Source of the DNA: Dehalococcoidia bacterium
Lineage (GTDB): Bacteria; Chloroflexota; Dehalococcoidia; Lucifugimonadales; UBA3495
Direction: 5' to 3'
Length of the DNA: 64,000 nucleotides
NCBI GenBank assembly: GCA_965237745.1
Contig: OZ250156.1
Span: 3,553,426-3,617,425 of the forward strand
Shown here: positions 1 through 64,000 of the stretch, piece after piece
Layout of the letters: each line of letters starts with the position of its first letter
Position numbering within the stretch: position 1 is the stretch's first letter
Made by a program: the position numbers and the translations under genes
The notes under the pieces: generated by a model
Database searches by the model: none
Told to the model about the DNA's origin: nothing
Seen by the model: the letters and a program-made list of their open reading frames with translations, nothing else

Positions 1-1
1 A

Positions 2-1432
2 AAGTTGCCCTGGCCTGCCTCTGGCTTCGATATAGTAGTCGGCAACCCCCCCTGGACCGAGATTACGGAAAACGAAAAGACCCGACCCGAGGAGTGGGCC
101 AAGCAGCTTGGACGCGTGATTGGAGGCCGAAACCCCTCGCAGCTGTTCCTGTGGAGAGCCTTGGATTTACTGAAAGATGGGGGTACAGCCGCTCTCCTGG
201 TCGGCGCAAAAGCAATGCTCAACACAACCAAAACCGCCCGCCTTTTCCGCGAACAATGGCTTCAAGAAGTGAGACTTGACCACGTGGTCAACTTCAGTAA
301 TGTCAGGAAGGACTTTTTCGCGAGCGGCGTTGCACCTTTCATGTTGGTTCGATTCCGTCGTGGCGATCGCCTATCCAATGAGATGGTGGTCTATGAAACC
401 GCTCGACCGGTAACTCCTGGAAGACGTGGCTCCGCGGCATTAGCACGGCTGGACCGCCAAGTGGTGCCGCAGGCGTCCTTGCTTGCTCGGCACTATCTAT
501 GGAAAACATACAGCGCGGGCTCTCTCCGAGATGATGCTCTAGTGGCGAGGCTAGAGGTCGAAGACCGGTTGAGCCAATATATCTCAGGTAGCCCACAGGG
601 TTTTGGGTTTCAACGACCACATGGACAACAACAAGGTCATGCTACCCCGCAAAGTATGGACGGTCTCCCCATTCTCTCGAAGTTCGATTCGTGGGGACCT
701 CTCAGGCAAGAATGGTACGAACCCGCCCCGTCGCGGGTGAAGTATCTTCCTGACGAGCGGTTCTTTAGGGGACAAAGGTTGCTGGTACGGTGGGGCGTCT
801 CTCCCAAGTTCGGGCCACATGCGAGATTGGAGACCAACCCCGTCGCCTTCCGACACACAACCTATTCAATATCCTTGGATCACTTGTCTTCGTGGGAAGG
901 TAAGGTCATCCTAGCAACACTGTTGTCGTCCTTGGGCCGCTACTGGCTGTACATGGTCTCCGGCTCCTGGGGTACATGGCGAGACCAAGTCCGCATGAAC
1001 GACGTTCTTAATCTGCCTGTCAGACTTAGTCCTCCCTCTGACGACTTGATAGGGCGGATAGAACAGGCCGTGGACGACCTTTATAACATGACTCCGCAGA
1101 GGAAGAGGGGTCTTGCCTGCACAGTCCCCCCTGAGATGAAAGGGATCGACGAAGGCATAGCGGACCTGTTTGAACTGACTGATGCAGAGCGGAGTCTTGT
1201 CGCAGACTTCTGGGCAGCCCTAGAGCCGGACGCGACTTTGCCATTACCGGTCGTCGACATCGTGGGAGGTAATGAGGCCGACCTAAGTACCAGCAGCCCA
1301 GACGGCATCTGGCCGTATTTGAGGGTGTTAGTAAGGGCTTGGAATCGAAGATTAAGGGAAAGGGGGCAATTTAGTTGGAGGGTATATCGGTACGCTCCTA
1401 GTATTACAACGACAGTTGGTTCCGAGAGGTAG
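2..1432 (+). CDS. N6-adenine DNA methyltransferase, C-terminal part (5' end outside window); type IIG/Eco57I- or BREX PglX-like
   Basis: Reading frame is open from the window edge. Catalytic motif IV FDIVVGNPPW lies near the start, followed by about 450 aa of target-recognition-like sequence. The last codons run into the inverted-repeat element at 1397. Confidence 0.7.
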   Translation, partial: KLPWPASGFDIVVGNPPWTEITENEKTRPEEWAKQLGRVIGGRNPSQLFLWRALDLLKDGGTAALLVGAKAMLNTTKTARLFREQWLQEVRLDHVVNFSNVRKDFFASGVAPFMLVRFRRGDRLSNEMVVYETARPVTPGRRGSAALARLDRQVVPQASLLARHYLWKTYSAGSLRDDALVARLEVEDRLSQYISGSPQGFGFQRPHGQQQGHATPQSMDGLPILSKFDSWGPLRQEWYEPAPSRVKYLPDERFFRGQRLLVRWGVSPKFGPHARLETNPVAFRHTTYSISLDHLSSWEGKVILATLLSSLGRYWLYMVSGSWGTWRDQVRMNDVLNLPVRLSPPSDDLIGRIEQAVDDLYNMTPQRKRGLACTVPPEMKGIDEGIADLFELTDAERSLVADFWAALEPDATLPLPVVDIVGGNEADLSTSSPDGIWPYLRVLVRAWNRRLRERGQFSWRVYRYAPSITTTVGSER

Positions 1433-1551
1433 CTGATGTGCGGATTTTGAGGCTGGCACTACGCGGGCGCGAGCCTCTGACAAGAAAGGCCTCATAGCTG
1501 GAAGACTAACCCCCGGCCCGGGTTTACTCAATATGTCGTTGTAATACTAGG
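1397..1551. repeat. Inverted-repeat-bounded element, copy 1 (18-bp perfect arms CCTAGTATTACAACGACA / TGTCGTTGTAATACTAGG)
   Basis: Arms at 1397-1414 and 1534-1551 are exact reverse complements. Core GTATTACAACGAC to GTCGTTGTAATAC spans 1401-1547, which is 147 bp. The same core pair occurs again at 53581-53727. Confidence 0.9.
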
Positions 1552-1603
1552 GGAGTTGACTGCTTGTCAACTCCCTTGCAGCCCTTCCGTGAAAGGGCAA
1601 GTC

Positions 1604-2590
1604 CTAGTTGGGGGTTACGGCGAGGGAGCGGATTTCTCCGAACTCCTTCTGGAGCTTGCTCCACGTGTCGCCACCGTCTTCGCTGACGTAGACGTAGCCG
1701 AAGAGGCTGGCAGCGGCCACTACGTTGGGCATTTCGGGGTTGTTGGCGAGCCAGTAGACTACGGAGTTGGGCTCGACGGGGAGGTTGGCCTTGTCCCAGC
1801 TCTGGCCGCCGTCGCGGCTTACCTGGACCGCGCCGGTGACGCCGGGGATGAAGTCGCCGTTGCCGACGAACATGGTGTTGGGGTCGTCGGCCTTGATGAC
1901 CATGCCGCGGCAATAGGAGCGGGCGTCGGCCTCACTGAACTTGGGGAAGTAGTGGTAGTCCCAGCTCTCGCCCTCGTCGCCGCTGGTGGCGATGCCGAAG
2001 GGGCTGGTGCAGAAGAAGGCCGGGTTGTCGCCGCCGCGCAGGGCCATGCCGTGGATGTCGCCATGGAAGGGGTCGGGGCCTAGATCGGGAAGGTGGACCC
2101 AGTTGTCGCCGCCGTCCAGGCTCTTGTAGACGCCGTCAACCTCTATGCCGGCCCAGACCGTGCGGCTGTCGCGGGGGTCGACGATGATGTTGGTGGTGCG
2201 CGGCGTGCCGATGGGGCATTCCATGTTGACGCCCATATCCAGCTTCTGCCACGACTTGCCGCCGTCGCGAGAGCGGAAGCCCTCGGGCCGGGTGCCGGCG
2301 AAGATGGTGTCGGAGTTGCTCGGGTCGACGGCCACCGACCACACCTGCAGGTCGCCGAAGGGGGTGTCGACGGCCTCCCACGAGAGACCGTTGTCCTCGG
2401 TGCGGAACAGGCCCAGACCATCGGAGCCGGCCAGAACGCGGTGCGGGTTGTCGGGGTAGGTGCGCAGGGCGCGGATGTTGCCTTCGGTGGGAATGGGGTT
2501 ACGAATCTTGGTCCAGGTATCGCCGCTGTCGGAACTGATGTTCAGTCCCTGCCCAACGGTGCCTACGAAGATGGAGTAGTTTCCAGACAT
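1604..2590 (-). CDS. BNR/Asp-box repeat beta-propeller protein (sialidase-like / Ycf48-like fold)
   Basis: Seven SxDxGxTW-type Asp-boxes (SSDSGDTW, TEDNGLSW, SRDGGKSW, SLDGGDNW, SGDEGESW, SRDGGQSW, SEDGGDTW). I prefer the ATG at 2590 because GGAGGC lies just upstream of it; the track ORF starts at 2605. Confidence 0.85.
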   Translation of the reverse strand: MSGNYSIFVGTVGQGLNISSDSGDTWTKIRNPIPTEGNIRALRTYPDNPHRVLAGSDGLGLFRTEDNGLSWEAVDTPFGDLQVWSVAVDPSNSDTIFAGTRPEGFRSRDGGKSWQKLDMGVNMECPIGTPRTTNIIVDPRDSRTVWAGIEVDGVYKSLDGGDNWVHLPDLGPDPFHGDIHGMALRGGDNPAFFCTSPFGIATSGDEGESWDYHYFPKFSEADARSYCRGMVIKADDPNTMFVGNGDFIPGVTGAVQVSRDGGQSWDKANLPVEPNSVVYWLANNPEMPNVVAAASLFGYVYVSEDGGDTWSKLQKEFGEIRSLAVTPN

Positions 2591-2762
2591 TTTCGTGCCT
2601 CCCAAAGCGCATTTCGGACTCTGCTTGGGTCTGCCGCTATGATAGCCGCGCGGCAGGGAAAATTCCAGCGGAAGGCGTCAGAGAACGTTTTCGTCAAGTT
2701 GACACTCCGCCGCAGCCCCTTCAAAATGAAGAAACAGGGACCAAGGAAACGGGAGGTTTACA

Positions 2763-3332
2763 ATGACGACCACAGCTTACACAGTTGATGAATTCATCGA
2801 CGACGTTCGCGAGATTTTTGACGCGACGCAGGACCCGCTGGCCCAGGCCAAGGGCGTGTCCGAGAAGATGGAAGTGCTGCTGCAGACCCCAGGCTGGCTG
2901 GAGGAGCGGCTGGAGTTGCCGGACGAGGGCGGGTACGGGCGATACGACCTGCACCTGGACGAGGACTACGGGCATCCGGGCGGCGGTTTCTGGCTGATGG
3001 CCTCGGTTCAGAAACCCGACCAAGACAACCTGCCCCACGACCACGGCGCGGCCTGGGTGGTCTACGGCGTGTACGATGGCGCGATCAAGCAGACCAAGTT
3101 CCGGTGGTACTACCCGGGCGAGGGTGTGGACTCGGTGCAGATCAAGGAGACCGGCGATTTCGTGCAGAAGGACGGCAAGGTGGCCTTCTTCCTGCCGGGC
3201 GAAATCCACAACACGCTGAACGTCACGGGCGACCGGGCGCTGGTGGTGCGGCTGGAGTCGCAGAAGCTGGACCGGGTGATCCGCTACCAGTACAACCCGG
3301 AGGAAGGGACGGTCAGGGTGATGGAGCAGTAG
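2763..3332 (+). CDS. Cupin-fold protein (cysteine-dioxygenase-like metal site)
   Basis: 189-aa ORF with a His-rich cupin-like segment (LPHDHGAAWVVYGV ... GEIHNT). GGAG-type RBS upstream, coding-like composition, followed by a hairpin terminator. Confidence 0.6.
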   Translation: MTTTAYTVDEFIDDVREIFDATQDPLAQAKGVSEKMEVLLQTPGWLEERLELPDEGGYGRYDLHLDEDYGHPGGGFWLMASVQKPDQDNLPHDHGAAWVVYGVYDGAIKQTKFRWYYPGEGVDSVQIKETGDFVQKDGKVAFFLPGEIHNTLNVTGDRALVVRLESQKLDRVIRYQYNPEEGTVRVMEQ

Positions 3333-3378
3333 GTTCTGCACACGCCCGGCCGTTCGCGGCCAACACGGTTAGACGCGG

Positions 3379-3413
3379 AGACGCCCCTCGCGATTGCGGG
3401 GGGCGTTTCTTTC
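3379..3413. terminator. Intrinsic terminator-like hairpin between convergent genes
   Basis: Stem ACGCCCC (3381-3387) pairs with GGGGCGT (3400-3406), 10-12 nt loop, followed by TTTCTTTC. It marks the switch from GC-rich to AT-richer DNA. Confidence 0.6.
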
Positions 3414-3456
3414 GTGGGTGGTTAGAACACTTTTCCAAGGACCCAAAAATAAGGTG

Positions 3457-3927
3457 CTACTCACTTTTTCGGCATAGCTCTTTATTGCCAAGCAATCGTT
3501 TATGTCCCTTCGTAAATTCCTTGTCCGCATTTGTCGAGAAAATTTTACCTCGTGGATTGTCAATCAGCGTTTTACTCTTAAAGTCTCGATGCAATTTCAT
3601 ATCATTTGAATAAAGTAATCTAGCACCACTAACCTGTGCCAAAGCAATTACATGTGGGTCATCTGATCGGCACATTCCAACTTCCTTTAATTGCTGAGTT
3701 AACGAGATAACAGAATCCTGATTTTCTGTTCTTAATCTCCCTGCCAATCGGGCAGCTTGGGACCATTGCTTAAAATCGGATAGTTTTTGGAGCTCTTCAA
3801 GCAGCCTTCCGCCTACCACTAGCCGACCTTGTCCTCTATTTATCCATTCGAGAAACTTTGCACCGGCCGAACCCTGGTCAGAACTAAACACCTCACTAGC
3901 AGTATTTGCGTCTATAATGGCGCACAT
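3457..3927 (-). CDS. PIN-like (DUF4411-like) putative nuclease, second gene of the low-GC ATPase module
   Basis: N-terminal MCAIIDAN (PIN-type first acidic residue). Central CRSDDPHVIALAQVSGARLLYSND resembles the ADPWLIA-type motif of DUF4411/PIN-like domains. Overlaps the upstream ATPase gene by 16 nt. Confidence 0.55.
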   Translation of the reverse strand: MCAIIDANTASEVFSSDQGSAGAKFLEWINRGQGRLVVGGRLLEELQKLSDFKQWSQAARLAGRLRTENQDSVISLTQQLKEVGMCRSDDPHVIALAQVSGARLLYSNDMKLHRDFKSKTLIDNPRGKIFSTNADKEFTKGHKRLLGNKELCRKSE

Positions 3928-5288
3928 TTCTTAGTCGTTGGGCTGCCGATAATTTTTCCACACCTGGAGGTCTCCTCCATGAAAAAACTGCGATAACCGT
4001 CGGGCGCTCCCAACACGTTTCCTTCTTCGTCAATTTCGAGGGAATGGATCTTGACGTCTAGATCGTTACGTTCAAAAAAGAGGATGGAGACATCGGATGG
4101 CTTCAATCCAGCAACACCGTCACGTACATCCATACGCACTCTATCAAGCAAATGGTCACTGTGGGTTTCGACTACAAGCTGACGCTCCGGACCGGCGATT
4201 TGGCACAACAGGCTTCCTAGAGCGGCCTGGGCACTTGGATGAAGGTGAACCTCCGGTTGTTGGAGCAAGCTCATCGGAGATACATCATCTCGCAGTAACT
4301 CAGTTACTATAGGCAAGACTTGGCTAACGCCGTATCCCACATCGATTAGGTTTCGGGGAGGGCCTTTTCGCTTTCCGCTAAATTTTCTAACCTGCACTTG
4401 AAAAGGTTCGCTATCTCTCTTGCCCAACCGTTTGATTGATATTTCGTCAAATAGGCCGGAACTTTTTCCGTATGTTTCAAGCAGACACTTAAGAGTTTCC
4501 CACTGTGCCTCGTCCTGTGCAACTAGATTAGCTAGATACATTGGGACATAGTCCCCTTCAGGATCAGGAGTGGGGCGGGATGGGTCGTACGTACGTTTGG
4601 GCTTTGAACGCACCGGGGCTCCGGCAAATACCTTTGTCTCGCGATGGAAATGTTCAAACCCGGTGGCAGAAAGAGTCCTGATATTACTCAAGTCGTCTGG
4701 ACCCAAGTCTGGCGAGCCCTCTAGAGGTTCAATAAGAATATCCTCGTCCTCCCGCAACTTGCCTGAAAGCAGCCTTGCAGCCAAGACCGGAGCCCACATC
4801 TTTTCATCATAAGCGTCGAACCAGACTACAGATTCAGCAGGGACAATTCCTTTCCATGTCCCATTGCGAGTCCCTACTTGGATAAGAAAGGGACTACCTG
4901 TCGAATAAAGTTCCTCTATCCAAATATCTTCGAAAGCGCGGTACCTTCGAATCGGAATCGGCGCGGTCCCGCTCTTCTTGAAGGTGACTTCATAGCGATA
5001 TGGGCGAATGCGGGAACCCTTCTTGATATCAAGGCAAAACCCCGCCTCAAAGGAATCCGTTCGGCGATCCCGATAGTGGACAATTTCGTCAAAGCTCCCC
5101 AAATCATATGGGGCCTCTTTGAAATCCGGCAGTTTAATGGAAAATGCGACATCCCATAGGGCTTTCAATAAGGCTAAGAATGAAGTTTTACCTGTGCTAT
5201 TCTCACCCACAAGAAGTGTCAGCGGAGCTAACCTAGCGCTTTGTTTATCATGAAAACAACGAAAATCTTTGAGGGTTATTTCGTTCAT
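3912..5288 (-). CDS. ABC/SMC-type AAA ATPase (AAA_15/AAA_21-like with DUF3696-like C-terminus)
   Basis: Walker A LLVGENSTGKTSFL. Walker B/D-loop LLQQPEVHLHPSAQ. H-loop VVETHSDHLLDRV. Clearly AT-richer than the flanking DNA. Confidence 0.8.
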   Translation of the reverse strand: MNEITLKDFRCFHDKQSARLAPLTLLVGENSTGKTSFLALLKALWDVAFSIKLPDFKEAPYDLGSFDEIVHYRDRRTDSFEAGFCLDIKKGSRIRPYRYEVTFKKSGTAPIPIRRYRAFEDIWIEELYSTGSPFLIQVGTRNGTWKGIVPAESVVWFDAYDEKMWAPVLAARLLSGKLREDEDILIEPLEGSPDLGPDDLSNIRTLSATGFEHFHRETKVFAGAPVRSKPKRTYDPSRPTPDPEGDYVPMYLANLVAQDEAQWETLKCLLETYGKSSGLFDEISIKRLGKRDSEPFQVQVRKFSGKRKGPPRNLIDVGYGVSQVLPIVTELLRDDVSPMSLLQQPEVHLHPSAQAALGSLLCQIAGPERQLVVETHSDHLLDRVRMDVRDGVAGLKPSDVSILFFERNDLDVKIHSLEIDEEGNVLGAPDGYRSFFMEETSRCGKIIGSPTTKKCAPL

Positions 5289-5300
5289 GGCCGCCTTCTG

Positions 5301-5329
5301 TATATGGAACTAAGATGCCAATCTGTCAA
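5301..5329 (-). promoter_or_regulatory. Possible sigma70-like promoter for the ATPase/PIN module
   Basis: On the minus strand, TTGACA (5329-5324), a 17-nt spacer, then CATATA (5306-5301), followed by AAGGCGG and the ATG at 5288. Pattern match only. Confidence 0.25.
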
Positions 5330-5392
5330 TTCTACAATATACAATGCTAGGATCCCCGTCTGAACAGGAGCGCCGGGACTAGGACGATGGTA

Positions 5393-5638
5393 TCAAGAAC
5401 CAGGCGCAATTGGCCCGCCACCTCTTCGTGCCCAGGCAACAGCGTCGGCCAAGTCTGCCTCCGTTATTCCCATTTCTGCCAGCTTGTCCCGAACCGCCTC
5501 GATTGACGTTCTGCGCACTGAGGTTAGGACGAGGCAACCGTCCCGCTCCTCTATATCAAGGTACTCGACGCCGTGGAGGGCCAGGGCCACCTCGTCGGGG
5601 ATGGTTATCTGGTTTGGCCCGGTCATTTTTGCCCGCAT
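5393..5638 (-). CDS. AbrB/SpoVT (MazE/VapB-like) antitoxin-type DNA-binding protein, no cognate toxin adjacent
   Basis: ITIPDEVALAL looped-hinge-helix-type motif in an 81-aa protein. High-GC composition, unlike the downstream ATPase island. Confidence 0.6.
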   Translation of the reverse strand: MRAKMTGPNQITIPDEVALALHGVEYLDIEERDGCLVLTSVRRTSIEAVRDKLAEMGITEADLADAVAWARRGGGPIAPGS

Positions 5639-5675
5639 TTTGCGACTACCTCGTGGCGAATGCTTCGAGTATATC

Positions 5676-7406
5676 TCAGTCTGCGGCGAGTTGGGCGCGG
5701 AGGGATTCGGTGGCTGGGAGGTCGAGGTTGCCGTCTTCGCCCAGGACTACGCCGTATTCGGCCTTTGCGTAGGCGGGGGTTAGTTTTTGTTGCTGGACGT
5801 CTTCGAGGACGGCTTGGGGGTCTCGGTTTAGGGGGTTGCCGTAGCCTCCGGCTCCGGCCTGGATTACTTGGTAGAGGTCGCCTTTTTTCAGGGTCATTAG
5901 ATGCTTTCCTGGGAGGTTTTGCTCTTCGGGGGTGCCTGGGTTGAGGGTGTTCTGGGTGGGGGTGCCGTCCTTGCCGCCCTCTACTCCCCAGGGGCGGAAG
6001 TTGGTGCGGTCGGAGCGGAGCTGGAAGGTGGCCTCCTCGGCGAGGAGACGGAATTCGCGGACTATGCCGAGGCCGCCGCGGAATTCGCCAGCGCCGCCGG
6101 TGTCGGGGACGAGGCCGAAACGCTCGACGAGCAGGGGCTGGTCGGACTCGATGCTCTCGATGGGGGTGTTGGCCATGTTCAGCACCGGGGAGGCGAGGCC
6201 GTCGGCGCCGTCGATGCTGGGGCCGCCTCCACGGGGGCCGTCGTTATTGAACTCGAGATAGACCCAGGCCTTGCGGTTGGGGTGATAGCCGCCGAAGCTC
6301 AGGCCGATCTCACCGCCGCCCCAGGCAGCGGGGACCCGACCCGGGAGGGCCTGGGCCATGGCTCCGAACATGGCCTGGCAGATGCGGAAGCCGGCGAGGC
6401 CGCGGGCCGCGACGGGGGCCGGATGCTGCGGATTGACGAAACAGCCCTCGGGCGCGGTGATATTGAAGGGGCGGAAAAAGCCGCTGTTGGACTGGATGGC
6501 GGGGTCGATGAGGCACTTCATCACGGCATAGACGTTGGACTTGGTGTAGGCGAAGTTGGGGTTGATGCTGCCCTTGGCCTGGGGGGAAGTGCCGTCGAAA
6601 TCGACGAAGACCTCATCGCCGTCGATCTTGACGTTGACGTGGATGTCGATGGACTGGGGATCGATGCCGTCGTTGTCGATATGATCGACGAAGTTCCACT
6701 CGCCCTGGGGCAGGGACGAAAACTCGGCGCGGGTCAGAGCCTCGGTAGTGTCCAAGATGTCGGCCATGTAGCTCTTCATCTCTTCCAGGCCGTAGTCGTC
6801 AACCAAGCGCAGCAGGTCGCGCTCACCGAAGCGGACGGCGGCCAGCAGGGCCTGGACGTCGCCAAGGACCTTCTCGGGAACCCGTACGTTCTTTTCCAAG
6901 ATGCGCCAGACTGCTTTGTTGAGCTCGCCTTCGGCGTAGAGCTTGAGGGGCGGGAGGATCAGGCCCTCCTGGTAGATCTCGGTGTTGTCGCAGGCGTTGC
7001 CGCCGGCCACGCGGCCGCCGATGTCGGTCTGGTGTCCGATGCAGCAACTCCAGCCCATGAGGACTTCGTTCACGAAGATGGGCTTGAACAGGAATATGTC
7101 GGGCAGGTGGCTGGCGCCCTCGTAGGGGTCGTTGTTGGCGAAGATATCGCCGGGGAGGACGTCGTCGCCGAAGGCGTTCATCACGCCCTCGAGCGCGGGG
7201 GCCATGCTGCCGAGGTGGGGCGGCAGAGTGAGGCCCTGGGCGACCTGCTGGCCCTCGGCGTTGAACAGGGCGGTGGAGAAGTCCATGCCGTGCTTGATGA
7301 CCGCCGAGCGAGCAGTGCGGACCACGGTGAGGGCCATGGTGTCGGCGGCGCTCATCAGGGCGTTCTTGATGATCTCGCGAGTTACGGGATCGGTGGTCTG
7401 CAGCAT
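5676..7406 (-). CDS. hyuB: Hydantoinase B / 5-oxoprolinase family subunit
   Basis: Full-length similarity pattern to HyuB (DPVTREIIKNALMSAADTMALTVVRTA ..., GGYGNP). The ATG at 7406 is preceded by GAGGAG; the track ORF extends to 7466. Confidence 0.9.
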   Translation of the reverse strand: MLQTTDPVTREIIKNALMSAADTMALTVVRTARSAVIKHGMDFSTALFNAEGQQVAQGLTLPPHLGSMAPALEGVMNAFGDDVLPGDIFANNDPYEGASHLPDIFLFKPIFVNEVLMGWSCCIGHQTDIGGRVAGGNACDNTEIYQEGLILPPLKLYAEGELNKAVWRILEKNVRVPEKVLGDVQALLAAVRFGERDLLRLVDDYGLEEMKSYMADILDTTEALTRAEFSSLPQGEWNFVDHIDNDGIDPQSIDIHVNVKIDGDEVFVDFDGTSPQAKGSINPNFAYTKSNVYAVMKCLIDPAIQSNSGFFRPFNITAPEGCFVNPQHPAPVAARGLAGFRICQAMFGAMAQALPGRVPAAWGGGEIGLSFGGYHPNRKAWVYLEFNNDGPRGGGPSIDGADGLASPVLNMANTPIESIESDQPLLVERFGLVPDTGGAGEFRGGLGIVREFRLLAEEATFQLRSDRTNFRPWGVEGGKDGTPTQNTLNPGTPEEQNLPGKHLMTLKKGDLYQVIQAGAGGYGNPLNRDPQAVLEDVQQQKLTPAYAKAEYGVVLGEDGNLDLPATESLRAQLAAD

Positions 7407-8923
7407 GGGACTCTCCTCATCCGCAGGGGTCTCAAGGGATGGAGCGGGTTGAGGGCATAGTGCCATAGGCGTAGGTGGTGGCGCAAGGAGGGGAGCGATG
7501 GTGTCGGCCTTAAATCTCTAGTGTGCTCTCAGTCGGAGTCGTTTCAGTTTCGGCATTCTAGCTGGACCACATATGAAATAACCGGCTATATCTGCGAGGG
7601 AAAGGCGGAGATCAAATGCAAACGCTACTATGTTTTGTTTACGAACCCTATGTCTATACAAGATAATGTATGCACGTGTTGCATGTCCCAATAAAGGACA
7701 AGACTGCACGGCGTGAAGGAGGCCCTATTGTGGGAGATCTAATCTCCGCTTGGGCGCCTCGGAGCCGCTCCCTATCGAGTAGAGGATCGGGTTAGCATCC
7801 GGTCTTTCTGGGGGATTGACGGTCGAGACGAAGGTGCTTCCACTGGTAAAGGTGGAACATGGCCCCTGACGACGACACGATAGTCCCTGGGGCGATTCCG
7901 CGCTAGGCTCTGGTCCTAACCACGGACATGGTGCGTGGAGGTGATCTACAACCGTGTCTAGGCAGAGGTAAGCGAACTGCTTGGAGTCCTGACCATAGAA
8001 TGGAGCACAGCTAGGCATGGGGAAACTTGTCCGAGGGCCCAGTCGTAGCTAGCGATATGGCTCGGGCCGAAATTACCCTGCTGGGAGTAGGGGCGGATTC
8101 ATATCGGTGAAGGAGGCATCCTGAACCGTATGTTCCCCGCCTCGACTCATTTCCAGCCCATTATTTCGAAATGTATAAATCAGTGTTCTTGTGTATTGTG
8201 AAATTGTTACCTATGAGCGAGTAGCGGTGTGAACCCGATCGTAAGGCTTTGCCAGAACGGCCTCCCGGAGTTGATATGCTTTCGGCTTGAGCTATTCCAC
8301 CTGGGCTTTTTCGCCGAGGCGGCTGTGAGTGTGTGGCGGGCAAGTGCGACGGGGGCGATGTGGGTGAACAATATCGTGATTGGCTTCACTATTTTGACTT
8401 GCTCGCAGGAGGGCCGGACAATGGCCGTGGATGGAACGTTCGCACGAAAAAGGTGGTGGTTGCGATGCAATTTGTGGTCAGCGAGCAGGCGTCTACGAAC
8501 ACGGCAATGGTGCATCGATGTAGCTGCAGGCAGGCACAGAGCCAGGAGAGCCAGTCGCTGGGCGTCCGAGTGCACGGGCCGTTCGCAACGGGGGAGCAGG
8601 CTATGAGCGCAGCGACCAGGACGGGTCGGAAGCGGGTGAGGAACTGCACGTCCTGCAGGCCATAGAACAGGTAGAAATGAGGATGGGGAGCAATAGGCCC
8701 AGCCAGTATTCGGCTGGGCCTATTGCTGTGGGTGGCCCTGCAGATTAGAACGTCCTTTGTGCTGACTGCCTGTCGATACCCACGACGCCTGACTTGCTGT
8801 CTGCAATGGGTGGGAGTAGACGCTATATTTGCCTGTCTGTTGAGAGCGGGTGACCAACCAACCGGATATTGCCAACCCCGGCGACAGGTGCGCCGTCGGT
8901 GGGTGAGGTATGTTCGGCTGGAG

Positions 8924-10264
8924 CTATTCCGAATGGGTTGTTCCGCCGGGGCGGTTGAAAAGCAGAACGGGCACTGACAGGACTGGCAGGGCCATCATCA
9001 CGATCATGCCCAGAGAATAAGTACCGGTCAGGCCGTGGAACACCGCCAAGGGCAGAGGTCCGGCCGCCGAAGCGCACACGGAGAGGGTCATCGCCGGTCC
9101 CTGTATACGTCCCAAACCCTGTCGGCCATAGTAGTGGGCCCAGATGGTGCTTTAGACGATGGTGTATGAGCCTCCAGAGACACCCATCACCATCACATAG
9201 ACCATCGCCACAAACAACGAGTCGATGACCACAGCCAGCGCCAAGGTTGCCAGCAGGGTCGCCATGGACAAAAAAAGGAGGGCCTTGGGGCCAACCCGGT
9301 CCACCACGAACCCGGCCACCAGCGATCTGACCGCGGCCGAGGCCGAGTAGATCGGAAAGACTCCCGCCGCCAGAGTTGCACTCAGCCCACTCTCTTGGAT
9401 GATGGACGTTTGGTGGAAGATCAGCGCCGTGGTAATCAGACTCGGCGAGCTCAGCGACTACGCCAGCAGCCAGAAGCTGGGGGAGCTGAAAACCCTGGTG
9501 GCCCTGCGGGCTCCTGGCATCGCTTGCCTGGTCTCCGAGACGGGCGGCTGGGACGAGCCATCCGGGAACAAACCCACGTCTTCGGGCCGATTTCTGACGA
9601 CCAGAGGCGCCACCGGAACGACCAGCCCAATCGCTACCACGCCAAGTACGGCGTATGCGCCACGCCAGTCGATGCTGTCAATCAGAAACCTGGCAAACGG
9701 CGGAAAGAGAGCAGTGGATATCACCGCTCCCATGGTCATCACGCTGATGGCGCGGCCCCGCAGGGAGACGAACCACTGGTTCACCAGCAGGATGCAATTG
9801 ATGTTCAACGAGCCTTGGCCGAGGGTGCGCAAACTGGCAAAGGCGATGAAAAAGAGGAGAATGTTGGTGGCGGTGGCCATGCCGAAACAGGCTGCGCCGA
9901 GACCCAGTCCGGCTGCTACCAGCATTATTCTCGGACCGTACCGGTCGGCAAGGCGGCTCACGAATGTCACCAGGACGGCGCTGGCCAGGGTGCTGGCCAA
10001 GTATAGTACTGAAATTCCGGTGCGAGACAGCCCCGTATCCTCGATTATGGAATCAATGAAAACCGAGAACACGTAGGACTGGCCCGGTCCGCTGCTGAAT
10101 ATGACCAGACCAGCGGCACCGACGATGAACCATCCATAGAAGAGGCGGCGGCCAGGTTTGGGGGATATGCCAGTTGGAGTCTTTACTTTGTTTCCTTTGT
10201 TGACGAAGTTTTCTTTGGTTGGCGCAAGTTGGCCCTGCCGGCCAACGAAACGCGCACGCTTCAA
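8924..10264 (-). pseudogene. MFS transporter interrupted by two in-frame stop codons
   Basis: One continuous frame of 447 codons with MFS-like TM segments throughout. It is broken only by TAG (9460-9458) and TAA (9154-9152), with no frameshift. Confidence 0.8.
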
Positions 10265-10563
10265 ATCGGAGCTCGAGTCGCGAATATTGAGGGCAATGCC
10301 GGATCTCCCCGACGCATCGGTCAGACAGGCTGCGTGATACGGGCCAGGACGGAGAGCGTAACGAAGAATTCAGTTGACCAAGATAACACTGGATACCCCT
10401 CTCGCTCCCATACAGCTCCGTAGTCATTTTCGCTCAAATATATTTTTGCAAAGGGAAATCCGTCTGCTAACGCCCCCAGTGGGAAAGGGTCGGATGCATC
10501 CCCCTCCTCTCAATGCGGTGTTACAATCACGCCCACAATCCCATTCCATCAAGAGGGTTACGA

Positions 10564-12231
10564 ATGAGCATTGATGTAGCAACCTCCATCGCCCGCATCC
10601 TTAAGCAGGAGGGCATCGAGTGGGTCTCCACCTTTCCGGTGTGCCGGGTGAACAACGCCCTGGGACGCGAGGGCATGCCCATGATCATGATGCGCGACGA
10701 CCGCTACGCCGTGGCGCTGGCCGACGCCTACTCGCGGGTTACGGCCGGGGAGCGTATCGGCGTGTGCACCGTGCAGGGTGGCGTGAACGGCGCTGGCCTG
10801 CAGTACTCCTACCCCGGACTGGCCCAGGCCTTCGAGGACAATTCGCCGATGCTGTGCATCACCGACGGCATACCGGCGGGCAGCTCGGAGAACACCCAGT
10901 TCGACGTTACGACCAGCCTGAGGACGGTCTCCAAGTGGTTCGGGTACATCGACAGCCCGGCGCGGGTGCCGGAGTTCATGCGCCGGGCTTTCACCATGCT
11001 GCGCAGCGGGCGTCCGGGGCCGGTGGTGCTGGCCGTGCCCAACGCGACAGCCACCTACGACGAGGCCGCCGACCCGTACTTTCCGGTCAAAGCATACAAG
11101 ACCGGACCCAACCCCGATGACGTGAATGCGGCGGTTGACCTGCTGATGAACGCCAAGGACCCCCTCATCTACGCGGGTGAGGGCGTCATCTACGCCGGCG
11201 CTTCGGCGGAGCTGAAGGAGCTGGCCGAGCTGGCCAATGCTCCGGTAATCACCACGCTGAAGGCGAAGGGCGCGTTCCCGGAGAACCACCCGCTGTTCGT
11301 GGGCGTTCGCGGGGACCATCCCGCAGAGTTCCTGGAGAAGAGCGACGTGATCCTGGCCGTCGGCTCCAGCCTGTCGCCTGGACGGTTCACCCACGGCATT
11401 CCCAACCCGGCGAGCAAGACCATCATCCAGTGCAACCTGGACGAGTTCCACATCAACCGCATCTACCCCACCGCCCACGCCGTGCTGGGGGACGCCAAGT
11501 TCACCCTGCGAGCGCTGGCCGACGGGGTAGCGGAGCGCACGGGCGGAGACGGCCGGGGCGCCGATGGCGTTGCGGCTGCAGTCAAGGCATCGCGGGACGC
11601 CGGGCTGGCCAAGTACCGCGAGGTGATGGTCTCGGACGACAGGCCCATCAATCCCTACCGGGTGTTCGGCGACATGATGAAGGCGCTGGACCCGATGAAG
11701 TCATTTGTGACTCACGACTCGGGCAACACGCGCGACCAGTTGAGCACGGTATACGACACTCTGATCCCCCGGGGATTCTTGGGCTGGGGCAACATCTCGA
11801 CGCTGGGCTTTGGTCTCGCGGGAGCAATGGCGGCCCGGCTGGCCTTCCCCGATCGGCACTGCGTGGCGGTAACCGGCGACGCTGGCGTGGGGTACATGCT
11901 GGGCAACCTGGAGGTCCCGGTGCGCCAGAAGATCGGCATCACCGTGGTGCATGTGAGCAACGGCGGATTTGCCGGTTATGGCCCGGGCTTCTGGGGAGAG
12001 GGCCATGACCCGTTCACGCACCGGGTCATGGGGCATGAGGATGTGGACATGTCGCGCGTCGCCGCGGAACTGGGGCTGCACGCCGAGCGGGTGGCCGACC
12101 CGGCGCAGATCGTTGACTCGCTCAAGCGGGCCAAGGCTGCCAACGACGCGGGACAGCCGGCCTACATCGAGTACATCTGCAGCCAGTATCCGGTCTATGG
12201 TGGCTGGGTGCCCAGCCCCATCGCGCACTAG
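10564..12231 (+). CDS. Thiamine-pyrophosphate-dependent enzyme (acetolactate synthase large subunit / sulfoacetaldehyde acetyltransferase-like)
   Basis: TPP-binding motif TGDAGVGYMLGNLEV...VSNGGFAG and the N-terminal PYR domain pattern. ATG at 10564 with an upstream purine-rich RBS. Confidence 0.85.
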   Translation: MSIDVATSIARILKQEGIEWVSTFPVCRVNNALGREGMPMIMMRDDRYAVALADAYSRVTAGERIGVCTVQGGVNGAGLQYSYPGLAQAFEDNSPMLCITDGIPAGSSENTQFDVTTSLRTVSKWFGYIDSPARVPEFMRRAFTMLRSGRPGPVVLAVPNATATYDEAADPYFPVKAYKTGPNPDDVNAAVDLLMNAKDPLIYAGEGVIYAGASAELKELAELANAPVITTLKAKGAFPENHPLFVGVRGDHPAEFLEKSDVILAVGSSLSPGRFTHGIPNPASKTIIQCNLDEFHINRIYPTAHAVLGDAKFTLRALADGVAERTGGDGRGADGVAAAVKASRDAGLAKYREVMVSDDRPINPYRVFGDMMKALDPMKSFVTHDSGNTRDQLSTVYDTLIPRGFLGWGNISTLGFGLAGAMAARLAFPDRHCVAVTGDAGVGYMLGNLEVPVRQKIGITVVHVSNGGFAGYGPGFWGEGHDPFTHRVMGHEDVDMSRVAAELGLHAERVADPAQIVDSLKRAKAANDAGQPAYIEYICSQYPVYGGWVPSPIAH

Positions 12232-12338
12232 GAAGCTTGAGCCACTGCCATCAACAGTTTCACCGTAACTCCTCTCCTCAAATGGAGGGGAGAATTTCGA
12301 GGGCCTGACGGCGGTCAGGTTTTGAATTGGAGGCGAGT

Positions 12339-13220
12339 ATGGCCGACCTGAATCCTGAACAGTGGAGCCATCGCACCGCGAGAATCAACGGGATCAACAT
12401 TCACTACGTGCTGGAGGGCGAGGGAGATCCGGTGGTCTTCCTGCACGGATGGCCGGAGTTCTGGTACTCGTGGCGGCATCAGATTCCGGTGTTCTCCCAG
12501 CACTACCAAGTGATCGTTCCCGACATGCGCGGGTTTGGACAATCGGACAAGCCGTTCTATGGCTACGATACTCGAACGTCGGCTTCCGACATTTACGAGC
12601 TTGTGCGGCAGTTGGGCCACGAGAGCGTGAACATCGTGTCGCACGACATCGGCGCAAGGGTGGGTTTCCGGTTCGCTCTGGACCACGAGGAGGCGGTGCG
12701 CAAGATTGCTTTCCTCGACGCCACACCGCCCTACGAGCAGCTCGGCCCGCAGGCTCCGGCGGTGGTGCGCGAGCGTTGGCACTCCTACTTCCATCAGCAG
12801 TTCGACCTACCGGAAAAGCTGCTGGAGGGACGCGAGGAGATCTACCTGCGACACATCCTGCGGGACTGGACGATCAACAAGTACCCGCTGACCCAGGAAG
12901 TGATCGACGAATACGTGAAGGTGTACTCGGCGCCCGGAGGGCTGCGCGGCGGGTTCAACTACTACCGCGCCGCGGCCTACCTCGATCCGGCCGACTGGCG
13001 GGCCGACGAGGGGCGCACGCTGTCCGTTCCGGCGCTGTTCCTCTATGGCACCCGGCGTGTTCGCACCGCCGAGGAAATGGGCGCGGGACCGCTGGAGGAT
13101 GCTTGGCGGGGAGTGATCCCCAACGTGCAGTCCAAGCACCTGGGCGACTACGGCCACTTCCTGCAGTGGGCGTGCCCCGGCGACGTGAACCGGGAGCTGC
13201 TGGCGTTTCTGGCCAGCTAG
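12339..13220 (+). CDS. Alpha/beta hydrolase, epoxide hydrolase / haloalkane dehalogenase-like
   Basis: HGWPEFWYSWRHQI oxyanion region and nucleophile elbow VSHDIGA. GGAGG lies before the ATG at 12339. Confidence 0.85.
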   Translation: MADLNPEQWSHRTARINGINIHYVLEGEGDPVVFLHGWPEFWYSWRHQIPVFSQHYQVIVPDMRGFGQSDKPFYGYDTRTSASDIYELVRQLGHESVNIVSHDIGARVGFRFALDHEEAVRKIAFLDATPPYEQLGPQAPAVVRERWHSYFHQQFDLPEKLLEGREEIYLRHILRDWTINKYPLTQEVIDEYVKVYSAPGGLRGGFNYYRAAAYLDPADWRADEGRTLSVPALFLYGTRRVRTAEEMGAGPLEDAWRGVIPNVQSKHLGDYGHFLQWACPGDVNRELLAFLAS

Positions 13221-13255
13221 ACAGTCTCAGATAACACCAAACCGGAGGAACCGAA

Positions 13256-14071
13256 ATGGCAACAGCCAAGGAACGCGCCGCTCTGGTGAGCTCGGAATCG
13301 GCGCGGCTGCTGGAATACTTCAAGAGCCTGACGCCCGCGGACTGGCAGACGCAGAGTGCCTGCGAGGCGTGGAACAACGCCGACGTGGTGGCGCACCTGA
13401 TAATGGCAGTGGACAATTTCTCAGGCAACATCGAGCGGGGCGCCCAGGGTGATTCCTCACCGCCGGAGGGCATGCCTCCGCCCCAGGAAACCGACATGGC
13501 CGCTCGAATGGCTGCCAACGCGACCCGCGCCGTGGCCGTGCGCGAGAGCCTGGGCGACTCTCTGGTGGACGCCTTCGCGCAGAACTGCGAACGGCTGGAC
13601 ACGCTACTGGCGGGAATGGGGCCCGACGACTGGGAGAAACCCTGCTATCACGCCGCCGCCATTCTCACCATCAGCCGGTATCTGAACCTCCGGCTCACCG
13701 AGATGGTGGTGCATGAGTGGGACATCCGCTCGCGGCTGGAGCCGTCGGCCAAGCTGCCAGATGCGGTCACTCCATCGGTGCTGGAGCTGCTGCCCGGCTT
13801 CGTGGTGGGCCGGCTTTTCCAGCCCGGAGCGGGCATCGCCAAGGCAGCTCGCTTTCGATTTAACCTTACGGACGAAGGGAACCTCGACATCGTAGCCGGA
13901 GGAGGCGAACTGGGTATGGAGTCTAGCACCTCCGACGCTGCGGACGTTACGTTCACCTGCAACGCCTCGACCTTAGCTCTGCTGGCCTACGGCCGTTTCA
14001 CGGTTGCGGAGGCGGTGACAGCGGGGGACATCACCACCGAGGGCGACCGGGAGCTGGCGGCGCAGTTCTGA
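13256..14071 (+). CDS. DinB/MDMPI-family (mycothiol maleylpyruvate isomerase N-terminal-like) protein with SCP2-like C-terminus
   Basis: N-terminal four-helix DinB-like pattern (WNNADVVAHL) and a C-terminal GDRELAAQF-type SCP2-like tail. Confidence 0.6.
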   Translation: MATAKERAALVSSESARLLEYFKSLTPADWQTQSACEAWNNADVVAHLIMAVDNFSGNIERGAQGDSSPPEGMPPPQETDMAARMAANATRAVAVRESLGDSLVDAFAQNCERLDTLLAGMGPDDWEKPCYHAAAILTISRYLNLRLTEMVVHEWDIRSRLEPSAKLPDAVTPSVLELLPGFVVGRLFQPGAGIAKAARFRFNLTDEGNLDIVAGGGELGMESSTSDAADVTFTCNASTLALLAYGRFTVAEAVTAGDITTEGDRELAAQF

Positions 14072-14242
14072 GCGGCCCTGGCAAAGCCAGCCGTTCATCA
14101 TTCGACGAGGTCAGGACGAACGGGTGGGCTATGGGACGCCGTAAGTGAAGGACAGAATCCGTTGATGGTTATACAAGCTCAACACCAACCCTTCCATCAA
14201 CGAAGGACCAATTTCCAGATTTCCCGATAAGGAGACGAACTG

Positions 14243-14938
14243 ATGAAACTGCTGGTAATTTCCGGGGGCAGGCACCCTTATGAGGAGTCGACGCCGGTGC
14301 TGGAGGGATTCCTCAAGGGAGCGGGCCACGACGTCACGATCACGGAGGATGCCTCGGTCCTGGCCGACGCGTCGGGAATGGGCTCCTTCGACGCACTGGT
14401 GTTCAACACCCGCCGCGAGAATGTGCCCGACTTTGGCGACTGGGAAATGAGAGCCGCAGAGAAGGAAGGGCTGAAGAGCTATATCAAGTCGGGCAAGGGC
14501 TTCGTCTGCATCCATATCGGGTGCTGCGTGCCAACCGGATGGTCTGAATACGACGAAATCACCGGCGGGGGCTGGGTCACAGGCACCAGCTATCATCCGC
14601 CTTACAGCGAGATGAAGGTCAATGTCAGCAACTCCACGCACGTTGGCGCTTCTGGTGTGGCCGACTTCCTCACCAACGACGAGCTGTACATGAACACCAC
14701 CTTCCACGAGGGCAACGATGTATTCCTGACGGGGGATGCCGAAGAGGGGACTTGGCCGTGGGGTCCGGACCGGGCGCCGACGTTCATGCCGGGCGGCACC
14801 TACCCGCTGGGGTGGACGCGGTCGTACGGCGATGGAAAGGTGTTCGTGTTGCTGCTGGGCCACGACGGGCGGAGCTTCGAGACACCTGAGTTCCAGCAGA
14901 TCGTGCTCAACGGCGTGGCATGGGCCGGGGCGGACTAG
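14243..14938 (+). CDS. ThuA-domain protein (class I glutamine amidotransferase-like fold)
   Basis: MKLLVISGG ... FDALVFN ... GKGFVCIHIG ... VFVLLLGHD layout typical of ThuA. Confidence 0.75.
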   Translation: MKLLVISGGRHPYEESTPVLEGFLKGAGHDVTITEDASVLADASGMGSFDALVFNTRRENVPDFGDWEMRAAEKEGLKSYIKSGKGFVCIHIGCCVPTGWSEYDEITGGGWVTGTSYHPPYSEMKVNVSNSTHVGASGVADFLTNDELYMNTTFHEGNDVFLTGDAEEGTWPWGPDRAPTFMPGGTYPLGWTRSYGDGKVFVLLLGHDGRSFETPEFQQIVLNGVAWAGAD

Positions 14939-15914
14939 AAATCTGGCGCGAAGGAGTCGGCGTTAATCGCTGTCTTCGCTGCCTTTCTTCGCGCCGCTCC
15001 AAGAACTCGCGGTATCCCTCTGCAAGGGAACGTCTATCCGACTCTCGCAACTCGGCCAGGTAGGCGAGTGTGCCTGCCAAGTTCGCGCCGAGTGGTGCGG
15101 CGTCGGTTAGAGTTATGTTGGCGTTGTCCAGGGTCTCCTGCCGGTAGGCCAGCCAGGCCAGACGCGGCACATCTTCATAGGGCCCCTCGGTGCTGGCTTC
15201 CAGCACTGCCTCCTCCAGCTTGGCGGTGGATATTTCGCGTCTCAGTTTCGCGGGATGGATTTCGTTCCAGTAGCGTTCGGGGCCCACAGATTGCAGGTAC
15301 TTCTCCAACTCAGCCAGGGCTTTCTCGTACCAGCGGAAGTCCTCTTCTTTCCACCCTCTCATCGACTCCATCAATTCCGGGATGGTTGAACTCTCGGCAA
15401 TTGTCTGAAGGTCCGGGTGCTTTGAGCTTTCCAGCAATTCCTTGAATCCAGCCGAGTCAGATTCGTTCGCCATCCTCGCAAGTTCGAGGGGGTCGCGAGA
15501 GGCCTCTGAGCGACGGCGGTCCAGTCCCGTGCGTGCCGCCACCTCTTCATCCGAAAGTGTGTGTCCCTCAGCAACCGCCTGTTGAAAAAGGGCTGAGTCC
15601 CTGATCGCGTCTGCCAGAGCGACGGTTTCCGGGCCGTAGCGGAGGACCCGGTGGTGACGTTCTCGAATGGGGTCCAAGGACGGGTCGTCGGGCAAGGGTT
15701 CCCCTTCTGCGTATTCGATGCCCGCTTCAATGGTGCGTAGCCGTTCGGCGTAATGCGAGAGGCGGATGCACTCGCCGTTCACTCGGGCTATGGCGGGGTC
15801 AGGGTCCGAGGCGAGAGAGTCGCAGTGGGGAGAATATGGCAGCAGCCATACCGTCGCAGCCACCGCGACCAGACACAGGGGTGGGAACCACCGGCGCGCG
15901 AGCGCAGGGGTCAG
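14907..15914 (-). CDS. Membrane-anchored hypothetical protein (SurA_N-like region possible)
   Basis: Only the part downstream of the hyuA stop can be coding. N-terminal anchor RRWFPPLCLVAVAATVWLL. No ATG is available, so I propose a CTG overlapping the hyuA TGA, and the start is uncertain. The 3' end overlaps the convergent thuA-like gene by 32 nt. Confidence 0.4.
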   Translation of the reverse strand: MTPALARRWFPPLCLVAVAATVWLLPYSPHCDSLASDPDPAIARVNGECIRLSHYAERLRTIEAGIEYAEGEPLPDDPSLDPIRERHHRVLRYGPETVALADAIRDSALFQQAVAEGHTLSDEEVAARTGLDRRRSEASRDPLELARMANESDSAGFKELLESSKHPDLQTIAESSTIPELMESMRGWKEEDFRWYEKALAELEKYLQSVGPERYWNEIHPAKLRREISTAKLEEAVLEASTEGPYEDVPRLAWLAYRQETLDNANITLTDAAPLGANLAGTLAYLAELRESDRRSLAEGYREFLERREERQRRQRLTPTPSRQISSPPRPMPRR

Positions 15915-17995
15915 GTGCGTTCCAGGATTATGTTGCTGGCGTCGTCTACGGTGGCGGTCCAGGTTGGCGGGACGACGGTGGTGGAGTCGTATTCCTCGAT
16001 TACCAGCGGGCCGGGTTCGGAGCGTCCCTGGAGGCTGGGGCGGCTCAGTACGGGGGTGTCGGCCCAGCCGCGGTTGGGACCGAAGTAGACTTGGCGGGAT
16101 GCCGCGCCACTGTTGGCGGCGGCGGCAAGCTCGAACCGCTCGGGCATCCGGGGCTTCTCGGGCAGGCCGCGGGCAATCACCCGGATGTTGACCAGCTGGT
16201 AGCTGGCATCGGTGCGGTAGCCGAATGACTGCTCGTGTTCGCTGTCGAAGCTTTCCGCCATCGCGGTCAGCGTGTCCTGCGTGACGGGGCCGGAGGGGAC
16301 GGGCACAGTGAGGTCGGAAACCTGACCTTCGTACTTCATATCGGCTTGAGTTACCACTTCGTGCCGTGAATCGTCGAAGCCCTCCAGCCGGAGTTGACGT
16401 TGGCCCTCTTCCCACATGCCTTCAACCAGTCCTGCCAGGGTGGGCAGATCGATCTCTTCGAAGGTCTTGAAGTGCGTCCGGACGAAATGGTGCTCCACAT
16501 CGGCCACCAGCAGACCGAAGCTGCTGAACACGCCAGGGAAGGGCGGCACCACCACGCGCATTATGTCGAGCATCTCGGCCAGCCCGGCGGCGTGAACCGG
16601 GCCTCCTCCACCAAAACAGATCAGGTCGAACCGGCGGGGGTCGCGTCCCCGCTCGCTGGAAACTGCCCGCAGGGCACGGCCCATGTTGGAGTTGACCAGC
16701 AGGTGGATGCCGTGGGCACCCTCGACGTCGGACAGGTTGAGCGGGCGGGCCACGTTGTCGGAGATGGCCCGGCGCGCCAGCTCGGCGTCGATGGGGAAGT
16801 CGCCGGCGAGGAGGTGCTGCGGGTTCAGGTAGCCCAGCAGGACGTCGGCGTCAGTGACCGTTGCGTCCTGCCCTCCAAGCTTGTAGCAGGCTGGGCCGGG
16901 GAAGGCGCCGGAGCTCTGGGGGCCGACGCGGAGCGAGCCGCTGCGGTCGACAGTGGCGATGCTGCCGCCGCCCGCGCCCACCTCAGCGAGGTCAATGGCC
17001 GGGACGCGCAGGATGTGGCCGCTGCCGCGCAGCAAGCGGTGGCCGACGCTGATGCCGCCACCAACCTCGTACTCCGGGGCCTGTAGCATTTCGCCGTTTT
17101 CGATGATGGAAGCCTTCGCGGTGGTGCCGCCCATGTCCAGCGTCATCAGGTTGGGCATGTCGAGGCGGCGTCCGAGGTGGAAGGCGCCGACCACACCCGC
17201 GGCAGGGCCGGACTCAATGCAGTAGACGGGGCGCTCCATGGCGATGCCGGAGGTGGCGAGGCCGCCGTTGGACTGCATCACCGCGAGAGGCACGGTAATT
17301 CCCATGTCCTTCAGTCCCTGGGTCAGCAGGGTCAGGTAGGTCTCGACGACGGGTCGCACGTAGCTGTTGATCACCGTGGTGCTGGTGCGTTCGTACTCCT
17401 TCATCTCGGGCAGAAGGTCTGAAGAAAGGGTCAGGACGACCTCCGGAGCGCGTTCCTGCATCACTTGGCCCACGTACTGCTCGTGGGCCGCGTTGGCGTA
17501 GGAGTGGAGCAGGCAGACGGCCACCGATTCGACGCCGCTGTCCAGCACCGCCTGCACCGCGCGGTCGACGGAGCCGGTATCCAAGGGACGCAGCACCTCG
17601 CCGCGGAAGTTGAGCCGTTCGCCGACTTCCAAGCGGTATTGGCGTTTCACCAGCGTAGGGGACTTTTCGTAGTACAGGTCGTACAGTCGTGGGGTGCGGT
17701 TGCGGCGGAACTCCAGAACGTCGCGGAAGCCCTCGGTGGTGATGAGGGCCATGTGCGCGCCCTTTTCCTCGATGATGGCGTTGGTCGCCACCGTGAAGCC
17801 GTGGCCAACCTCGGCAACGGAGCTGGGCGGAATGTTGAGCTCATCCATTCCGGCGCGAATGCCGTGGAGGACCGCGCGGCTGTAGTCGTCGGGGGTACTG
17901 GCCACCTTGCGGGTGAGCACGCGCCCGTCGTCGCCCAGAAACACGATGTCTGTGAAGGTGCCGCCTATATCCACGCCAATGCGAAAGTCGACCAT
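15911..17995 (-). CDS. hyuA: Hydantoinase A / 5-oxoprolinase family subunit
   Basis: MVDFRIGVDIGGTFTDIV ATPase signature and full-length HyuA-like sequence. Confidence 0.9.
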   Translation of the reverse strand: MVDFRIGVDIGGTFTDIVFLGDDGRVLTRKVASTPDDYSRAVLHGIRAGMDELNIPPSSVAEVGHGFTVATNAIIEEKGAHMALITTEGFRDVLEFRRNRTPRLYDLYYEKSPTLVKRQYRLEVGERLNFRGEVLRPLDTGSVDRAVQAVLDSGVESVAVCLLHSYANAAHEQYVGQVMQERAPEVVLTLSSDLLPEMKEYERTSTTVINSYVRPVVETYLTLLTQGLKDMGITVPLAVMQSNGGLATSGIAMERPVYCIESGPAAGVVGAFHLGRRLDMPNLMTLDMGGTTAKASIIENGEMLQAPEYEVGGGISVGHRLLRGSGHILRVPAIDLAEVGAGGGSIATVDRSGSLRVGPQSSGAFPGPACYKLGGQDATVTDADVLLGYLNPQHLLAGDFPIDAELARRAISDNVARPLNLSDVEGAHGIHLLVNSNMGRALRAVSSERGRDPRRFDLICFGGGGPVHAAGLAEMLDIMRVVVPPFPGVFSSFGLLVADVEHHFVRTHFKTFEEIDLPTLAGLVEGMWEEGQRQLRLEGFDDSRHEVVTQADMKYEGQVSDLTVPVPSGPVTQDTLTAMAESFDSEHEQSFGYRTDASYQLVNIRVIARGLPEKPRMPERFELAAAANSGAASRQVYFGPNRGWADTPVLSRPSLQGRSEPGPLVIEEYDSTTVVPPTWTATVDDASNIILERT

Positions 17996-18043
17996 AAATA
18001 CGCTCTCAACCCAGGGTTACAGTGTGAAAATTACCAGGAGATG

Positions 18044-19516
18044 TCAGTCGCCCAAGCATTTGCCCAGCCAGGTCCGGCCATCGCGGGCCAGGAAGTCATC
18101 GGCTGCGAACGGGCCCCCGGTGCCGGGGTCGTAGATTTCGGGAGACCTGACCGATGGGTCGGACAATCCCTCGATGAGCGGGTCCATGATACTCCACGAC
18201 TGCTCGATCTCGTCGCTGCGGATGAAGAGAGAAGCGTCGCCATTCATGGCGTCAAGCAGCAGGCGCTCGTAGGCGTCGGGAATTTCCTGGCCTCCGAAAG
18301 AGTCCTCGTAGTGGAACTCGAGGTTCACCGGGCGCAGATCGAGGATGGAGTCAGGAGTCTTGACTTGAAACTCCAAATGCACCCCCTCGTTGGGCTGCAG
18401 GCAGATGGACAGTGTGTTGGAGGTGATGTCGCCGCTGCGGCCTTGAGGGAAGATGAGATGGGGCGGGCGGCGAAACTGAATCAGCACCTCGGTCCGCTTG
18501 CTGTCCAGAGCCTTCCCGGAGCGCAGGTAGAAGGGAACGCCCTGCCATCGCCAGTTGTCGACGTCCAGCCGCATGGCCGCGTAGGTAGGGGTGCGGGACT
18601 CCGGGGGTACGCCCTGCTCGTCCAGGTAGCCATCGTACTGGCCCTGAACGGCGTAGGTTGGGGCATCCTTCGCCGATATGTGGCGCACTGCGTCCAGCAC
18701 CTTGACCTTCTCGTTGCGCAGGGTGTCGGCTTCGAAGGTGGAGGGCGGCTCCATGGCCACCACGGCCAGAAGCTGCAGCAGATGGCTCTGAAACATATCG
18801 CGCAGAACGCCGGCCCTGTCGTAGTAGGCGGCCCGTTCGGCGATTGAGACTGATTCCGCCACGGTTATCTGAATGTTATCGATGTAGTTACGGGACCAGA
18901 GCGGTTCGAATATGGCGTTGGCGAATCGGAATACCAAGAGGTTCTGCACCGTCTCCTTGCCGAGGTAGTGGTCGATCCGGTAGACCTGGTGCTCCGCGAA
19001 GACCGAGTGGATAGCTTCGTTGAGCTCGTGGGCTGTCTGCAGGTTTATGCCGAAAGGCTTTTCCACCACCACCCGGCGCCAGCATCCGTTTTCCTTCTGG
19101 TAGCCAGCCCGGCCCAAGGTATTTACGGCAGGAGCAAAGAGGAACGGTGTCAAGGCGAGGTAATAGAGACGATTGGCAGGACGGTCAGGCGATTCAATTT
19201 CGTTGAGGGTGCGCTCGAGTTCGTTGAGGCCGTCCGAGGCCGTAACGTCACCGTAGCAGCAATGAACCCTGTCGGCGAAGTCGTTCCAAACCTCCGGGGC
19301 GGGCGGGAAGTCGGCTTCCTGGCCGAAGCCCTCGTAGAAGGAGGCGCGAAACTCGTCTGCGGTCATGTCGTTACGGGAAACCCCGACGATCTGCACCTCG
19401 GGGCCGAGGCGTCCCTTGGCGTACAGGTCGGCAAGGGCCGGGGCGAGCTTCTTGGTGGTCAGGTCGCCCGACGCTCCGAAAATGACGATTGTGGTCGTCT
19501 GCTCCGGCATAGCCAA
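18044..19516 (-). CDS. zwf: Glucose-6-phosphate 1-dehydrogenase
   Basis: IFGASGDLT NADP site and the RIDHYLGKE signature. Confidence 0.95.
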   Translation of the reverse strand: MAMPEQTTTIVIFGASGDLTTKKLAPALADLYAKGRLGPEVQIVGVSRNDMTADEFRASFYEGFGQEADFPPAPEVWNDFADRVHCCYGDVTASDGLNELERTLNEIESPDRPANRLYYLALTPFLFAPAVNTLGRAGYQKENGCWRRVVVEKPFGINLQTAHELNEAIHSVFAEHQVYRIDHYLGKETVQNLLVFRFANAIFEPLWSRNYIDNIQITVAESVSIAERAAYYDRAGVLRDMFQSHLLQLLAVVAMEPPSTFEADTLRNEKVKVLDAVRHISAKDAPTYAVQGQYDGYLDEQGVPPESRTPTYAAMRLDVDNWRWQGVPFYLRSGKALDSKRTEVLIQFRRPPHLIFPQGRSGDITSNTLSICLQPNEGVHLEFQVKTPDSILDLRPVNLEFHYEDSFGGQEIPDAYERLLLDAMNGDASLFIRSDEIEQSWSIMDPLIEGLSDPSVRSPEIYDPGTGGPFAADDFLARDGRTWLGKCLGD

Positions 19517-19532
19517 CCTGATCTCAGAGGGC

Positions 19533-20443
19533 CTAGTCGCCGCTGCGCCGGACGGCGTGGCCGCCGAACTGCTGTCTCAGGGCTGCCAGCATCCTGGCGC
19601 CCAGCGGGCCGTCCTGGCGGGAGCGGAATCGCTGCTGCAACGCCGCGGTGATGGCGGGTATGGGCACGGCCAGGTCCACGGACTCCTGGACGGTCCAACG
19701 ACCTTCACCGGAGTCCTCCACGAAGGCTTGCAGGCTTTCCAGGGCCGGATCCTCCTCCAGCGCTCTGGCCGCCAGCTCCAGCAGCCAGGAACGAACGACG
19801 CTGCCGTGGCGCCAGGTTTGGGCAACGGCGGCCAGATCCAGGTCGAATTCCTCTTTGGCGGCCAGCAGTTCAAATCCCTCGGCGTAAGACTGCATGAGAG
19901 CGTACTCGACGCCGTTATGCACCATCTTGACAAAGTGGCCGGCGCCACTGGGACCAAAGTGGGAGTAACCAACGTCCTCGCTGGGCGTTAAGGAGCGAAA
20001 GGCGGGTTCCATTCGCTTCACCGCATCTCCGGACCGCCCACCATCAGGCAGAACCCGTGAGCCAACCCCCAGATGCCGCCGCTGATTCCCACGTCTATGA
20101 ATTCTATGCCGCGTTCCGAGAGTTCGCGGCCGCGGCGCATTGAGTCCTTGTAGTTGGCGTTGCCTCCATCGAGAACGATGTCTCCGGGGGAGAGCAGGGG
20201 GACCACGGTGGTGATGGTGTCTTCGGTGGGTCGACCAATGGGGAGCATGACCCATATCGCACGGGGAGGAGACAGGCGGCCGACCATTTCCTCCAGCGAT
20301 CCAACGCCCTCGCTGCCGTGCTGAGAGCTGGCCAGCACGGCGTCACCGTCCAGATCGTAGGTCACAACGCGGTGTCCTCCGGACGTCAGCCGCCGCGCCA
20401 TGTTTGCACCCATACGCCCCAAGCCGACCAGTCCCAGATCCAA
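19533..20443 (-). CDS. gnd: 6-phosphogluconate dehydrogenase (short, YqeC-type) with an apparent 1-nt frameshift near 20030
   Basis: TTG start at 20443 after AGGAGG. N-terminal LVGLGRMGANM Rossmann motif in one frame (to ...CLMVGGPEMR*), and the C-terminal GDAVKRMEPAF...HFVKMVHNGVEYA continues in the -1 frame. Total length is 911 nt, one short of a multiple of 3. Confidence 0.85.
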
Positions 20444-20529
20444 TGAAGGCCTCCTGAATTGTGGCTTGTCCCTTGAAGGCTCTCTCAAGTCCAATCGACT
20501 GACGAGACTATGGAGAAAGCCCAAGCCCG

Positions 20530-22158
20530 TCAGATTTCGTCCAGCAGGCGGCGCAAACCTTCCGTGGCGTTGTCTCCCAAGTCTACTGAAACCACCCGGC
20601 GCCCCAGCTTGTTCATAGCCTCGCAGTCGCCGATTGCCTGCGCTGCGGCCAGTGTGTTGAACCCGTAGCGCTCGCCGGGAATTGGCAACTCTCGATGGCT
20701 GCCCATTGCCAGGTGCAGGTAGATGCCCGTCCCCGGGCCGCCCTTGTGCAGCTGCCCGGTGGAGTGCAGGTAACGCGGGCCGTAGCCGACCGTGGTGGCT
20801 ATGCGGCACCTGCGCATCACCCGGGCGCGCAGTTCGTGCATCAGCCCGTCGGCATTGTCGTCGAACGGGGTGTAGGAAATTATGGCGAAATAGTCTCCCG
20901 GCCTGGCCTGATCCAATAGCGAGGCCAGGGACCGGGATTCCACCCGTTCCGGCAGGTGTCCCTGGCGCAAGAAAATGTCCAGCAGTCCGTCGGTGTTGTC
21001 CTTGGCGCCCTGGACGTCCGGCTGGTCAAAGGGATGGACGTTGAGGATACACCCGGCCACCGCGGTGGCGTATTCCCACCGATAGAATTCTGCCCCCAGG
21101 TCGCTGCAGTCCGGCACAGATATGCGTACCACCGGATGCCCTGCCTGCTCGAGAGAATCCACTGAACGGGCAATATCGTCGCAGCCGGGCGCTTGGAGGA
21201 AGACGAATAGGCGGTCGTTTCCATAGCATTCTGTGGAAAGCAGCGGCTCGCCGGCAACGGGTACGATGCCACGTCCTTCCTTTCCAAGGCTCTCGGCGAT
21301 CATCTGCTCCACCCAAAGACCGAAACCCTCAATGGGCGGAGGAGCGATCAGGGTCACCTTGTCCCGACCCGCCAGGGCGGCTGACCCCAGCAGGGCGCCC
21401 AGTTTCAGTCCGGGGTTTGCCTCGGGATCATCGGCGAGACACCGGCCCCGCATGCTGGCGGCGCTGTCCAGGAGTCGCGCCACATCGATGCCAGCCAGAG
21501 CGGCCGGGACCATGCCGAACCAGGAGAGCACCGAGTAGCGGCCGCCGATATCTGCCGGATTCAGGAATACCCTCCGGAATCCGGTCTCTCTGCCCAATCG
21601 CTCCAGCGACGTCCCCTCGTCCGTAATAGCCACAAAGCTATTTCCTGCGTTTCCGGCAGGCAGGGCTTCATCGGCCAGGCCGCGGAAGTAGCGGTAAAAG
21701 GAGAGCGTTTCAATGGTCCCGCCGGATTTGGAGGACACGATGAAGAGCGTTCGAGATGGGTCTATCCGTGATGCGCAGGCCTGCACCTGCTCGGGTACGG
21801 TGGAGTCGAGCATTGTCAGGTGCGGAAATCCGTCTGAATTGCCAAAGGCGCGGCGCAGCACTTCGGGACCCAGGCAACTGCCACCCATCCCAAGCAGCAC
21901 TATGTCCCGGCATCCTTCGCTGCGGACCTGCTCTGCGAAATCTCTCAGGTCGTTCAGATGAGGGCGGAGGAACGCTCCAGCGTCCAGCCATCCCAAGCGA
22001 TCCGCGATTTCGCGAGGGTCGGAGCGCCAAACAGTATGGTCCCGCTCTTTTATTCGCTGCGGGACTCGTCGCTCAACAAGATCGTCCAGAACCCGCCGCG
22101 CCGCCTCGGACGTGGCCGGGTCGCCGGAAACCAGTTCGTCGAGCATGGACTCGCTCAA
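20530..22158 (-). CDS. pgi: Glucose-6-phosphate isomerase
   Basis: SIS-domain pattern ([27 protein letters not shown]). The TTG start overlaps the tkt stop as TTGA. Confidence 0.85.
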
Positions 22159-24173
22159 ACTCTGCCGCCGTTTACAAGTTTGCGGGCTTCCTCAACAACA
22201 TGCGCAGCCGTGAAACCGAACTGCTCCAAGAGAACGCCGCCGGGCGCGGAGGCCCCGAAGGTGGACATTCCGATGGATGCGCCATCAAGCCCCACGTAGC
22301 GGGCCCAGCCGTTTGTTGCACCCGCCTCTACCGAGAGGCGTGTCCGATGGGCAGGCGGCAGCACCGCATCGCGGTACTCCCTCGGCTGCGCCTCGAACAG
22401 TTCCCACGACGGCATGGAGACCAAGCGGGCGTTGATTCCCTCAGACTGCAACGCCTGGGCCGCTTCCAAAGCGATGTGGACCTCGGCGCCGGTGGCGATG
22501 ATGATGACCTGCGGATCCAAAGCATCGGATTCCCAGAGCACGTAACCGCCCTTGGCGGCGTCCTGGGTAGGCGCCAGGGCCGGGCTGTCCAGCACAGGCA
22601 GGTTCTGGCGGCTGAGAGCCAAGGCAGTCGGACCCTCCACACGCTCTAGGGCCACCTGCCAAGCCACCGCAGTCTCAGTAGCATCGGCCGGCCTGATGAC
22701 GACCAGCCCTGGCATTGCGCGAAGAGACATCAGGTGTTCCACGGGTTGATGGGTGGGGCCGTCCTCACCCAGCGCAATGGAGTCATGGGTGAACACAAAG
22801 ATTACCTGTTGCCCCATGATAGCGCTGAGGCGCAGCGCGGGACGCAGATAGTCTGAAAAGATCAGGAACGTGGAAGCGTAGGGGATGGCGCCTCCATGGA
22901 CCGCGATTCCGTTGGCCACTGCCCCCATGGCGTGCTCCCGCACACCGAAGTGCAGGTTTCGGCCATCAAAATTGCCGGGACCGATGTGCCCCTCGCTGTT
23001 GAGAATGGTGAGAGTGGACGGGGCAAGGTCGGCAGACCCGCCGATGAGATTTGGCACGGCGGGGGCGATGGCGTTCATCACCTTGCCGGAGGCTTCCCTG
23101 GTCGAGACTGCCTTGCCGTCATCGAAAAGACCTGAGAGGCCGCTGCTCCATCCGGGCGCGAGCACTCCATTGAGGGCGTCGTGCAGTTTCAGGGCCTCGG
23201 TCGGAAAAGACTCGCGGTAGTGGGAAAGCGCAACTTCCCATTCATCCTGCTGCTGCCTGCCTCTCTCAATAGCCTTGGTCAGGTACTCCCTGACCTCTCC
23301 GGGTACGGTGAAGGTTTCGGGGTACGGCCAGTGGAGCTGCTCTCTGGTCAGGCCCACTTCGTCATCGCCCAAGGGCGCCCCATGGACACCGGCGGTGCCA
23401 GCCTTGTTGGGGCTTCCGTAACCGATCACGGTGCGGCACACGATAATGCTGGGCCTGGTTGTATCTGCCCTGGCCTCTTCGATGGCTGATGCTACGGTGT
23501 CCAGATCATTGCCATCCAGACCGTCAACCACCTGCCAGCCATAGGCTGCGAAGCGGCCAGGCACATCCTCGAGGAAAGCGATGTCGGTGTCTCCCTCGAT
23601 GGAGATCTGGTTGTCGTCGTAGATCAGAATGAGCTTGCCAAGGCCCAAGGTACCAGCCAGAGAGGCGGCCTCCGCGGCCACACCCTCCTGCAGATCGCCG
23701 TCGGAAACGATGGCGTAGGTGTAATGGTCAACAATCTCGTGGCCGGGGCGGTTGAAGCGGGTGGCAAGCCAGCGCTCCGCCAAGGCCATCCCAACGGAAT
23801 TGGCCAAGCCCTGTCCCAGCGGCCCGGTGGTCACTTCAACACCCGGCGTCAAGCCATACTCAGGGTGCCCGGGCGTCCTGCTGCCCCACTGCCGGAACTG
23901 CTGCAGCTCCTCGATGGGCAGGTCGTAGCCGGTCAGATGGAGTAGGGAATAGAGCATTGCGGACGCGTGGCCTGCGGAGAGCACAAACCGGTCGCGGTCA
24001 GGCCATTTGGGGTCGCCGGGGTTGTGCTTCAGGAACCTGTCCCACAGCACGTAGGCCATGGGGGCAGCCCCCATTGGGGCGCCGGGATGCCCGGAGCGCG
24101 CCCTCTGAACGGAGTCTATGGCCAAGAATCGAAGGGTGTTGATGCACAGTTGATCAAGAGCCGTATCGGTCAA
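22155..24173 (-). CDS. tkt: Transketolase
   Basis: [10 protein letters not shown] and [20 protein letters not shown] signatures. I prefer the TTG at 24173 ([13 protein letters not shown]) over the track start at 24272, but the start is uncertain. Confidence 0.95.
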
Positions 24174-24417
24174 CGCTTTCCCCTGCAACAGCGGCCTGGC
24201 GATTTTCCCAAGGCCGCGCGAGAATGACTCAATGGACCCGTGGCAGGGAAAAGCGGCACCCTGCCCCAGCAATGAATATGGTATCCAATGCCGCCGAATC
24301 TGTCATCCATTAAATAGGGGAAATCTTTGACCGGAGGCCCATTTTGTCAATCAATTTTTCGGATTTCCTTGGAAAAGCGAAAGGCAGGAGGGGACGGCTT
24401 TCTGTAGTGATCGTGTC

Positions 24418-25539
24418 CTACTGCATGGGCCTTTCTCCCAAGATGGCCTCAGTTTCCAGCTCAGCATCGCCGCGATAGATGCGCACGGAAACTTGGTCAC
24501 CCGGCAGGTTTTCCAATAGGAATTTTGAAAGGTCGCCGGTGTTCCGGATGCTCTGACCGCCCAGTGAGACTATGACGTCCTCTCCCTGCAGCCCAGCGGC
24601 GTGGGCGCCCGAATTCTCCACCACCCGGGCCACAAGGATGCCCTCATTCACCGGGACCCCGATCTGCGCGGCGATGGCCGGGTTGAGGTTCACCGGAGCA
24701 ATGCCGAGAAAACCCCTCTCCACGTACCCTTTATCGATCAGTTGGTGGGACACCGCCAGAGCGTCGTCGATATTGATGGCAAACCCAATGCCCTGCCCGC
24801 CCTGAATCGAGGCGGTATTCACGCCGATGACCTCCCCGAACCGATTGACCAGCGGGCCGCCACTGTTGCCGGGGTTGATGGATGCGTCGGTCTGGATCAG
24901 GTCAACATAGGTGTTCTGCGGCCCGGCGTCGACAGAACGTCCAAGGGCGCTGATGACGCCCCGGCTGACGGTGGGGCCCCCGGCCAGCGCCAGGGCGTGA
25001 CCGATGGCGATGACCTCCTCGCCCACCCGAAGCTCACCGGCGGTGCCGGTGCTGGCGGGCTGCAACCCGTTCGCATCAATTTTTATGACCGCCACGTCGG
25101 GGTTGGAATCGCCACCCACCAAGCGGCCAATGTAACTGTCGCCGTTGTGGAGCGTGACCGTAATGGCGGCGGCTCCGGCGACAACGTGGTTGTTGGTCAG
25201 AACGTAACCGTCGGGTTTCAAAACGATCCCTGTCCCAACTGCGGAGGTCGGGCTCAGGAGGGCGGGAGTATTGGGTTCGGCTGATTCGGTGAATACATGC
25301 ACCACCGACGGCGTCAACTGGCCCACAATGTCGACGGTAGCCAAGCCAACTCCAGGCGCGTCGACGGAGGGTCCCTGCGTCCCGCCGGTGCAGGCTACTC
25401 CAATCAAGACAGCTAACAGCAGCAGGGCGCACGACACCATACCGCGCTTGATGAAGCCCGTCAGTCCCGTCAGGAGGACCAAAGGACCACTACTTCTGAT
25501 TTCCCTATTCTTTCCGGCCATGTGCGATCTTCGGGGCAC
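24418..25539 (-). CDS. HtrA/DegP-family serine protease with PDZ domain
   Basis: Catalytic triad contexts TNNHVV, DVAVIKI and GNSGGPLVN. N-terminal membrane anchor and C-terminal PDZ-like region. Confidence 0.9.
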   Translation of the reverse strand: MPRRSHMAGKNREIRSSGPLVLLTGLTGFIKRGMVSCALLLLAVLIGVACTGGTQGPSVDAPGVGLATVDIVGQLTPSVVHVFTESAEPNTPALLSPTSAVGTGIVLKPDGYVLTNNHVVAGAAAITVTLHNGDSYIGRLVGGDSNPDVAVIKIDANGLQPASTGTAGELRVGEEVIAIGHALALAGGPTVSRGVISALGRSVDAGPQNTYVDLIQTDASINPGNSGGPLVNRFGEVIGVNTASIQGGQGIGFAINIDDALAVSHQLIDKGYVERGFLGIAPVNLNPAIAAQIGVPVNEGILVARVVENSGAHAAGLQGEDVIVSLGGQSIRNTGDLSKFLLENLPGDQVSVRIYRGDAELETEAILGERPMQ

Positions 25540-25590
25540 CGAAAATTCGAGACGTTCGAGACGATTGGATAGTTGGGGAAAGCTCCAGTC

Positions 25591-26634
25591 TTAATCTTCT
25601 CCACGGCCCAAGGCCGGGAAAATGTGGTCGCGGAAGGCCTCCATTTCGCCGGTGGCAAACTCGTAGGTGGCGCCGGTCATCAGGTAGAGATGCGTCAGCC
25701 CGGCTTTCTCCGCCTTCTTGATTCGTTCGGCGCAATACTCGGGGGTGCCTATCAGCCCCATGTAGTCGCACATGGCGGCCAAGGCATCGTCGGGAAGGAA
25801 GGAACATAGTTCCTGGGCCTTTTCCCAGTCCTCGGCGTGAGGAACGTCCGGGTACAGGTCCCACAGACCTGCCGGCAACTCGAGGTCGCCAAGCTCGATG
25901 CCGGCGGCCTTGAGCCAACGCTGGTGGGTGGTCTCCATCAACCGCTGGACGACCAGAGGCCGGGCGATCTCGCGGGCTTCCTTGAGGTTGTCCTTGATGA
26001 TGGTGGTGGCAGTGAAAATCGTTTCCACGTCATCTGGATTTCTGCCAGCAGCCCGTGCTCCGTCGGCGACAATCTCCCTGGCCTCGGCCACAGCGTCGGG
26101 GTGGATTCCAGTCATCAGCAGCGCGCCGTCGGCCACTTCTCCCGTAACCTTCATAACCCTCGGGCCGGTGGCGGCGATGTAGACAGGCGGCGGGGGAGAT
26201 TCCCCACCGTGGCGCATGCGGCTGTTAGCGTCTCCAAAGGACACCATCTCGCCGGACATCAACTCTTTCATGGTGACCACGGCGTTTCGCATCTGCCGGA
26301 CGGTGGCCGGGGGGATGCCAACGGTGGCGGTGGAGCTGTACCCGCGTCCGATCCAGAGCTGCACCCGACCGGGGGCCAGCTCAGCCACCGTTTGCGCCGC
26401 CGAGGCGACGACCGAGGGGTGGCGGGTGATTGGGTTGGTAACTGCCGAGGCTACGTTAATGTGGTCAGTTGCCTGCACGGCGGCAGCCATACTGACGAAG
26501 CAGTCTCGCTCAAGCAGCTGCGAGTCGAGTATGCCAACGCCGCTAAATCCGGCATCCTCGCACTGTTTTACGAAGTCGGCCACCATTGGGCCGGGTTTGC
26601 AGGGCGGAACTCGCAGGTCTATCTTGATGGACAT
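25591..26634 (-). CDS. Luciferase-like monooxygenase (LLM) / F420-dependent oxidoreductase family
   Basis: TIM-barrel LLM pattern (GFSGVGILDSQ..., RVQLWIGRGYS). Confidence 0.8.
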   Translation of the reverse strand: MSIKIDLRVPPCKPGPMVADFVKQCEDAGFSGVGILDSQLLERDCFVSMAAAVQATDHINVASAVTNPITRHPSVVASAAQTVAELAPGRVQLWIGRGYSSTATVGIPPATVRQMRNAVVTMKELMSGEMVSFGDANSRMRHGGESPPPPVYIAATGPRVMKVTGEVADGALLMTGIHPDAVAEAREIVADGARAAGRNPDDVETIFTATTIIKDNLKEAREIARPLVVQRLMETTHQRWLKAAGIELGDLELPAGLWDLYPDVPHAEDWEKAQELCSFLPDDALAAMCDYMGLIGTPEYCAERIKKAEKAGLTHLYLMTGATYEFATGEMEAFRDHIFPALGRGED

Positions 26635-26708
26635 TGTTCACTCCTGATGGTTGTTCCCTCTCCTGAGAGAGGGTTGGGGTGACTCGTTTTGGCGTGATGC
26701 AAGACGCC

Positions 26709-27857
26709 CTAGCGAGTGAGTTCCTCGCGCAGCCGCCGGATTACGATTTCGACTTCCGCTTCGGTCAGATTGAGAGGGTCCACCGCCAGTTCTTGGGGGC
26801 CGCCCAACTGGTGCAGGTATATCTGGGGGCTGCCACTCTCCATAGCGGCAGCGACGGTGTCCCTCGCAGGGCCGCGCCACTCGTCGCCGAAGCGAATCAC
26901 GGCGTGGGGGATGAGGTAGTTGGTGCTGTCATGTTCCAACGTAATCCGCAGACCAGGAATCTCCACCAACGCATCCACGACCTGCTGCATAAAGCCGCGG
27001 TACACGGCCATCTCCGCCGCCTCGTCCTCATCGACAAAGGCTGCCAGCGATGATACCAGTCCAATGACCTCCTCCTTGGCGACCTTCATGCCTCTCCCCA
27101 AGAACTGGGCCGGATTGGCCTGGGCAGCAGCGGCCTCGATGAGGTCGGCGCGGCCGGCGAGGATGCCGCTTCCCTGGGGACCGCGCACACCCTTGCCACC
27201 GCTGTAGACCACCATGTCGGCCCCGGCGCGGAGAAAGCGGTAGAGGTTGGCTCGCGGAGGCAACATTGAGGCCGCGTCCACGATTACCGGCACGTCGTGG
27301 GCGTGGGCGATCTCGCAGACTCGCTCCAAGGGGAGGACTTTGTTACTGGCGAAGGGGGCGCACAGGTAGGCGACAGCAGCCGTTCGCTCGTTGATCGCGC
27401 CCTCAAGCTGCCACGGGTGGGCGAACAGGTAGTCGCCAAACTCGACCATTCTGGCTCCCGCCACGCGATAGGCCTGATCATAGGGGAAGCGGTGCATGGT
27501 GTGAATGACGATCTCGTTTTTCAGGCCATCGGTGTTGGGCAATTGCCGCATCTTCACGGGGTCATTGCCTGCGATGCAGGCAGCGGCCTGGAGCACCAGA
27601 CCACCGGCAGCCCCGCTACACACGAACCCGGCCTCGGCTCCGGTGAGGCGGGCAATCTCCTTGCCCGCAGCCCGATTGAGGTCGTCGATGTTGACCATCA
27701 CTCGGGCGGTCTTGGACATCAGGTCGAGGGTCTCGGGCCGCGTGCGGGTACCGCCAAGACGGGTGATGGAGCCGGCGGCATTGATGATGGGCGACACTCC
27801 CAGACGCCGATAGATCGATTCCGTTTCAGAATCAAGGCCGGTCGTGATGTTGGCCAC
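26709..27857 (-). CDS. SelA-family PLP-dependent enzyme (DgaE-like; lacks the SelA N-terminal domain)
   Basis: YSGGKGVRGPQGSGIL matches the SelA-family Lys/GPQ motif. At 382 aa it is shorter than bona fide SelA. Confidence 0.7.
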   Translation of the reverse strand: MANITTGLDSETESIYRRLGVSPIINAAGSITRLGGTRTRPETLDLMSKTARVMVNIDDLNRAAGKEIARLTGAEAGFVCSGAAGGLVLQAAACIAGNDPVKMRQLPNTDGLKNEIVIHTMHRFPYDQAYRVAGARMVEFGDYLFAHPWQLEGAINERTAAVAYLCAPFASNKVLPLERVCEIAHAHDVPVIVDAASMLPPRANLYRFLRAGADMVVYSGGKGVRGPQGSGILAGRADLIEAAAAQANPAQFLGRGMKVAKEEVIGLVSSLAAFVDEDEAAEMAVYRGFMQQVVDALVEIPGLRITLEHDSTNYLIPHAVIRFGDEWRGPARDTVAAAMESGSPQIYLHQLGGPQELAVDPLNLTEAEVEIVIRRLREELTR

Positions 27858-28033
27858 GCTTTCCTCCCGTCAGTGTCCCGAGCTTCGCAGGTCTGACTTC
27901 CTCATTTCCATCAGATTTTCACACAAACTCAAGCCTATTATATCAATTGCCATAGGCCAGTGTGGTAACATTTCTCTGGCTCTCAAAGACTTTCACATAA
28001 CCCTCACAATTGAGGGCTGAAGGTGCGCTACAA

Positions 28034-28810
28034 ATGGCTGAGACCAGTGTTGTCCTTGATAGTCTGAAACCCAAGGCCAAGATCGGACTGGTGGTTGTCA
28101 GCGCCTCGACGGTTTCGGAGTTACGCTATCCCAGGGTGGTGCCCGAGGTGGGGTTCCTGGCCAGCCGCATGATCCTCGGCGGCGACCATGGGCTTGAGGC
28201 GCTGCTCGAGATGGAAAGCAACTCGACGCGCGCCGTGCAGGAGCTTGCCTCCGCAGGGGTTGACTCCATCGCCTACTGCTGCACCGTGAGCGGAGCACAG
28301 CGGGGGATGGAGAAAGACCGTGAATTCTGCGATGACATGGAAAGGCAGTGGGGAGCGCCCACCACCTCGACCATGCTCGCCGCGGCGGAGGCGTTGCAGC
28401 ATCTGGGCATACGGCGAGTCGTGCTGACCAGCCCCTACCCGCACAGCTACCACGATGCGGAAAGTCGCTATCTGACCGAGGCTGGCATAGAAACCGTGGC
28501 AGCATCGGGCATGGGGCTGCAGACCGCCGCAGCGTTTGCCGCCGTATCACCCGCCGAGATATACAGGTTCGCGCTGGAGGGGTGGCGGCAGGCGGGCGGT
28601 GAGGCCGACGGCCTGTTCATCAGTTGCATGAACTTCGACGCAATGGCAGCGGCGCAAGCGTTGGAGGATGCCATCGGAAAGCCGGTGGTAACCTCTCACT
28701 CGGCCACGCTGTGGCGGGCGCTGGCTCTCGCCGGGATAGACGAGTCGGTGCAGGGATACGGCCGGCTGCTGGCCGAGCGGCGGGAGTGCCCGGTGCGCGC
28801 CAACGTGTAG
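28034..28810 (+). CDS. Asp/Glu/hydantoin racemase superfamily (maleate isomerase / arylmalonate decarboxylase-like)
   Basis: Two catalytic-Cys contexts, AYCCTVSG and FISCMNFD. The ATG at 28034 is preceded by GAAGGTG. Confidence 0.7.
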   Translation: MAETSVVLDSLKPKAKIGLVVVSASTVSELRYPRVVPEVGFLASRMILGGDHGLEALLEMESNSTRAVQELASAGVDSIAYCCTVSGAQRGMEKDREFCDDMERQWGAPTTSTMLAAAEALQHLGIRRVVLTSPYPHSYHDAESRYLTEAGIETVAASGMGLQTAAAFAAVSPAEIYRFALEGWRQAGGEADGLFISCMNFDAMAAAQALEDAIGKPVVTSHSATLWRALALAGIDESVQGYGRLLAERRECPVRANV

Positions 28811-28833
28811 CAAAGCATCAGGAGGTGTAAGGA

Positions 28834-29463
28834 ATGACCACAGCCGACCGTCTCAACAGTATTCCCCTGGGTGAGGCGATGTTCACCCAGCGGGCAATTC
28901 GCCGGTTCAAGCCGGACCCGATTCCCGACGATGTGCTTGAGGACATCATGGAGGCCACCATCCGGGCGCCGAACGGCGGCAATACCCAGCAGTGGCACTT
29001 CATCCTGGTCAAAGACACAGAGATGCGCCAGAAGCTGGGCGAACTGTACCACGAGGCATGGTGGGCCAAGCGGGCGGATGTCGGAATCATGGGCCCCGAG
29101 GACCTTCCGCCGGGGAGGAACTCGATGCAGTCGGCGAGGCGGCTGGCCAATGAAATCGGCAACACGCCGGTGATGGTGCTGATCTGTGCGACGGCAAAGG
29201 GCGCGCAGGCCGCCGGGTCGGTAATACCGTCGGCGCAGAACATGCTGCTGGCGGCACGGGCCTTCGGCATCGGCGGCACGATCACCACATTGCACCCGGT
29301 GGTGGAAGAGCGTGTACACGCTCTGTTCGGCATTCCCGACGATGCTCAGGTGGTCTACTGTATGCCCCTGGGCTACCCGCGAGGCGAATTCGGCTCGGTG
29401 CAGCGCAAACCACTGGCCGAGGTCTGCGGTGTCGACAGATGGAGCAACAACTACCCCGGTTAG
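28834..29463 (+). CDS. Nitroreductase family protein
   Basis: RAIRRFKPDPIP ... APNGGNTQQWHFILV signature. AGGAGG RBS. Confidence 0.85.
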   Translation: MTTADRLNSIPLGEAMFTQRAIRRFKPDPIPDDVLEDIMEATIRAPNGGNTQQWHFILVKDTEMRQKLGELYHEAWWAKRADVGIMGPEDLPPGRNSMQSARRLANEIGNTPVMVLICATAKGAQAAGSVIPSAQNMLLAARAFGIGGTITTLHPVVEERVHALFGIPDDAQVVYCMPLGYPRGEFGSVQRKPLAEVCGVDRWSNNYPG

Positions 29464-29642
29464 GGACGGCCTTCCTTGGCAGGACGTACGGGCGGGCGCA
29501 CGGGTATGCGCCTCCACGTTCAGATGCCGCGGAATTACATACCACCGAAATTTGCAGGGGCGCACAGCCGTGCGCCCCGTTTGCTGTACCCCGTATGCCA
29601 CACATGGAAGTTCACATTACCTGCAACCCAGGGAGGCAGCCG

Positions 29643-31117
29643 ATGGCAGTTCGCACCGGAGAGCAGTTCCTGTCGGGCCTGCGGGATGGCAGGGAGGTCT
29701 GGCTGGAGGGGAAAAGGGTCGCCGACGTTACGTTGCACCCCAAGCTGACGCGCATGGCGCACACGCTGGCGGGTATATACGACCTTCAGCACTCGCCGGA
29801 GTTTCGCGACCGAATGACCTTCACCTCGCCAACCAGCGGCGAGCCGGTGGCGCTGTCTTACTTGGTACCGGAGAGCCACGACGATTTGCTGCGGCGCCGG
29901 ATTGCGCTGGAGATCGTCGCCGAGTCCTGCCACGGGATGCTGGGGCGCACCCCCGATTATGTCAACATCCAGCTCACCGCATCACGGCAGTTGTCCGCTC
30001 TTTTCGGGGAACGGGACCAGCGGTACGCGGAGAATCTGAGGGCCTACCACGAATACGTGCGGGAAAACGACCTCTGCCTGACCCACGCCTTCGGACACCC
30101 GCAGGTCAATCGCTCCGCAGGACTGTCGGAACTGCCCGATCCCTAAATTGCGGTGGGAGTGGTGGACACCTGCGCCGAGGGTGTAGTGGTTCGTGGAGCA
30201 AAAAACCTGGCGACCCTTGCCCCCTTTCCGACGAGATTTTCGCTCCCTTGTACCGCCCTCTGCGGGCCGACGTGGAAGAGGACCGCAAATACTGCATCGG
30301 CTTCGCGGTTCCCTCGGACATCAAGGGGTTGAAGTTCATCTGCCGTCCGTCCCATGACTTTGGGCAGTCCTTGGGAGACTACCCGCTGTCAGGGCAATTC
30401 GACGAGATGGACTCATTGGCCGTCCTCGACGACGTTCTGGTGCCGTGGGAGCGAGTCTTCCTTTTCGACGACATGGAACTTGGCAACCGCACGGTGACGG
30501 AGGTAACCCTGTGGCGGCACTACATGCAGCAGGTAGCGGTCAAGAACATCGCCAAGCTGGAGTTCATTCTTGGCATAGTCCACGGCATGACGGAGGGCAT
30601 CGGCATCGGTGTCTACGGGCATGTTCAGGAGAAAACGGCGGAGATCATCGACACCATCGAAACGGTCCGGGCATATATGCGAGCGGCCGAGGCCGATGCT
30701 GGGCCGCTGGAAGGGGCCGAGGGAATCTGGCCGGCGCCAGAGCCCTGGATCGCCATGCGCCATTGGTATCCCGACGCCTACGCACGGGTGGTGGCGATTG
30801 TGCAGCAAATGGCTGCGAGCGGGCTGATGCTCACTCCCAGCGAGGCCGACGTGTCCGGGCCGCTGGCCGCCGACATCGCGAAATACTACCAAGGAACGAA
30901 CATGGCCGCACCGGAGCGCGTTCGCCTGTTCCGGCTGGCGTGGGACCTGATCGGAACACAGTTTGGCTCCCGGCAGACCCTGTACGAGCGCTACTTCAAC
31001 GGCGACGTGGTGCAACTGCGGCAGCGCCGGTACGCGAGCTATGACTTCAGCCGTGCGGAGGAGTCGGTGAGAACCTTTATGGCCAAAGTGTCCGGAGAGA
31101 CGGCAGGCGGGATCTAA
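29643..31117 (+). pseudogene. 4-hydroxyphenylacetate 3-monooxygenase (HpaB)-family oxygenase, disrupted
   Basis: ATG at 29643 after GGGAGG. In-frame TAA at 30144-30146, then a 1-nt shift at the C5/T3 run 30220-30227 (LATLAPF|DEIFAPLY). HpaB-like sequence continues to 31117. Confidence 0.85.
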
Positions 31118-31554
31118 CGGCCGAACAGGTCCTTGATCCGGTCGAGGAAACCCCCGCGGCTGGCTCCGCGCTCCATGAAGCGGGCCCACTGCTGCTCTGC
31201 CGACTCGGAGCGGCGAAGGTCGCGGGCGCGCTCTTTCATCAGGTCCAGCACCCGATCTTCCTCGCCCTTGTCCAGCCAATAGCCGTGGTCGTTGGGGCAG
31301 TGCTCGATGGGGAGGTTGTGGGCGCGGTAGTTGAAAACGTCCATCACCGCGCCGCAGTGAGGGCAGGGCCGCTCACCGGACCGCCGGGCGTATTCACGTT
31401 GGCCCTTCAGCACTTCGTCGCGGTTGGCGGTGTCTTCCAAGAGGTCAAGCTCGTCGAAGTCCAGCCACAGGCCCCGGCACTGGGGGCAGTGGTCAATCTC
31501 CAGACCCCGGTGCTTGCGCTCGTCCAGGGCCACGTTGCAGTCGGGACAGTTCAT
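31114..31554 (-). CDS. Zinc-ribbon protein (two zf-TFIIB-type CxxC...CxxC modules)
   Basis: CPDC...CPQC and CPHC...CPNDH modules, each followed by GxWLD. Confidence 0.7.
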   Translation of the reverse strand: MNCPDCNVALDERKHRGLEIDHCPQCRGLWLDFDELDLLEDTANRDEVLKGQREYARRSGERPCPHCGAVMDVFNYRAHNLPIEHCPNDHGYWLDKGEEDRVLDLMKERARDLRRSESAEQQWARFMERGASRGGFLDRIKDLFGR

Positions 31555-31663
31555 TGTCGGCTCTCCGATTCAGCCGCCCGTTTGGGAGAGCGGCACGGCT
31601 TCAATTGGGGGCAGAATAGCATAAGGTTTGCAGGGAATCTTGAAGCAAGGCCCGGCATGACGG

Positions 31664-32700
31664 TCACAGGCGCTGGCGGGCCAGCCGGGCCCCGGCGACA
31701 AGGGAAACCAGCTTGGCACGGGCCGCGTTGGGACTGAGGGGCACCAAGCCGCAGTCAGGGGCGGCCTGAAGTTTCAGCGGGTCGTGGTGGCGGGCCGCCG
31801 CCAGCAGGCGTTCCGCGATACGGTCCGGGTTTTCCGCTTCCTCGATGCCGTTGTCCATGCAACCGAACAAGACGGTCTTGGACCGGCACAGTTCCAGCAA
31901 AGACAGGTCGAGCTGCGGGGCTTCGAACTCCAAGGCCAACTGGTCCACGGCAGAGCGTTCCAGTTCAGCGAGAATTACGGGGTAGCTGGGCTTGATGGGT
32001 CGGGCTATGCCGGGCATGGGGTAGCTGTAGCAGACATGTACGGTCGTGGTGGCATCGAGACGGCCACGCAGCGGTCGAGGGCCTCGATGCCCCAGTCTGC
32101 CACCTTTTCCGGGTAGCGGCTGAACACCGGTTCGTCGAACTGGATCACCGCAGGGCCCAGCTTGTCGAGTTCCCGGGCTTCCAGGTTCAGCACATCGGCC
32201 ACGGCCATAGCGAAGTCTCGCTCGTTGCCGTAGTGGGCGTCGTAGGTGGAGTCGATGATGGTCATGGGGCCGGGCAGGGTCATTTTGACTTGGCGAGTGG
32301 ACTCCGCCTGCAGGAAACGCAGATCCTCAACGGCCAGCGGACCGGGCCAGCCCACCGGGCCGACACAACGGCCGACCTGCGCCAAGCGGCGGCCGTCGCG
32401 GATCCATTTCTCCGCCAGGGTCTCGTAGTCAAAGCCGGTCAGGCGGGCTGCTATGTAGGTCAGGTACGACTTGCGGCGCTGCTCGCCGTCGGAAATTATG
32501 TCAATTCCCGCCGATTCCTGGGCGTGAATCGCCAAGCGGGTGGCGTCATCCTGCGCTTGGGCCAGCAGCTCGCCGTCGAACTGCCAGTCGGCACCGCTGC
32601 CGTGATGGTCCGTGCCGGGGCCGGCCAGCGGGCGCTGCTGATAGAGCCAGGCCGGCTTTGGCATGCTCCCGACGACCGTGGTCGCGAACGCTTCAGGCAT
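31664..32700 (-). CDS. Cobalamin-independent methionine synthase (MetE C-terminal domain)-like protein with an apparent frameshift near 32062
   Basis: ATG at 32700 after GGAAGGAG. VVGSMPKPAWL ... IISDGEQRR ... IQFDEP in one frame. ...DATTTVHVCYSYPMPGIARP... continues in another frame to 31664. Confidence 0.75.
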
Positions 32701-32762
32701 CACTCCTTCCTCGCATGCCGAATGAACAGCTCGCTCGATTATTGCGGCTAGCCAATCACCCG

Positions 32763-33887
32763 CTAGCCCATTACCCGCCGGAAGAATTCCATGGCGTTGC
32801 CGCCGATAATCTTGCGCACGTCTTCGTCGGAGTAGCCTCGGCGGATCAGTCCGCGAACTATGTTTGTGCCGTCGGCCGGCGACTCCAGACCGTTGAGGTA
32901 GGGGGCCGGGTACTCGCCCAGGCCGTCGCGGCCCAGCATCAGCTTGTGGAAAGCCACATGGTCGCCTATGGTCGTGTCGGTGCCTATTCCCACACGGTCG
33001 ACGCCGACCAGTCTCGCCATGTAGTCGTAGTGGTCCAGGACGCACTCGATGTCCTGCTCAGGATCGTCGCTGAGTGAATTGGGCACCGCAGTGATACAGA
33101 TCAGGCCATCGTTTTCTGCGCAGGCGACCAGCTCCTCGTCGCGGCGGGTGCGGCGATTGGGGCGCAGCGCATAGGCTGCGTTGTGGCTGAACACCACAGG
33201 AACGCGGGAGAACTCGATGGCGTCAAGAGCAGTGGGCATGGAGGCATGGGACAGGTCTATTGCCATGCCCAGATCGTTCATGCGCCGGACCACCTCGATG
33301 CCGAAATCGCTCAGGCCGCCGGGGTTGCGCTCGTACAAGCCGTCGCCGATGAAGTTGCGGCGGTTGTAGGTGATGCCGGCCAGCCGCACTCCCATGCTGT
33401 AGAGCTGGTCGAGGCGTTCGATGCGGTTGCCGATGGGCAGGTGCTCCAGCGTGGGCATGAAGCCGACGTTGCCCTGCTGCTTGGCGGACTCGATGTCGGC
33501 GGCGTTGCCGATGCGGGTTATACCGTTTTGGGTCGAGACGTCGGCCACCATACTGCCGACCTCAGCGGCGACGTCATCGTATTCCACGAAGGACATGTCT
33601 GCCGTGCTCTTGAGTCCGGCGAACACGTTGGCGGTGGTGACGGCAGTCCAACGGCCGGCCCGGGCCGCCTCGTAGCCCCACTCGTAGCGTCCGACGCGGA
33701 CCAGGTCGATGAGCTGTTCCATGGCCTCGGGAAGGACGAAGGGGTGCTGGTGGACATCCACCATCACTGCGGCTTCCATGATTTCTTGGTAGCGGACCTC
33801 TTCGCCAGCGTCGAGGGGGACTGTCGAGGATGGGACTCGGCCCACCTGTCGGGCTAGGGGGATTCCAGCAGCCATTTCAGTCTCCAT
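32763..33887 (-). CDS. Membrane (renal-type) dipeptidase, peptidase family M19
   Basis: LSDFGIEVVRRMNDLGMAIDLSHAS ... VVFSHNAAYAL pattern. An alternative start at 33875 has a better GGAGA spacing. Confidence 0.85.
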   Translation of the reverse strand: METEMAAGIPLARQVGRVPSSTVPLDAGEEVRYQEIMEAAVMVDVHQHPFVLPEAMEQLIDLVRVGRYEWGYEAARAGRWTAVTTANVFAGLKSTADMSFVEYDDVAAEVGSMVADVSTQNGITRIGNAADIESAKQQGNVGFMPTLEHLPIGNRIERLDQLYSMGVRLAGITYNRRNFIGDGLYERNPGGLSDFGIEVVRRMNDLGMAIDLSHASMPTALDAIEFSRVPVVFSHNAAYALRPNRRTRRDEELVACAENDGLICITAVPNSLSDDPEQDIECVLDHYDYMARLVGVDRVGIGTDTTIGDHVAFHKLMLGRDGLGEYPAPYLNGLESPADGTNIVRGLIRRGYSDEDVRKIIGGNAMEFFRRVMG

Positions 33888-33989
33888 CTTGTTGTATGCT
33901 TGTTGTAGGTTAGGCAGTCCAAAGTCGGTTAGAGGATACGGCGGCCGGTGTCCGTTTCGACGGTGACCGGCCTGAACATAGTTCAGTGA

Positions 33990-34301
33990 TCAGTTGACGG
34001 AAATGGGCGCGCCTGAACCGCCGGTCTGCTCGTTGACCAAGAACGTGGCCTGGTCCCGACCGCAAACGGTTTCCAGCTCCGCGTCGAAGCGCTGGCCACC
34101 CAGCCCGCCCATGACCTCGTAGCGTCCTTCCGTGAACAGCCGGCCTTCGAAGCTGTCATGCTTCACAGTCCGCTCAGACTCGGCGGCCAGATACATTTCC
34201 ACAGCCTGGACCATCAGCTCGTTGGACTCCTCGGAGTTCAGGTAGTTGGCAGAGCGCAGGAACACGTAGCCCCAGCGTATGCCCAAGTGTTCCAGCATCA
34301 T
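33990..34301 (-). CDS. Hypothetical protein (about 103 aa)
   Basis: ORF from MMLEHLGIRWGYVFL. No recognisable motif and a weak RBS. Confidence 0.3.
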   Translation of the reverse strand: MMLEHLGIRWGYVFLRSANYLNSEESNELMVQAVEMYLAAESERTVKHDSFEGRLFTEGRYEVMGGLGGQRFDAELETVCGRDQATFLVNEQTGGSGAPISVN

Positions 34302-34599
34302 AGCGGGGCCTCGCTTGCTGTTGGCTTGGATTTGCAAATGACGAAAACGGACATTGTCTGACGCGAAAACAAAATTAGCATACTTGAGGGAAACTGTATG
34401 CAGAACCCGCCGGTTCGTCAAGATTCTGCGGGTTCGCCTGGCAGCAGCGCAAAAAGCCTGGGAGGGTCTTCCGGGAGCGTTTCCTGTGGCCTACCGGGAC
34501 GCTTTGCCTCACTCAAAACGTTACCAACATGAGTGGTTGCCTCAATTGAAACGCCACCGGGAATTCGGGAGGCAGCATGTGGGCGGAGGCATCTCCAAG

Positions 34600-34757
34600 A
34601 TGGCGAAGAAAGAACTTATGGCGACGGTCCGGGCCCGATACCAACGGTCTTCGAACGAGGACAAGGGGGGATTCTGGACGAATTCATCGCGGTTACCGGC
34701 CATCACCACAAAAACGGCATCAAGCTCCTTGCATCACCGGACGACGCGCCGTCTTGA
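34600..34757 (+). pseudogene. N-terminal stub of a DDE transposase/integrase (HTH region), frameshifted
   Basis: MAKKELMATVRARYQRSSNEDKGG|ILDEFIAVTGHHHKNGIKLL is split by a shift at a G6 run. There is no catalytic domain downstream. Confidence 0.5.
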
Positions 34758-34990
34758 CAAAAACCATGGCTGCCGGAGGGCATCTTCATGCCCTGCGGCC
34801 GCTTTGAACCTCAACTTCCGCGGGCATCACCAGCCGGCTTGGGTCGGTTTGTAACTCCTCTATCGTTGTATCTCCGTTAGTCAGCCCGTCCACGGCGCCC
34901 CGGCTGCCCAGGGGCCAAGGATTTCTCGTGCAGTGGGCCCATACCTGGGTTAAAATGTCATCCGGGACTTCAAAAAAGCAGGAGGGGGCT

Positions 34991-35329
34991 ATGGCATCAA
35001 TCAGGCTGTATTCAGGCGACGACGGAGAATCTCATATTGAGGAGATTGACCCGTCATCTCATCCGAACTGGTCCCAATTGCATAACGCCAAGGGAATTGT
35101 GTTCAGGGCTTTGCCGCCTGGGTTTTTCAGTGACTGGCACGTGGCCCCCAGGAGGCAGTACCTCATAACTCTCTCTGGCGAGGCGGAAATCGGGCTTGGC
35201 GACGGTACGATCCACCGACTTGGCCCCGGAGATGTCAACCTTGCTGAAGACCTGACAGGGCGCGGACACACCACCCGGGTGGTGGGCAGCGTACCGAGGG
35301 TGGTTGCCACCATTCACTTGGAGGATTAG
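34991..35329 (+). CDS. Small cupin-domain protein
   Basis: AGGAGG before the ATG at 34991. Cupin-like FSDWHVAPRRQYLITLSGEAEIGLGDG...GPGD motifs. Confidence 0.6.
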   Translation: MASIRLYSGDDGESHIEEIDPSSHPNWSQLHNAKGIVFRALPPGFFSDWHVAPRRQYLITLSGEAEIGLGDGTIHRLGPGDVNLAEDLTGRGHTTRVVGSVPRVVATIHLED

Positions 35330-35581
35330 CCTTAACCAGAGCGACTACGGAGCCGAGGGCCACCAAGCAGCCGATCGGGTGGCCTATCGCCGACACCGGA
35401 TAGAACTAGCCCCGGTTCTGCGCCTGGAAACAACTCCCATCTGCCGGTGGGTAATGCCGCTTCACCGGCAGCACCACCGCCTAGAGGCGTTGCCGCTCGA
35501 CCCACGACCCCAAGCGGCGAAAAGCGACCCGCTCCGAGGTTTGCTGGGATTTCCGTGGGACGATCTTCCTTTCCAAACCGC

Positions 35582-35633
35582 TTAGATCATCCCACAAAAC
35601 TCGCATTTCATCTGGACCAGGATTCGGGGAGCA
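35582..35633. repeat. 52-nt dispersed repeat, copy A
   Basis: TTAGATCATCCCACAAAACTCGC...CTGGACCAGGATTCGGGGAGCA. It is 43/52 identical by manual alignment to 48112-48163, and 8 of the 9 differences are transitions. Confidence 0.85.
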
Positions 35634-35725
35634 ATCAGGACCGAGGTCACAGACAAAAGGGAGGCAAGACTAGGCGCGAAAGTGGGGGTCAACGGGTAGT
35701 TGTGGGACAAGAGGAAAGGTGGTAG

Positions 35726-35750
35726 TGGTGCAGCTGGAGGGGATCGAACC
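35726..35750 (-). other. 3'-terminal 25-nt fragment of a tRNA gene (T-loop + acceptor + CCA), att-like scar
   Basis: The minus strand reads GGTTCGATCCCCTCCAGCTGCACCA. The upstream sequence cannot complete the T-stem, so only the 3' end is present. Confidence 0.6.
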
Positions 35751-36155
35751 AAACTGATATTTAGCTTTATTTCAAGGACATTGTAGAGGTCTCTGCAAAT
35801 TTTTCCCACATCATTTCCCACATTGTCTATGGGACGTTCTGAGACTGTGCGAATCGTTGTCCCCTTGGTAAAGTGTCGACAATCAAGTTGGGGCTTTTCA
35901 ACACTGCTGCCTGTCCACTGGGTAATTGCCTAATACATTGTAAAGGTGAATGATCATCCCGAGAGGTCGGTGTGGTGTCCAGTGGCCACTCAAAAGTATG
36001 GCGTTCAAACAGAGCCCGTTGCCCATTTTCCGATGGGATATTCCGAAGATAGTTTAATACATTGTGAATGTCTTCCTGTCGGCAATTACGGTGAGGGTCC
36101 ACTCGCGCATCGTCGTCCTGCATTGCCAGTTTAGATTTGTTGCTGGTTTTACCTT

Positions 36156-36200
36156 CCTGATAAGACCGAGGTCGATGGTTCGAGTCCATCCAGGCCCGCC
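36156..36200 (+). other. 3' half of a tRNA-Ile(GAU)-like gene (anticodon loop to acceptor), truncated
   Basis: CCTGATAAGACCGAGGTCGATGGTTCGAGTCCATCCAGGCCCGCC. It has anticodon loop CUGAUAA, T-arm GATGG/CCATC and acceptor 3' strand CAGGCCC, but no matching 5' acceptor strand (GGGCCTG) upstream. Confidence 0.7.
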
Positions 36201-36435
36201 GGTTGCTGGACGCCGCCCCCTTCGTGGGCTTCCTGGCCCTGGAGGAGGACGCGGCGATGGCCGGGGCCAATTCCTCGGTGTGGCGGACGCCCTCCGGCGG
36301 CGTACTCCTCAGCCTGGTAGAAGTACTGGCCTACGCTCCCTCCGGCGGGGAGTTGCTCGCTGGGCCGCCGCCCCACAGTCTCAGGCTGCCCGCCAACGTT
36401 GACCCGGTAGCGGTCTGGCCGGAGATCCCGGCTGG

Positions 36436-37081
36436 ATGCTGCCCATGCTGCTCAAACCTACTGAGAAGCGAGCCCTGGACCTGCTCTTCGACTGGCCATG
36501 GTTGACCGCGGAGTGCCTAGCTGGTTTGTTGGGAGTCTGGCAAACCCGGCTGTACCAGACTCTGGACTCGCTCCGGCGGCTGGACCTGGCCGCGGTCTCG
36601 TTGCCGAGGGTAACCGCTGCCTGCCCTTTCCGTCCGCGGGTTGGGGAAGGTGTCCCGCCGGGACCGGGCCGCCGTGGGCGCAGCCCGCCAGCGGTGGAGC
36701 GCCAAACCCCTTGACCTGGCGCAACGTCACGGGCTCCCGCAGCCGCCAGCTCTTGCGCAACCTGGAGCACACCCAGGCGGCGCACCGCTTCCTGGCGGCG
36801 CTGGCGGCGCAGTCCCGCGCCCGGAACTGGCGGAACGGAGGGTTCAACCCGCCCCGGCGGGCGACCCGCTTCTTCCGCCACGATGGGGTCCTCCAATCGG
36901 TGCGGCCCGACGCCTTCGGCGTCGTCGGGCCCAGCGGCGACCAGCGGCCCTTCTTTCTGGAGTGAGAGCGGCGCGCCGTGCGCCCGGTCACCGTGGCGGC
37001 CAGCATCGCCCCCTGCCTGCGCTGCTACGACACCCACCGCCCCCTGGGCGACCACGGCGTAGCGCTCCTGGTCCAGGTGTG
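36436..37081 (+). pseudogene. Replication-relaxation (Replic_Relax)-family gene remnant
   Basis: LLKPTEKRALDLLFDWPWLTAECLAGLL (wHTH) and LEHTQAAHRFLAAL...RPDAFGVV...RPFFLE*ERR pieces lie in different frames. In-frame TGA at 36963-36965. Confidence 0.5.
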
Positions 37082-37116
37082 AAGGGCACCGGATCCGGGC
37101 GGCCCGTTCCCCCGCC

Positions 37117-37688
37117 GTAGAGAGCTTTGACACATTCGATTTCCTGGCCGTGCCATAGGTGAACAAGGCCCTGGTGATGGAGCTGGCCCGCTGCTAATAC
37201 ATCGGGCGACGCGAGAATGTCATCGCCGTCGGCAACAGCGACACCCGCAAGACCCAAATGGCCCCGGGGCTGGGCCCGGCCGCCTGCCAGCGGGGTATGT
37301 CCGTGGGCTTCACCACCGCCGCGGGGCTGGTGCACGAGCTGTTGGAGGCCCGGGATGAGAGGCGACTGCTGAATCTCCAGCGCCAACTCTCCAGTCTGAA
37401 TCTGCTGATAATCGACGAACTGGGCTTCGTGCCCCTGTCCCGCACCGGGCCGAGCTGCTCTTCGAGGTCTTCTCTCAGCGCTACGAGAGGGGCTCCACCC
37501 TAGTCACCACCAACCTGCCTTTCGACGAGTGGACTGAGGTGTTTGGCTCAGAACGACTGACCGGAGCGCTGCTGGACCGCCTCACCCACCACGTGCATAT
37601 CCTGGAGATGAACGGCGAGAGCTACCGACTCAAGCGCAGCCGCGAGAACGCCGTGTCCCAAGCTCCAGACGCCCCGGACGACGCTTAG
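37117..37688 (+). pseudogene. IS21-family IstB helper ATPase, decayed
   Basis: Recognisable IstB C-terminal sequence (LLIIDELGFVPLS, LLFEVFSQRYERGSTLVTTNLPFDEW, LLDRLTHHVHILEMNGESYRL). In-frame TAG 37156-37158, TAA 37195-37197, ruined Walker A (GNSDTRKT) and a frameshift near 37450. Confidence 0.85.
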
Positions 37689-38172
37689 CCCGCTCAACAC
37701 CCCAGTCGCCTCACATACTCTGATTCTGTCTCCAACTCTCCCTGCTCAGCCAGCTGCCACCATCCCGGTGGTCCACCATTCCGCCGCCCCAGTTGTCCAC
37801 TTTGCCGCCGCCTTTGACACCCATCGTAGTACGATATATCGGCGCCTAATAGAACGCGCTTCAATATATGAGTCAACAGCGGCACATTTCCTGCCTGCCT
37901 TAAGCCAGTCCGGAACCGAAGCTGGGGCTCCGCACAAGTGGCTCTGCCCCTGCCGCTCTACCACGCAGCGCGTGTTCCGCTTGAAATGAGCCGCTGTGCG
38001 CAACCTGCTACAGCGGCAACGCGAATCATTAGGGAAGATCAAAACGTAAGAGCGGCAGGGTCGTATCAGCGACGAGTTCCCGGTACACTCCACAGCGGGC
38101 CGTTTTCGAACCGCGCCGTATGAAAGGCGCCACTTGGCGACAGTAAGCTTATTCGATCCTTATGTGGAGTAG

Positions 38173-39072
38173 ATGACCAGGCTTCTTGAAGTGAAATCCC
38201 TCACCAAGCGGTACGGGTCCATCCTGGCCCTGGACGCCGTGGACTTCGAGGTGGGCGAGGGCATTACCGGGTTGCTGGGGCCCAACGGTGCGGGAAAAAG
38301 CACGGCGATCAAGCTTTCTCTGGGGCTGATCAGGCCCACCTCCGGCTCGGTGAAGGTGATGGGGCGGCGGCCCTATGACTCCCCGAAGTCGCGGGAGCGC
38401 CTGGGCTACATGCCGGAGCACGACTGTCTGCCTCCGGCGGCCAGTGCCGCCGAGTTCCTCACCCACATGGCCCAGGTGTCCGGTCTTCCTCCGGCGCAGG
38501 CCCGCACCCGCGCCGCCGATGTCCTCCGGCACGTTGGCCTGGAAGAGGAGCGTTACCGGCCCATTGGTCAGTATTCCACCGGAATGAAGCAGCGGGTGAA
38601 GCTGGGCCAGGCCCTGGTCCATGACCCGGCCCTGGTGCTGCTGGATGAGCCGACCGCCGGTCTCGACCCCACGGGGCGAGACGAAATGCTGCGGCTGGTA
38701 CGCCGTACTGGGCGGGAGTTCGGCATCAGCATCATCCTGTCCTCACACCTGATGAACGATGTCGAGAGAACCTGCGACCGCATCATCGTCCTGGAGGGCG
38801 GCAAAGTTGTCGAGGAAGGAACGGTCGCCGGGTTCACCGCCGAGAGCGATGTGATCGTCCTCGACGTCGGCGACAAGCGGGAGGAAGTGGCCACCTCCCT
38901 GGCGGCCCGCGGGATTGGCACCACCACAGAGGGGGCGTCGCTGACGGTGGAATTGCGGTCTGGTGAACAGTATGACGACATTCGGGACGCTGTGGCAGAA
39001 GCGGGCGCACGCCTGCGCCGGATGAGTCCACGCCGACGTCAATTATCCGAAATCTTCCGGACCAACAGATGA
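38173..39072 (+). CDS. ABC transporter ATP-binding protein (ABC-2 type)
   Basis: Walker A GPNGAGKST, signature YSTGMKQR, Walker B LVLLDEPTAGLDP. Confidence 0.9.
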   Translation: MTRLLEVKSLTKRYGSILALDAVDFEVGEGITGLLGPNGAGKSTAIKLSLGLIRPTSGSVKVMGRRPYDSPKSRERLGYMPEHDCLPPAASAAEFLTHMAQVSGLPPAQARTRAADVLRHVGLEEERYRPIGQYSTGMKQRVKLGQALVHDPALVLLDEPTAGLDPTGRDEMLRLVRRTGREFGISIILSSHLMNDVERTCDRIIVLEGGKVVEEGTVAGFTAESDVIVLDVGDKREEVATSLAARGIGTTTEGASLTVELRSGEQYDDIRDAVAEAGARLRRMSPRRRQLSEIFRTNR

Positions 39073-40013
39073 CCAGCCAAACGGGCCCGCAGACCAGAGG
39101 TGAGGTCTTCGATCTCGGCTACCGCCATTACGAGGGCCCCAGGGAAGGAAGGTCGGGAGCCCGCAGGGCGGTCTATGTCAACGGCCTCCGGACGACGCTG
39201 GGTATAGGGCGGGGACCGATGGCAAAGGTGCTCGCTATCCTGATGTTCAGCGCTGCGATGGTGCCCGCAGTCATCATGGCAGTGATCGCATCGCTGCTGG
39301 ACCCCTTTGCCGAGACACTGCCCTCTCACGGCGACTACTATGAACTGGTATCACTGGTGCTGTTCCTTTTCGCCGCTGTCATCGGGCCTGAACTGCTCTG
39401 TCCAGACCGTCGCGATGGCGTCATTCATCTCTATTTCGTGCGGCCCATCACACCTACAGACTACATTGCCGCCCGCTGGCTGGCGCTGTTCACGGTGACC
39501 ATAGCCCTCGTGTATTCCGGGCAGCTGGTGCTCTGGATCGGGCTGGTACTGTCAGCATCAGATCCGGCGGAGTATCTCCGTGAAAACTGGCTGGACATTC
39601 CGCGCATCCTGGGCGCGGGGCTGGTGGTGGCCGTGTTTCTGGCCACGGTGCCGCTGGCGGTCGCCGCGTTCACGGACCGACGGGCTTACGCCGCCGCCTT
39701 CGTGATAGGACTGTTCATTATCAGCGCCTCGATTTCGGGCGCGCTCACCACTTGTACGGAAACGGATAATTCCGGCCAGTGCAAGCAGCGAGCTACCGGC
39801 GGGGCCGCGAAGTGGCTGTCGCTGGTCAGCGTGGGGGAGGCGCCCACCAGGGTCAACGACATTATATTCGGCAAGGACGATCCCGGCTTTGGCAATGACC
39901 CTGCCGGTGTTTCCGCAGAGCTTCCGCCTCCCGTGCCGGCGCTCTGGTACGTGCTGCTGACATCCAGCCTCGGGGTGCTGCTATGGAGACGCTACCTGAG
40001 GATAGCCGCTTGA
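39069..40013 (+). CDS. ABC-2 family transporter permease
   Basis: Multi-TM protein translationally coupled to the upstream ATPase by a 4-nt overlap. Confidence 0.7.
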   Translation: MTSQTGPQTRGEVFDLGYRHYEGPREGRSGARRAVYVNGLRTTLGIGRGPMAKVLAILMFSAAMVPAVIMAVIASLLDPFAETLPSHGDYYELVSLVLFLFAAVIGPELLCPDRRDGVIHLYFVRPITPTDYIAARWLALFTVTIALVYSGQLVLWIGLVLSASDPAEYLRENWLDIPRILGAGLVVAVFLATVPLAVAAFTDRRAYAAAFVIGLFIISASISGALTTCTETDNSGQCKQRATGGAAKWLSLVSVGEAPTRVNDIIFGKDDPGFGNDPAGVSAELPPPVPALWYVLLTSSLGVLLWRRYLRIAA

Positions 40014-40936
40014 GTGCCCAGGAACCGACCATCGACATGGAGAACGTCTCCAAGTGGTACGGCGATGTGGTTGCGGTGAATGGCGTCTCGGCGCAGGTCT
40101 TTCCCGGCATCACCGGGCTTCTCGGCCCCAACGGCGCTGGCAAGACCACCCTGCTGCACCTAATTGCCGGGCTGGCGGGCTGCTCCGAGGGCTCGGTTAC
40201 AGTGCTGGGAGAGCCCCCGCGAGACAACCCCGAGCTGTACCGCAGGGTCGGAGTGATGACGGAGAAAGAGGCGGTCTATGGGTTCCTCACTGGGCGCCAG
40301 TTCCTCGAATCCACCGCGAGGATGCGCGGTCTGTCCCCGGTCGCCCCAGCGGTGGACCGGGCGGTGGACATCGCCGGAATGGCCCATGCACAACGTCGCC
40401 GTCTCAGCACCTACTCCCGCGGTATGCGCCAGCGGATGCGCCTGGCTGCGGCGCTGGTACACGACCCGGAGGTGTTGATACTGGACGAACCGCTGAGCGG
40501 TACCGACCCCCGCCAGCGCCTGGAGTTTCACGCCGCCATGGTGCGCTTCGCCGAACAGGGCCGCACCGTGCTGGTTTCCTCCCACATCCTCGAGGAAGTC
40601 GAGCAAATGGCGGACCGTATCGTGCTGATGGTCAGCGGCAAGCTGGCCGCCGCCGGCGACATAAGGGCCATCCGGGAGAAACTGGACGAACAAGCCTACC
40701 ATGTGCGGATCGTGACTGATGCCCCGCGGGCACTGGCCGCGGCTTTGGTGAACCTGGCAGATATCGATTCGGTGAGCCTCGGAACGGACAGCGACCTGAT
40801 AGTCCTGAGCCGCAAAGTGGGAGTCCTGCAGGAGGCAATTCCGCGCTTGTCCCGGGATTTGGGAACGCGGCTCTTCCGGGTTGAACCACTGGACGAGTCG
40901 CTGGAAAGCATCTTCGAGTACGTGATCGAACGCTAG
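39983..40936 (+). CDS. ABC transporter ATP-binding protein (second ATPase of the locus)
   Basis: GPNGAGKTT, YSRGMRQR and VLILDEPLSGTDP motifs. The start may instead be the TTG overlapping the upstream TGA near 40010. Confidence 0.9.
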   Translation: METLPEDSRLSAQEPTIDMENVSKWYGDVVAVNGVSAQVFPGITGLLGPNGAGKTTLLHLIAGLAGCSEGSVTVLGEPPRDNPELYRRVGVMTEKEAVYGFLTGRQFLESTARMRGLSPVAPAVDRAVDIAGMAHAQRRRLSTYSRGMRQRMRLAAALVHDPEVLILDEPLSGTDPRQRLEFHAAMVRFAEQGRTVLVSSHILEEVEQMADRIVLMVSGKLAAAGDIRAIREKLDEQAYHVRIVTDAPRALAAALVNLADIDSVSLGTDSDLIVLSRKVGVLQEAIPRLSRDLGTRLFRVEPLDESLESIFEYVIER

Positions 40937-41662
40937 ATGTGGGAAGTGTACCGGCTCTCATTCCGGCAGTTGACCGGTCCTCTGCGACTGGCGCTTATAT
41001 TGCTGCTCTCAGCCCTCTGCGTCGCCTTGGCCGCGATACTAGCCCTCGCCGGCGGCGAGGAAGGAACCGGACGGGACACTTTCATCAACGTCGTGCTGAA
41101 TGGGCTGCTCGTCGCCGGAGTACTGCCCATCGTCACCATGACCCTGGGCACCGCCTCCTTCGGCAACGAACTGGAGGATGGCACGCTGGGCAACCTCACA
41201 CTGCTGCCGCTGCCGCGCTGGCAGATTGTGCTGCCCAAGCTGCTGGCGACCGCGACCGTCTCTGGCCCGGTAATCGTCCTCAGCGGCGCGGCGAGCTCTC
41301 TCATCGGACTGGGCTTTGACGCACGTTCCGTGCTGTCGGTGGCCGTCGCATTGTTCATGGGCGTTGCCGCCTATTCCGCCATCTTCACCTGGGCCGGCCT
41401 GGTTACCCGGCGGGCACTGGCAGTGTCCCTCCTGTACGTCCTGATCTGGGAGGGCATCATCGGATCGTTCATCAGCGGTGTTGGCTACCTGAGCGTTCGG
41501 GGTTATACCCTGGCCATCATGCGCGGGCTGGACCCCGTGTCCCTGGACGCGGTGGGGGACGGAGTAATCTCCCTGCCGGCAGCCATCGTGGGAGCACTGC
41601 TGGTGACCGCAGCATTCTACGGGCTTGCAGTGTGGCGGCTGAACCGCATGGACGTGCCCTGA
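40937..41662 (+). CDS. ABC-2 family transporter permease (second)
   Basis: Six-TM-like profile with NELEDGTLGNLTLLPLPR, typical of ABC-2 permeases. The start abuts the upstream stop. Confidence 0.7.
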   Translation: MWEVYRLSFRQLTGPLRLALILLLSALCVALAAILALAGGEEGTGRDTFINVVLNGLLVAGVLPIVTMTLGTASFGNELEDGTLGNLTLLPLPRWQIVLPKLLATATVSGPVIVLSGAASSLIGLGFDARSVLSVAVALFMGVAAYSAIFTWAGLVTRRALAVSLLYVLIWEGIIGSFISGVGYLSVRGYTLAIMRGLDPVSLDAVGDGVISLPAAIVGALLVTAAFYGLAVWRLNRMDVP

Positions 41663-41975
41663 TACTTCAGCAGCAGATTGGTGCTCTCTGGCGACCCGCT
41701 CAGGGCGTATGTCACAGCAATCGAAGGATTGCCGACCACGGTATGGGACGGAGTTCCTACGCCCTGCCTGCCCGCAGTCTCAGAAACTATCTTAAACTGC
41801 CCCGCTGCCTCCAATCCGTCATTCCCGCGAATCCTGACGCCGCGAAAACGGTGAGCAGGAATCCAGTTGCTTGGACCGTTTTCCAGCCACAGGTACCGGA
41901 ATGCGATTGTTTCGAGACAGGTTCAAACCAACGGCGAGGCGACCCCTGCTGGTCAAGCCAGATAAGTACGCGTTG

Positions 41976-42953
41976 CTATTGTGGGCAGGGAGCATCGGCA
42001 GGTATAAGGCGTTCGTGGCGTAGCTCCTGCCACAGCGAGGATGGGATGGGATGCGACATCATCCGGAAATTCTCTTCCGCCTCCGCCACAGACCCCGGGC
42101 CCGGTATCACGGCGGCAACGGCGGGATGGCCAAAAACGAACTGAAGAGCGGCGGCCTTCAGCGGAACCGAATGGCGGTCGCAGACCACTTTGCAACGCCT
42201 TGCCCGTTCCAGGACTTCGGCTGAGGCCGGCAGATAGTTGAAGGTCGCAGTTTCCGCCAGGTCCGAGGCCAGAATACCGCTGTTGTACGGGCCGCCGATG
42301 ATTACGCTGATGTTTTTCTCCTGGCACAGGGGCAGGAATTCGGAGAGCGCCGAATGGTCAAGGAGGGTGTATCGTCCCGCCAGCAGAAAGCAATCTAAAT
42401 CTCCCTCACGAGCCAGCCGGGCCTGCATTTCCCACTGGTTCATGCCGGCGCCTATCGCCGAAATCACCCGCTGGGAACGCAACTCTGTAAGGGCTCTGTG
42501 CGCCCCCTCCATCGCCTGGTCGAAGTGGTTGTCCGGGTCATGGATCAGGAGAATGTCGACACGGTCCAAGTTCAGCCGTTTCAGGCTCCCCTCGAATACC
42601 CGCATGACCGTATCGTAGTCGTATATGTAGGGCATGCCTCTGGACGCGTCTGGTCCTATTACCGCCCCCACCGGAGCGGGCGGATCGGGTTCCAGCAACC
42701 TGCCTACTTTGGTGGATATTGTGAAACTGGAACGCGGGATTTCAGAGAGAATCCTGCCGTAGCGTTGCTCGCTCACGCCTCCGCCGTAGACCGGGGCGGT
42801 GTCAAAGTAGCTGACACCCAGTTCGACGCATCTCCTGAGAGTCGCAGCGGCCTCCTCATCGGTTGTGGACCGGCCCAACGCCACGCCGCCGACCCCCAGC
42901 CTTGATACTTTAAGCCCGGTGCTTCCGATTTCAGCCAATTCCAACGGGTCCAT
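41976..42953 (-). CDS. Aldo/keto reductase
   Basis: LGVGGVALG...FDTAPVYGGGVSEQ...LLIHDPD pattern. Confidence 0.9.
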   Translation of the reverse strand: MDPLELAEIGSTGLKVSRLGVGGVALGRSTTDEEAAATLRRCVELGVSYFDTAPVYGGGVSEQRYGRILSEIPRSSFTISTKVGRLLEPDPPAPVGAVIGPDASRGMPYIYDYDTVMRVFEGSLKRLNLDRVDILLIHDPDNHFDQAMEGAHRALTELRSQRVISAIGAGMNQWEMQARLAREGDLDCFLLAGRYTLLDHSALSEFLPLCQEKNISVIIGGPYNSGILASDLAETATFNYLPASAEVLERARRCKVVCDRHSVPLKAAALQFVFGHPAVAAVIPGPGSVAEAEENFRMMSHPIPSSLWQELRHERLIPADAPCPQ

Positions 42954-43915
42954 ATCCTACTCCTCCCGGGCTGCGACGCCGGGCTCTCGCGATGAAACTT
43001 ACGGGCTATTTTAGCGTCATATTGGGTTCGGGAGACCTCGAAGCCAGCGACGCCTCCATTGAGAAACCATTTCAAAATGAACTGCTAATGTTGACATTAC
43101 CTGGTCGTAAGCCCGAGGCCTCATATGTCGAATATTGCACTTTGCAGGGATGAGGGACTTAACTGGTAACGAGGAAGGAGGCTCGCCCGGTTTTCAATGC
43201 AGTTACAAGGGAAAGAACTGCCCCTTTCCAGAGCAGCTCTCGTTCTGTCTTTTTGGAGACTCGTCAGGGTTAGCTGTACAGCCAAGCTCAACCTAAACGG
43301 TACAGTCCCCCATCTTGTCCAGTTTGACGGGCATAATTTGAAGGTAGGCGTACCGTCTTTGAGACCCGGCGGTGTCTGAAATCCGAACGAAACCCTCGGC
43401 TTCAAACATATTTTTGAGTAGGGTCTGTAGAGGCAAGGTTCGCCACTGTCGTCCTGTCATTGCCGTTCATCCTGGCTGCAACTCCACCTCAACCTGAAGG
43501 CAACCCCGTTTACGAACAAGATGAGGAGGCAATAGAGCTGCCAGCATCGTCGCCCAATTAAATGCGCAGTCTACTTGCTTAAGAAAGTAGCGGACGGTTG
43601 TGAGGCAGAAGAGCCAACCTTCTGCTGCGTTCTTCCATATATCCTTCGGCAGTTGCCTATCCTCTGTATGTCCCCATTTGTCCCACCAATTGTCACTCCC
43701 ACGGGCTCAACGCGAGTATGCGCCTGCGCCAACCCAGACTGTCAACGACGTGGTTGCTGACACCCCGCAGTAAGAGGGTGCAACCACACAGGGGTGCTTT
43801 TGGCAGCGAAACTGTAGGATTGCATCATAGCCGGGTCCTGGCAGCCGACATATTTCTGCGACATTTCGTCCTTATCGTGGGGGTATCACGGATACCTCGC
43901 AGAGGGGGTGAAAGA

Positions 43916-45157
43916 ATGGTTCGCAGGAAACTCCGGAAGCTGATGTTCAAAACGTACCCTGTCTGGGTGCTTCTGGCAGCTATGTTCTTGGCACTGACGA
44001 TTATCGGCTGTGCGTCCTGCGGCTCCGCGCCGGACGCACAAGATTCCCTCCTGCCCACGGCAACTCAGGGCACCGTCGAGCGTGGGGGAAGCGAATCTGG
44101 AAACCAGCACGGCGACAATCCCCAGGGTAGGGAAACTGAGGGAAAAAGCGGAGAACACGAGCAGGTTGGAGGAGCCTTTAAAGACAACGGCGAGCAAGGG
44201 CGTAGTGAAGAGGGCAGCGATAACAGTGGTGAACACGACCTCCGCGGGGAGGACAGTGGGGAGAGCAGGGAAGCCGAAATGTCGAGCCCGATCGTCCCGC
44301 TTCGACAGTCGTGGAGCGGTGTTCTTGGTGGTTTGGCCGTTTCAATGCAATACGACCCGGCTACCCGTAACGTCCACGGAACCGTGAGGAACGTTTCCTC
44401 CCAGAAGCTCTGTTACCTGCAAGCCGAGCCCCACCTAAAGTCGGGAATCAGCACGGTGGGTGAACTTGGCCCCGGGATGCTGGGACACCTGAACCCGGGC
44501 CAGGAAACAACGTCAAGCCTCGCGGTCGCCAGTGAACCGAAGCTTGCCGGAGTTTCCTACGACGGGTACGTCGTCCACATGGAAGTGTTCGACTGCAGCG
44601 GCCCCGGCCCCTCAGTTCACGCAGGAGGACAGGGGGCGGAAGGTGGCGGTAAACACGGTCCCTCTGGCGAAGGCCGTCAGGAAGGCGGTGCAGAGCACGG
44701 CAGAGGCGGTGAAACCGGCAATGAGTCCGTCGGCCCCGGCGGTGAAGAGGGCGACTTCGCCAACATGCTGGCTCTGGATGAGAGCCATGACGCAGTCCGC
44801 AGTGGTGCTCGCCTGATCTTGGCCTACGATGCCGCAATCAATTCCTTCAAGGGTACCGTGGAGAACACGACCGGCGGCGTCCTGGACATGGTCAGGGTGG
44901 AAGTTCACCTTTCTAACGGGGTGGAGCTTGGCCCGACCACCCCCACAAACCTGGGGCCTGGCCACGTGGTAGACGTCAACCTGCCTGCGACTGAAGCATC
45001 GTTCAGCGGATGGACGGCTCACGTGGAGGTCGGAGGCGAGGGAAGCGAGTCCGGTGGAGAGCATGGAGATGGCGAAGAACAAGGGGGAGGCGGAGAGTCG
45101 GATACTGAACACGGAGAAAGCGGGGAATCCAGCGGCGAGCACGGGGGAAACCGCTAG
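43916..45157 (+). CDS. Lipoprotein with two homologous ~90-aa domains and Gly/Glu/His-rich linkers (possible metal binding)
   Basis: Signal/lipobox LALTIIGCAS. Internal duplication (YD...GTVxN...HL..G..ELGP...L.PG...H.EV occurs twice). GEHG/SGEH-rich acidic linkers and tail. Confidence 0.6.
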   Translation: MVRRKLRKLMFKTYPVWVLLAAMFLALTIIGCASCGSAPDAQDSLLPTATQGTVERGGSESGNQHGDNPQGRETEGKSGEHEQVGGAFKDNGEQGRSEEGSDNSGEHDLRGEDSGESREAEMSSPIVPLRQSWSGVLGGLAVSMQYDPATRNVHGTVRNVSSQKLCYLQAEPHLKSGISTVGELGPGMLGHLNPGQETTSSLAVASEPKLAGVSYDGYVVHMEVFDCSGPGPSVHAGGQGAEGGGKHGPSGEGRQEGGAEHGRGGETGNESVGPGGEEGDFANMLALDESHDAVRSGARLILAYDAAINSFKGTVENTTGGVLDMVRVEVHLSNGVELGPTTPTNLGPGHVVDVNLPATEASFSGWTAHVEVGGEGSESGGEHGDGEEQGGGGESDTEHGESGESSGEHGGNR

Positions 45158-45283
45158 AGGCTATTGGGGCTGTCCGGAGATGTGGTGCCGGCGAGAGTGA
45201 GATAATCCGACCGCTGGTTTGTTCGCAGAGTCGATGAGGGTGCTTCGTGGAGACACCTCAAGAGGTGGCGATCCGCGGGAGAA

Positions 45284-45961
45284 GTGGTGAGCGGAACTGT
45301 ACTGATAATCGAAGACGACAGGAGGATCGCTGACTGGGTCAAGGTTTATTTCGAGCGCGCTGGGTTCTCCGCTGAGGTCTGTCATGATGGTGAATCCGGC
45401 CTGGCCCTAGCCCGCAGTCTGTCCCTAGACCTGGTGGTCCTCGATCTTGCGCTGCCCCGTCTCGACGGGGTGGAACTGTGCCGCATCCTGCGTCAGGAGT
45501 CGGAGTCCCGATCATCATGCTAACGGCCAGGGAGGCCCCCGCGGAGCGGATATTTGGACTGGACAGCGGGGCCGGACTACATTATCAAGCCCTTCGACCC
45601 TGAAGAGGTCATTGCGCGCGCCCAAGCCGTGCTGCGGAGGGTCAAGGGCAGAGTCCAGGAGGTTTTGACACGCGGAGGTATCACCCTGAACGAGACCGCC
45701 GGCAGCGTCACGGTCAATGAGCAGCCCGTATTCCTGAGCCGGGCGCAGATTGCCCTGCTCTCAACTTTCATGCGCCATCCCAACCGGGTGCTCAGCCGAG
45801 ACCAGCTTATCTCGCTGTCCTTCAACCAAGAATTCGACGGGTTCGACCGCGCCATCGACAGCCAGATCGCCAGGCTCCGGAAGCAGATTGGAGTGAAAGG
45901 CAACCGACCCATTCAGACCGTATATGGTGCCGGATACAGGTTCGTGGCGGAGGACGATTGA
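45284..45961 (+). pseudogene. OmpR/PhoB-family response regulator with two frameshifts
   Basis: The receiver (LIIEDD...VVLDLALPRLDG) and winged-helix (IQTVYGAGYRF) regions are intact in sequence but spread over three frames. Shifts are at about 45507 (C3 run) and about 45573. Confidence 0.85.
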
Positions 45962-47368
45962 TGTCTCTACGGTGGCGAATCATGGGCTCGACGGTCCTTG
46001 TCGTCGTTCTCTCCGTCCTCATCAGCGTCGGTGTGGGCTATTACTCGACACAGTCCCGCTTGGGCGTGTTCGTGGATCGGATAGGAGAAAACGAGGCCAG
46101 CCAATTGGCTCGCAGCCTGAGCGGGGAGTATAGCGCCGCTGGTGGCTGGGAAACAGTGGACAGTTCACTGGCCCGGGCGGGATACATATATGGCGAGGTG
46201 TCGCATCGGGAAGGGTCTGAGGGCCGAGCAAGAGAATCAACCGAATCTCCCCACCACGATCGGGTAAGAATCGTTATTGCCGACACCGAAGGGCGCGTGG
46301 TGAGGGACAACCTGTCCATGCTGCCACCGAGTACCATGGCGCCCGACCTCGATGGGCATCGCGAAACGGTGTTCGATCTGACCACTGACCAGCCCGTCGG
46401 CCACGTCTATGTGGACGTAGATCATGAGTTCCTGTCAACCGAATCCCATGGGTTTCTGACCACCCTGATGTACATCACTCTTATTGCAGGAGCGCTGACG
46501 CTGATTTCCGCAATCCTGCTGGCCGCCTGGCTGTCCAGGCGCATCACCGCGCCTGTGACGGCGTTGACCGAGGCAACTCAGGCCATTGCCCAGGGAGGCA
46601 CGACCCAATTGCCGGTCAGGTCCTCGGATGAGTTGGGGCGGATGAGCGGGGCCTTCAACTAGATGACCTCCGCCCTGGAAACCCAGCGCGAGCTGCGCAG
46701 ACGGCTGATCAACGACGTCTCCCATGAGCTCAACACGCCGCTGAGCGTCATACAACTGGAGGCGGCGGGCCTGCGCGACGGGCTTGCAGACGCCCGAGGA
46801 CGCCTCCGACCATATCATCCAGGAAGTGGACAGGCTACGTGGCCTCGTTACGGACCTGGACTGGCTTGCGGAAACAGACCAGGGCGAGTTGAAACTCAAG
46901 CTGGAGCCAGCTTCGATTTACGAACTGGTCGCCAGAGAGGTTCAGCGGTGGCAGCCGCAATGCCAACCCCGACAAGTCGAATTGTCCCTTGAAGCTTCAA
47001 CTGACCCGCCCGAAATCAATCTGGACTGGGCGCGGGTGAGTCAAGCCTTGGGAAATATCCTGAGCAACGCCATTCTCCATACCGAGGCAGGTGGAAGCAT
47101 CGTTGTCACGGCGGTGTCGGAAAGCAACAGGGCTGCGGTGATCTCGATCACCGACGACGGGATTGGCATCAACGCCGCAGACCTCCCACACGTATTCGAC
47201 CGCTTTTACCGAACTGACCAGTCCCGTATGCGTGGCGTAGAGGGAACGGGGCGGGGGTTGGCCATTGCCCGGGCTATTGTCGAAGCACACGGGGGTACGA
47301 TTTCGGTATCAAGTGGCGGCCCTGGAGAGGGGGCCACTTTCTCTATCCGCTTTCCTCTGAAAAAATGA
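45958..47368 (+). pseudogene. HAMP-containing sensor histidine kinase, disrupted
   Basis: In-frame TAG 46660-46662 inside the HAMP (GAFN*MTSAL). H-box NDVSHELNTPL. Frameshift near 46783. N/G boxes (LSNAILHT, DDGIGI, GTGRGLAIA) lie in the last piece. Confidence 0.85.
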
Positions 47369-47430
47369 GCACCACTGGCCTTGGCCAATACCCCCTCGGC
47401 TGGAACACCGACAACACAAAGGACAGGACA

Positions 47431-47934
47431 ATGAGTGCACTGGAACAGATTGAAGGGCGAGTGCGGACGGCGCTGGACGGATTTGGAATCGCAGACTGGG
47501 AGTGGATTGAAATCGATCCCCAGTACGGCGACACCGCAGACTTCTGCGAACATTACGGGTACGACCTGCCCCATTGTGCCAATACGATCATCGTGGCCAG
47601 CAAGCGCGGGTCGGCGGCGTACTGCGCAGGGATCGTGCGTGGGTGCGACCGTCTGGACGTGAACAAGCGAGTGCGCGGGCTAATGGGAGTGCCGCGGGCT
47701 TCGTTCGCCTCGGCGGAAGAGACCCGTGAGGTTACGGAGATGATAATCGGCGGAGTTACGGCACTGGCGCTGCCCCAGGGGTTGCCGATCTACGCTGACG
47801 TACGCCTATTGGAGATGGACTACATCATCCTCGGGGCGGGCAGCCGATCTGGCAAGTTGAAAATGCCGCCCCAAGAGCTGGAGAAACTGCCGGGCCTTGA
47901 ACTCATCGAGGGGTTGTCGATTTCGGCGGAGTGA
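47431..47934 (+). CDS. YbaK/ProX-type aminoacyl-tRNA deacylase domain protein
   Basis: YbaK-like core (ANTIIVASKRG...GGVTALALP...ILGAGSRSGKL). Confidence 0.8.
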   Translation: MSALEQIEGRVRTALDGFGIADWEWIEIDPQYGDTADFCEHYGYDLPHCANTIIVASKRGSAAYCAGIVRGCDRLDVNKRVRGLMGVPRASFASAEETREVTEMIIGGVTALALPQGLPIYADVRLLEMDYIILGAGSRSGKLKMPPQELEKLPGLELIEGLSISAE

Positions 47935-48111
47935 CAGCGGCGGGTTCGGGACAGCGTTCCATTCCATCTGATTCAGTTTCCGGAAAGCAGATGAATCTTG
48001 CGGGACACATCGGCCACCGGTGCGCCCTACTCTGCCTGGCGCAGGCCAGGGGCCACCCGCTCAGGCGTATACCGGGACCTCTTCGTGGCACAATCCTGCT
48101 GTTCCGCAAGT

Positions 48112-48163
48112 TTAGATCATCTCACAAAACTCGCGTTCCGGCTGGATCAGAATCCAGGGAGCA
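48112..48163. repeat. 52-nt dispersed repeat, copy B
   Basis: TTAGATCATCTCACAAAACTCGC...CTGGATCAGAATCCAGGGAGCA. See 35582-35633. Confidence 0.85.
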
Positions 48164-48660
48164 GGTCGCCTACGGATAGTGAGACGGATGTACAGCGTAG
48201 ATGTATATCTGCGGGTTCGCAGGGCGGTGATGGTGGAGGGAACGTGATTAACGACAATTAGCACTGCAGTCGCAAGATTAGGTAGACGCCGTTTATAGTG
48301 GCATCGTCTGGCCTGAATATACTGAAAACACACACAGTGCCCTGTCGCGGCTTGTGTCCGTCAGGTGGCGTCGGTAGGATAATCGAGGGTTGCACTTAGT
48401 TTGTACTGTGGTGTCTGGGTGACATCAACGCCCGTTGCCCACCCACACTACGAGCCTCGTGTGCGTGCCACCCGATCGACCTTCCCCGTAGTGGTTTGTG
48501 AAGTACGCGAAATCCTCGGCCCAAAGGCCTTGTGCTTACGCTGGATCGGTCGAGGGAACGCGCGCTGTCCACGAGCGGGCGTACAGTTCACGGAAGCCTT
48601 GCAGCGATGCCCACTGTTGGCCGCGCACGGCGCCGCATTTGCGACGAAAGGTGCCTGATC

Positions 48661-50322
48661 ATGACTTATGAGTTCGATCTCGGTTCATACAGTCGGCCGA
48701 TAACGACATCATCGCCGGAGGCCCAGCTTTGGTTTGATCGGGGTCTGCTATGGACCTACGGATTTAACCACGAAGAGGCCGTCTTCTGCTTCAAGCAGGC
48801 GGCCGAAGCCGATCCGAAGTGTGCCATGGCGTATTGGGGTATCGCGTACGCTATGGGTCCCAACTATAACAAGCCGTGGGAGGCGTTTGATGAGGCGGAA
48901 ACATCGAAAACGCTGTCCGAGGCCTTTGACGCGACAATGCGCGCCACGGCGCTAGCAGGCAACTGTACCCAGGTGGAAAGGGACTTGATTGAAGGGCTTC
49001 ACCAGCGATATCAGTCTGCGGGACAGCCGCAAAACCTGTCCGCCTGGGTCGATGACTTTGCTGCCGCGATGCGAGCCGTCTACCTCAACCATCGAGAGGA
49101 TGCAGATATCTCCGCGCTCTTTGCGGAAGCCATGATGAACCGCACCCCCTGGGCGCTCTGGGATCTGGAGTCCGGAGAAGCGGCAGAGGGCGCCGACACC
49201 GAGGAAGTCAGGCAGGTGCTCGAACGAGGCATGGAACGTCGCGCGCACATGGGCGCCCCGCCGCATCCGGGAATGCTGCACATGTACATCCACCTGATGG
49301 AAATGTCGCCCTTCCCGGAACAAGCTCTGCTCGCCTGCGAACAGTTGCGAGGCTTGGTGCCGGATTCTGGCCATCTGCAGCACATGGCGACGCATATTGA
49401 CGTGTTGTGCGGCGATTATCTGAGCGTGGTGAATTGGAACGAAGCAGCGATCCGGGCCGACCGCCGGTATCTGGCAGCCAGAGGACCGTTCAACTTCTAT
49501 ACGCTGTACCGCTGCCATGACTATCACTTCAAGGCGTACGGGGCGATGTTCCTGGGCCAGTACCAATCGGCCATCGAGGCGGCCGAGGAGTTGATCGCTG
49601 CCCTCCCCGAGGATCTATTGAGCGTGCAGTCGCCGCCCATGGCAGACTGGCTGGAAGGGCTGGTGCCTATCAAACAGCATGTATTTGTGCGGTTCGGGAA
49701 ATGGCAGGAAATCCTTGCGCAGGAACTACCGGCAAATCCCCATTTGTACTGCGTTACGAGCGCCACCATGCGGTATGCAAGGGCCATCGCCTTTGCAACG
49801 CTCGGGCATTCGAAGTCGGCGGTGGCTGAGGCGGAGGCTTTCGAGAGGGACTTTGAGCGTGTGCCGGACAGCCGGTATTTGTTTAACAATTCCTGCCGCG
49901 ATATCCTGACGGTCGCGCGGGAGATGATGCTCGGCGAGCTCGATTACCGGCAGGGAGACATCGAATCGGGCTTCGCACATTTGCGGCAGGCAGTCGCCTT
50001 TGACGACAACCTGCCCTATGACGAGCCTTGGGGCTGGATGCAGCCTGCCCGGCACGCCCTCGGCGCCCTCCTGCTGGAACAGGGACGTGTGGAGGAAGCC
50101 CTCGCCGAGTATAGGGCGGACCTCGGCTTCGACTCAGTGCTCAAACGGTCAAGTCAGCACCCCGACAATGTCTGGAGTCTGAGCGGCTATCACGAATGCT
50201 TGGAGCGAACGGGCCAGCACGAATTAGCGGCGGTCACGAAGCAGCGGCTCGCCCTAGCCCGGGCGCGCGCCGACGTGCCGGTGCAGTCGTCCTGCTTTTG
50301 TCGGCTTCAGGGTGCAGGCTAA
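48661..50322 (+). CDS. TPR-repeat protein of unknown function
   Basis: ATG at 48661. N-terminal ...FDRGLLWTYGFNHEEAVFCFKQAAEADPKCAMAYWGIAYA TPR-like helices, and the ORF is long and uninterrupted. Confidence 0.6.
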   Translation: MTYEFDLGSYSRPITTSSPEAQLWFDRGLLWTYGFNHEEAVFCFKQAAEADPKCAMAYWGIAYAMGPNYNKPWEAFDEAETSKTLSEAFDATMRATALAGNCTQVERDLIEGLHQRYQSAGQPQNLSAWVDDFAAAMRAVYLNHREDADISALFAEAMMNRTPWALWDLESGEAAEGADTEEVRQVLERGMERRAHMGAPPHPGMLHMYIHLMEMSPFPEQALLACEQLRGLVPDSGHLQHMATHIDVLCGDYLSVVNWNEAAIRADRRYLAARGPFNFYTLYRCHDYHFKAYGAMFLGQYQSAIEAAEELIAALPEDLLSVQSPPMADWLEGLVPIKQHVFVRFGKWQEILAQELPANPHLYCVTSATMRYARAIAFATLGHSKSAVAEAEAFERDFERVPDSRYLFNNSCRDILTVAREMMLGELDYRQGDIESGFAHLRQAVAFDDNLPYDEPWGWMQPARHALGALLLEQGRVEEALAEYRADLGFDSVLKRSSQHPDNVWSLSGYHECLERTGQHELAAVTKQRLALARARADVPVQSSCFCRLQGAG

Positions 50323-50660
50323 GAGCGGCGCAATATGAGCCGCCAGACTTACCGACCGTGCGGTTCAGCCTCTGATTCCTGCGAGTTGTTCCGGGAACGC
50401 GTCGTAGAGGAAATCAAGGCGGGTCGGGTCAAAGGGTGTCGCCGAGGGGATGCAGAGACTCGACCCCTGTGGCCGTATCACATTTTTTGTTAGCCCGACC
50501 GCGCTGGGACTGGTACTGCAACCGCAGATGACCGGCTTTAGGGCCAGAGGGACTTGACGACCGTCGAACTCGGCTGTAGTTCGTGGGTCTACGATGGATG
50601 AAACCAGGCTGATTGACGGGCCAAAAGTGCTATCCGGGTGAATGTGCGGCTGTAGTACTA

Positions 50661-51888
50661 AACTAAAGCCAAGGTGAAATGCGCAGAAGCATGGGGTAAA
50701 TTGGTGGTGAACTTGGATGGCTTGTCTTGGATTCAGGTAGGGGTTGGCGATGGGCGTGAGAGATATAGGCCTGATTCTTCGACAGTGGGAGATGGACGCC
50801 AGGGGATTGCACCGGCGGCTCATTCTGGCTCCGACGCCCCGGGAGCGGGAGCGTTGGCACGCCCTCTGGCTCTTGGCCCAAGGCTGGACTGCGGCAGCCA
50901 CGGCCGAGGCTCTGGGACGGGACCCGCACACCATTGGCCGGTGGGCCTCCGCCTTCGGAGAGGGCGGACCGGAGGCCTTGATGTTCGAGCAGACCGGGGG
51001 TTCCCCCCCGCCCTCGGCGAGGGGCAGAAGGCGGAGTTGAAGACCGCGGTACAGGAGCCGCCTGCCATGTCTGGCATCGAACTGGCCAACTGGAACTGGA
51101 AGGCGGTGCGGCGATTTGTTGCCGACTGGTTCGGCGTCAGGCTATGCCGCAGCAGTTCTCTGAACTACCTGCACCGGTTGGGATTTGCTTTCAAGCGGCC
51201 CAAGAAACGTCTGCTCAAGGCGAATGAGGCCAAGCGCGAGGCGTTCGTGGCGGAGTACGCCGCCCTGTGGGAGGAGGCGAAGCGGTCCGGAGGCAAGATA
51301 TTCTTTGCCGACGAGGCCCACTTCCGTGCTGACGCCGAACTGCGGGGCAAGTGGGTTCTGAGGGGAGAACCGGCGTTGGTGGACTCGACCAGCCCGCGGT
51401 ATGGCGAGAAGGCCAGCTACTACTCGGCGGTGTGCTTGGAGACCGGGGAGGTGGAGTGGATGGAACTGGAGGGTAACAGCAACGCCGGGACATCGTCGGC
51501 CTTCCTGCGGCAACTTGCGGAGAGGCACGCCGGGCAATTGAACGTGATCTGGGACAACGCGCCGGCGCACCGTGGCGAGGCTGTGCGTGAGTATCTGCGG
51601 ACGCCTGGGCTGCGGCTGGTGAACCTGCCGGGCTACAGCCCGGACTTCAACGCGGATGAGGCCATCTGGGGCTGAGCGAGGGAAGAGGCGACAGGTAACC
51701 TGTGCCTCGGAACCAGTGCCAAGGTGCAGGAGAGGGTCGGCAGCTTCCTCGCCGGGCTGGCCAGCCGGAAGGATGAAGTGAAACGGCGTTGCCGGACAGT
51801 CCTGCAATCAAAGGCCGAGACCCTCTGGCGAGACATCCAGGCCCCTTCCCAGCCCACGGCAAATGCACATCCCACCTTGGCTTTGGTT
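50661..51888 (+). mobile_element. IS630-family insertion sequence flanked by TA duplications
   Basis: Terminal inverted repeats AACTAAAGCCAAGGTG (50661-) and CACCTTGGCTTTGGTT (-51888). TA at 50659-50660 and at 51889-51890. Confidence 0.9.
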
Positions 51889-51891
51889 TAG
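50744..51891 (+). pseudogene. IS630-family DDE transposase (frame change at a C7 run plus an in-frame TGA)
   Basis: The HTH part (to ...FEQTGGSPP) continues in the -1 frame after CCCCCCC at 51003-51009 (ALGEGQKAELK...). DDE region FFADEAHF...WDNAPAHRG...NPDFNADEAIWG, then TGA 51673-51675 where related transposases as I recall them have Trp. The frame then stays open to a TAG at 51889-51891 that uses the flanking TA. Confidence 0.85.
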
Positions 51892-51981
51892 GAGGAAATG
51901 TCTCACTTGGGGCGTCCTTTCTCCGCTGGGGTCAGGCGTCCATTCTACCTGCTGCCTGTCCCTTTCCTCTCGCCCAGGGTG

Positions 51982-52632
51982 TCAGCGGTCTCGGGAGCTT
52001 ACATGCAGAAGCAGGTACCTGAACCTGGTGTATCCCGTCCCCGCAGGGTCGGAATAATCTCTCCACCGCGCCCTGTAGCGGCCTCCGATTTCTATCAGCC
52101 TCTCCCGGCCGCACACTGTCCCGGCGCCGGCTTGGGGACTCCAGGCAAGGGTGCCGGTGATTTCACGGTCTTCATGAAGGACGAACTCGACGTCGTTGGT
52201 GTCAGGTTTCGTGGGAATGTTCCAGTACAGATGGTCGTTGGTGAGGAGGATGGCGTACCCGTCGTTCGCCCTCCCGCCCCTGATGATTCCCTCCAACCTG
52301 GCGATGTCCAGGCAGAAGTCATACCTCCCAGTGTCCTGGGCCGACTGGTCCCGGAGCCGAAATTCTTCGTCCCCGTGCAGAACTGCCGCCGTTCTGGTCA
52401 GGTACTTGAGTTCAATGGCGGTGCCGGAGTCCGGCAGCCAGACGTCCACGTACCGCCTGTCGGGCCCCTGGATAAGGTTGCCGACCTCCTGCCTTATCCG
52501 AACCGACGGGTGGTCCTGCTGGATCTGCCAGGAAAGGGCGTGCTTGAAGTCTGACTCCGAATGGAATACTGGCCTGGATTGGGTCACCGTTTCCATGGCC
52601 TCGTTCATGTCCAGTGTTGATCTGGTGGCCAT
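51982..52632 (-). CDS. Hypothetical protein with PD-(D/E)xK-like nuclease motif
   Basis: RRYVDVWLPDSGTAIELKY fits a D...ExK core. 216 aa with a plausible RBS. Confidence 0.45.
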   Translation of the reverse strand: MATRSTLDMNEAMETVTQSRPVFHSESDFKHALSWQIQQDHPSVRIRQEVGNLIQGPDRRYVDVWLPDSGTAIELKYLTRTAAVLHGDEEFRLRDQSAQDTGRYDFCLDIARLEGIIRGGRANDGYAILLTNDHLYWNIPTKPDTNDVEFVLHEDREITGTLAWSPQAGAGTVCGRERLIEIGGRYRARWRDYSDPAGTGYTRFRYLLLHVSSRDR

Positions 52633-52723
52633 ACGTTGGTGTCCGCCTTTGTTGAGTCAGGCATGGCGTTATTTCCTGTTGTCTCCGTTGATGGTAACGG
52701 GCCGGAACAGGCTCCCTGGGTCA

Positions 52724-53476
52724 TCAGGCACCTGTTTTCGCGCCCAACGTCCGATCCTCTTCCGGCAGGGGACCCCTCGACCAGCACTCCCCGCACATCG
52801 CGAGGATGCTGCTCTCGTACAGGATGTGGAAGTGGTCTTCCTCCGGTCGCAACTCCGTTTCGCACTGCACGCACCCGGGCGGGTTCCCGGCAGCTTCGAC
52901 CGCCACCCGGTACGGGCAGTCCAGAACGCTGGGGGGACACTCGTCCCATCTCGCTCCGCTCCCGTGCCACCGGTTTCCGTTAAATTCGTCCCGGAACACG
53001 TCGGGGTCGGAGTCAAGGAAGTCGATCAGTTCCTGCCCGGTCGTCCACCTGGGGTGTCCCTCGATTGTAGCCAGGGGGTCCACGTCAATTCTGGCCGCCA
53101 AGGGTCCAAGGATGTCTCCGCCGGATATTTCGCCGTTTAACTCCATCTCCCTGAGCCCGATGTTATCGTGGTGCGTTTCGGTCATCTCGAACGCAACCGA
53201 CCTATTTATGATGGCGTCTATCTGTCCCATCTCGGACAGTTCTGGGTCGTCAGGTGGACTTGTAACCTTGTAGCGGCGGCTGGCGTCGATGCTCATTCCC
53301 ACTGGTCTGAGGCCTGGGGTGGTGGTGGCCGGAGTCATCTGGGACAGATAGTCGAACGTGTCAGGGGCTCCGCCCCCACCGAAGTCGCCCCCTGACTTCG
53401 CCCGGTTTACCTTCCTGCTCTGACCCTTCTTGGTCTTGCGCTTGTTCTTGCTGACCGGCATTCGCGTCCTTTTCAC
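52724..53476 (-). CDS. Hypothetical protein, basic N-terminus and Cys-rich (zinc-ribbon-like) C-terminus
   Basis: KNKRKTKKGQSRK tail and C-terminal CP...CP...CVQC...CGEC cysteine pairs. An alternative ATG at 53461 has an AAAGGA RBS. Confidence 0.45.
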   Translation of the reverse strand: MKRTRMPVSKNKRKTKKGQSRKVNRAKSGGDFGGGGAPDTFDYLSQMTPATTTPGLRPVGMSIDASRRYKVTSPPDDPELSEMGQIDAIINRSVAFEMTETHHDNIGLREMELNGEISGGDILGPLAARIDVDPLATIEGHPRWTTGQELIDFLDSDPDVFRDEFNGNRWHGSGARWDECPPSVLDCPYRVAVEAAGNPPGCVQCETELRPEEDHFHILYESSILAMCGECWSRGPLPEEDRTLGAKTGA

Positions 53477-53578
53477 GCTCCTTATGGGTTGGCGCTGATG
53501 TTACTCTGGACCTGTCGGGTTGGTCTGTAGGGAGGTGTCAGTGGGGCGTTCTTCCCATCTCATTGATTTGCAGAGTAC

Positions 53579-53729
53579 TTGTATTACAACGACAGTTTGC
53601 GGAAAAGGCCGGCTGGCGCTGCGTGTCTGACTCCGAGCCAGGTACTGTGGGAGGGTTGCCGCAGGTGGCCGCTAAATTCAATTCCACCTCAAGAATCACG
53701 CCGTTGGATTAACCGTCGTTGTAATACTA
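53579..53729. repeat. Inverted-repeat-bounded element, copy 2
   Basis: GTATTACAACGAC at 53581-53593 and GTCGTTGTAATAC at 53715-53727. Core-to-core length is 147 bp, identical to copy 1, while the interior is essentially unrelated. Confidence 0.9.
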
Positions 53730-53811
53730 AGCCACAGTCCGGGCTGAACCCCATTTTGCCGGCTGCACAAGGGCGGGCAACAGTCGAAAAGCCCGCACCG
53801 TTGAGGTCGTC

Positions 53812-54273
53812 CTACAGACGCTCCAGTAACTTTGCAATCTGATCGGTGTGGTTCATGTCGGGTTCCCACTCGCAGATCACACTGTGTTCGTCGATGACAA
53901 CTGCGGGCCTTTTCCCGTCTGACGGGTCTTTGACGTACCTCTCTCCATCGAGAGTGGACATGCCTAGCTCAATGCCTACTCGTCGATCAGGGTCGTTCAG
54001 GACCGCGAACGGAAGCTGCTCTTTCTCGACCCACTGGCGTGCAGCATCCAAGCTTCCGTCATGGATTCCGAACAGCACGACGTTCTTCTCGGTGAACTCG
54101 GCAGCATGCTCTCGGTACCCAAGAGCCATGCGGGTTCAGTTACCACCGCCCGGACTCGTGAAGAAGTACAGCAGGACCTTTTGTCCGCGAAGACTGCTAA
54201 GGGATATCGTCTGTCCATCGCTGGACTGAAGTGTGAAATCGGAAATCGTCTTCCCGATGTAAGTTTCCATCAT
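53812..54273 (-). CDS. BCP-type peroxiredoxin (AhpC/TSA family) with in-frame UGA at the peroxidatic-Cys position; candidate selenoprotein
   Basis: The 45-codon 5' piece (MMETYIGKT...VLLYFFTSPGGGN) and track ORF 53812-54129 share one frame and are separated by TGA (54138-54136). The UGA aligns with Cys of the E. coli Bcp motif [12 protein letters not shown]. Confidence 0.75.
54104..54131 (-). promoter_or_regulatory. SECIS-like hairpin immediately 3' of the in-frame UGA
   Basis: mRNA GCAUG-G-CUCU UGGGUACCG AGAG CAUGC. The stem has 9 bp plus up to 3 further pairs, one bulged G, and an apical GU 18-19 nt after the UGA. Confidence 0.45.
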
Positions 54274-54388
54274 TGCCGTCCTTTCCGGTGAGACTTAATA
54301 GAACCGACGCACGCATGGCAGAACCGTTCCCCATGCAGTTGCTGGGCTGCACGGAGTCTAGGCGTTTCTCACCGCCGATGCACGCCTA

Positions 54389-54675
54389 AACCAAAGCCAA
54401 GGTGAAATGCGCAGAAACATAGGGTAAATTGAAGGAGGGACAGGGTTAGCTTTTGCGAGTGTCCGAGAGGGGTTGGTGATGGGTGTGCGGGAGATGGAGC
54501 GATTCCTCCAACAGTGGCAGATGGATGCCAGGGATTTGCGCCGGCGGATGATTTGGTCGCCGACGTCCCGGGAGCGGGAACGGTGGTACGCCCTGCTGCT
54601 GCTGGCCCAAGGATGGCCGGGTTCGGCGGTGGCCGGGGCACTGGAAAGGGACCCACACACCATTGGCCGATGGGG
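54389..54675 (+). mobile_element. Truncated IS630-family copy (left end + HTH-coding part only)
   Basis: TA then AACCAAAGCCAAGGTGAAATGCGCAGAA (nearly identical to 50661-). It encodes MGVREMERFLQQWQMDARDLRRR...HTIGRW, and similarity stops abruptly near 54675. Confidence 0.85.
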
Positions 54676-55032
54676 GTCAACCATACGGAGAGACAACTTT
54701 TTAGCTACTCGTTCACGCTCCCAGCCGATTGCTGATGAACTTGACAGGGTTGTTACGCTGAACAGGCCAGAACTGCGAAGCGCACAAGAACTGCGAGTCC
54801 AAGCGCAGCGCAGCGAATGCTGGTTCAGCAACCAACGAGGCCTTGGCGTTGCCGGGCCTTTTCTTTTGGGAATTATATCGGATTCTACCTACAGACCGGT
54901 TCCGCTCGTTTCCGCAGAACATGTAGCTCACCGCCAGACGGAGGAGGCTTACCCAGACGGCAAGATGTTTGACGCCTTGCCGTAATCGAGGTCTGTCCTT
55001 TGACCACCAACTGCGAAAGCAAACGGAACCGT

Positions 55033-55900
55033 CTAACCGCCTTCCGGACGTTCCGGGAGCTTCTGTTCAACAATGTAGACGTGCGGTGGAAGCGTCTTCC
55101 CACTCTTCTGCAAGGCGTCTTCGAGCTTTGCCCGATCCGGCACGTAGACCTCGGCCCGGTTTTCGAACACGTTGATGCCGGACGCCAGCTGAAACCCCAG
55201 TCCCGCTACTATCCGGCCAGCTTCCCGCTGGGCTCGTTTCAATTCCTGAATGGTCGCGTCGACGGTTCTGACTTCGATAATGTCCGCCAACGGGCCGTCC
55301 TGGACGTACTTGGCGATTGTCTCTTCACCGTTCTTGATGAACGCCACCACGACGCGGTACTCCGGTTCGTGCTGAATCCAGAAACCTCCGAGGATGTCGG
55401 CCTCGTTGGATTCGAGAGTTGCCCCCAACTTCCCGATAGGTCCCTGCAGCGTTAGACGTTTGATTGCCTCTGATAATTCAACGTCAAAATCTGCGGCGTA
55501 AATCTGGGCATCTTGAGCCAGAGCCGGAGAAACACCTTCCGGTATTTCCTCTGGGGCGAGTGTGTTAATCGGGGTTGGCCGAGGTCGGTGGGAGGTGCCC
55601 CACATTTATGGTGCCTTCGGCCTCTCTGGCGTCGGACACCTCCAGATTCGTGGGCGTCGGACTTACGCCATTCCTCGGCGCGGTTGTCGGAGTGCGAAAC
55701 GCTGGGAGCGTCCGGCTCGCTGTTGGTTCCGGCGTGGGAGTGAGCGTCGCCGTTGGTACAGACGTATACGTGGGATAAAGCGTATATGTCGGGGCCGGGG
55801 TATACGTGGGAAATGGTTCAGGCGTCGCTGGGCTGCAGGCCAGAGTGATGAGTGAGAGGACGCCCATCACGCTCAAAACGGCCCAAGTTGAGTAGTTCAT
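55033..55900 (-). CDS. Lipoprotein with Thr/Pro-rich linker; apparent frameshift at a 4-nt G run of the coding strand (C run 55598-55601 on the plus strand)
   Basis: Signal/lipobox VLSLITLACS, a TP-rich linker, then the globular part (track ORF 55033-55605) in the adjacent frame. The globular part faintly resembles alpha-lytic-protease prodomains, which is uncertain. Confidence 0.5.
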
Positions 55901-56294
55901 CTTGTTCGTTAAGTCCACAAGCAACGTGGTCGCTGCACAGCATGGCGCTGTAGCCAGTCCCTCGCACAGATGCTTCTCATTTTAGGACGACCCGGCATAC
56001 CCGCTCCGCAAACAGACGTTTTTGCACACTCAGTCTACTGGGTGCTGACCAGCCCCGTTACTCCTAGGCTCGTGGGTAAAATACGATATAAATCCCTTTC
56101 TTTTTGCCACCGGCCCAGGGCCGGACAAGGGCCCAAGGCAGCGCCCCGGCAGGATTTGATGACAGAAGCCCGTTGAGAATCCCGTGACCCCCGTAGGACA
56201 ATAGATGTAGGGCCGAGTTGCGTACGACCGACGGCCGGCACCAAGCCGGTGCAACCCGGCCCTGCGTTACGTCTGAGAGACCAGGAGGGGAAGG

Positions 56295-56641
56295 ATGCAG
56301 AACGGGACGGGCATGCGGGCCGCGATCTACGTCAGGGAACCTGTCCAAGCGATGAGGAACCGCATCGACGCCGTGAAGCAGGCGGAGGAAGCGGCGGGAT
56401 ACTGCCGGGAGGCGGGGATAGAGATCGTCGCTCGGTACCAAGACGAGGAGGCGAACGGGAGGCCTTCCAGCGCATGATGGAAGACGCCACGGGGGACCCC
56501 AAGCCCTTCGAGCGTGTGGTCGTCTCCAGGCTGGTGCATTTCGCGGTTCAGCTCGACGAGTCGATACTGGCACAGGAGCGCCTGAAGACCAACGGGGTGA
56601 GACTCCTGTCAGTCCACGAGAAACGGGAGGTCAGGAACTGA
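56295..56641 (+). pseudogene. Serine recombinase (resolvase/invertase) catalytic-domain remnant
   Basis: MRAAIYVRE... lacks the catalytic Ser (expected YVRVS). A frameshift lies between ...YQDEEANG and EAFQRMMED...ERVVVSRL...NGVRLLSVHE. No DNA-binding domain follows. Confidence 0.55.
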
Positions 56642-56861
56642 CGGAGAGCGCGCCAGGAACGCTCCCAGGGGCAGGAGGCCCGGCGCAAGCCGGGTCTCTT
56701 ACGTGAACAGCAACAGCGCGCACGCCCCGACCAGCCGCCAAGCGAACCGACAGACGCCGGCGCAGGGTTGACGAAGTAACGGACTGCTGGGGGCGGGAAG
56801 ACCAAATGCGGGGCTGCCAGGGGCCGGGAGAGCGGCGCCCGACGACGCACAGGGAGGGAGA

Positions 56862-57221
56862 ATGCAAGTCCACTTCCGGGATTTCACCGCGGCGCCAGGA
56901 ACTAGGGGCTGCATCTGCGCCGTATGTAACCTGACCGGGGTGATGGAGAAAACGCTGCCCCAGATGCCCCGGAGCCTGGATGAAATGCCCGCGGCCGTCA
57001 CGGTGACGCTGATGTCCCCCGAGGGCATAGCGGCCTGGAGACCGGTGCTGGGGATGTTCGACGGGCTGAACGAGCGCAGCAGGAAACTGACGGTGGCCAT
57101 GCTGGACCAGCTCGACCCGGCGAACCGGTCGGTGACGGAGTTCATGCTGGACGGGGAGCTGCGGGACGCGCTGGCATCCATGCTCAGCGAGGCCGACGAC
57201 GGCAGGGTTGTAGCGACGTAA
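56862..57221 (+). CDS. Hypothetical protein (119 aa)
   Basis: GGAGGGAG RBS before the ATG and a strong intrinsic terminator 55 nt after the stop. No recognisable motif. Confidence 0.45.
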   Translation: MQVHFRDFTAAPGTRGCICAVCNLTGVMEKTLPQMPRSLDEMPAAVTVTLMSPEGIAAWRPVLGMFDGLNERSRKLTVAMLDQLDPANRSVTEFMLDGELRDALASMLSEADDGRVVAT

Positions 57222-57280
57222 TCCGGGATCGCCAGGACTGCGGGCCGCCAACGTGAGCTCCGCGGGGCAACGTGGGGTAA

Positions 57281-57313
57281 GAGGCCCGGCTTGCGCCGGG
57301 CCTCCCTTTTTTT
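57281..57313 (+). terminator. Rho-independent terminator
   Basis: GAGGCCCGGC-TTGC-GCCGGGCCTC followed by CCTTTTTTT. Confidence 0.75.
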
Positions 57314-57489
57314 CCTGACCGATCCCAAGTGCGGACGGGCAGTGCCCGGTGCCGCGCCAGTTTGATGACAGCGGGCGGTTGCAACTCCGAGGGACCCTAA
57401 GGGAGAATGGATTCGGAGCTTGGTTGCGATTGACGAACAATATCCGGCGACGACGGCGGCGCAGCCAAGCCACCAGGACGATTGCAAAG

Positions 57490-58627
57490 TCAGGTAACGC
57501 GCCCATAGAGGCTGGCGATGGTCTGGATGGGTCGGAAGGCACAGCTTTTGGCTCGCAGGGGCATGGACATCCGGGAGGGGAATCCTCCCTCCAGGCGCAG
57601 GGCGTTCAGCCCGGTGTTCACCAGGGTGGCGAATACCTCCCCCAACCCCGGACGCCGCAGCGTGTGGACGTCCTCATCCCAACTGCGGTCCTTCACGTGG
57701 TGCAGGCTGTTCTCAACACTCCAGTGCTGGCGGAACAATCGAAGCAGTTCCTTCGGTCCGCACCGCCGGGAACTCAGGCTGGTCAGCAGATACCAGCGCT
57801 CCCGGCCCACCTCCCCAGTGGCTATATCCACCCTTTCCTTCTCCACCATGGCCCCCTGCCTTGCCCAAGGAAACCCCAGTTCATCCCGGACGTAGCCGGC
57901 CAGCAGGTCATCGGTCCAGATCCGCCGCCTCTCGATCACACCCGCTTTTTTTCCAGGGTCTCCGCCTGTGGCTCCCCCAGTTCCTCTGGGGCAAACCCGT
58001 CGGTCAGCGCCGCCAGCACCGTCGGCTGGTTTCCCTTGACCCGCACCAGATAGTCCCGTCCGTGGTCGACTATGGCCTGGCACAGGTCCCGCTCCGCATA
58101 CAGGGCGTCCATGGTCAGCAGCCGCAGGCCGGGATAGTCCTCGAACAGCCGGCCAGTTGCTCCCGCAACACCCCGGGTTCGTAACGCTTCTCCGACGCCG
58201 GCCACTGGGCCAGGCACAGCTTCAGGTCATGGGCCAGCACGTTCACCATCACCAGGGGATTGCCTAGGCCATCCTCCGACTGCTTGGCCCACTTGCCGTC
58301 CACCGAGGCGTCCAACTCCTGGTTCGCCACCACGCGGGCCACCCAGCCGGTCAGGGCCCCCTGCAACTGCTCACAGGGCACCCCAGCCAGGGTGCGGGAA
58401 ATGGTGGTCGCGTGGGGCGGATCGTCCCTGAGAAAGCCCAACGGCTCTTTCAGTGCCGGCCAGTGCATCCTGGCGAACAACGCGATGTGGGCCATAGTGG
58501 TCTGGCCGCAGACCAAGCCCAGCAGGGTCAGACGCAGTATCGCCTGAAAGGGATGGCGCACTCCCCTGGCCCTCCGAGGGTCCGGCACCTGCTCCAAGCA
58601 ATGGAATAGAGATTCCTCCGCACCCAT
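57490..58627 (-). pseudogene. ISAs1-family (H-repeat-associated) transposase with two frameshifts
   Basis: FHCLEQVPDPRRARGVRHP...SVDGKWA.. (58115-58627), ..LTMDALYAERDLCQAIVDHGRDYLVRVKGNQ (57936-58217), ..WSVENSLHHVKDRSWDED (57490-58083), in three frames. Confidence 0.8.
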
Positions 58628-58975
58628 ATCCACACACTCCCATCTCTCGTCTCCCTCCCCTTGTAATCCCGCTTGCCCAACTTTGCAATCGTCCTGGCCA
58701 AGCCACAGCGCATCAAGACACCAATAAGGGATAGCAACTCTGAAAATCGGCACCGACCAAGCCAGCGTGCGTGTAAAAGAATGGCCGTTAACCAGCAACC
58801 GGGACACGTCGAGCAGACAGACCCAACTGGAGATGCAGCGAAGCAGCGTGAAGAGCGGACCGTAACCGCCCCTCTATCTCCAAGAGAGTGTGGCCGTCAG
58901 GACGGCGCCGTCGGCGCAACAGAAATCAGCCACGACCGTCTGCAGGGAAACCCATCGAGTGAGGCAGACCACAGC

Positions 58976-59959
58976 ATGAATAAACACGAGCAGGCTCGAG
59001 CCGAGATACTAAGGGAAGCCGGATACATGCCTCCCGGCAGGTCGAGAGGGAGAACGAAGAGTTCCATAAAGGCCGACGAGTACTGGCCTGCACCGCCACC
59101 GGCTAACCTGCTCGTGCAACCAGTGGGAGATTGCCTGATCTGGACGGGTCAGCTAAACGGAGATGGGTACGGCACCAGCAACTTCCCGAAGGACTTGCGG
59201 TTGGCCCACATTCAGGCATACGCCCAGTCGAGAAAAACAAGGGCGAACCCGGGGCGCTCAATTTGCCACTTGTGTCACAGACCATACTGCATCCAGCCCT
59301 CGCACCTGTACGAGGGAGACAACAAGACAAACTCCGACGACCGCAAGCTGAGGTCGGGCAAAGGCTCCATGTCACTCGTTTTCCATAAACACGATGAAGT
59401 GATGAACGCCGCGAAATATCGCTGGCCCAGCCCTTCGCCGAACAATGAGAGCCTACTGGACCCTGATGCAGTCGAAGTACAACACGAATGCGAATACATC
59501 ATCCCGGCCGGGGACGTGGCTATCTGCTCCGTCTGCGAGCAACCGGAGGACCCGAATCTCCATCGGGACTCCGGCCCGAAGCGAATGCAACCCCCGGACA
59601 CGGACAAGAACGTCCACTCCATGGTCAAATTCGGCAAGGCCGTTGCTGAGATAGGCAACGGAGCAGTCCTTTGCTCCAACATGGAAGTGGAGCTCGACCT
59701 GCCGAAGAACCGGGCGGAGAGGCGAAGGAGGTTGCGGCAGACCAGGAAACAGCGTGCTTGGGATGGGCCGGTTCTGATACATCAGGGCGAAGGGATCGTG
59801 CGCGTCAACGACCCGCGGCCCATACACGTCAAGACGGCTGCGCCTTTCGTTGCCCCAAGCGACGGTCTGCTGGTGGTCATGGTCTCAGCCAGCCCCCTGG
59901 GGCGCAGTGAAGCAGAGTTACTGGAACGGCTTGCGCGACCGAGACCCCAAGCTGAGTGA
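58976..59959 (+). CDS. HNH endonuclease-domain protein (phage/homing-type HNH_3) with unknown C-terminal half
   Basis: CLIWTGQLNGDGYG...AHIQAY...ICHLCHRPYCIQPSHLYEGDNKTNSDD. Confidence 0.75.
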   Translation: MNKHEQARAEILREAGYMPPGRSRGRTKSSIKADEYWPAPPPANLLVQPVGDCLIWTGQLNGDGYGTSNFPKDLRLAHIQAYAQSRKTRANPGRSICHLCHRPYCIQPSHLYEGDNKTNSDDRKLRSGKGSMSLVFHKHDEVMNAAKYRWPSPSPNNESLLDPDAVEVQHECEYIIPAGDVAICSVCEQPEDPNLHRDSGPKRMQPPDTDKNVHSMVKFGKAVAEIGNGAVLCSNMEVELDLPKNRAERRRRLRQTRKQRAWDGPVLIHQGEGIVRVNDPRPIHVKTAAPFVAPSDGLLVVMVSASPLGRSEAELLERLARPRPQAE

Positions 59960-60207
59960 GGGGCACAGAGGGGAAAATCACCCAAACGCGTAGAAAGCGA
60001 AGAATCAGAAAAGACACCAGAGCCCGGCCAAGAGGGCCGGGACCGACTGGAGCCGTTCCAAGACGCAAGCGGATGCACAATTCCGCCGAGGGGTGTGCAG
60101 AGAACCAGACGAGAATCGGCGAAGGTAGGGGCAGATCAAGAGGCAAAAAAGTAGACACATACAGTAGAATCCCCGCCGGACATCAAAACGAACGGAGATG
60201 CCTCGGC

Positions 60208-61323
60208 ATGGCTAAACTGCTGCTACCAGGGATTCTCATAATCCTGCTCACCCTGGCCGCCTGCACGGAGCCGGCACCGACAGCTGTCGTAGCACCAACA
60301 ACGGCTTTAGCGCCCACTGAGACAGCCACGGCAGGCAACCAGGCTGGGCCGACCCCAGTTGCAGGGCCGACCGAAGAGCCAACATCAATGCCTACGAGGG
60401 CACCCACGAGCCCACCGGAGCCTACGGCGACAGTAGCACCTGCTCCGACGCCTGAGCCCGAGCCGACAACGACTGAGAAACCGTCAGCGACGGCAGCTCC
60501 AACCCCGATACCGGCAGCTACCGAAACGCCGGCACCGACACCCGAGCCCACCGCAACAGCCGAACCGACTCCAGAGCCTACACCGACTCCAACGGCAACA
60601 CCTGCACCGACGCGAGAGCAGGACGCAGCCATGTGGCGGGGTCTCGCAGTGGCGCCCGAGGACCGGTGCTCAGACTACGACCCGGACGACTACCACTACT
60701 CACCGTCAGTCGAGCTCAAGATCGTCGACGCCCAGGGCGGCATCTACGGGCCCTGCACGGGGACCTGGTTCGACAGCATCCGGGAAACGGACATCGAGCA
60801 CATCGTGGCCCGGTCGGAGGCCCACGACAGCGGTGTGTGCTCCGCCGACCCGGAAACGAAGGACCAGTTCGCCGCCGACCTGCTGAACCTCACGCTCGCA
60901 TCCCCTAGCGTCAACCGCCACCAAAAGGTGGACAAGGACGCGGCCGAGTGGCTTCCCGAGTTGAACCAGTGCTGGTACGTGGAACGCACCGTCCAGGTGC
61001 GCCGGGAATATGGGCTGACCATCGACCGCGCCGAAGCGGCCGCAATCGACGACGTCCTCGCCGGCTGCGAGTCGACCGAGATGGTCGTGTTGGCTAAGGG
61101 GACCGCACCGACCGGGACTGCCACGGCAACACCGGCTCCAACCGAAGTGCCTACCCCCGCCGGAGGCCCTGACGTGGACGCCTTAGCCCTTTACGACGAC
61201 AACGGCAACGGCCGGATAACCTGCGCAGAGGCCCGAGCTCACGGCATCGCGCCCGTCCGGCGCGGACACCCTGCTTACGAGTACATGCGCGACGCCGACG
61301 GCGACGGGGTGGTCTGCGAATAA
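60208..61323 (+). CDS. Secreted lipoprotein nuclease: Thr/Pro-rich linker + DUF1524 (His-Me finger) + Excalibur Ca-binding domain
   Basis: Lipobox LLTLAACT. About 130-aa PT-rich linker. DIEHIVARSEAHDSG...NLTLASPSVNRHQK...AAEWLP...CWYV. C-terminal DDNGNGRITCAEA...DADGDGVVCE. Confidence 0.8.
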   Translation: MAKLLLPGILIILLTLAACTEPAPTAVVAPTTALAPTETATAGNQAGPTPVAGPTEEPTSMPTRAPTSPPEPTATVAPAPTPEPEPTTTEKPSATAAPTPIPAATETPAPTPEPTATAEPTPEPTPTPTATPAPTREQDAAMWRGLAVAPEDRCSDYDPDDYHYSPSVELKIVDAQGGIYGPCTGTWFDSIRETDIEHIVARSEAHDSGVCSADPETKDQFAADLLNLTLASPSVNRHQKVDKDAAEWLPELNQCWYVERTVQVRREYGLTIDRAEAAAIDDVLAGCESTEMVVLAKGTAPTGTATATPAPTEVPTPAGGPDVDALALYDDNGNGRITCAEARAHGIAPVRRGHPAYEYMRDADGDGVVCE

Positions 61324-61439
61324 CCAGACGGTCCAGAGGCGGAACGACAAGTCCCATGGCAGTGTGCCCCGAGCACCCTTGAGGGCACTCCAGTAATGTA
61401 GTATGAGGGGCGCTGAATCCAGCCAGAACGGAGAGAAGC

Positions 61440-63415
61440 GTGCAGGACGCCCAGCTAACCACAATCTCCAACTTCATCTGGAACACCGCTGACGCCGTAC
61501 TCAGGGACCTGTACCTCCGCGGCAAGTACCGGGATGTCATCCTGCCCATGACCGTAATCCGCCGACTGGACGCGGTGCTGGAGCCTACGAAACAACAGGT
61601 CATCGACCTGAAAGAGAGTCTCGACAAAGCCGACATCGCTGATCAGACCGGGCCGCTACAGCAAGCCACCGGTCAGCAGTTCTACAACGCATCGCCGTTC
61701 ACGCTCCGGGACCTGCGAAACGCCACCTCGCAACAACAGCTCCGCGACAATTTCAACGCCTACCTCGAAGGGTTCTCGCCCAACGTCCAGGATATCCTCG
61801 AGAAGTTCGAGTTCAGGAACCAAACCGCCCGGCTCTCCAGCGGCGGCGTGCTCGAAGCACTCATTGAGCGGTTCCTGACCCCCACCGTGAACCTCAGTCC
61901 CAAGCCTATTCTGAACGAGGACGAAACGGTCAGAATCCCAGGGCTCGACAACCACGCCATGGGAACCATATTCGAGGACCTGATCCGCAGGTTCAACGAG
62001 GAGAACAACGAGGAGGCCGGCGAACACTGGACTCCTCGCGACGCCGTGGAGCTCATGGCAAAGCTGGTGTTTCTCCCCATCGAGGATGAGATTCGGTCCA
62101 ACACCTACGTCCTCTACGACGGAGCGGTCGGGACCGGAGGGATGCTCACTGTCGCAGAGCAGACCCTGAGTGACATCGCAGACGCCAGGCAACTGGAAGT
62201 CTCCACCCACCTGTACGGTCAGGAGATCAACTCGGAGACCTACGCCATCTGCAAGGCCGACCTGCTCTTGAAAGGCGAGCAAGGAGCCGACGACAACATA
62301 GTAGGCGGTCCGGAGCACTCCACGCTGTCCAACGACGCCTTCAGAGGCCGGACCTTCGACTTCATGCTCAGCAACCCCCCTACGGGAAGAGCTGGAAGAC
62401 CGACCAGGACAGGATGGGAGGCAGAAGCGGGATGACCGACCCCAGATTCGTCATCCAGCACGCCGGAAACCCGGAATACTCGCTGGTGACGCGGAGCAGC
62501 GACGGGCGGCTGCTCTTCCTGGCCAATATGCTAAGCAAGATGAAGGAAGACACCCCGCTGGGAAGCCGTTTGGCTGAGGTCCACGACGGAAGCTCCCTGT
62601 TCACCGGGGACGCCGGCCAGGGAGAGAGCAACATCCGCCGGTGGATTATCGAGAACGACTGGCTGGAGGCCATCGTCGCCCTGCCCCTCAACATGTTCTA
62701 CAACACAGGCATCGCCACCTATGTCTGGGTCCTGACCAACCGGAAGCCCGACCACCGGAAGGGACACGTCCAGCTCATCGACGCGACCTCGTGGTACACG
62801 CCCCTCCGGCGAAACCTGGGCCAGAAGAACTGCGAGCTATCCCCTGAGAACATCCAGCAGATATGCGACGCCTTCCTGGACTTTCAAGCGACGGAGCAGT
62901 CGAAGATATTCCCAAACGAGGCGTTCGGGTACTGGAAGGTCACTGTGGAGCGGCCGCTCCGGATTGAGGGCATCGACCCAGAGAAAGCCCACACTGCCAA
63001 AGAAATAAGAGAACTACGCACGAACGGAACGCGCTCGGAGTCAGCACCTGCAGTCATCAAGAAGATCCACGGGCGGGACGCCGTGACCAACCCCCTGAAC
63101 GGGTTGGTGGAGACGACCATCAAGGGTCGGCCGGCCGTGGTCGAGTACGAGCCGGACCCGGAACTGCGGGACACCGAGCAGATCCCCCTGCTACATGAAG
63201 GCGGGATAGACGCGTTCCTAGAAAAGGAGGTACTGCCCTACGCCCCCGATGCCTGGTACCCGCTAGGGCGGGTGAAGGTGGGATACGAGATCAGTTTCAC
63301 CCGCCACTTCTACAAACCGAAGCCCATGAGGCCACTGCACGAGATCCGCGCCGAAATGCTAACGCTGGAGCGAGAGTCCCAGGGACTGTTCAAAGAGATA
63401 ATTGCCGCAGCATAA
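61440..63415 (+). CDS. hsdM: Type I restriction-modification methyltransferase subunit with a frameshift inside the NPPY motif
   Basis: HsdM_N pattern (ISNFIWNTADAVLRDLY.GKYRDVILPMTVIRRLD) and FDFMLSNPP. The C6 run at 62375-62380 is one C short of AAC CCC CCC TAC. The sequence continues as YGKSWKTDQ... in the next frame (track ORF 62414-63415). Confidence 0.9.
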
Positions 63416-63435
63416 CCGCACAGTAGGAGCAAGAA

Positions 63436-64000
63436 GTGAGGTTCCAAGAATACAACATAGGCCACTGCCAACGCGGCGATGTTGTTGAAGTAACGCTTTC
63501 AGGGAATGCAGCCAACGTCCGCTTGCTCAGCCCGAGCGAATTAGCCAACTACCGAGCTGGGCGTAAGCATCGGTATTATGGTGGATTGATCAAGACATCA
63601 CCTGCTCGCTTAGCCATCCCCCATTCGGGAAGTTGGTACGTTACAGTTGACCTTCAAGGACTCCGTGGACAAGTTCGCTCGTCCGTTCGCGTAATCCCAC
63701 AAGCGGCGTTAACTCCGCTCCCAGACTTTTCACCACCAACGATCTCTAACCTAGTGCGCCCTGTAAGAAACGATGACACAGAACGTCTGGAAAGAGACGG
63801 CGAGACACAAAGGCTGGAAACTGGCGACACCCCTCCGCCAGACTACTACGACGTTTTTATATCTCATGCTACTGAGGACAAAGGCGCTGTTGCTCGGCCG
63901 CTGGCGACTAGCTTGGTATCACACGGACTAAAGGTATGGTTTGACGAATTTGAACTGCGAATAGGAGACAGTCTGAGAAGAAAAATAGATACTGGGTTGG
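63436..64000 (+). CDS. DUF1883-TIR domain protein (3' end outside window)
   Basis: GTG at 63436 after AGGAG. The N-terminal region matches my recollection of DUF1883 (GDVVEVTLSGNAANVRLL...GRKHRYYGG...IPHSGSWYVTVDLQGLRGQVRSSVRV). TIR start YYDVFISHATEDKGAVARPLATSLVSHGLKVWFDEFELRIGDSL. The frame is open to the window edge and the ORF is not in the supplied track. Confidence 0.8.
   Translation, partial: MRFQEYNIGHCQRGDVVEVTLSGNAANVRLLSPSELANYRAGRKHRYYGGLIKTSPARLAIPHSGSWYVTVDLQGLRGQVRSSVRVIPQAALTPLPDFSPPTISNLVRPVRNDDTERLERDGETQRLETGDTPPPDYYDVFISHATEDKGAVARPLATSLVSHGLKVWFDEFELRIGDSLRRKIDTGL

Follow-up and report, generated by a model that had tools for sequence, protein, structure and literature searches.

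The Correia elements of Neisseria are abundant MITEs of ~100–160 bp that fall into discrete length classes, have target duplications containing TA and often alter neighbouring genes. Insertion sequences of the IS701 family have the target consensus YTAR. Members of this family are flanked by direct repeats of 4–5 bp, as PMC8024623 reports in citing Siguier 2015. Type II MITEs resemble their parent IS only in the terminal repeats (PMC10969869). In the ‘helical-twist’ experiments on IS50 (Goryshin et al. 1994, as related in PMC3464196), transposition was periodic at short end spacings, and the sizes of the Paramecium IESs show a 10.2-bp periodicity (PMC3464196).

Here, two short units from a Dehalococcoidia genome are compared with these systems. 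Both lie in the window, by which is meant the whole 64-kb stretch of DNA analysed, and both are very probably copies of a non-autonomous MITE (probability roughly nine in ten) whose ends are common with an IS701-family IS of ~1.46 kb from the same genomes.

Two inverted-repeat units in the window

The original prediction described a 13-nt core, GTATTACAACGAC, that is present at four sites in the window, arranged in two inverted pairs of equal span, with the left arm of one pair inside the end of a methyltransferase ORF. All of this was borne out: the core lies at 1401–1413 (+), 1535–1547 (−), 53581–53593 (+) and 53715–53727 (−), and each pair spans exactly 147 bp. There are no further matches in the 64-kb window at up to two mismatches (chance expectation 0.39), and none of 100 shuffles reached four sites.

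In copy 1 the arms form a perfect 18-nt inverted repeat, CCTAGTATTACAACGACA (1397–1414 and 1534–1551). With a slash at each outer edge, the flanks read CTA/G..C/TAG at copy 1 and CTT/G..C/TAA at copy 2. The core's outermost G and C are part of a 4-bp CTAG target duplication, so the element proper is shorter than the core-to-core span, measuring 145 bp in each window copy (Table 1). Its ends, TATTACAACGAC…GTCGTTGTAATA, occur without mismatch in each of the four window arms. The palindromic CTAG makes the apparent inverted repeat of copy 1, at 18 bp, longer than the true terminal repeat. When the two copies were aligned in both orientations, the arms aligned and the interiors did not, as the original prediction had stated. 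A megablast search of PLSDB with window positions 1–6000 gave no match.

Table 1. Features at the two units, in window coordinates
Feature	Position	Strand	Remarks
3' part of Eco57I/MmeI-type N6-adenine methyltransferase gene	2..1432 (ORF 5..1432)	+	NPPW motif; PF07669, PF02384
Left target-site duplication CTAG, copy 1	1398..1401		Single CTAC at the orthologous empty site of L108
MITE copy 1, 145 bp	1402..1546		Terminal inverted repeats TATTACAACGACA at 1402–1414 and 1534–1546
Right target-site duplication CTAG, copy 1	1547..1550		Identity with L117 stops exactly here
MITE copy 2, 145 bp	53582..53726		Non-matching flanks CTTG (53578–53581) and CTAA (53727–53730)

Family members, target duplications and hosts

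A genome-wide pattern search and a search for empty sites had both been proposed, and both were productive. One genome per bacterial and archaeal species was scanned with the pattern GTATTACAACGAC-N(106-136)-GTCGTTGTAATAC, giving at least 107 stretches with paired arms; all those listed belong to Dehalococcoidia/SAR202 MAGs (~40 isolates), and one isolate holds at least 16. The loci that were fetched contain 116 paired copies, of which 100 are unique, in a set ascertained via exact 13-nt arms. Copies occur in either orientation, within genes as well as in intergenic DNA and within other repeats.

When the arms were relaxed to TATTACAACGAC with at most one mismatch, CTAG was found on both sides of 99 of the 123 copies. 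A full-length IS in another locus (L100) is flanked by CTAA/CTAA, so the duplication is 4 bp and not a simple TA. The earlier reading of the units as a TA-targeting MITE family is upheld as regards the MITE, given the many copies, the target duplications and the empty sites; it fails as regards a bare TA target, which is instead 4 bp, CTAG or sometimes CTAA, with TA at its centre. Empty sites were found for copy 1 (below) and at a second, paralogous position, where two units of another repeat meet at a CTAG; this junction contains a MITE in L046 and none in L090.

Eight elements of 1419–1463 bp bear the same ends, terminal inverted repeats of 12–17 bp, and each encodes a protein of ~420 aa that is an IS701-family transposase. 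The ORF of one of them, in L060, scores 366.8 bits against NCBIfam NF033540 ‘IS701 family transposase’ (cut-off 150) and matches PF13546 (DDE_5) at 3e-60 and 204.5 bits; the other IS copies are 70–91% identical at the protein level. At full-length copies the direct repeats are CTAG/CTAG and CTAA/CTAA, within the 4–5 bp of the IS701 family. In L117/L118, a contig from another assembly (ENA ERZ25766727), an intact 1457-bp IS with CTAG on both sides and a 420-aa transposase, encoded on the minus strand at 1536–2798, occupies L117 1412–2868, ~900 bp upstream of the position that matches the window start, and a second IS copy with a variant end is found ~9 kb downstream. No homologue of the IS701 transposase was detected in the window by tblastn.

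The window units thus combine a length of 145 bp, terminal inverted repeats and a lack of transposase coding with dispersed copies, target duplications, empty sites and ends held in common with a transposase-encoding element of the same genomes. The shared ends and the insertion polymorphism suggest that the MITEs may be mobilised in trans by the IS701 transposase. In such a mechanism the IS-encoded DDE transposase would bind both ends and pair them, would then excise or copy the element, and would insert it at CTAG (YTAR-like) sites, duplicating 4 bp. A literature search found no publications on MITEs in Dehalococcoidia; this IS701-associated type II MITE family of Dehalococcoidia is previously undescribed.

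Insertion of copy 1 into a methyltransferase gene

The left arm of copy 1 lies within the last 12 codons of the methyltransferase ORF, the tail of which ends in ..YRYAPSITTTVGSER before the stop codon; the MITE itself supplies the final 11 codons and the stop. The encoded protein is identical to a database protein of 731 aa (P0001). Its homologues run on for ~105 well-conserved residues past ‘…FSWRVWRD’. L108, the contig of one such homologue (P0006), has ~90% nucleotide identity to the window and aligns with positions 3–1400, stopping at the edge of the MITE, where it reads CCCCTAC/TGGCG and the window reads CTCCTAG/TATTAC. In L117, the MITE is followed by CTAG/TGGCG… and the remainder of the methyltransferase gene. 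L117 2869–5164 corresponds to L108 2449–4745 and L117 5311–6252 to L108 4743–5684; the two contigs differ by a clean 146-bp insertion at which the target tetranucleotide is repeated, the alignments overlapping by CTA. L117 and L118 both carry an identical copy 1.

Compared as sequences, the filled site of L117 and the empty site of L108 establish copy 1 as an insertion into the methyltransferase gene, which in the predicted product has exchanged ~105 C-terminal residues for 11 MITE-encoded codons and a stop. The empty site of L108 is CTAC, not CTAG; with L108 ~10% diverged, it gives only an indirect view of the ancestral target in the window's lineage. The window methyltransferase gene is a MITE-truncated allele of a restriction-modification-type enzyme, probably inactive or altered in its activity.

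Breakpoints at both window copies

Window positions 1–1550 are 100% identical to L117 3765–5314, with no identity beyond. The methyltransferase tail is replaced, from 1551, by a hairpin and a convergent BNR/sortilin-like gene. The tail is absent from the whole window, as is the gene found downstream in L108, L109 and L117. The right flank of copy 2 (53727–54388) is 99.2% identical to L017 (4026–4687) and 95% identical to L045, and in both of these contigs unrelated sequence with no MITE precedes the CTAA. Both window copies therefore lie exactly where likeness to related contigs stops. These breakpoints may have been made by recombination between MITE copies or by a transposase-mediated rearrangement; that at copy 1 could alternatively be an assembly join.

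Interiors and subfamilies

The interiors of the family fall into nine BLAST clusters of 54, 24, 5, 5, 5, 2, 2, 1 and 1 members. That of copy 1 clusters with L004 4927–5073 (73% identity over 96 nt); copy 2, which scores z=9.4 against the consensus of subfamily 1, belongs to that subfamily as a diverged member. The two window interiors differ because the copies belong to separate subfamilies. The remaining clusters are mutually unrelated (z<4, gappy alignments). A deep homology within the subfamily pairs 2/7 and 3/6 was considered and rejected, the weak signal dissolving into gappy alignments.

Likeness between the MITEs and the IS is confined to ~17–19 bp at each end, and sharing limited to the ends marks the family as type II MITEs. 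An origin of the interiors as deletion derivatives of the IS was also rejected: blastn against the eight IS copies gave a single 21-nt match at chance level. The original prediction held that no feature class explains conserved ends together with unrelated interiors; type II MITEs do so, given that the two copies come from different subfamilies.

Length classes

The conserved length, which had also been singled out as unusual, is indeed so, and it extends across subfamilies as a series of discrete classes. Genome contigs, scanned over 132–162 bp, contain copies of 147 bp (66 copies), 146 bp (27), 137 bp (7) and 138 bp (7), with 8 copies at 143–149 bp; none was found at 139–142 or 150–162 bp in the scanned genome contigs. 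Metagenome contigs, covered over 102–131 bp, added six copies of 127/128 bp that form one new family and two identical copies of 116 bp; the interiors of these two families are unrelated to the others. Outside these ranges, a search over 60–400 bp within the fetched loci gave one outlier of 193 bp, the large collections having been sampled for lengths of 102–162 bp only. Three scans of viral contigs were empty for other length ranges, and the main range was equally empty there. Another MITE family flanked by CTAG is present in the same loci; it has different ends and a length of 169–171 bp, and is neutral with regard to helical phasing.

The class means are 116, 127.5, 137.4 and 146.8 bp, and a linear fit through them, with no residual as large as 0.7 bp, has a slope of 10.2 bp. 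The periodogram, computed over 5–20 bp, peaks at 10.1 bp (R=0.94); under the null such a peak has a probability of 1/20000 on the assumption that 10 families are independent and of 0.047 when the four classes alone are counted. Families of equal length may have a common ancestry, and the length classes may in part have been inherited instead of selected independently. In subfamily 0 the sole clear length variant differs by one deletion of 9 bp, which shortens 147 bp to 138 bp. It is tentatively suggested, at slightly less than even odds, that lengths are quantised by one helical turn (~10.2 bp) across about 10 subfamilies with unrelated interiors. To our knowledge, such a length periodicity is unreported for bacterial MITEs.

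A physical cause can be proposed. On DNA shorter than the persistence length, the two ends would have to face the same side of the helix in order to be paired, and only lengths spaced by ~10.2 bp would persist. That the conserved length reflects such a helical-phase constraint on end pairing by an IS701-type transposase is a reading whose chances appear evenly balanced.

Alternative explanations

TA lies directly outside the 13-nt core in three of the four window arms, as it would in a TA-targeting MITE moved by a transposase of the IS630/Tc1-mariner type. There is an IS630-family transposase gene in the window at 50674–51675 (DDE_3 and HTH_33), an HTH_23 fragment at 54473–54680, and a match to NF033545 at L060 725–1864; an IS630 partner was first suggested by the TA flanks and the HTH_23 fragment. 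This candidate was rejected once IS701 transposases were recognised in the full-length elements: the same ends enclose genes of that family, not of IS630, and no IS630 copy was seen with these ends. The 4-bp flanking repeat (CTAG in 99 of 123 copies, CTAA/CTAA in L100) and the overlap of the L117 and L108 alignments by CTA of the tetranucleotide also argue against IS630, which is very unlikely to be the partner. An inverton, or pair of recombinase sites around a 119-bp segment, was another earlier reading, and would account for a perfect inverted repeat around a short segment; resolvase-family genes do occur in the related contigs L109 and L118. Yet neither window copy is adjoined by a recombinase or invertase gene, the interiors share no promoter-like module and are unrelated between subfamilies, and an inverton would hardly be expected in more than 100 dispersed copies, accompanied by target duplications and an empty site; it finds no support here and has a negligible probability.

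The fixed end-to-end spacing and the fold of 1400–1548 (z=−3.5/−3.3) might instead point to a family of structured non-coding RNA genes or to paired operators of a DNA-looping regulator. The fold is due to the long terminal stem, though, and for the + strand of copy 2 the fold is no more stable than that of shuffled sequences (z=−0.95). In the 54-member subfamily, the consensus fold consists of the terminal stem alone and shows no conserved helix in the interior; in the 24-member subfamily it includes a few short helices whose significance is doubtful. Rfam 15, which the original prediction had pointed to along with folding, has no match in the whole window at the gathering threshold and none over 1200–1800 at E≤10; a tRNA/tmRNA scan found nothing. 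The placement of copies in genes, between genes and in other repeats, in either orientation, also tells against such a reading, and RNA genes or operators are highly improbable. Integron attC-like sites of the CALIN type, which likewise combine conserved ends with variable interiors, are scarcely credible, even though the units are imperfect palindromes of 116–147 bp whose centre varies, copy 1 overlaps the 3' end of an ORF and the arms contain ..ACAAC/GTTGT... On a reading of the sequence, the arms ..TTACAAC/GTTGTAA.. do not fit the RYYYAAC/GTTRRRY cores, and pairing runs past the expected end of an attC core. Copies are dispersed with no cassette arrays, they have target duplications and ends common with an IS, and among the neighbouring ORFs, searched with Pfam, no integron integrase gene lies beside either window copy. 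A MITE with IS701-type ends remains the preferred reading.

Implications and comparison with known systems

An odd palindromic unit can now be annotated as a mobile element, and both copies flag gene-order breakpoints or possible assembly mis-joins. The family is abundant in uncultured Dehalococcoidia, with many subfamilies and insertion at CTAG, and could mark genome plasticity there. The length quantisation across unrelated subfamilies might be the sole feature that specialists find notable. If true, it would amount to a natural ‘helical-twist experiment’, in which new interiors have repeatedly been fitted to a length grid and an IS701-type transposase pairs only in-phase ends below the persistence length; it would thereby provide in-vivo evidence on how IS701/IS4-type transposases pair closely spaced ends.

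The length classes of the Correia elements involve a ~50-bp internal deletion in one homologous family and are not known to differ by steps of ~10 bp across unrelated interiors. As in the IS701 family, the partner element here has an NF033540/PF13546 transposase, a length of ~1.42–1.46 kb and 4-bp direct repeats; the window units differ from such elements in having no transposase gene and in sharing only the ~17–19 bp at each end, and the Dehalococcoidia elements differ from the family in their strict preference for CTAG. Type II prokaryotic MITEs are, like the units described here, non-coding, multi-copy elements of 50–500 bp with terminal inverted repeats and target duplications, able to insert into genes and truncate them (PMC10969869). 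Chunjie (178–235 bp) and QMITE (39–400 bp) span a broad size range (PMC10969869), whereas lengths in the Dehalococcoidia family appear tightly quantised over many subfamilies. With IS50 and the Paramecium IESs the family would share a tolerance of short DNA between the ends only at steps of ~10 bp, the fitted period here being 10.1–10.2 bp; it differs from them in that natural bacterial MITE subfamilies of four classes (116 to 147 bp) are concerned, and in that the pattern comes from a census of lengths rather than from activity.

The left flank and MITE copy 1

Window positions 1–1550, through MITE copy 1 and its right CTAG, are identical to a 132,637-bp contig from another assembly (L117/L118; ENA ERZ25766727, ctg357341_91x_c). 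The contig may have been assembled as a circle, since its name ends in ‘_c’ and its coverage is 91x, and the window may derive from a chromosome which has a segment in common with it only as far as the MITE. The contig also carries genes for an IS21 IstB, a resolvase, a second DDE_Tnp_1 transposase and a RecD-like helicase.

To the right of MITE copy 1, a hairpin lies between the truncated Eco57I/MmeI-type methyltransferase gene and a convergent BNR gene; its stem is not followed by a T-run, and it is missing from L117 at the equivalent position. Further on, an ATPase gene and a small upstream ORF, the latter without a Pfam match, both on the minus strand within 3457–5288, occupy a patch of low GC content (0.50–0.52 versus about 0.62). 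This patch looks like a defence-type island adjoining the truncated restriction-modification methyltransferase.

Features near the two MITE copies
Feature	Window position	Strand	Remarks
Hairpin	1551–1575		Perfect 10-bp stem, GGGAGTTGAC-TGCTT-GTCAACTCCC; directly after right CTAG of MITE copy 1
AAA_21/AAA_15 ATPase	within 3457–5288	-	DUF3696 C-terminus; 458 aa
IS630-family transposase gene	50674–51675	+	DDE_3 and HTH_33
AhpC/TSA-like gene	within 53727–54388	-	662-bp segment
N-terminal fragment of IS630-type transposase	54386–54680	+	HTH_23; separate, 2.7 kb from the IS630-family transposase gene

The surroundings of MITE copy 2

Immediately to the right of MITE copy 2, the segment containing the AhpC/TSA-like gene is 99.2% identical to L017 (positions 4026–4687) and 95% identical to L045, both metagenome-assembled genomes (MAGs) of species other than that of the window. 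The gene appears to be frameshifted, as a reading of 53812–54271 in one frame meets stops. Because identity to L017 and L045 breaks off abruptly on both sides, the sequence comparison suggests that the segment was recently transferred or is a mobile cassette.

IS630-type sequences lie on either side, separated by a 2.5-kb segment that contains MITE copy 2. The two pieces, at 51501–51892 and 54386–54609, both match, at ~80% identity, a ~1.2-kb repeat found in four Dehalococcoidia loci (L004, L030, L038 and L068), and in L030 and L038 a piece resembling that at 54386 adjoins the MITE.

CTAG targets and other MITE families

CTAG, the target of both the MITE and its partner IS, occurs only 58 times in the 64-kb window, fewer than the ~230 expected from a rough base-composition estimate. 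The same genomes contain further CTAG-flanked MITE families (at L090 6080–6430 and L046 5000–5250, and as 11 copies across the genome loci). One has the ends AAGTCTGGCCGGAA and measures 169–171 bp from CTAG to CTAG, while another, with the ends TGTnCTGTATTCGTAGTTCG, forms tandem arrays whose neighbouring units have one CTAG in common. The TATTACAACGAC MITEs frequently adjoin these other families, 14 of their 245 flanks beginning with AAGTCTG. Every insertion re-makes CTAG targets, and elements therefore pile up.

Follow-up and report, generated by a model that had tools for sequence, protein, structure and literature searches.

What does the AT-richer, two-gene segment of this 64,000-nucleotide stretch of Dehalococcoidia DNA (the whole stretch being called the window in what follows) encode, and does the pair belong to a known kind of system? 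The initial annotation described an ABC-type ATPase accompanied by a small PIN-like protein, compared the pair with the anti-phage systems Septu and PARIS, and recognised no named system with such a partner combination. The comparison with Septu and PARIS is sound as far as the general design is concerned (an ABC ATPase plus a small nuclease). The statement on novelty is outdated, since HEC-03, which has been validated against phages, shows the same pairing, and Menshen pairs the same class of ATPase with a PIN-fold N-domain. We think that the two genes form a self-contained, horizontally mobile immunity module, of the class that combines a DUF3696-tailed ABC ATPase with a PIN nuclease (probability roughly 0.65).

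Both open reading frames were confirmed at the positions given in Table 1, with an overlap of 16 nt. The module as a whole (3457-5288, minus strand) has a G+C content of 0.472, against 0.615 for the rest of the window; the value dips to 0.41-0.51 over positions 3400-5400 and is 0.60-0.68 in the flanks. The island is therefore real, and its proposed acquisition by horizontal transfer is supported by related loci, the G+C content of the module being lower than that of its flanks in 75 out of 76. The hairpin terminator, first placed at 3379-3413, is also real, at slightly different limits (dG -32.2 kcal/mol, z -4.25, with none of 200 shuffled sequences equally stable). Its U-rich tail is on the plus strand, so that it ends the convergent plus-strand gene at 2763-3332. 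On the other side, the sigma-70-like sequence found upstream of the ATPase gene (TTCAGA-17-TATATT, 5364 to 5336, minus strand) is a consensus match only, such matches being no more numerous than in shuffled sequence, and a ribosome-binding site (GAAGGCGG) precedes the ATG. Direct or inverted repeats marking an insertion, sought around the module, gave only short, chance-level matches, and a search of the window against Rfam gave no match.

Table 1. Features of the ATPase-PIN locus, with positions in the window
Feature	Positions	Strand	Basis or remark
GC-rich hairpin and U-tract	about 3374-3416	+	marks the low-G+C boundary; outside the module
Stand-alone PIN-domain protein, 156 aa; predicted metal-dependent ribonuclease effector	3457-3927	-	AF2, Foldseek, Pfam
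Span with the four PIN acidic residues	3601-3912	-	D6 3910-3912, E45 3793-3795, D90 3658-3660, D109 3601-3603
ABC-type (SMC/Rad50-like head) ATPase with DUF3696 C-terminal tail	3912-5288	-	window version 458 aa, public version 453 aa
Frameshifted ATPase C-terminal tail (CGKIIGSPTTKKCAPL, then stop)	3912-3962	-	4-nt deletion relative to the public contig
DUF3696 match, residues 395-431	3996-4106	-	Pfam; followed by a terminal helix, 430-447 (AF2)
H-loop region ETHSDH	4152-4169	-	alignment
Deviant Walker B LLQQPE	4251-4268	-	QQ replaces the canonical Asp-Glu
Signature-like motif (G)YGVSQV	4317-4334	-	alignment
Variable beta-rich insert, residues 76-220; proposed sensor region	4629-5063	-	conservation and AF2
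Walker A GENSTGKTS, residues 28-36	5181-5207	-	invariant in the family
Upstream intergenic region	5289-5392	-	one sigma-70-like match and a ribosome-binding site

The gene overlap is indeed present in the window, and it is peculiar to the window rather than a feature of the family. Compared with a public ENA contig (ERZ26167216, 4.81 Mb), the window shows a 4-nt deletion between positions 3961 and 3962 and otherwise no mismatch in 13.9 kb; the overlap arises because this deletion shifts the frame of the last ATPase residues. In the public version, the ATPase has 453 aa and its stop codon lies 3 nt ahead of the PIN ATG, which is the commonest spacing among relatives (35/68). The ATPase tail is thus frameshifted in the window, and this copy may be impaired. 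It would even be non-functional if the altered end of the DUF3696 tail and the stop codon inside the PIN gene disabled the regulation of the PIN protein or translational coupling. The deletion is the sole difference from the public contig, it departs from the usual 3-nt gap, and S443 and the L-W-K that follow it are conserved in homologs. However, the change affects no more than the 11 terminal residues of the 453-aa protein (from S443 on), this end is the least conserved segment (0.27) and has a low pLDDT, both open reading frames are intact, and the deletion might just as well stem from the assembly or from a difference between versions. A dead copy seems to us quite unlikely. At another locus (L016), an apparent read-through from ATPase to PIN turned out to be a frameshifted ORF and not a fusion.

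The ATPase contains all three motifs quoted for it at the outset (GENSTGKTS, QQPEVHLHP and ETHSDHLLDRV), and the AAA_15/AAA_21 type with a DUF3696-like tail is borne out by Pfam matches to all three families (AAA_21 2e-18, AAA_15 1e-17, DUF3696 5.6e-6). Its best match in PADLOC is NsnB (9.8e-46), over residues 1-432 and hence near full length, followed by PDC-M55A (6e-32) and HEC-03B (1.4e-30). The AF2 model (pLDDT 77) has as structural neighbours in Foldseek the heads of Rad50 and SMC, GajA, OLD, and PtuA of Septu, and the protein has no coiled coil. Its (G)YGVSQV motif is the equivalent of the GxG form that the ABC signature is reported to take in NsnB of Menshen (PMC12065111). Two features deserve attention. 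First, the Gln-Gln of the Walker B motif is invariant across 26 aligned homologs, and this replacement of Asp-Glu suggests an ATP-binding switch that probably hydrolyses little or no ATP, as opposed to a hydrolysing motor. Second, in the insert (residues 76-220) the frequency of the majority residue is 0.39-0.55, against 0.81-0.87 in the core, and the AF2 model shows strands at 79-149.

The motifs quoted for the small protein (IIDAN, DDPHVIALA and SND) are likewise all there, and its assignment as a PIN/DUF4411-type partner holds, Pfam PIN matching 19 of 27 family members and DUF4411 4 of 27. Its AF2 model reaches a pLDDT of 90.8, just one of the five AF2 models being confident, and has a VapC-like fold. 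VapC toxins come top in Foldseek (the matches include VapC2 3zvk, AF1683, FitB, Mtb VapCs, Nob1 and Utp24), at modest TM-scores of 0.45-0.54. PIN domains of the RNase P type are also found among these matches. The acidic residues D6, E45, D90 and D109 are invariant in 27 close homologs, and the positions of this D-E-D-D tetrad are kept in 135-139 of 139 diverse representatives; in the family alignments both PIN and ATPase are under clear constraint. The PIN profile, searched against PDB sequences, returned chance matches only, and the PIN protein had no match in PADLOC.

The ATPase and PIN genes are a real unit. Gene-neighbourhood conservation of the homolog pairs is strict: in 79 of 80 related loci the PIN gene immediately follows the ATPase gene, in the same orientation, the 80th being cut by a contig end, and the arrangement is identical in a more distant representative. 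The two proteins co-diverge (r 0.64, Mantel 0/999), and no third conserved gene family was found around the pair at the related genomic loci. The pair is present in MAGs from well over ten phylum-level lineages, at just 50-60% identity, with two copies on one contig and a tandem pair at one locus. The PIN family comprises at least 1,875 clusters at 50% identity, with more than 570 matches among species-representative genomes. Several record names point to sponge symbionts. A tblastn search of plasmids and phages with the PIN protein and a pattern scan of IMG/VR contigs for the family gave no match. This distribution bears on the idea of a housekeeping pair, with an SMC/Rad50-like ATPase and a PIN nuclease engaged in RNA processing or DNA repair, to which the Rad50 and SMC heads and the Nob1, Utp24 and RNase P-type domains among the structural matches could be taken to point. 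We regard this as highly improbable, considering that the pair is sporadic, occurs in multiple copies per genome and has an atypical G+C content, that the ATPase lacks a coiled coil, and that its closest sequence families in PADLOC are all defence ATPases.

The neighbours of the pair in the window are an 81-aa ORF (5393-5638) and a hydantoinase B. The former had been taken for an orphan AbrB/VapB antitoxin gene, an identity that none of the searches of Pfam, PADLOC, NCBIfam and PDB sequences supported (no AbrB/SpoVT match), and a counterpart was present at 0 of 80 loci of the relatives. With neither an AbrB signal nor linkage to the pair, a VapBC system with this ORF as antitoxin is rejected. 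The NPPW methyltransferase reported nearby is genuine (Eco57I 4.7e-14, N6_Mtase), and the public contig has it as an MmeI-type methylase of 731 aa adjoining a DDE transposase. Of the proposed defence-island context there remain this one methylase and the transposase, but the other neighbours are metabolic and the context is thin.

How does the pair compare with known systems? It shares with Septu and PARIS the association of an ABC ATPase with a downstream gene for a small nuclease; where complexes of these two systems have been solved, one nuclease subunit is held by the ATPase dimer. The effector is different (HNH in PtuB of Septu and Toprim/DUF4435 in AriB of PARIS, versus PIN in the window), and neither system has a DUF3696 tail. 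The match of AriA to the window ATPase is partial (1e-20) and that of PtuA models local (8e-11; 28.8 bits in NCBIfam against a cut-off of 500), the resemblance being confined to the P-loop and the C-terminal motifs. Assignments to Septu, PARIS and AbiL are thus dismissed, the ATPase similarity being partial and the partners of the wrong type.

The design of the pair is instead that of HEC-03, and of the NsnB-NsnC core of Menshen without Menshen's NsnA sensor. HEC-03 (Hma-embedded candidate 03, with PADLOC models HEC-03A/B) consists of a DUF3696 ABC ATPase (461 aa) and a 157-aa VapC-like PIN protein; it lowers plaquing by orders of magnitude, both genes being needed, and its induction is toxic (Payne et al., bioRxiv 10.1101/2024.01.29.577857). 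In both pairs, the gene for a VapC-like PIN (about 157 aa) comes directly after that for a DUF3696-tailed ATPase (about 460 aa), in the same orientation. The two ATPases are homologous (BLASTP to WP_025259138, 28% identity, E 2e-22), even if NsnB scores higher on the window ATPase than the HEC-03B model does, and they have in common the motifs GxGVSQVLP, QPE(V/I)HLHPS and E(T/S)HS(D/E)HLL; the acidic positions of the PIN proteins align in register.

The PIN of the window pair nevertheless represents another sequence family. With the HEC-03A model (PDLC04147), none of 27 family PINs (among them the window protein) gave a match, even with E allowed up to 10; in the control, true HEC-03 PINs scored 2e-67 to 9e-86, whereas a more distant family member (P0505) was left unmatched. 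Profile-profile comparison of the family PIN with the HEC-03 PIN gave a weak similarity (E 0.005 to 3.5e-4, probability 7-37%). It is therefore chiefly the ATPase, together with the common architecture, that allows a function to be extrapolated from HEC-03. Other differences are the Walker B motif (EQ in HEC-03, QQ in the window family), the gene junction (a 14-nt overlap in HEC-03, usually a 3-nt gap in the window family) and the hosts (Pseudomonas or Burkholderia for HEC-03, uncultured lineages for the window family); finally, the window pair lies outside any Hma system.

The toxicity of HEC-03 on induction may also be read in another way, with the PIN as a VapC-type toxin and the ATPase as only a protein antitoxin or chaperone, in a toxin-antitoxin-like addiction module that stabilises mobile DNA or mediates stress dormancy and has no dedicated phage sensing. 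The PIN resembles VapC toxins in its fold and its D-E-D-D tetrad, and the patchy distribution and low G+C content of the pair are in line with such a module. Unlike in VapBC, however, the gene directly upstream codes for no small DNA-binding antitoxin but for the 458-aa ATPase. To our knowledge, no VapB-type antitoxin comes near the size of such an ABC ATPase (450 aa, with a variable insert). Moreover, in the related HEC-03 pair both genes are required for protection against phage, and the family was not found among the plasmids and phages searched, where addiction modules are common. We consider an addiction module unlikely.

Menshen is a three-gene system, NsnABC (Millman et al. 2022; Li et al. 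NAR 2025, PMC12065111). Its NsnC has a PIN-fold N-domain that lacks the catalytic residues and serves as an inactive adaptor, followed by a C-terminal toxin domain; in AlphaFold 3 models, the PIN-fold domain sits between a pair of DUF3696 tails, and domain losses have been reported (PMC12065111). The window pair, whose ATPase has NsnB as its best defence-model match, resembles Menshen in the ABC head with a DUF3696 tail, the deviant Walker B, the GxG signature and a downstream partner with a PIN fold. It differs in that no NsnA (ParB-DUF262 plus ParBDB) is encoded upstream of the ATPase, in that the 156-aa partner is PIN-only, with the catalytic tetrad kept and no C-terminal toxin domain, and in that the ATPase exceeds the NsnB profile (345 positions) by about 110 aa. 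With neither NsnA nor the toxin domain, a full Menshen system is out.

Could the pair be a degenerate Menshen, an inert NsnB and an inactive PIN adaptor left behind after the loss of NsnA and of the NsnC toxin? The strength of the NsnB match (9.8e-46), the PIN fold of NsnC N-domains and the domain losses known in Menshen (PMC12065111) would allow this. Yet an ORF with the DUF262 motif (DGQQR) is found near the pair in just 1 of 80 loci and no third gene is conserved, pairs of two genes make up a large and conserved family in their own right (1,875 clusters at 50% identity), both proteins are clearly constrained, and the tetrad that Menshen PINs lack is kept here in 135-139 of 139 representatives. 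We think that such a degeneration is very unlikely. The pair is a divergent, currently undetected relative of HEC-03 and of the Menshen core, and for this reason not a new kind of system.

These relatives suggest a defence function for the pair, and a possible mode of action for the immunity module that we favour. The ATPase would form ATP-dependent head-to-head dimers or tetramers, whose DUF3696 tails would contact and restrain the PIN protein. Recognition of a phage-derived trigger by the variable insert (residues 76-220) would change the nucleotide state, and thereby release or activate the PIN. The latter, presumably a Mg2+-dependent VapC-like RNase, would then cut an essential RNA (tRNA, rRNA or mRNA), halting growth and phage replication (abortive infection).

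A broader proposal is possible, although we hold it to be doubtful: the family may be a distinct, very abundant branch of ATPase-PIN immunity, missed by current tools and spread horizontally across many phyla of uncultured bacteria, whose ATPase, with QQ in Walker B, would be a naturally occurring "EQ-type" mutant, signalling by ATP binding and dimerisation without hydrolysis. If true, signalling by ATP binding only would be a control logic unlike that of Septu, PARIS or Gabija, and the invariant Gln-Gln poses a testable question, namely whether ATP binding suffices for signalling by DUF3696 ATPases. The intact stand-alone PIN, set against the inactive adaptor and toxin of Menshen, suggests a possible route from a nuclease effector to a docking domain. 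If our assignment is right, a module with at least 1,875 PIN clusters and more than 570 matches among species-representative genomes escapes PADLOC, because its PIN half is not modelled, and adding it would alter the defence inventories of uncultured lineages, including apparent sponge-symbiont MAGs.

The combination of an ABC-type ATPase with a PIN-like partner had not been recognised, in the initial annotation, as a named system. HEC-03 of Pseudomonas cichorii is a named system of that composition, in which the gene for a 461-aa "DUF3696 domain-containing protein" overlaps by 14 nt the next gene, which encodes a VapC-like PIN of 157 aa; in E. coli it protects only when both genes are present, with plaquing reduced by orders of magnitude, and its induction is toxic (Payne et al., bioRxiv 10.1101/2024.01.29.577857). 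The observation of the two-gene module was genuine and well described, and we assign the module to the DUF3696-ATPase plus PIN class (HEC-03-like, Menshen-core-like) as a divergent member that goes undetected at present; it is not a new kind of system.

Both ORFs lie where they had been placed, and every quoted motif is found in their translations. The lower G+C of the segment is confirmed (0.41-0.51 versus 0.60-0.68 in the flanks; 0.472 for the module versus 0.615 for the remaining window), as is a stable hairpin at the terminator proposed near 3379-3413, where the U-tract behind it on the + strand indicates that it terminates the convergent neighbour gene. The 16-nt overlap is present in the window, but it is not a family trait. 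The 4.81-Mb ENA metagenome contig ERZ26167216 (ctg495892) is identical to the window over 13.9 kb, save for four nucleotides, AAGG (+ strand), deleted in the window between 3961 and 3962. In this public contig the ATPase has 453 aa, ends in ...EETSRSLWKNYRQPND and stops 3 nt ahead of the PIN start codon (ATG); the deletion in the window shifts the frame of the last ATPase residues (...SRCGKIIGSPTTKKCAPL) and carries the stop codon 16 nt into the PIN gene. ATPase homologs have the C-terminus R-S-L-W-K, and the gap of 3 nt, found in 35 of 68 related loci (range -1 to 23), is the commonest.

Features of the module and its surroundings (L081 is the window's locus in ERZ26167216)
Feature	Position	Strand	Remarks
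ATPase ORF	3912-5288	-	458 aa
PIN ORF	3457-3927	-	156 aa; 16-nt overlap with ATPase ORF
Hairpin + U-tract	3374-3416	+	folding -32.2 kcal/mol, z -4.25
ORF called AbrB-type	5393-5638	-	81 aa; high-G+C DNA, outside island
ORF between BNR-repeat gene and module	2763-3332	+	189 aa; no Pfam match, even at permissive threshold
NPPW methylase	5-1432; L081 12496-19301		731 aa, MmeI/Eco57I-type
DDE_5/DDE_Tnp_1 transposase and DUF4145 protein	L081 12496-19301, before window start		past the NPPW methylase

Sequence and predicted structure concur in identifying the larger protein as an ABC-type ATPase. Its assignment to the AAA_15/AAA_21 class with a DUF3696-like tail is borne out by Pfam (AAA_21 2e-18, AAA_15 1e-17, DUF3696 5.6e-6), and its AF2 model (pLDDT 77) matches Rad50 and SMC heads, GajA, OLD and PtuA. 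Among defence models the best match is Menshen NsnB (9.8e-46, residues 1-432), followed by PDC-M55A (6e-32), HEC-03B (1.4e-30) and AriA (1e-20), with only local matches to PtuA, GajA and OLD. Walker A (GENSTGKTS), the signature GYGVSQ, the H-loop ETHSDH and a Walker B of LLQQPE are invariant in 26 homologs, the last with Gln-Gln at the canonical ABC Asp-Glu position. In ABC ATPases, replacement of the catalytic Glu by Gln stops hydrolysis but still permits ATP-driven dimerisation, so that the Gln-Gln clade may signal through ATP binding. The HEC-03 ATPase has Glu-Gln at this position, and NsnB Glu-Asn (PMC12065111). Residues 76-220 form a beta-rich insert in the AF2 model, much less conserved (0.39-0.55) than the core (0.81-0.87).

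By itself, the window PIN protein scores only 0.032 against Pfam PIN_3. The PIN/DUF4411-type fold proposed for it is nevertheless upheld at family level, where Pfam PIN matches 19 of 27 members (best 2e-6) and DUF4411 four, and by an AF2 model (pLDDT 90.8, pTM 0.87; only one of five models confident) whose closest PDB structures are VapC toxins (3zvk, FitB, Mtb VapCs), AF1683, Nob1 and Utp24 (TM 0.45-0.54). The acidic residues D6, E45, D90 and D109, invariant among close homologs, are retained in 135, 138, 139 and 135, respectively, of 139 representatives (full-length members, one per cluster at 50% identity), which points to an active-type PIN. C2, H92 and C152, but not H142, are also nearly invariant across these representatives, and the HEC-03 PIN family has conserved residues of its own (C23, C27, C150, H153); the conserved Cys/His of the window family may form a metal site or a disulfide.

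How close is the pair to HEC-03? The ATPases are 28% identical (E 2e-22), whereas the PIN proteins differ in sequence: the PADLOC HEC-03A model, which scores true HEC-03 PINs at 1e-67 to 1e-86, matches none of the 27 members of the window family nor its more distant representative P0505. Profile-profile comparison gives E 0.005 and a probability of 7%, or, with more diverse PIN profiles, E 3.5e-4 and 37%, in an alignment of 114 columns that matches up all four acidic positions. The pair thus shares the design of HEC-03, its ATPase being homologous and its PIN remotely related at best; PADLOC v2.0.0 would not call the window pair. With Menshen the pair has in common an NsnB-type ATPase and a PIN-fold partner, and SMC head 5H68, the top structural neighbour of NsnB (PMC12065111), is among the structural matches of our ATPase. 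However, NsnA and the toxin domain are absent, and the NsnC PIN domains are inactive (PMC12065111), unlike the active-type PIN predicted here. Of 80 related loci, a single one has an ORF with the DUF262 motif DGQQR (L064 1079-2203, ~2.4 kb upstream of the ATPase).

That homologs of the two genes co-occur elsewhere is clear from scanning 185,579 species-representative genomes with a profile, which gave at least 572 confirmed matches: among the best 80 loci, 79 have the ATPase immediately upstream of the PIN on the same strand, and the 80th ends at a contig edge. Clustering all flanking ORFs of these 80 loci gave no other conserved family. A 450-aa AAA_15/AAA_21 ATPase also precedes the PIN of a more distant family representative, and pairwise identities of the two proteins correlate (r 0.64, Mantel 0/999). 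One further locus (L083 5001-5840), a 279-aa ORF in which an N-terminal piece of AAA_15 is joined to a whole PIN domain, looks like a decayed copy with most of the ATPase deleted.

According to MAG labels, the 80 loci come from Latescibacterota, Dehalococcoidia and other Chloroflexota, Gemmatimonadota, Acidobacteriota, Alpha- and Gammaproteobacteria, Nitrospirales, Nitrospinota, Binatia, Entotheonella, Opitutales, Rhodothermales and Spirochaetia, with only 50-60% identity to the query throughout. Several record names (Poriferihabitaceae, Porisulfidus, Entotheonella, SB06xx, RHO and APA bins) denote what are presumably sponge symbionts. Module G+C is below flank G+C in 75 of 76 loci (mean difference 7.7 points). 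One Latescibacterota contig (CBDETK010000013.1) carries two pairs ~2.7 Mb apart (L001, L077), and a Rhodothermales MAG (L070) has tandem pairs (2512-4295 and 4678-6453). The PIN family was not found in plasmid, phage and IMG/VR collections.

The defence-island argument is weak. The NPPW methyltransferase is real, and together with the transposase and the DUF4145 protein it forms a short stretch of genes of mobile or defence-like type on one side; the remaining neighbours are metabolic. The AbrB/VapB-like antitoxin label finds no support: searches of Pfam, NCBIfam, PADLOC and PDB sequences gave no SpoVT/AbrB match for this ORF, and it has no homolog in any of the 80 loci. Some copies of the pair may have richer defence surroundings, given a ~920-aa gene that nine loci have near the pair (L007 8439-9053 and eight others; N-terminus MTLDPWYRVVTLRKEVREGRSF...) and a second AAA_21-like ATPase directly downstream in seven.

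A defence role for the pair is suggested by homology to HEC-03 and NsnB, by architecture and by the mobility signature. ATP-bound ATPase oligomers would grip the PIN through their DUF3696 tails, by analogy with AlphaFold 3 models of NsnB4-NsnC2 and the solved PtuA-PtuB and AriA-AriB complexes (PMC12065111); the variable insert would sense a phage cue, and the PIN, once released or activated, would cut RNA and abort the infection. The module is moderately interesting for the size of its PIN family (at 50% identity, 1,875 clusters with E <= 1e-3 and 226 with E <= 1e-30), for its phylogenetic spread and for the Gln-Gln of its Walker B.

Follow-up and report, generated by a model that had tools for sequence, protein, structure and literature searches.

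Peroxiredoxins share the universal active-site motif PxxxT/SxxC(U), the Pro and Thr residues of which are thought to be essential for catalysis. Peroxiredoxins with selenocysteine (Sec) in place of the peroxidatic Cys (Sec-Prx) are already known. An example is the enzyme of Eubacterium acidaminophilum (Sohling et al. 2001, as quoted in PMC13188914). In the GOS marine selenoproteome, a Prx family comprises 253 sequences (PMC2398784). The described Prx-like and Trx-like selenoproteins include Prx-like 1-3, cd02970 with the motif UxxS, and Prx-SUH with the motif CxxU (PMC2398784, PMC13188914). Bacterial SECIS (bSECIS) elements have been defined by an apical loop of 3-9 nt that starts with GG or GU, an upper stem of 4-16 bp, a spacing of 16-37 nt from the UGA, and a minimum free energy (MFE) of -7.5 kcal/mol or lower (PMC13188914). 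The gene analyzed here adds a member to the Sec-peroxiredoxins and leaves the principles of Sec decoding unchanged.

The gene is located in a window, the whole 64,000-nucleotide stretch of DNA that was analyzed, from a genome of the sponge-symbiont type of Chloroflexota, and sits among mobile elements. The minus-strand coding sequence at positions 54273-53812 consists of 153 codons followed by a TAG stop codon. Its translation begins with MMETYIGK, ends with LLERL, and contains a single internal stop, a UGA at codon 46 (positions 54138-54136) in the context SPGGGN-UGA-TRMALGYRE. The stretch is very probably one functional gene encoding a 153-residue protein of the AhpC/TSA superfamily, in which the UGA is decoded as Sec. 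The start codon is either the ATG at 54273 or the adjoining ATG at 54270, the latter being the only start in copies that begin with IMETY. The Shine-Dalgarno-like sequence GGAAAGGA (positions 54286-54279), 5 nt upstream of the ATG at 54273, may serve as the ribosome-binding signal. A consensus scan of positions 53600-54500 identified neither a sigma-70-type promoter nor an intrinsic terminator. In the mechanical list of open reading frames, the gene is represented only by a 45-aa piece (54136-54273) and a 105-aa piece (53812-54129). The preliminary description had joined the 3' piece to 45 upstream codons in the same frame, and the translation agrees.

A hairpin can be formed by the mRNA immediately downstream of the UGA (minus strand, positions 54131-54104). 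Positions 54125-54119 pair with 54115-54109 (CUCUUGG/CCGAGAG) in a 7-bp core stem, which is extended to 12 bp by a lower stem, GCAUG/CAUGC, that bears a bulged G. The apical loop GUA (54118-54116) begins 17 nt past the UGA. The hairpin with an apical GU that the preliminary description had proposed at this position is real. Its MFE is -22.3 kcal/mol, compared to -14.2 ± 2.6 kcal/mol for dinucleotide-shuffled sequences (z = -3.1; 2 of 200 fold as well), and the loop, stem, spacing, and energy are all within the bSECIS limits given above. The same combination of TGA and hairpin is present in every intact homologue examined. The 7-bp core stem is preserved in all 28 divergent TGA-type genes, in which the only changes are those that keep the pairing (U-A to U-G, and among C-G, U-G, and U-A). 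Altogether, 98.5% of the stem cells are paired, compared to 32-56% once the partners are slid against each other. Because the stem hardly varies, with only one pair showing a double change, the covariation is not significant (an equal or higher score is obtained in 151 of 500 shuffles), and the evidence for the RNA structure is therefore conservation rather than compensatory change.

The constraint on the hairpin is also visible in the choice of synonymous codons. The codons within it are fixed, with GCU for Ala50 in 75 of 75 genes, GGG for Gly52 in 74 of 75, UAC for Tyr53 in 75 of 75, and GAG for Glu55 in 75 of 75. At conserved Ala and Gly positions outside the hairpin, all four codons occur (Mann-Whitney p = 0.009). 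The frozen codons are not kept in the Cys-type genes of the family, and the synonymous freeze is thus limited to the TGA-type genes. A search of the whole window against Rfam at gathering thresholds gave no match, and a search of positions 53700-54400 at E-values up to 10 returned only the terminator-like sRNA ar45 at chance level (13.6 bits; gathering score 40). The hairpin is not described by any curated Rfam family.

Comparison of positions 47001-61000 with the homologous loci L001-L060 by blastn, together with junction alignments, delimits a common segment of 662 bp (minus strand, positions 53727-54388), which comprises the gene flanked by 115 bp on its 5' side and 85 bp on its 3' side. 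The flanks beyond it are unrelated to the homologous loci. The 3' edge of the segment is abutted by a 147-bp MITE-like element (positions 53581-53727, no strand assigned) with 17-nt terminal inverted repeats (inverted repeat I2), the repeat motif of which recurs at window positions 1401-1417 and in L001 and L011. The 5' edge is abutted by copy B of an IS630-type element (plus strand, positions 54386-54982), a left end with a remnant of the helix-turn-helix domain, recognized by blastn, by HTH_23 in the open reading frame 54428-54982, and by inverted repeat I1. The left end of copy A (plus strand, positions 50658-51892) and copy B are 75% identical over 308 bp. Copy A, recognized by Pfam, blastn, and I1, encodes the transposase domains HTH_33 and DDE_3, and its right terminal repeat finishes with CTTTGGTT followed by TA. 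The window copy of the gene thus has IS630-type elements on either side, similar to a composite transposon. An origin of the 662-bp segment as an integron cassette was considered and rejected, as inspection by eye revealed no junctions of the GTTRRRY/RYYYAAC type at its edges, and these are explained by the MITE and the IS630 end that sit there. In general, the gene is multi-copy, with two to three copies of 90-99% nucleotide identity per genome in many species-level Dehalococcoidia genomes and in one Caldilineaceae MAG, and the copies of the family are always embedded in IS630-, MITE-, Tn3-, or IS110-type DNA.

The crowding by mobile elements raises the question of whether the window copy is still expressed. 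The Sec family could be genuine and this copy a silent relic, cut back when the MITE and the IS630 element inserted. The common segment measures only 662 bp here, compared to 1-3.3 kb in other genomes, the IS630 end is 115 bp upstream of the start codon, the MITE borders the 3' flank, and the scan of positions 53600-54500 yielded no consensus promoter. However, the window copy has kept its coding sequence, SECIS, and Shine-Dalgarno-like site intact, with 99% identity to other copies, most of which also have the same 115 bp upstream. A silent relic is therefore considered unlikely. For a functional Sec gene with an internal SECIS, we tentatively suggest the role of portable cargo, which mobile elements may be actively spreading and amplifying among Sec-competent sponge symbionts as a distinct lineage lacking the active-site Pro and Thr.

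The read-through product matches the Pfam family AhpC-TSA (PF00578) over residues 6-132, a range that spans the UGA, with an E-value of 4.9e-22 and a score of 78.6 bits against a gathering cut-off of 26. In the alignment with the BCP structure 5enu_A, and in the comparison of the family, codon 46 coincides with the peroxidatic Cys, which in 5enu_A is the Cys of TPGCT. The preliminary description, which aligned the protein to Escherichia coli Bcp by eye, was correct about this position. However, the protein is not a canonical Bcp. Its active site reads FFTSPGGGN-U, in which the Pro at -7 is replaced by Thr and the Thr at -3 by Gly, and it scores below every NCBIfam cut-off, with 62.6 bits against 140 for Bcp (PRK09437) and 44.4 against 260 for PrxQ. 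The selenoprotein-specific models are similarly far from their cut-offs (30 bits against 300 for WAxxUGC_long and 22 against 120 for SelL_rel_redox). The protein contains no resolving Cys, and no Cys is present within five residues on either side of the Sec. The Sec is followed by T-R-M, which differs from the redox motifs UxxC and UxxU. The catalytic Arg is retained as R122 of the motif (K/R)RPAVVID, a residue that is invariant in the family and aligns with the Arg of ERSTFLID in 5enu. Because of the replaced Pro and Thr, the lack of a resolving Cys, and the score below the Bcp cut-off, "Prx-like" is the safer name. It is perhaps the presence of Sec that makes both the Pro and the Thr unnecessary, so that this lineage could dispense with them.

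The fold was modeled with AlphaFold2 for the Cys-containing homologue P0016 (pLDDT 84, pTM 0.83; the active-site loop of residues 41-50 has low confidence, with a mean pLDDT of 57). The PDB structures closest to the model are BCP/PrxQ proteins and the 1-Cys peroxiredoxin AhpE, with TM-scores of 0.73-0.80, and ResA-type thiol-disulfide oxidoreductases score nearly as high. The predicted fold is of the thioredoxin type and BCP/PrxQ-like. The model also bears on the idea that the gene makes two products, a 45-aa peptide that terminates at the UGA and a 105-aa protein re-initiated at the AUG at 54129. Met49, two codons past the UGA, is invariant, and the 45-aa and 105-aa pieces are listed in public annotation. 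However, the stop-free Cys-type genes conserve Met49 to the same degree, and it is therefore a structural residue. In the P0016 model, the thioredoxin fold draws strands and helices from both pieces, and the split would hit exactly the catalytic residue. Production of two separate polypeptides is thus very improbable compared to read-through of the UGA.

The TGA at codon 46 is present, in a frame otherwise free of lesions, in all 57 intact copies from Dehalococcoidia/SAR202 genomes (more than 40 Dehalococcoidia genomes) and one Caldilineaceae MAG. Relatives from marine and soil metagenomes, which are 57-81% identical to a family reference, have retained it as well. Across the family, 79 of the 81 intact genes have TGA, and L062 and L069 have TGC or TGT instead. 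The Cys forms L062, L069, L093, P0013, and P0016, which read GGNN-C-TRMGLGY, belong to a separate, more distant branch. The exchange of Sec and Cys at a redox-active residue, to which the preliminary description had appealed as the classical signature of a selenoprotein, is thus found within the family, with a Cys aligned to the UGA in all five. An apparent Arg form, P0012, comes from a single 914-bp Tara contig, where the SECIS is intact and the codon is CGA, one transition away from TGA; it is a point variant or an error, not a distinct form.

Purifying selection acts equally on the 45 codons before and the 107 codons after the TGA. The pN/pS ratio of codons 1-45 is 0.208 and that of codons 47-153 is 0.182, and the variable sites at the first, second, and third codon positions number 19, 13, and 40 before the TGA, and 40, 31, and 85 after it. 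Eight full-length relatives, which are 52-70% identical to the reference P0016, share 14 invariant columns on the 5' side of the TGA.

These data decide whether the gene is a plain pseudogene, a Cys-peroxiredoxin gene hit by a nonsense mutation like the degraded transposase genes nearby. The surroundings are rich in insertion sequences with fragmented transposase open reading frames, and about 38 bp of downstream sequence that most other copies have are missing from the window copy. However, decay would explain neither the retention of the TGA by all 57 intact copies and by relatives with as little as about 57% identity, with no second lesion, nor the equal selection on either side of the TGA and the synonymous constraint on the hairpin. 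The pseudogene reading is extremely improbable and is effectively refuted by the comparative data. Close relatives with an intact Cys codon and additional lesions in the window copy, which would point to decay, were looked for, and the copies uniformly have TGA and no other lesion. The occurrence of the TGA in dozens of independent assemblies counters a read error. The argument that a change from TGY to TGA requires a transversion is correct, but carries no weight beside the comparative evidence. The selenoprotein reading is strongly supported by the conserved UGA, the selection on both of its sides, and the constrained hairpin.

Elsewhere in the window, TGA is a normal stop codon. It ends 13 of the 36 long open reading frames, including ones that resemble transketolase and G6PD by eye, without a Pfam check. 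Frames interrupted by a single TGA number 164 across the window, as expected for spurious long open reading frames at 61% GC, and none of these candidates obviously unites two halves of a known gene. A genome-wide reassignment of UGA to Trp or Gly, as in genetic codes 4 and 25, would make residue 46 something other than Sec. It finds a parallel in public calls that give W at position 46 in P0002, P0020, P0024, P0034, and P0035, but it is hardly credible. In P0002, the one checked at the DNA level, the W results from applying code 4 to a TGA on short contigs. TGA terminates the 13 window frames, conserved in-frame TGAs in housekeeping genes, which in large numbers would support reassignment, were not seen in the window, and a Trp or Gly at the peroxidatic position would leave the Cys homologues and the conserved hairpin unexplained.

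Components of the Sec machinery accompany the family in related genomes. The SAR202 genomes bin16 (MPMJ) and bin87 (MPNC) are listed with SelA, SelB, and SelD (PMC5649159, Table S4), and they contain family copies (L049 and L035, respectively) of 91-95% identity. On the marine contig L066, a tRNA-Sec gene is identified both by the Rfam model RF01852 (73.1 bits; gathering score 47) and by ARAGORN. A TGA-type family member is located about 800 bp away, and MsrB and thioredoxin genes are also in the neighborhood. This linkage of MsrB, thioredoxin, and tRNA-Sec is absent from all the other fetched loci. The 64-kb window contains no tRNA genes. A SelA-like open reading frame at positions 26712-27869 was rejected as a DgaE/selA_rel paralogue (215-220 bits, compared to only 41.6 bits against 267.9 for selA), and it is not evidence of Sec machinery. 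Judging from the sequence, Sec is probably inserted at codon 46 in this organism.

The following mechanism is proposed. During translation, the hairpin starting 5 nt past the UGA, with its CUCUYGG/CCGRGAG core and GUA loop, would act as a bacterial SECIS and recruit the SelB-GTP-Sec-tRNA(Sec) complex to the ribosome, so that codon 46 would be decoded as Sec instead of causing termination. Placed in the peroxidatic position, Sec46 would be at the N-terminus of helix alpha2, beside the retained Arg of the RPAVVID motif. There it most likely attacks peroxides and is converted to selenenic acid, a peroxidase activity that we extrapolate. For lack of a conserved resolving Cys in the family, recycling of Sec46 is proposed to depend on an external thiol reductant, possibly thioredoxin, as in 1-Cys peroxiredoxins.

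Public gene calls almost always split members of the family into a 45-aa piece and a 105-aa "peroxiredoxin", or give the UGA as Trp, and no NCBIfam selenoprotein model covers the family. It is therefore systematically mis-annotated and absent from counts of the SAR202/Dehalococcoidia selenoproteome. The gene provides concrete evidence for selenocysteine in the redox defense of sponge-associated SAR202, and the use of Sec in SAR202 is in line with reports that SelA and SelB are enriched among sponge symbionts. A family lacking the Pro and Thr could be a natural test of whether Sec compensates for a stripped-down active site.

The closest described system is Sec-Prx, with which the window gene shares the Pfam family PF00578, Sec in place of the peroxidatic Cys, the existence of Cys homologues, the frequent occurrence in marine metagenomes, and a bSECIS within the coding sequence directly downstream of the UGA. 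Canonical Sec-Prx were also encountered in the homologue scan (L090-L097), with FFPKAGTSG or FFPKADTPG before the in-frame stop codon and T after it. However, they are only about 35-40% identical to the window protein, which has T-S-P-G-G-G-N-U-T instead of P-x-x-x-T-x-x-U, no resolving Cys at +5, and scores below all the NCBIfam peroxiredoxin cut-offs. The Prx-like and Trx-like selenoproteins likewise have a thioredoxin fold, are mostly metagenomic, and are functionally uncharacterized. In contrast to their UxxC, UxxS, and CxxU motifs, the window protein has U-T-R-M and lacks a partner Cys or Ser at either +3 or -3. BCP/PrxQ proteins (E. coli Bcp; PDB 5enu and 3drn) resemble it in fold, peroxidatic position, catalytic Arg, and a length of about 150-160 aa, and the 1-Cys peroxiredoxin AhpE (PDB 1xvw) has a similar fold and also lacks a resolving Cys. 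Whereas BCP, PrxQ, and AhpE rely on Cys and have retained the Pro and Thr of their active site, the family described here has Sec, and in a minority of members Cys, in a Gly-rich loop.

The minus-strand frame from 54273 to 53812 translates as MMETYIGKTISDFTLQSSDGQTISLSSLRGQKVLLYFFTSPGGGN-stop-TRMALGYRE...AKLLERL-stop, and its sole internal stop is the TGA at 54138-54136. The mechanical ORF list contains just the two pieces of the gene, one of 45 residues (54136-54273) and one of 105 residues (53812-54129). With Cys put in at codon 46, the product has a Pfam AhpC-TSA match (E = 4.9e-22) that covers residues 6-132 and therefore runs across the stop. The segment VLLYFFTSPGGGN-C-TRMALGYRE was aligned by phmmer with the solved BCP structure 5enu_A without gaps, so the TGA falls exactly on the peroxidatic cysteine. 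Translation, this alignment, and RNA folding fully confirm the interrupted frame, the TGA on the catalytic cysteine, and the hairpin noticed in the preliminary description. Of the 101 relatives retrieved by a protein search, about 80 are 105-residue proteins with a Met start two codons past the TGA and identities from 98% down to 53%; other relatives are N-terminal fragments that end in ...SPGGGN. This pattern indicates that gene callers cut the entire family identically.

With each GTDB species represented by a single genome, 60 loci were detected, often two or three in the same genome; they belong to Dehalococcoidia/SAR202 MAGs, apart from a Caldilineaceae MAG and a "Chloroflexota" MAG. The preliminary description had left it to the homologues whether this column carries Cys or Sec: codon 46 is TGA, with zero other stops, in 57/57 intact copies. 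Computed from 54 distinct sequences of the sponge clade, pN/pS comes to 0.208 for the 45 codons that precede the TGA and 0.182 for the 107 that follow it, and third-position changes prevail on either side, which shows that the part upstream of the TGA is translated and under selection. The 57 TGA copies and the low pN/pS on both sides exclude a pseudogene, and the presence of the same TGA in every intact copy excludes a sequencing error. Genome-wide reassignment of TGA (code 4) is excluded because TGA is the stop of 13/36 long ORFs in the window, including ones that we take, by eye, to be ordinary metabolic genes. Elsewhere in the window, the first ~100 residues of the ORF at 19536-20342 (minus strand) are Arg/His-rich and non-coding in appearance, and the remainder presumably corresponds to the C-terminal half of 6-phosphogluconate dehydrogenase, judged by eye; this suggests a frameshift or pseudogene within the pentose-phosphate cluster.

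The few full-length calls of 153 residues have W, R, or C in column 46. In relative P0002, the only W call checked in DNA, the W arises from a TGA on short contigs to which code 4 was applied. The sole R, in relative P0012 (184-645 of L132, a 914-bp Tara Oceans contig), is encoded by CGA next to an intact SECIS hairpin; this codon is one transition from TGA and reflects an error in sequencing or else a mutation that inactivated the gene very recently. Where C was called, it is genuine. Searching metagenomes with a profile built from divergent family members yielded 27 further family genes of marine, deep-sea, or soil origin, with 57-81% identity to the reference; three are Cys forms (GGNN-C-TRMGLGY) and the rest have TGA. 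The by-catch of metagenome contigs (L090-L097) contains more distant genes for canonical peroxiredoxins of the BCP type, in which the P-x-x-x-T-x-x motif is complete and TGA occupies the peroxidatic position (FFPKAGTSG-stop-T, FFPKADTPG-stop-T); these are ordinary Sec-Prx genes.

The hairpin at 54131-54104 has a folding energy of -22.3 kcal/mol, compared with -14.2 +/- 2.6 in shuffled sequences (z = -3.1). In 28 divergent TGA-type genes the sequence AUGGCUCUYGGGUACCGRGAG is nearly invariant, and RNAalifold predicts a 7-bp stem, CUCUYGG/CCGRGAG, with a GUA loop. All changes in the stem preserve pairing (U-A/U-G at one pair, C-G/U-G/U-A at another), and pairing is 98.5% in the stem versus 32-56% with the partners slid. 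With so little variation in the stem, the covariation test is not significant: 151/500 shuffles score at least as high as the real alignment. Synonymous constraint is stronger evidence for an RNA element than covariation. In a set of 75 different TGA-type genes, Ala50 is encoded by GCU in 75/75, Gly52 by GGG in 74/75, Tyr53 by UAC in 75/75, Glu55 by GAG in 75/75, and His56 by CAU in 62/62, whereas at conserved Ala and Gly positions elsewhere in the gene each of the four synonyms occurs (Mann-Whitney p = 0.009). Full DNA was available for two Cys-type genes; they read GGC-CUC-GGC-UAU/UAC at the site and have not kept the hairpin.

Consensus bacterial SECIS elements have a loop of 3-9 nt that opens with G followed by G/U, an upper stem of 4-16 bp, a distance of 16-37 nt from the UGA, and an MFE <= -7.5 kcal/mol (PMC13188914). 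The hairpin agrees with all four criteria quoted there: its loop is GUA, its stem has 7 bp, or 12 counting the lower stem, the spacing from the UGA is 17 nt, and the MFE is -22.3 kcal/mol, as expected from the earlier proposal of a SECIS-like hairpin just past the UGA. No Rfam family matched the element. The conserved TGA, the selection on both sides of it, and the SECIS-type hairpin support the proposal of a genuine selenoprotein, and we consider it very likely that the gene encodes selenocysteine.

The 64-kb window contains no tRNA genes. Its only SelA-like ORF, at 26712-27869 (minus strand), was rejected as a selenocysteine synthase (selA model 41.6 bits, cut-off 267.9); it encodes a 386-residue PLP enzyme of the DgaE/selA_rel family (TIGR01437, 215 bits). 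DgaE paralogues may account for part of the COG1921 "SelA" counts in symbiont genomes, and SelB and SelD are more specific Sec markers. Two independent lines of genomic evidence indicate that family carriers can decode Sec. First, two of the loci lie on contigs of SAR202 bin87 (L035, MPNC) and bin16 (L049, MPMJ) from the Aplysina aerophoba study, for which the SelA/SelB/SelD counts are 3/1/1 and 1/1/1, respectively (Table S4); most sponge-symbiont bins have SelA and SelB together (PMC5649159). Second, the 51.8-kb marine contig Ga0302123_10000157 (L066) has a tRNA-Sec gene (4263-4356, minus strand) ~800 bp downstream of a TGA-type family member, with anticodon UCA (ARAGORN) and an Rfam RF01852 score of 73.1 bits (gathering score 47). 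It is flanked by genes for MsrB (SelR domain, 3637-4014) and thioredoxin (4440-4772, minus strand), in a redox cluster that extends from the Prx-like gene onward (3001-4772). Among the fetched loci, this linkage was found in L066 alone.

Comparison of the window with 60 homologous loci revealed similarity only within 53727-54388 (662 bp), with unrelated flanks. The sharp edges of this segment are explained by a MITE-like element on its 3' side and the left end of an IS630-type element on its 5' side. The 147-bp MITE-like element (53581-53727) has 17-nt terminal inverted repeats GTATTACAACGACAGTT / AACCGTCGTTGTAATAC; the terminal motif also occurs at 1401-1417, once in locus L011, and twice in locus L001, where the motifs point outward around a 2.3-kb segment containing the gene. 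IS630-type copy A (50658-51892) has HTH_33 and DDE_3 domains, and copy B (54386-54982), a left end with an HTH_23 remnant (54428-54982), is 75% identical to it over 308 bp, in the same orientation and 2.5 kb apart. Both have the junction ...TTGGTT/TA/GG. In the manner of a composite transposon, the two copies bracket the 2.5-kb segment 51893-54385, which contains the selenoprotein gene, the MITE, and two minus-strand ORFs of 216 (51982-52632) and 250 residues (52724-53476) that have no Pfam or NCBIfam match. Other genomes share larger units of 1-3.3 kb with each other, in which the neighbours include a Tn3-type transposase N-domain (DUF4158), an IS110 transposase, an AAA_30 helicase, and a DinB/mycothiol-S-transferase-like gene. 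The copy of the 662-bp segment in the Caldilineaceae MAG (L042, CBDCRV010000006.1), assigned to a different Chloroflexota class than all remaining carriers, either was acquired recently by horizontal transfer among members of the sponge microbiome or has been binned wrongly. The 97% nucleotide identity of this copy and the presence of several copies per genome, 90-99% identical across species-level genomes, suggest that the gene may have been spread by mobile elements. Mobile or selfish DNA is also found downstream, where one of the ORFs at 58118-58873 (minus strand) and 58667-59956 (plus strand) has a DDE_Tnp_1-associated (ISAs1-type) domain and the other a weak match to a His-Me finger homing-endonuclease zinc loop (25.5 bits, just below the cut-off of 27).

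Modelled with AlphaFold2, the Cys homologue P0016 adopts a thioredoxin fold (pLDDT 84.4, pTM 0.83) and is nearest to BCP/PrxQ proteins (9a4d_B, 5enu, 3drn) and the 1-Cys peroxiredoxin AhpE (TM 0.73-0.80), with ResA-type oxidoreductases just slightly below. The family keeps the catalytic Arg, in (K/R)RPAVVID, but in place of the universal PxxxT/SxxC motif it has T-S-P-G-G-G-N-U-T, where position -7 is Thr and position -3 is Gly. The family alignment contains no Cys at +5 or other conserved position. The protein scores below all NCBIfam cut-offs (top score Bcp, 62.6 bits against 140), and the NCBI selenoprotein-specific models gave no match. Because of this fold, the kept Arg, the altered motif, the lack of a resolving Cys, and the scores below cut-offs, the most fitting description of the protein is a divergent BCP/PrxQ-like ("Prx-like") selenoprotein whose layout is of the 1-Cys type. 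In the likeliest mechanism, Sec46 would reduce peroxide and then be recycled by an external thiol, for example thioredoxin.

The gene is of a known general kind, mis-called by annotation pipelines, and only its mobile multi-copy context and non-canonical active site are unusual. Peroxiredoxins that contain Sec have been on record since 2001 (PMC13188914). "Prx" (PF00578, TxxU), with 253 sequences, is among the commonest selenoprotein families in GOS marine metagenomes (PMC2398784), and several Prx-like selenoprotein families exist alongside it (PMC2398784; PMC13188914). The present family has the Pfam domain, Sec position, and SECIS type in common with canonical Sec-Prx and Sec-BCP proteins. 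However, it is only ~35-40% identical to canonical Sec-BCPs, and its active-site motif differs from theirs.

Follow-up and report, generated by a model that had tools for sequence, protein, structure and literature searches.

The window, i.e. the whole stretch of 64,000 nucleotides that was analysed, ends within a gene for a DUF1883-TIR fusion protein, and this gene is located at the junction of hsdM and hsdS in a type I R-M operon. We consider it probable, though by no means certain, that DUF1883-TIR is a stand-alone abortive-infection defence gene for an SpbK-like TIR NADase, which travels as cargo of the operon and does not depend on the R-M system in the manner of PrrC. This reading builds on the domain architecture, on the clade of the TIR domain and the active-site residues in homologues, on the operon position and on the absence of a conserved partner gene.

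The gene at the end of the window

The open reading frame starts with a GTG at 63436-63438 on the plus strand and continues for 188 codons without a stop up to position 64000. The translation reads VRFQEYNIGH...DVFISHATEDK...GLKVWFDEFELRIGDSLRRKIDTGL. The TAA stop codon of hsdM at 63413-63415 is separated from the GTG by an intergenic spacer of 20 nt (63416-63435, plus strand), which contains the Shine-Dalgarno sequence AGGAG at 63425-63429, 6 nt ahead of the start codon. Thus the reading frame was found just as the earlier note had described it, with the GTG 20 nt past hsdM, the AGGAG ribosome-binding site and a frame open to the end of the window.

The two domains which the earlier note had recognized in the translation, DUF1883 and the start of a TIR domain, were both identified by Pfam. 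Residues 1-89 (63436-63702, plus strand) matched positions 1-88 of the 89 positions of the DUF1883 profile PF08980 with an E-value of 6.6e-30 and 103.3 bits at a cut-off of 26. Residues 140-188 matched positions 1-48 of the 122 positions of TIR_2 with an E-value of 5.5e-10 and 40.2 bits at a cut-off of 28. Both scores are far beyond chance. [quoted passage not shown] The TIR part, which also matched the PADLOC models PDC-S66 and ThsB, comprises the N-terminal 49 residues of the domain (DVFISHATEDK...RRKIDTGL; 63853-64000, plus strand), and the window ends before the catalytic W...E motif. The domains are connected by a variable linker of residues 90-139 (63703-63852, plus strand), which is predicted to be disordered and includes a conserved PLP motif.

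The structure model of the DUF1883 part that the earlier note had proposed was obtained from the window fragment with AlphaFold2 and was confident (pLDDT 92). It predicts a beta-sandwich of eight strands with one helix, a putative sensor or regulatory module. In the model of the full-length protein P0001, the best match to the window ORF (see below), a beta-sandwich is predicted for residues 1-92, a disordered linker for residues 111-133, where pLDDT falls below 50, and a TIR fold for residues 137-271 (overall pLDDT 83.6). When the DUF1883 model was used for a fold search, all matches were weak (E-values of about 0.01, TM-scores of about 0.5) and comprised GOLD, a collagen-binding domain and the lysozyme inhibitor PliG. 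These are generic beta-sandwiches, and no functional lead was obtained. A sequence search of solved structures matched the DUF1883 half of P0001 to Atu1913 (PDB 2B1Y) with an E-value of 2e-11. The invariant polar residues of the domain are N27, R29, H45, D72, Q74 and W67.

Clustering at 50% gave 836 representatives of DUF1883, and the domain also occurs on its own. Among the 150 nearest representatives, Pfam identified a TIR domain in 23, a DnaJ domain in one and an integrase N-terminal domain in another; the rest were DUF1883 only by Pfam, many of them about 90 amino acids in length. DUF1883 is thus regarded as a generic small binding module. In C. difficile, a cell-morphology phenotype has been connected with one DUF1883-only protein.

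The protein family and the TIR domain

A homologue search of a collection of 5.8 billion proteins yielded 6673 clusters, and among the matches listed nearly all proteins were 260-275 amino acids long (about 265) and contained both domains. The closest relatives of the window copy are from Chloroflexota and share 72-82% identity with it. The best match, P0001, was 82% identical over all 188 residues and 92% identical in the TIR part. The window ORF is the 5' two-thirds of a DUF1883-TIR protein of roughly 265 amino acids. Judging from the closest relatives, the gene probably extends about 77-86 codons beyond the window and would end in an ATGA overlap with hsdS, to be followed by more cargo genes and then hsdR. 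Past the last residues of the window full-length members read ...ARSRFGVVVISPSFFAKNWPQYELDGLV..., and P0001 has the sequence WPQYELDG about 20 residues beyond the point that matches the window end.

In the search of solved structures the TIR domain of P0001 matched BtTir (7UXR) with an E-value of 1e-52 and AbTir (8G83, 7UWG, 7UXU) with E-values of about 5e-50. Further matches were PdTIR (3H16) and BtpA/TcpB, while the TIR domain of SpbK was absent from the matches to P0001. Superposition of the P0001 model on BtTir, PdTIR, BtpA and AbTir by Foldseek gave target-normalised TM-scores of 0.84-0.91 at 53-59% identity. The TIR domains of full-length relatives were about 57-60% identical to AbTir and BtTir. 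DUF1883-TIR proteins of Acinetobacter and Bacteroides shared about 60% identity, not near-identity, with the solved AbTir and BtTir chains, which are TIR domains only, and this comparison did not identify AbTir or BtTir as DUF1883 fusions. By sequence and fold the domain belongs to the AbTir/BtTir/PdTIR/BtpA clade.

In the alignment of P0001 with the solved AbTir chain, W207 and E211 of P0001 coincide with the W..YE motif of AbTir, and the W and the E of the motif are kept in at least 95% of 82 family members. The homologues carry the catalytic Trp/Glu pair of TIR NADases. The Tcp TIR NADases AbTir, BtTir, PdTIR and BtpA/TcpB (PDB 7UWG, 7UXU, 8G83, 7UXR, 3H16, 4LZP) thus have the same fold and the same W..YE motif as the DUF1883-TIR homologues. 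In contrast to the latter, no type I R-M context has been described for them. A curated NCBIfam family for the DUF1883-TIR protein does not exist, and we found in the literature neither an experimental test or NADase assay of any DUF1883-TIR protein, nor a TIR gene embedded between hsd genes, nor a mention of WP_001159649.1, the accession of the DUF1883-TIR protein on an E. coli IncF plasmid.

Conservation was highest in the TIR domain, with a mean pairwise identity of 76% among the 82 members, compared to 60% in DUF1883 and 36% in the linker. DUF1883 was equally conserved in members embedded in R-M operons and in non-embedded ones. Comparison of the window copy with the related locus L001 gave a dN/dS of 0.12 overall, 0.07 for DUF1883, 0.045 for the TIR part and 0.39 for the linker, ratios which indicate that the window copy is under purifying selection. 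Furthermore, of the 57 highly conserved positions that fall within its 188 codons, 52 are retained; of the five changes, at least two also occur in the closest relative.

Setting of the gene in the type I R-M operon

L001-L006, the six closest loci, have hsdM, DUF1883-TIR and hsdS in this order on one strand, with hsdR further downstream. L001-L003 carry P0001 and L004 carries P0002, while L005 and L006 are from Chloroflexota and Dehalococcoidia MAGs. The stop codon of the TIR gene and the start codon of hsdS overlap as ATGA in all six loci, whereas the nearest non-embedded relative, L007, lacks the overlap. The GTG start of the TIR gene is kept in all members of the clade, and the 20-nt spacer between hsdM and the TIR gene is common to the window and L001-L003. 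From the gene order and the ATGA overlap it follows that the TIR gene displaces hsdS without replacing it. Thus the earlier note, which had placed the TIR gene where hsdS is expected, was right as to the hsdM-hsdS junction; hsdS itself is only displaced and lies directly 3' of the TIR gene in the six closest loci.

In a scan of 60900-64000 the only promoter- or terminator-like site on the plus strand was one weak promoter match inside hsdM, so that none separates hsdM from the TIR gene. This fits the co-transcription with the methylase gene that had been suggested in the earlier note, and hsdM and the TIR gene are very probably co-transcribed.

The operons of the relatives carry additional cargo. 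L005 has Hypoth_Ymh ahead of the TIR gene and DarT together with a Macro-domain protein (DarG-like) between hsdS and hsdR. The segment between hsdS and hsdR of L001 encodes a DUF433/DUF5615 pair and a protein whose HEPN-type match is weak and falls below the Pfam cut-off.

The frame break in hsdM

The methylase gene hsdM (61440-63415, plus strand) is split in the window into two ORFs, 61440-62435 and 62414-63415. The Pfam domains HsdM_N and N6_Mtase are divided between them (profile positions 3-136, then 160-278 of 311), and both ORFs matched PADLOC MTase_I with E-values of 7e-112 and 2e-112. Alignment with L001, L004, L005 and L006 traced the lesion to a single 1-nt deletion in a C6 run at 62375-62380 (plus strand) within the catalytic NPPY codons: AACCCGCCCTAY (Asn-Pro-Pro-Tyr) of the relatives is AACCCCCCTAC in the window, which aligns as AACCC-CCCTAC. 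Addition of one base restored an intact HsdM of 658 amino acids with NPPY at residue 312 and 78% identity to HsdM of L001.

The window has 20 homopolymers of at least 6 nt, and a frame break occurs at two of them, the C6 run in hsdM and an A7 run in an ISAs1-like transposase gene. Because the other 18 are clean, the window sequence is not generally error-ridden, and an assembly riddled with homopolymer errors was ruled out. The transposase gene (57490-58807) is distributed over three frames with two frame breaks, one of which is at the A7 run. The frame breaks are concentrated in the last 7 kb of the window. The methylase that appeared switched off to the earlier note goes back to this one 1-nt deletion in a C-rich run. 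The frameshift in hsdM may be real or may be a base-calling error, as both located breaks are in runs that long-read base-callers miscount. If it is real, restriction and modification would both be lost, because type I enzymes need HsdM for restriction as well as for modification. The TIR gene would not necessarily be affected.

Association with R-M systems across the family

To place the operon in a wider frame, 80 loci with 50-74% identity to P0001 were collected in a scan of one genome per species. Their phyla include Chloroflexota, Bacteroidota, Bacillota, Planctomycetota, Omnitrophota, Actinomycetota, Desulfobacterota and Pseudomonadota. Type I R-M genes near the loci were detected with profile HMMs built from the loci's own HsdM, HsdS and HsdR. 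They were present on the same strand in 11 of the 80 species-representative loci (about 14%) and absent within 10 kb from the remaining 69. The arrangement varied. L005 and L006 have the order M, TIR, S, R of the window's clade. In L015, L046 and L061 the order is M, S, TIR, R, i.e. the TIR gene occupies the position of prrC, with a small GIY-YIG-like gene between S and TIR in L015. The TIR gene comes after M and S in L072 and L036 and after R in L039, and in L021-L023 M and S are located 4 kb upstream of it.

In a neighbour-joining tree the R-M-linked loci fell into at least six separate lineages, and the HsdM proteins of the other R-M-linked loci were only 22-28% identical to those of the window's clade. 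By a rough estimate from typical genome and operon sizes, the chance of a random gene being this near to a type I R-M system is well below 1%. On that basis the association of 14% is a strong enrichment over chance. That type I R-M operons have captured the gene repeatedly and independently is good 'guilt-by-embedding' evidence of a function in defence.

Seventeen further loci, all of them from Bacteroidales, share the order AAA_13, WYL/WCX, a GIY-YIG-like protein of about 100 amino acids and then the TIR gene. As AAA_13, WYL and the GIY-YIG-like gene are confined to this clade, none of them qualifies as a family-wide partner, and no conserved partner gene was found across the 80 loci. The flanks of other loci contain ABC/OLD-type defence ATPases (AbiLi, AriA, GajA, HEC-01; PARIS/Gabija/AbiL-type), type IIG methylases/R-M, GmrSD and integrases; some loci are flanked by housekeeping genes.

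Full-length copies were also found on 113 plasmid records, many of them conjugative plasmids of E. coli and Klebsiella, where they are annotated only as 'DUF1883 domain-containing protein'. Both plasmid copies that we examined lack hsd genes. One is cargo of a Tn3-family element and adjoins a second TIR gene, the other stands alone. Phage genomes contained TIR-only or DUF1883-only relatives only.

Comparison with known systems

The DUF1883-TIR fusion has already been listed among the predominant prokaryotic TIR architectures (PMC9153377). Likewise, the nesting of defence genes in type I R-M, BREX and DISARM loci is a described and exploited pattern (bioRxiv 10.1101/2024.01.29.577857), which bears out the earlier note's statement that type I R-M operons host defence genes. 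The window ORF is therefore a correctly identified further, truncated example of a generally described pattern and as such little surprising. The architecture is nevertheless one of the most common among bacterial TIR proteins, with thousands of clusters in many phyla and copies on conjugative plasmids of E. coli and Klebsiella. Given its close kinship to the best-studied TIR NADases and the repeated capture by R-M operons, there is good reason to test the family by phage challenge and NADase assay, which would be inexpensive.

The best PADLOC match is PDC-S66. The TIR half of full-length homologues scored 221-236 bits at profile positions 128-281 of 282. However, positions 1 to about 127 of the profile remained unaligned, i.e. 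the N-terminal domain differs, and we did not assign the protein to PDC-S66, which is itself an uncharacterised candidate. The candidates of the PDC set come from genes nested in BREX, DISARM and type I R-M loci (bioRxiv 10.1101/2024.01.29.577857). Similarly, the TIR domain matched ThsB models of Thoeris, yet the protein is not a Thoeris component by its context: no ThsA or other effector gene is present in the operon, and the neighbours in L001-L006 are hsdM, hsdS, toxin-antitoxin-like genes and hsdR.

PrrC of the EcoprrI type I R-M operon is likewise a defence gene located between hsd genes and co-transcribed with them. However, it consists of ABC-ATPase and anticodon-nuclease domains, unrelated in fold and activity, whereas the window ORF has DUF1883 and TIR only. 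Moreover, PrrC is almost exclusively embedded in R-M operons (bioRxiv 10.1101/2024.01.29.577857) compared to about 14% of the DUF1883-TIR loci. Thus the position inside an hsd operon is shared with the PrrC-type class; the near-exclusive link to R-M and the ABC-ATPase and anticodon-nuclease domains are not, and we did not place the gene in this class.

SpbK of Bacillus subtilis ICEBs1, which is encoded by a single gene on a mobile element, combines a sensor at the N-terminus with a linker and a TIR domain (PMC12847820). Its N-terminal domain is a 4-helix bundle (PMC12847820), in contrast to the modelled eight-strand beta-sandwich of the window copy. The trigger of SpbK is the portal protein YonE. 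The N-terminal domains dock on the dodecameric phage portal, which brings the TIR domains into a head-to-tail arrangement that forms the active site (PMC12847820). Single-protein TIR systems of E. coli are triggered by phage portal or tail proteins (PMC11350192). [quoted passage not shown] 2024, PMC11350192), have variable N-termini; we liken them to DUF1883-TIR by description, and DUF1883-TIR genes, too, are present on E. coli plasmids. SpbK is taken as the best working model for the mechanism of DUF1883-TIR.

Alternative explanations

The location of the gene invites the explanation that the TIR protein is a PrrC-like guard, which is silenced by the type I R-M complex or monitors it and fires on a phage anti-restriction protein as an hsd-coupled second line of defence. 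This would account for the recurrence of the embedding in at least six lineages whose HsdM proteins are only 22-28% identical to each other, for the prrC-like position of the gene in L046 and L061, where it comes after M and S and ahead of R (likewise in L015, with the intervening GIY-YIG-like gene), and for the ATGA overlap that couples translation of hsdS to the TIR gene in the window's clade and is missing in its non-embedded sister L007. On the other hand, a type I R-M system is absent within 10 kb of the gene at 69 of 80 loci and plasmid copies occur alone, whereas PrrC is almost exclusively embedded; DUF1883 is as well conserved in non-embedded as in embedded members; and unrelated cargo such as DarTG and Ymh in the same operons points to a general insertion hotspot. 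With a family that is mostly found away from R-M, a functional dependence on hsd is unlikely, and we regard the guard as quite improbable. Thus the analogy with PrrC drawn in the earlier note held for the position inside the hsd operon and not for the dependence. A narrower version would confine the guard to the Chloroflexota clade. There the TIR gene would have become a fixed component of the R-M operon, coupled to it in translation, and would cause NAD+ collapse on inactivation of R-M by phage anti-restriction proteins or on slippage of the C-run in the NPPY codons of hsdM. We rate this version as very improbable; if true, the gene would be the TIR counterpart of PrrC, and the methylase might contain an on/off switch.

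A Thoeris-like signal generator appears unlikely. Here the TIR domain would produce a cyclic ADPR isomer for an effector encoded elsewhere and would not kill by its own NAD+ depletion. The TIR part of full-length homologues does score 136-141 bits against the PADLOC ThsB model, bacterial TIR NADases include producers of 2'cADPR and 3'cADPR (PMC12847820), and an unlinked receptor has been considered possible for SpbK too. However, a ThsA-like gene or another conserved partner adjoining the TIR gene was not found in the 80 loci, while the TIR and effector genes of known Thoeris systems are in one operon. In addition, the gene travels alone on plasmids and across phyla, which makes a dependence on a host-encoded receptor unlikely. 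A role outside of defence is, in our view, highly improbable. The protein would then be a Tcp-type TIR with other cells or hosts as its target, or else a regulator linked to NAD whose DUF1883 binds a conserved cellular ligand. Such a role would be in keeping with BtpA/TcpB of Brucella among the closest solved TIRs, with the invariant polar residues of DUF1883, i.e. N27, R29, H45, D72, Q74 and W67, and with the 150 nearest DUF1883 representatives, most of which are DUF1883-only proteins by Pfam, many of about 90 amino acids, with no link to defence. Against it, neither a signal peptide nor a secretion context was seen, free-living Chloroflexota and many environmental phyla are among the hosts, and the gene is repeatedly found inside R-M operons and beside defence ATPases. 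Finally, the window copy might belong to a decaying island and no longer function, the TIR gene being possibly truncated or silent through polarity. That the visible 188 codons are intact with a dN/dS of 0.12 (0.05-0.07 within the domains), and that 52 of 57 conserved positions are kept with at least two of the five changes common to the closest relative, renders decay improbable in spite of the 1-nt deletion in the NPPY codons of hsdM, the ISAs1-like transposase split over three frames at 57490-58807 and the gathering of breaks in the last 7 kb while 18 other homopolymers are clean. Both located breaks are in C- or A-runs and could be base-calling errors, and a loss of HsdM abolishes restriction and methylation but need not affect the TIR gene.

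A probable stand-alone defence gene

We therefore return to the stand-alone defence gene. The autonomy of DUF1883-TIR is suggested by the presence of type I R-M in only 11 of 80 loci, the lack of a family-wide neighbour and the plasmid copies without hsd. In an uninfected cell the TIR domains would be kept from forming the head-to-tail assemblies that create a composite active site. Upon infection DUF1883 would bind a trigger, most likely a multimeric phage protein. Activation would occur by oligomerisation: binding of the trigger would cluster the TIR domains, which would then cleave NAD+ and might also produce a cyclic ADPR isomer. Bacterial TIR NADases comprise both NAD+-depleting effectors and producers of the signals 2'cADPR and 3'cADPR (PMC12847820). 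As a consequence of the NAD+ loss the cell would no longer support phage growth, and in this way the protein would act in defence. The R-M operon would serve as a transcriptional host and insertion site and would not be a required partner.

Several observations were counted against a defence gene of this kind. BtpA/TcpB, close relatives of the TIR domain, originally became known as virulence factors. A TIR domain is missing from most of the 150 nearest DUF1883 representatives, and a DUF1883-only protein has the link to cell morphology in C. difficile; some loci have housekeeping flanks; and the structural matches of DUF1883 are only weak. With a mean identity of 60% across phyla DUF1883 is, furthermore, unusually conserved for a sensor of phage proteins. 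In favour of stand-alone defence are DarT-DarG and Hypoth_Ymh in the same operons as well as the defence ATPases, type IIG R-M and GmrSD that flank other loci.

Genes around hsdM in the window

Two overlapping genes lie directly 5' of hsdM on the plus strand (window 58673-61323). One encodes a 428-aa protein, whose match to the His-Me finger endonucleases was weak with 25.5 bits, under the cut-off of 27. The other encodes a protein of 455 aa, in which a linker rich in Pro, Thr and Ala is combined with a GmrSD_C-type nuclease domain and, at the C-terminus, an Excalibur calcium-binding domain. In L001, a locus carrying one of the closest relatives of the DUF1883-TIR gene, hsdM is likewise preceded by a gene for an Excalibur protein. 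Thus, the neighbourhood upstream of hsdM is syntenic between the window and L001.

Within the split hsdM the sequence AGGACAGG was found at window 62405-62416, immediately before ATG 62414, which is the start of the second hsdM ORF and lies 22 nt ahead of the stop of the first. Given a genuine frameshift in hsdM, ribosomes could reinitiate at this ATG, and such a restart would result in less polarity on the TIR gene downstream.

An ISAs1-like transposase with the domains DDE_Tnp_1_assoc and DDE_Tnp_1 is located on the minus strand (window 57490-58807), its ORF being broken up over three reading frames. The second frame break coincides with a run of A7 (plus-strand T7, 57946-57952). Either the insertion sequence has decayed, or the split of the transposase results from base-calling errors.

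Loci carrying DUF1883-TIR relatives

In L005, another locus among the closest (Chloroflexota MAG OZ244845.1), a single type I R-M operon (6235-17073) has four embedded cargo genes. The hsdM-hsdS interval holds an IS200-like fragment, Hypoth_Ymh and DUF1883-TIR, the hsdS-hsdR interval DarT and a Macro-domain (DarG-like) protein.

Seventeen Bacteroidales loci (L024-L059) show a conserved cassette of an AAA_13 ATPase of about 745 aa, a WYL/WCX regulator, a GIY-YIG-like protein of about 100 aa and then DUF1883-TIR, e.g. at L024 4496-10762. AAA_21 and RloB are often encoded 5' of it. The R-M-associated loci L015 and L021-L023 likewise have the small GIY-YIG-like gene a few bases 5' of the TIR gene, so that the pair possibly constitutes a two-gene unit within that clade.

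On the E. coli IncF plasmid NZ_CP141738.1 (L085, 5218-6768) the DUF1883-TIR gene (WP_001159649.1) is arranged head-to-head with that of a second TIR-domain protein, of 204 aa (WP_000160640.1). A Tn3-family ISEc63 transposase and a resolvase adjoin both, and this same DUF1883-TIR gene is also present on many conjugative plasmids of E. coli, Klebsiella and Aeromonas.
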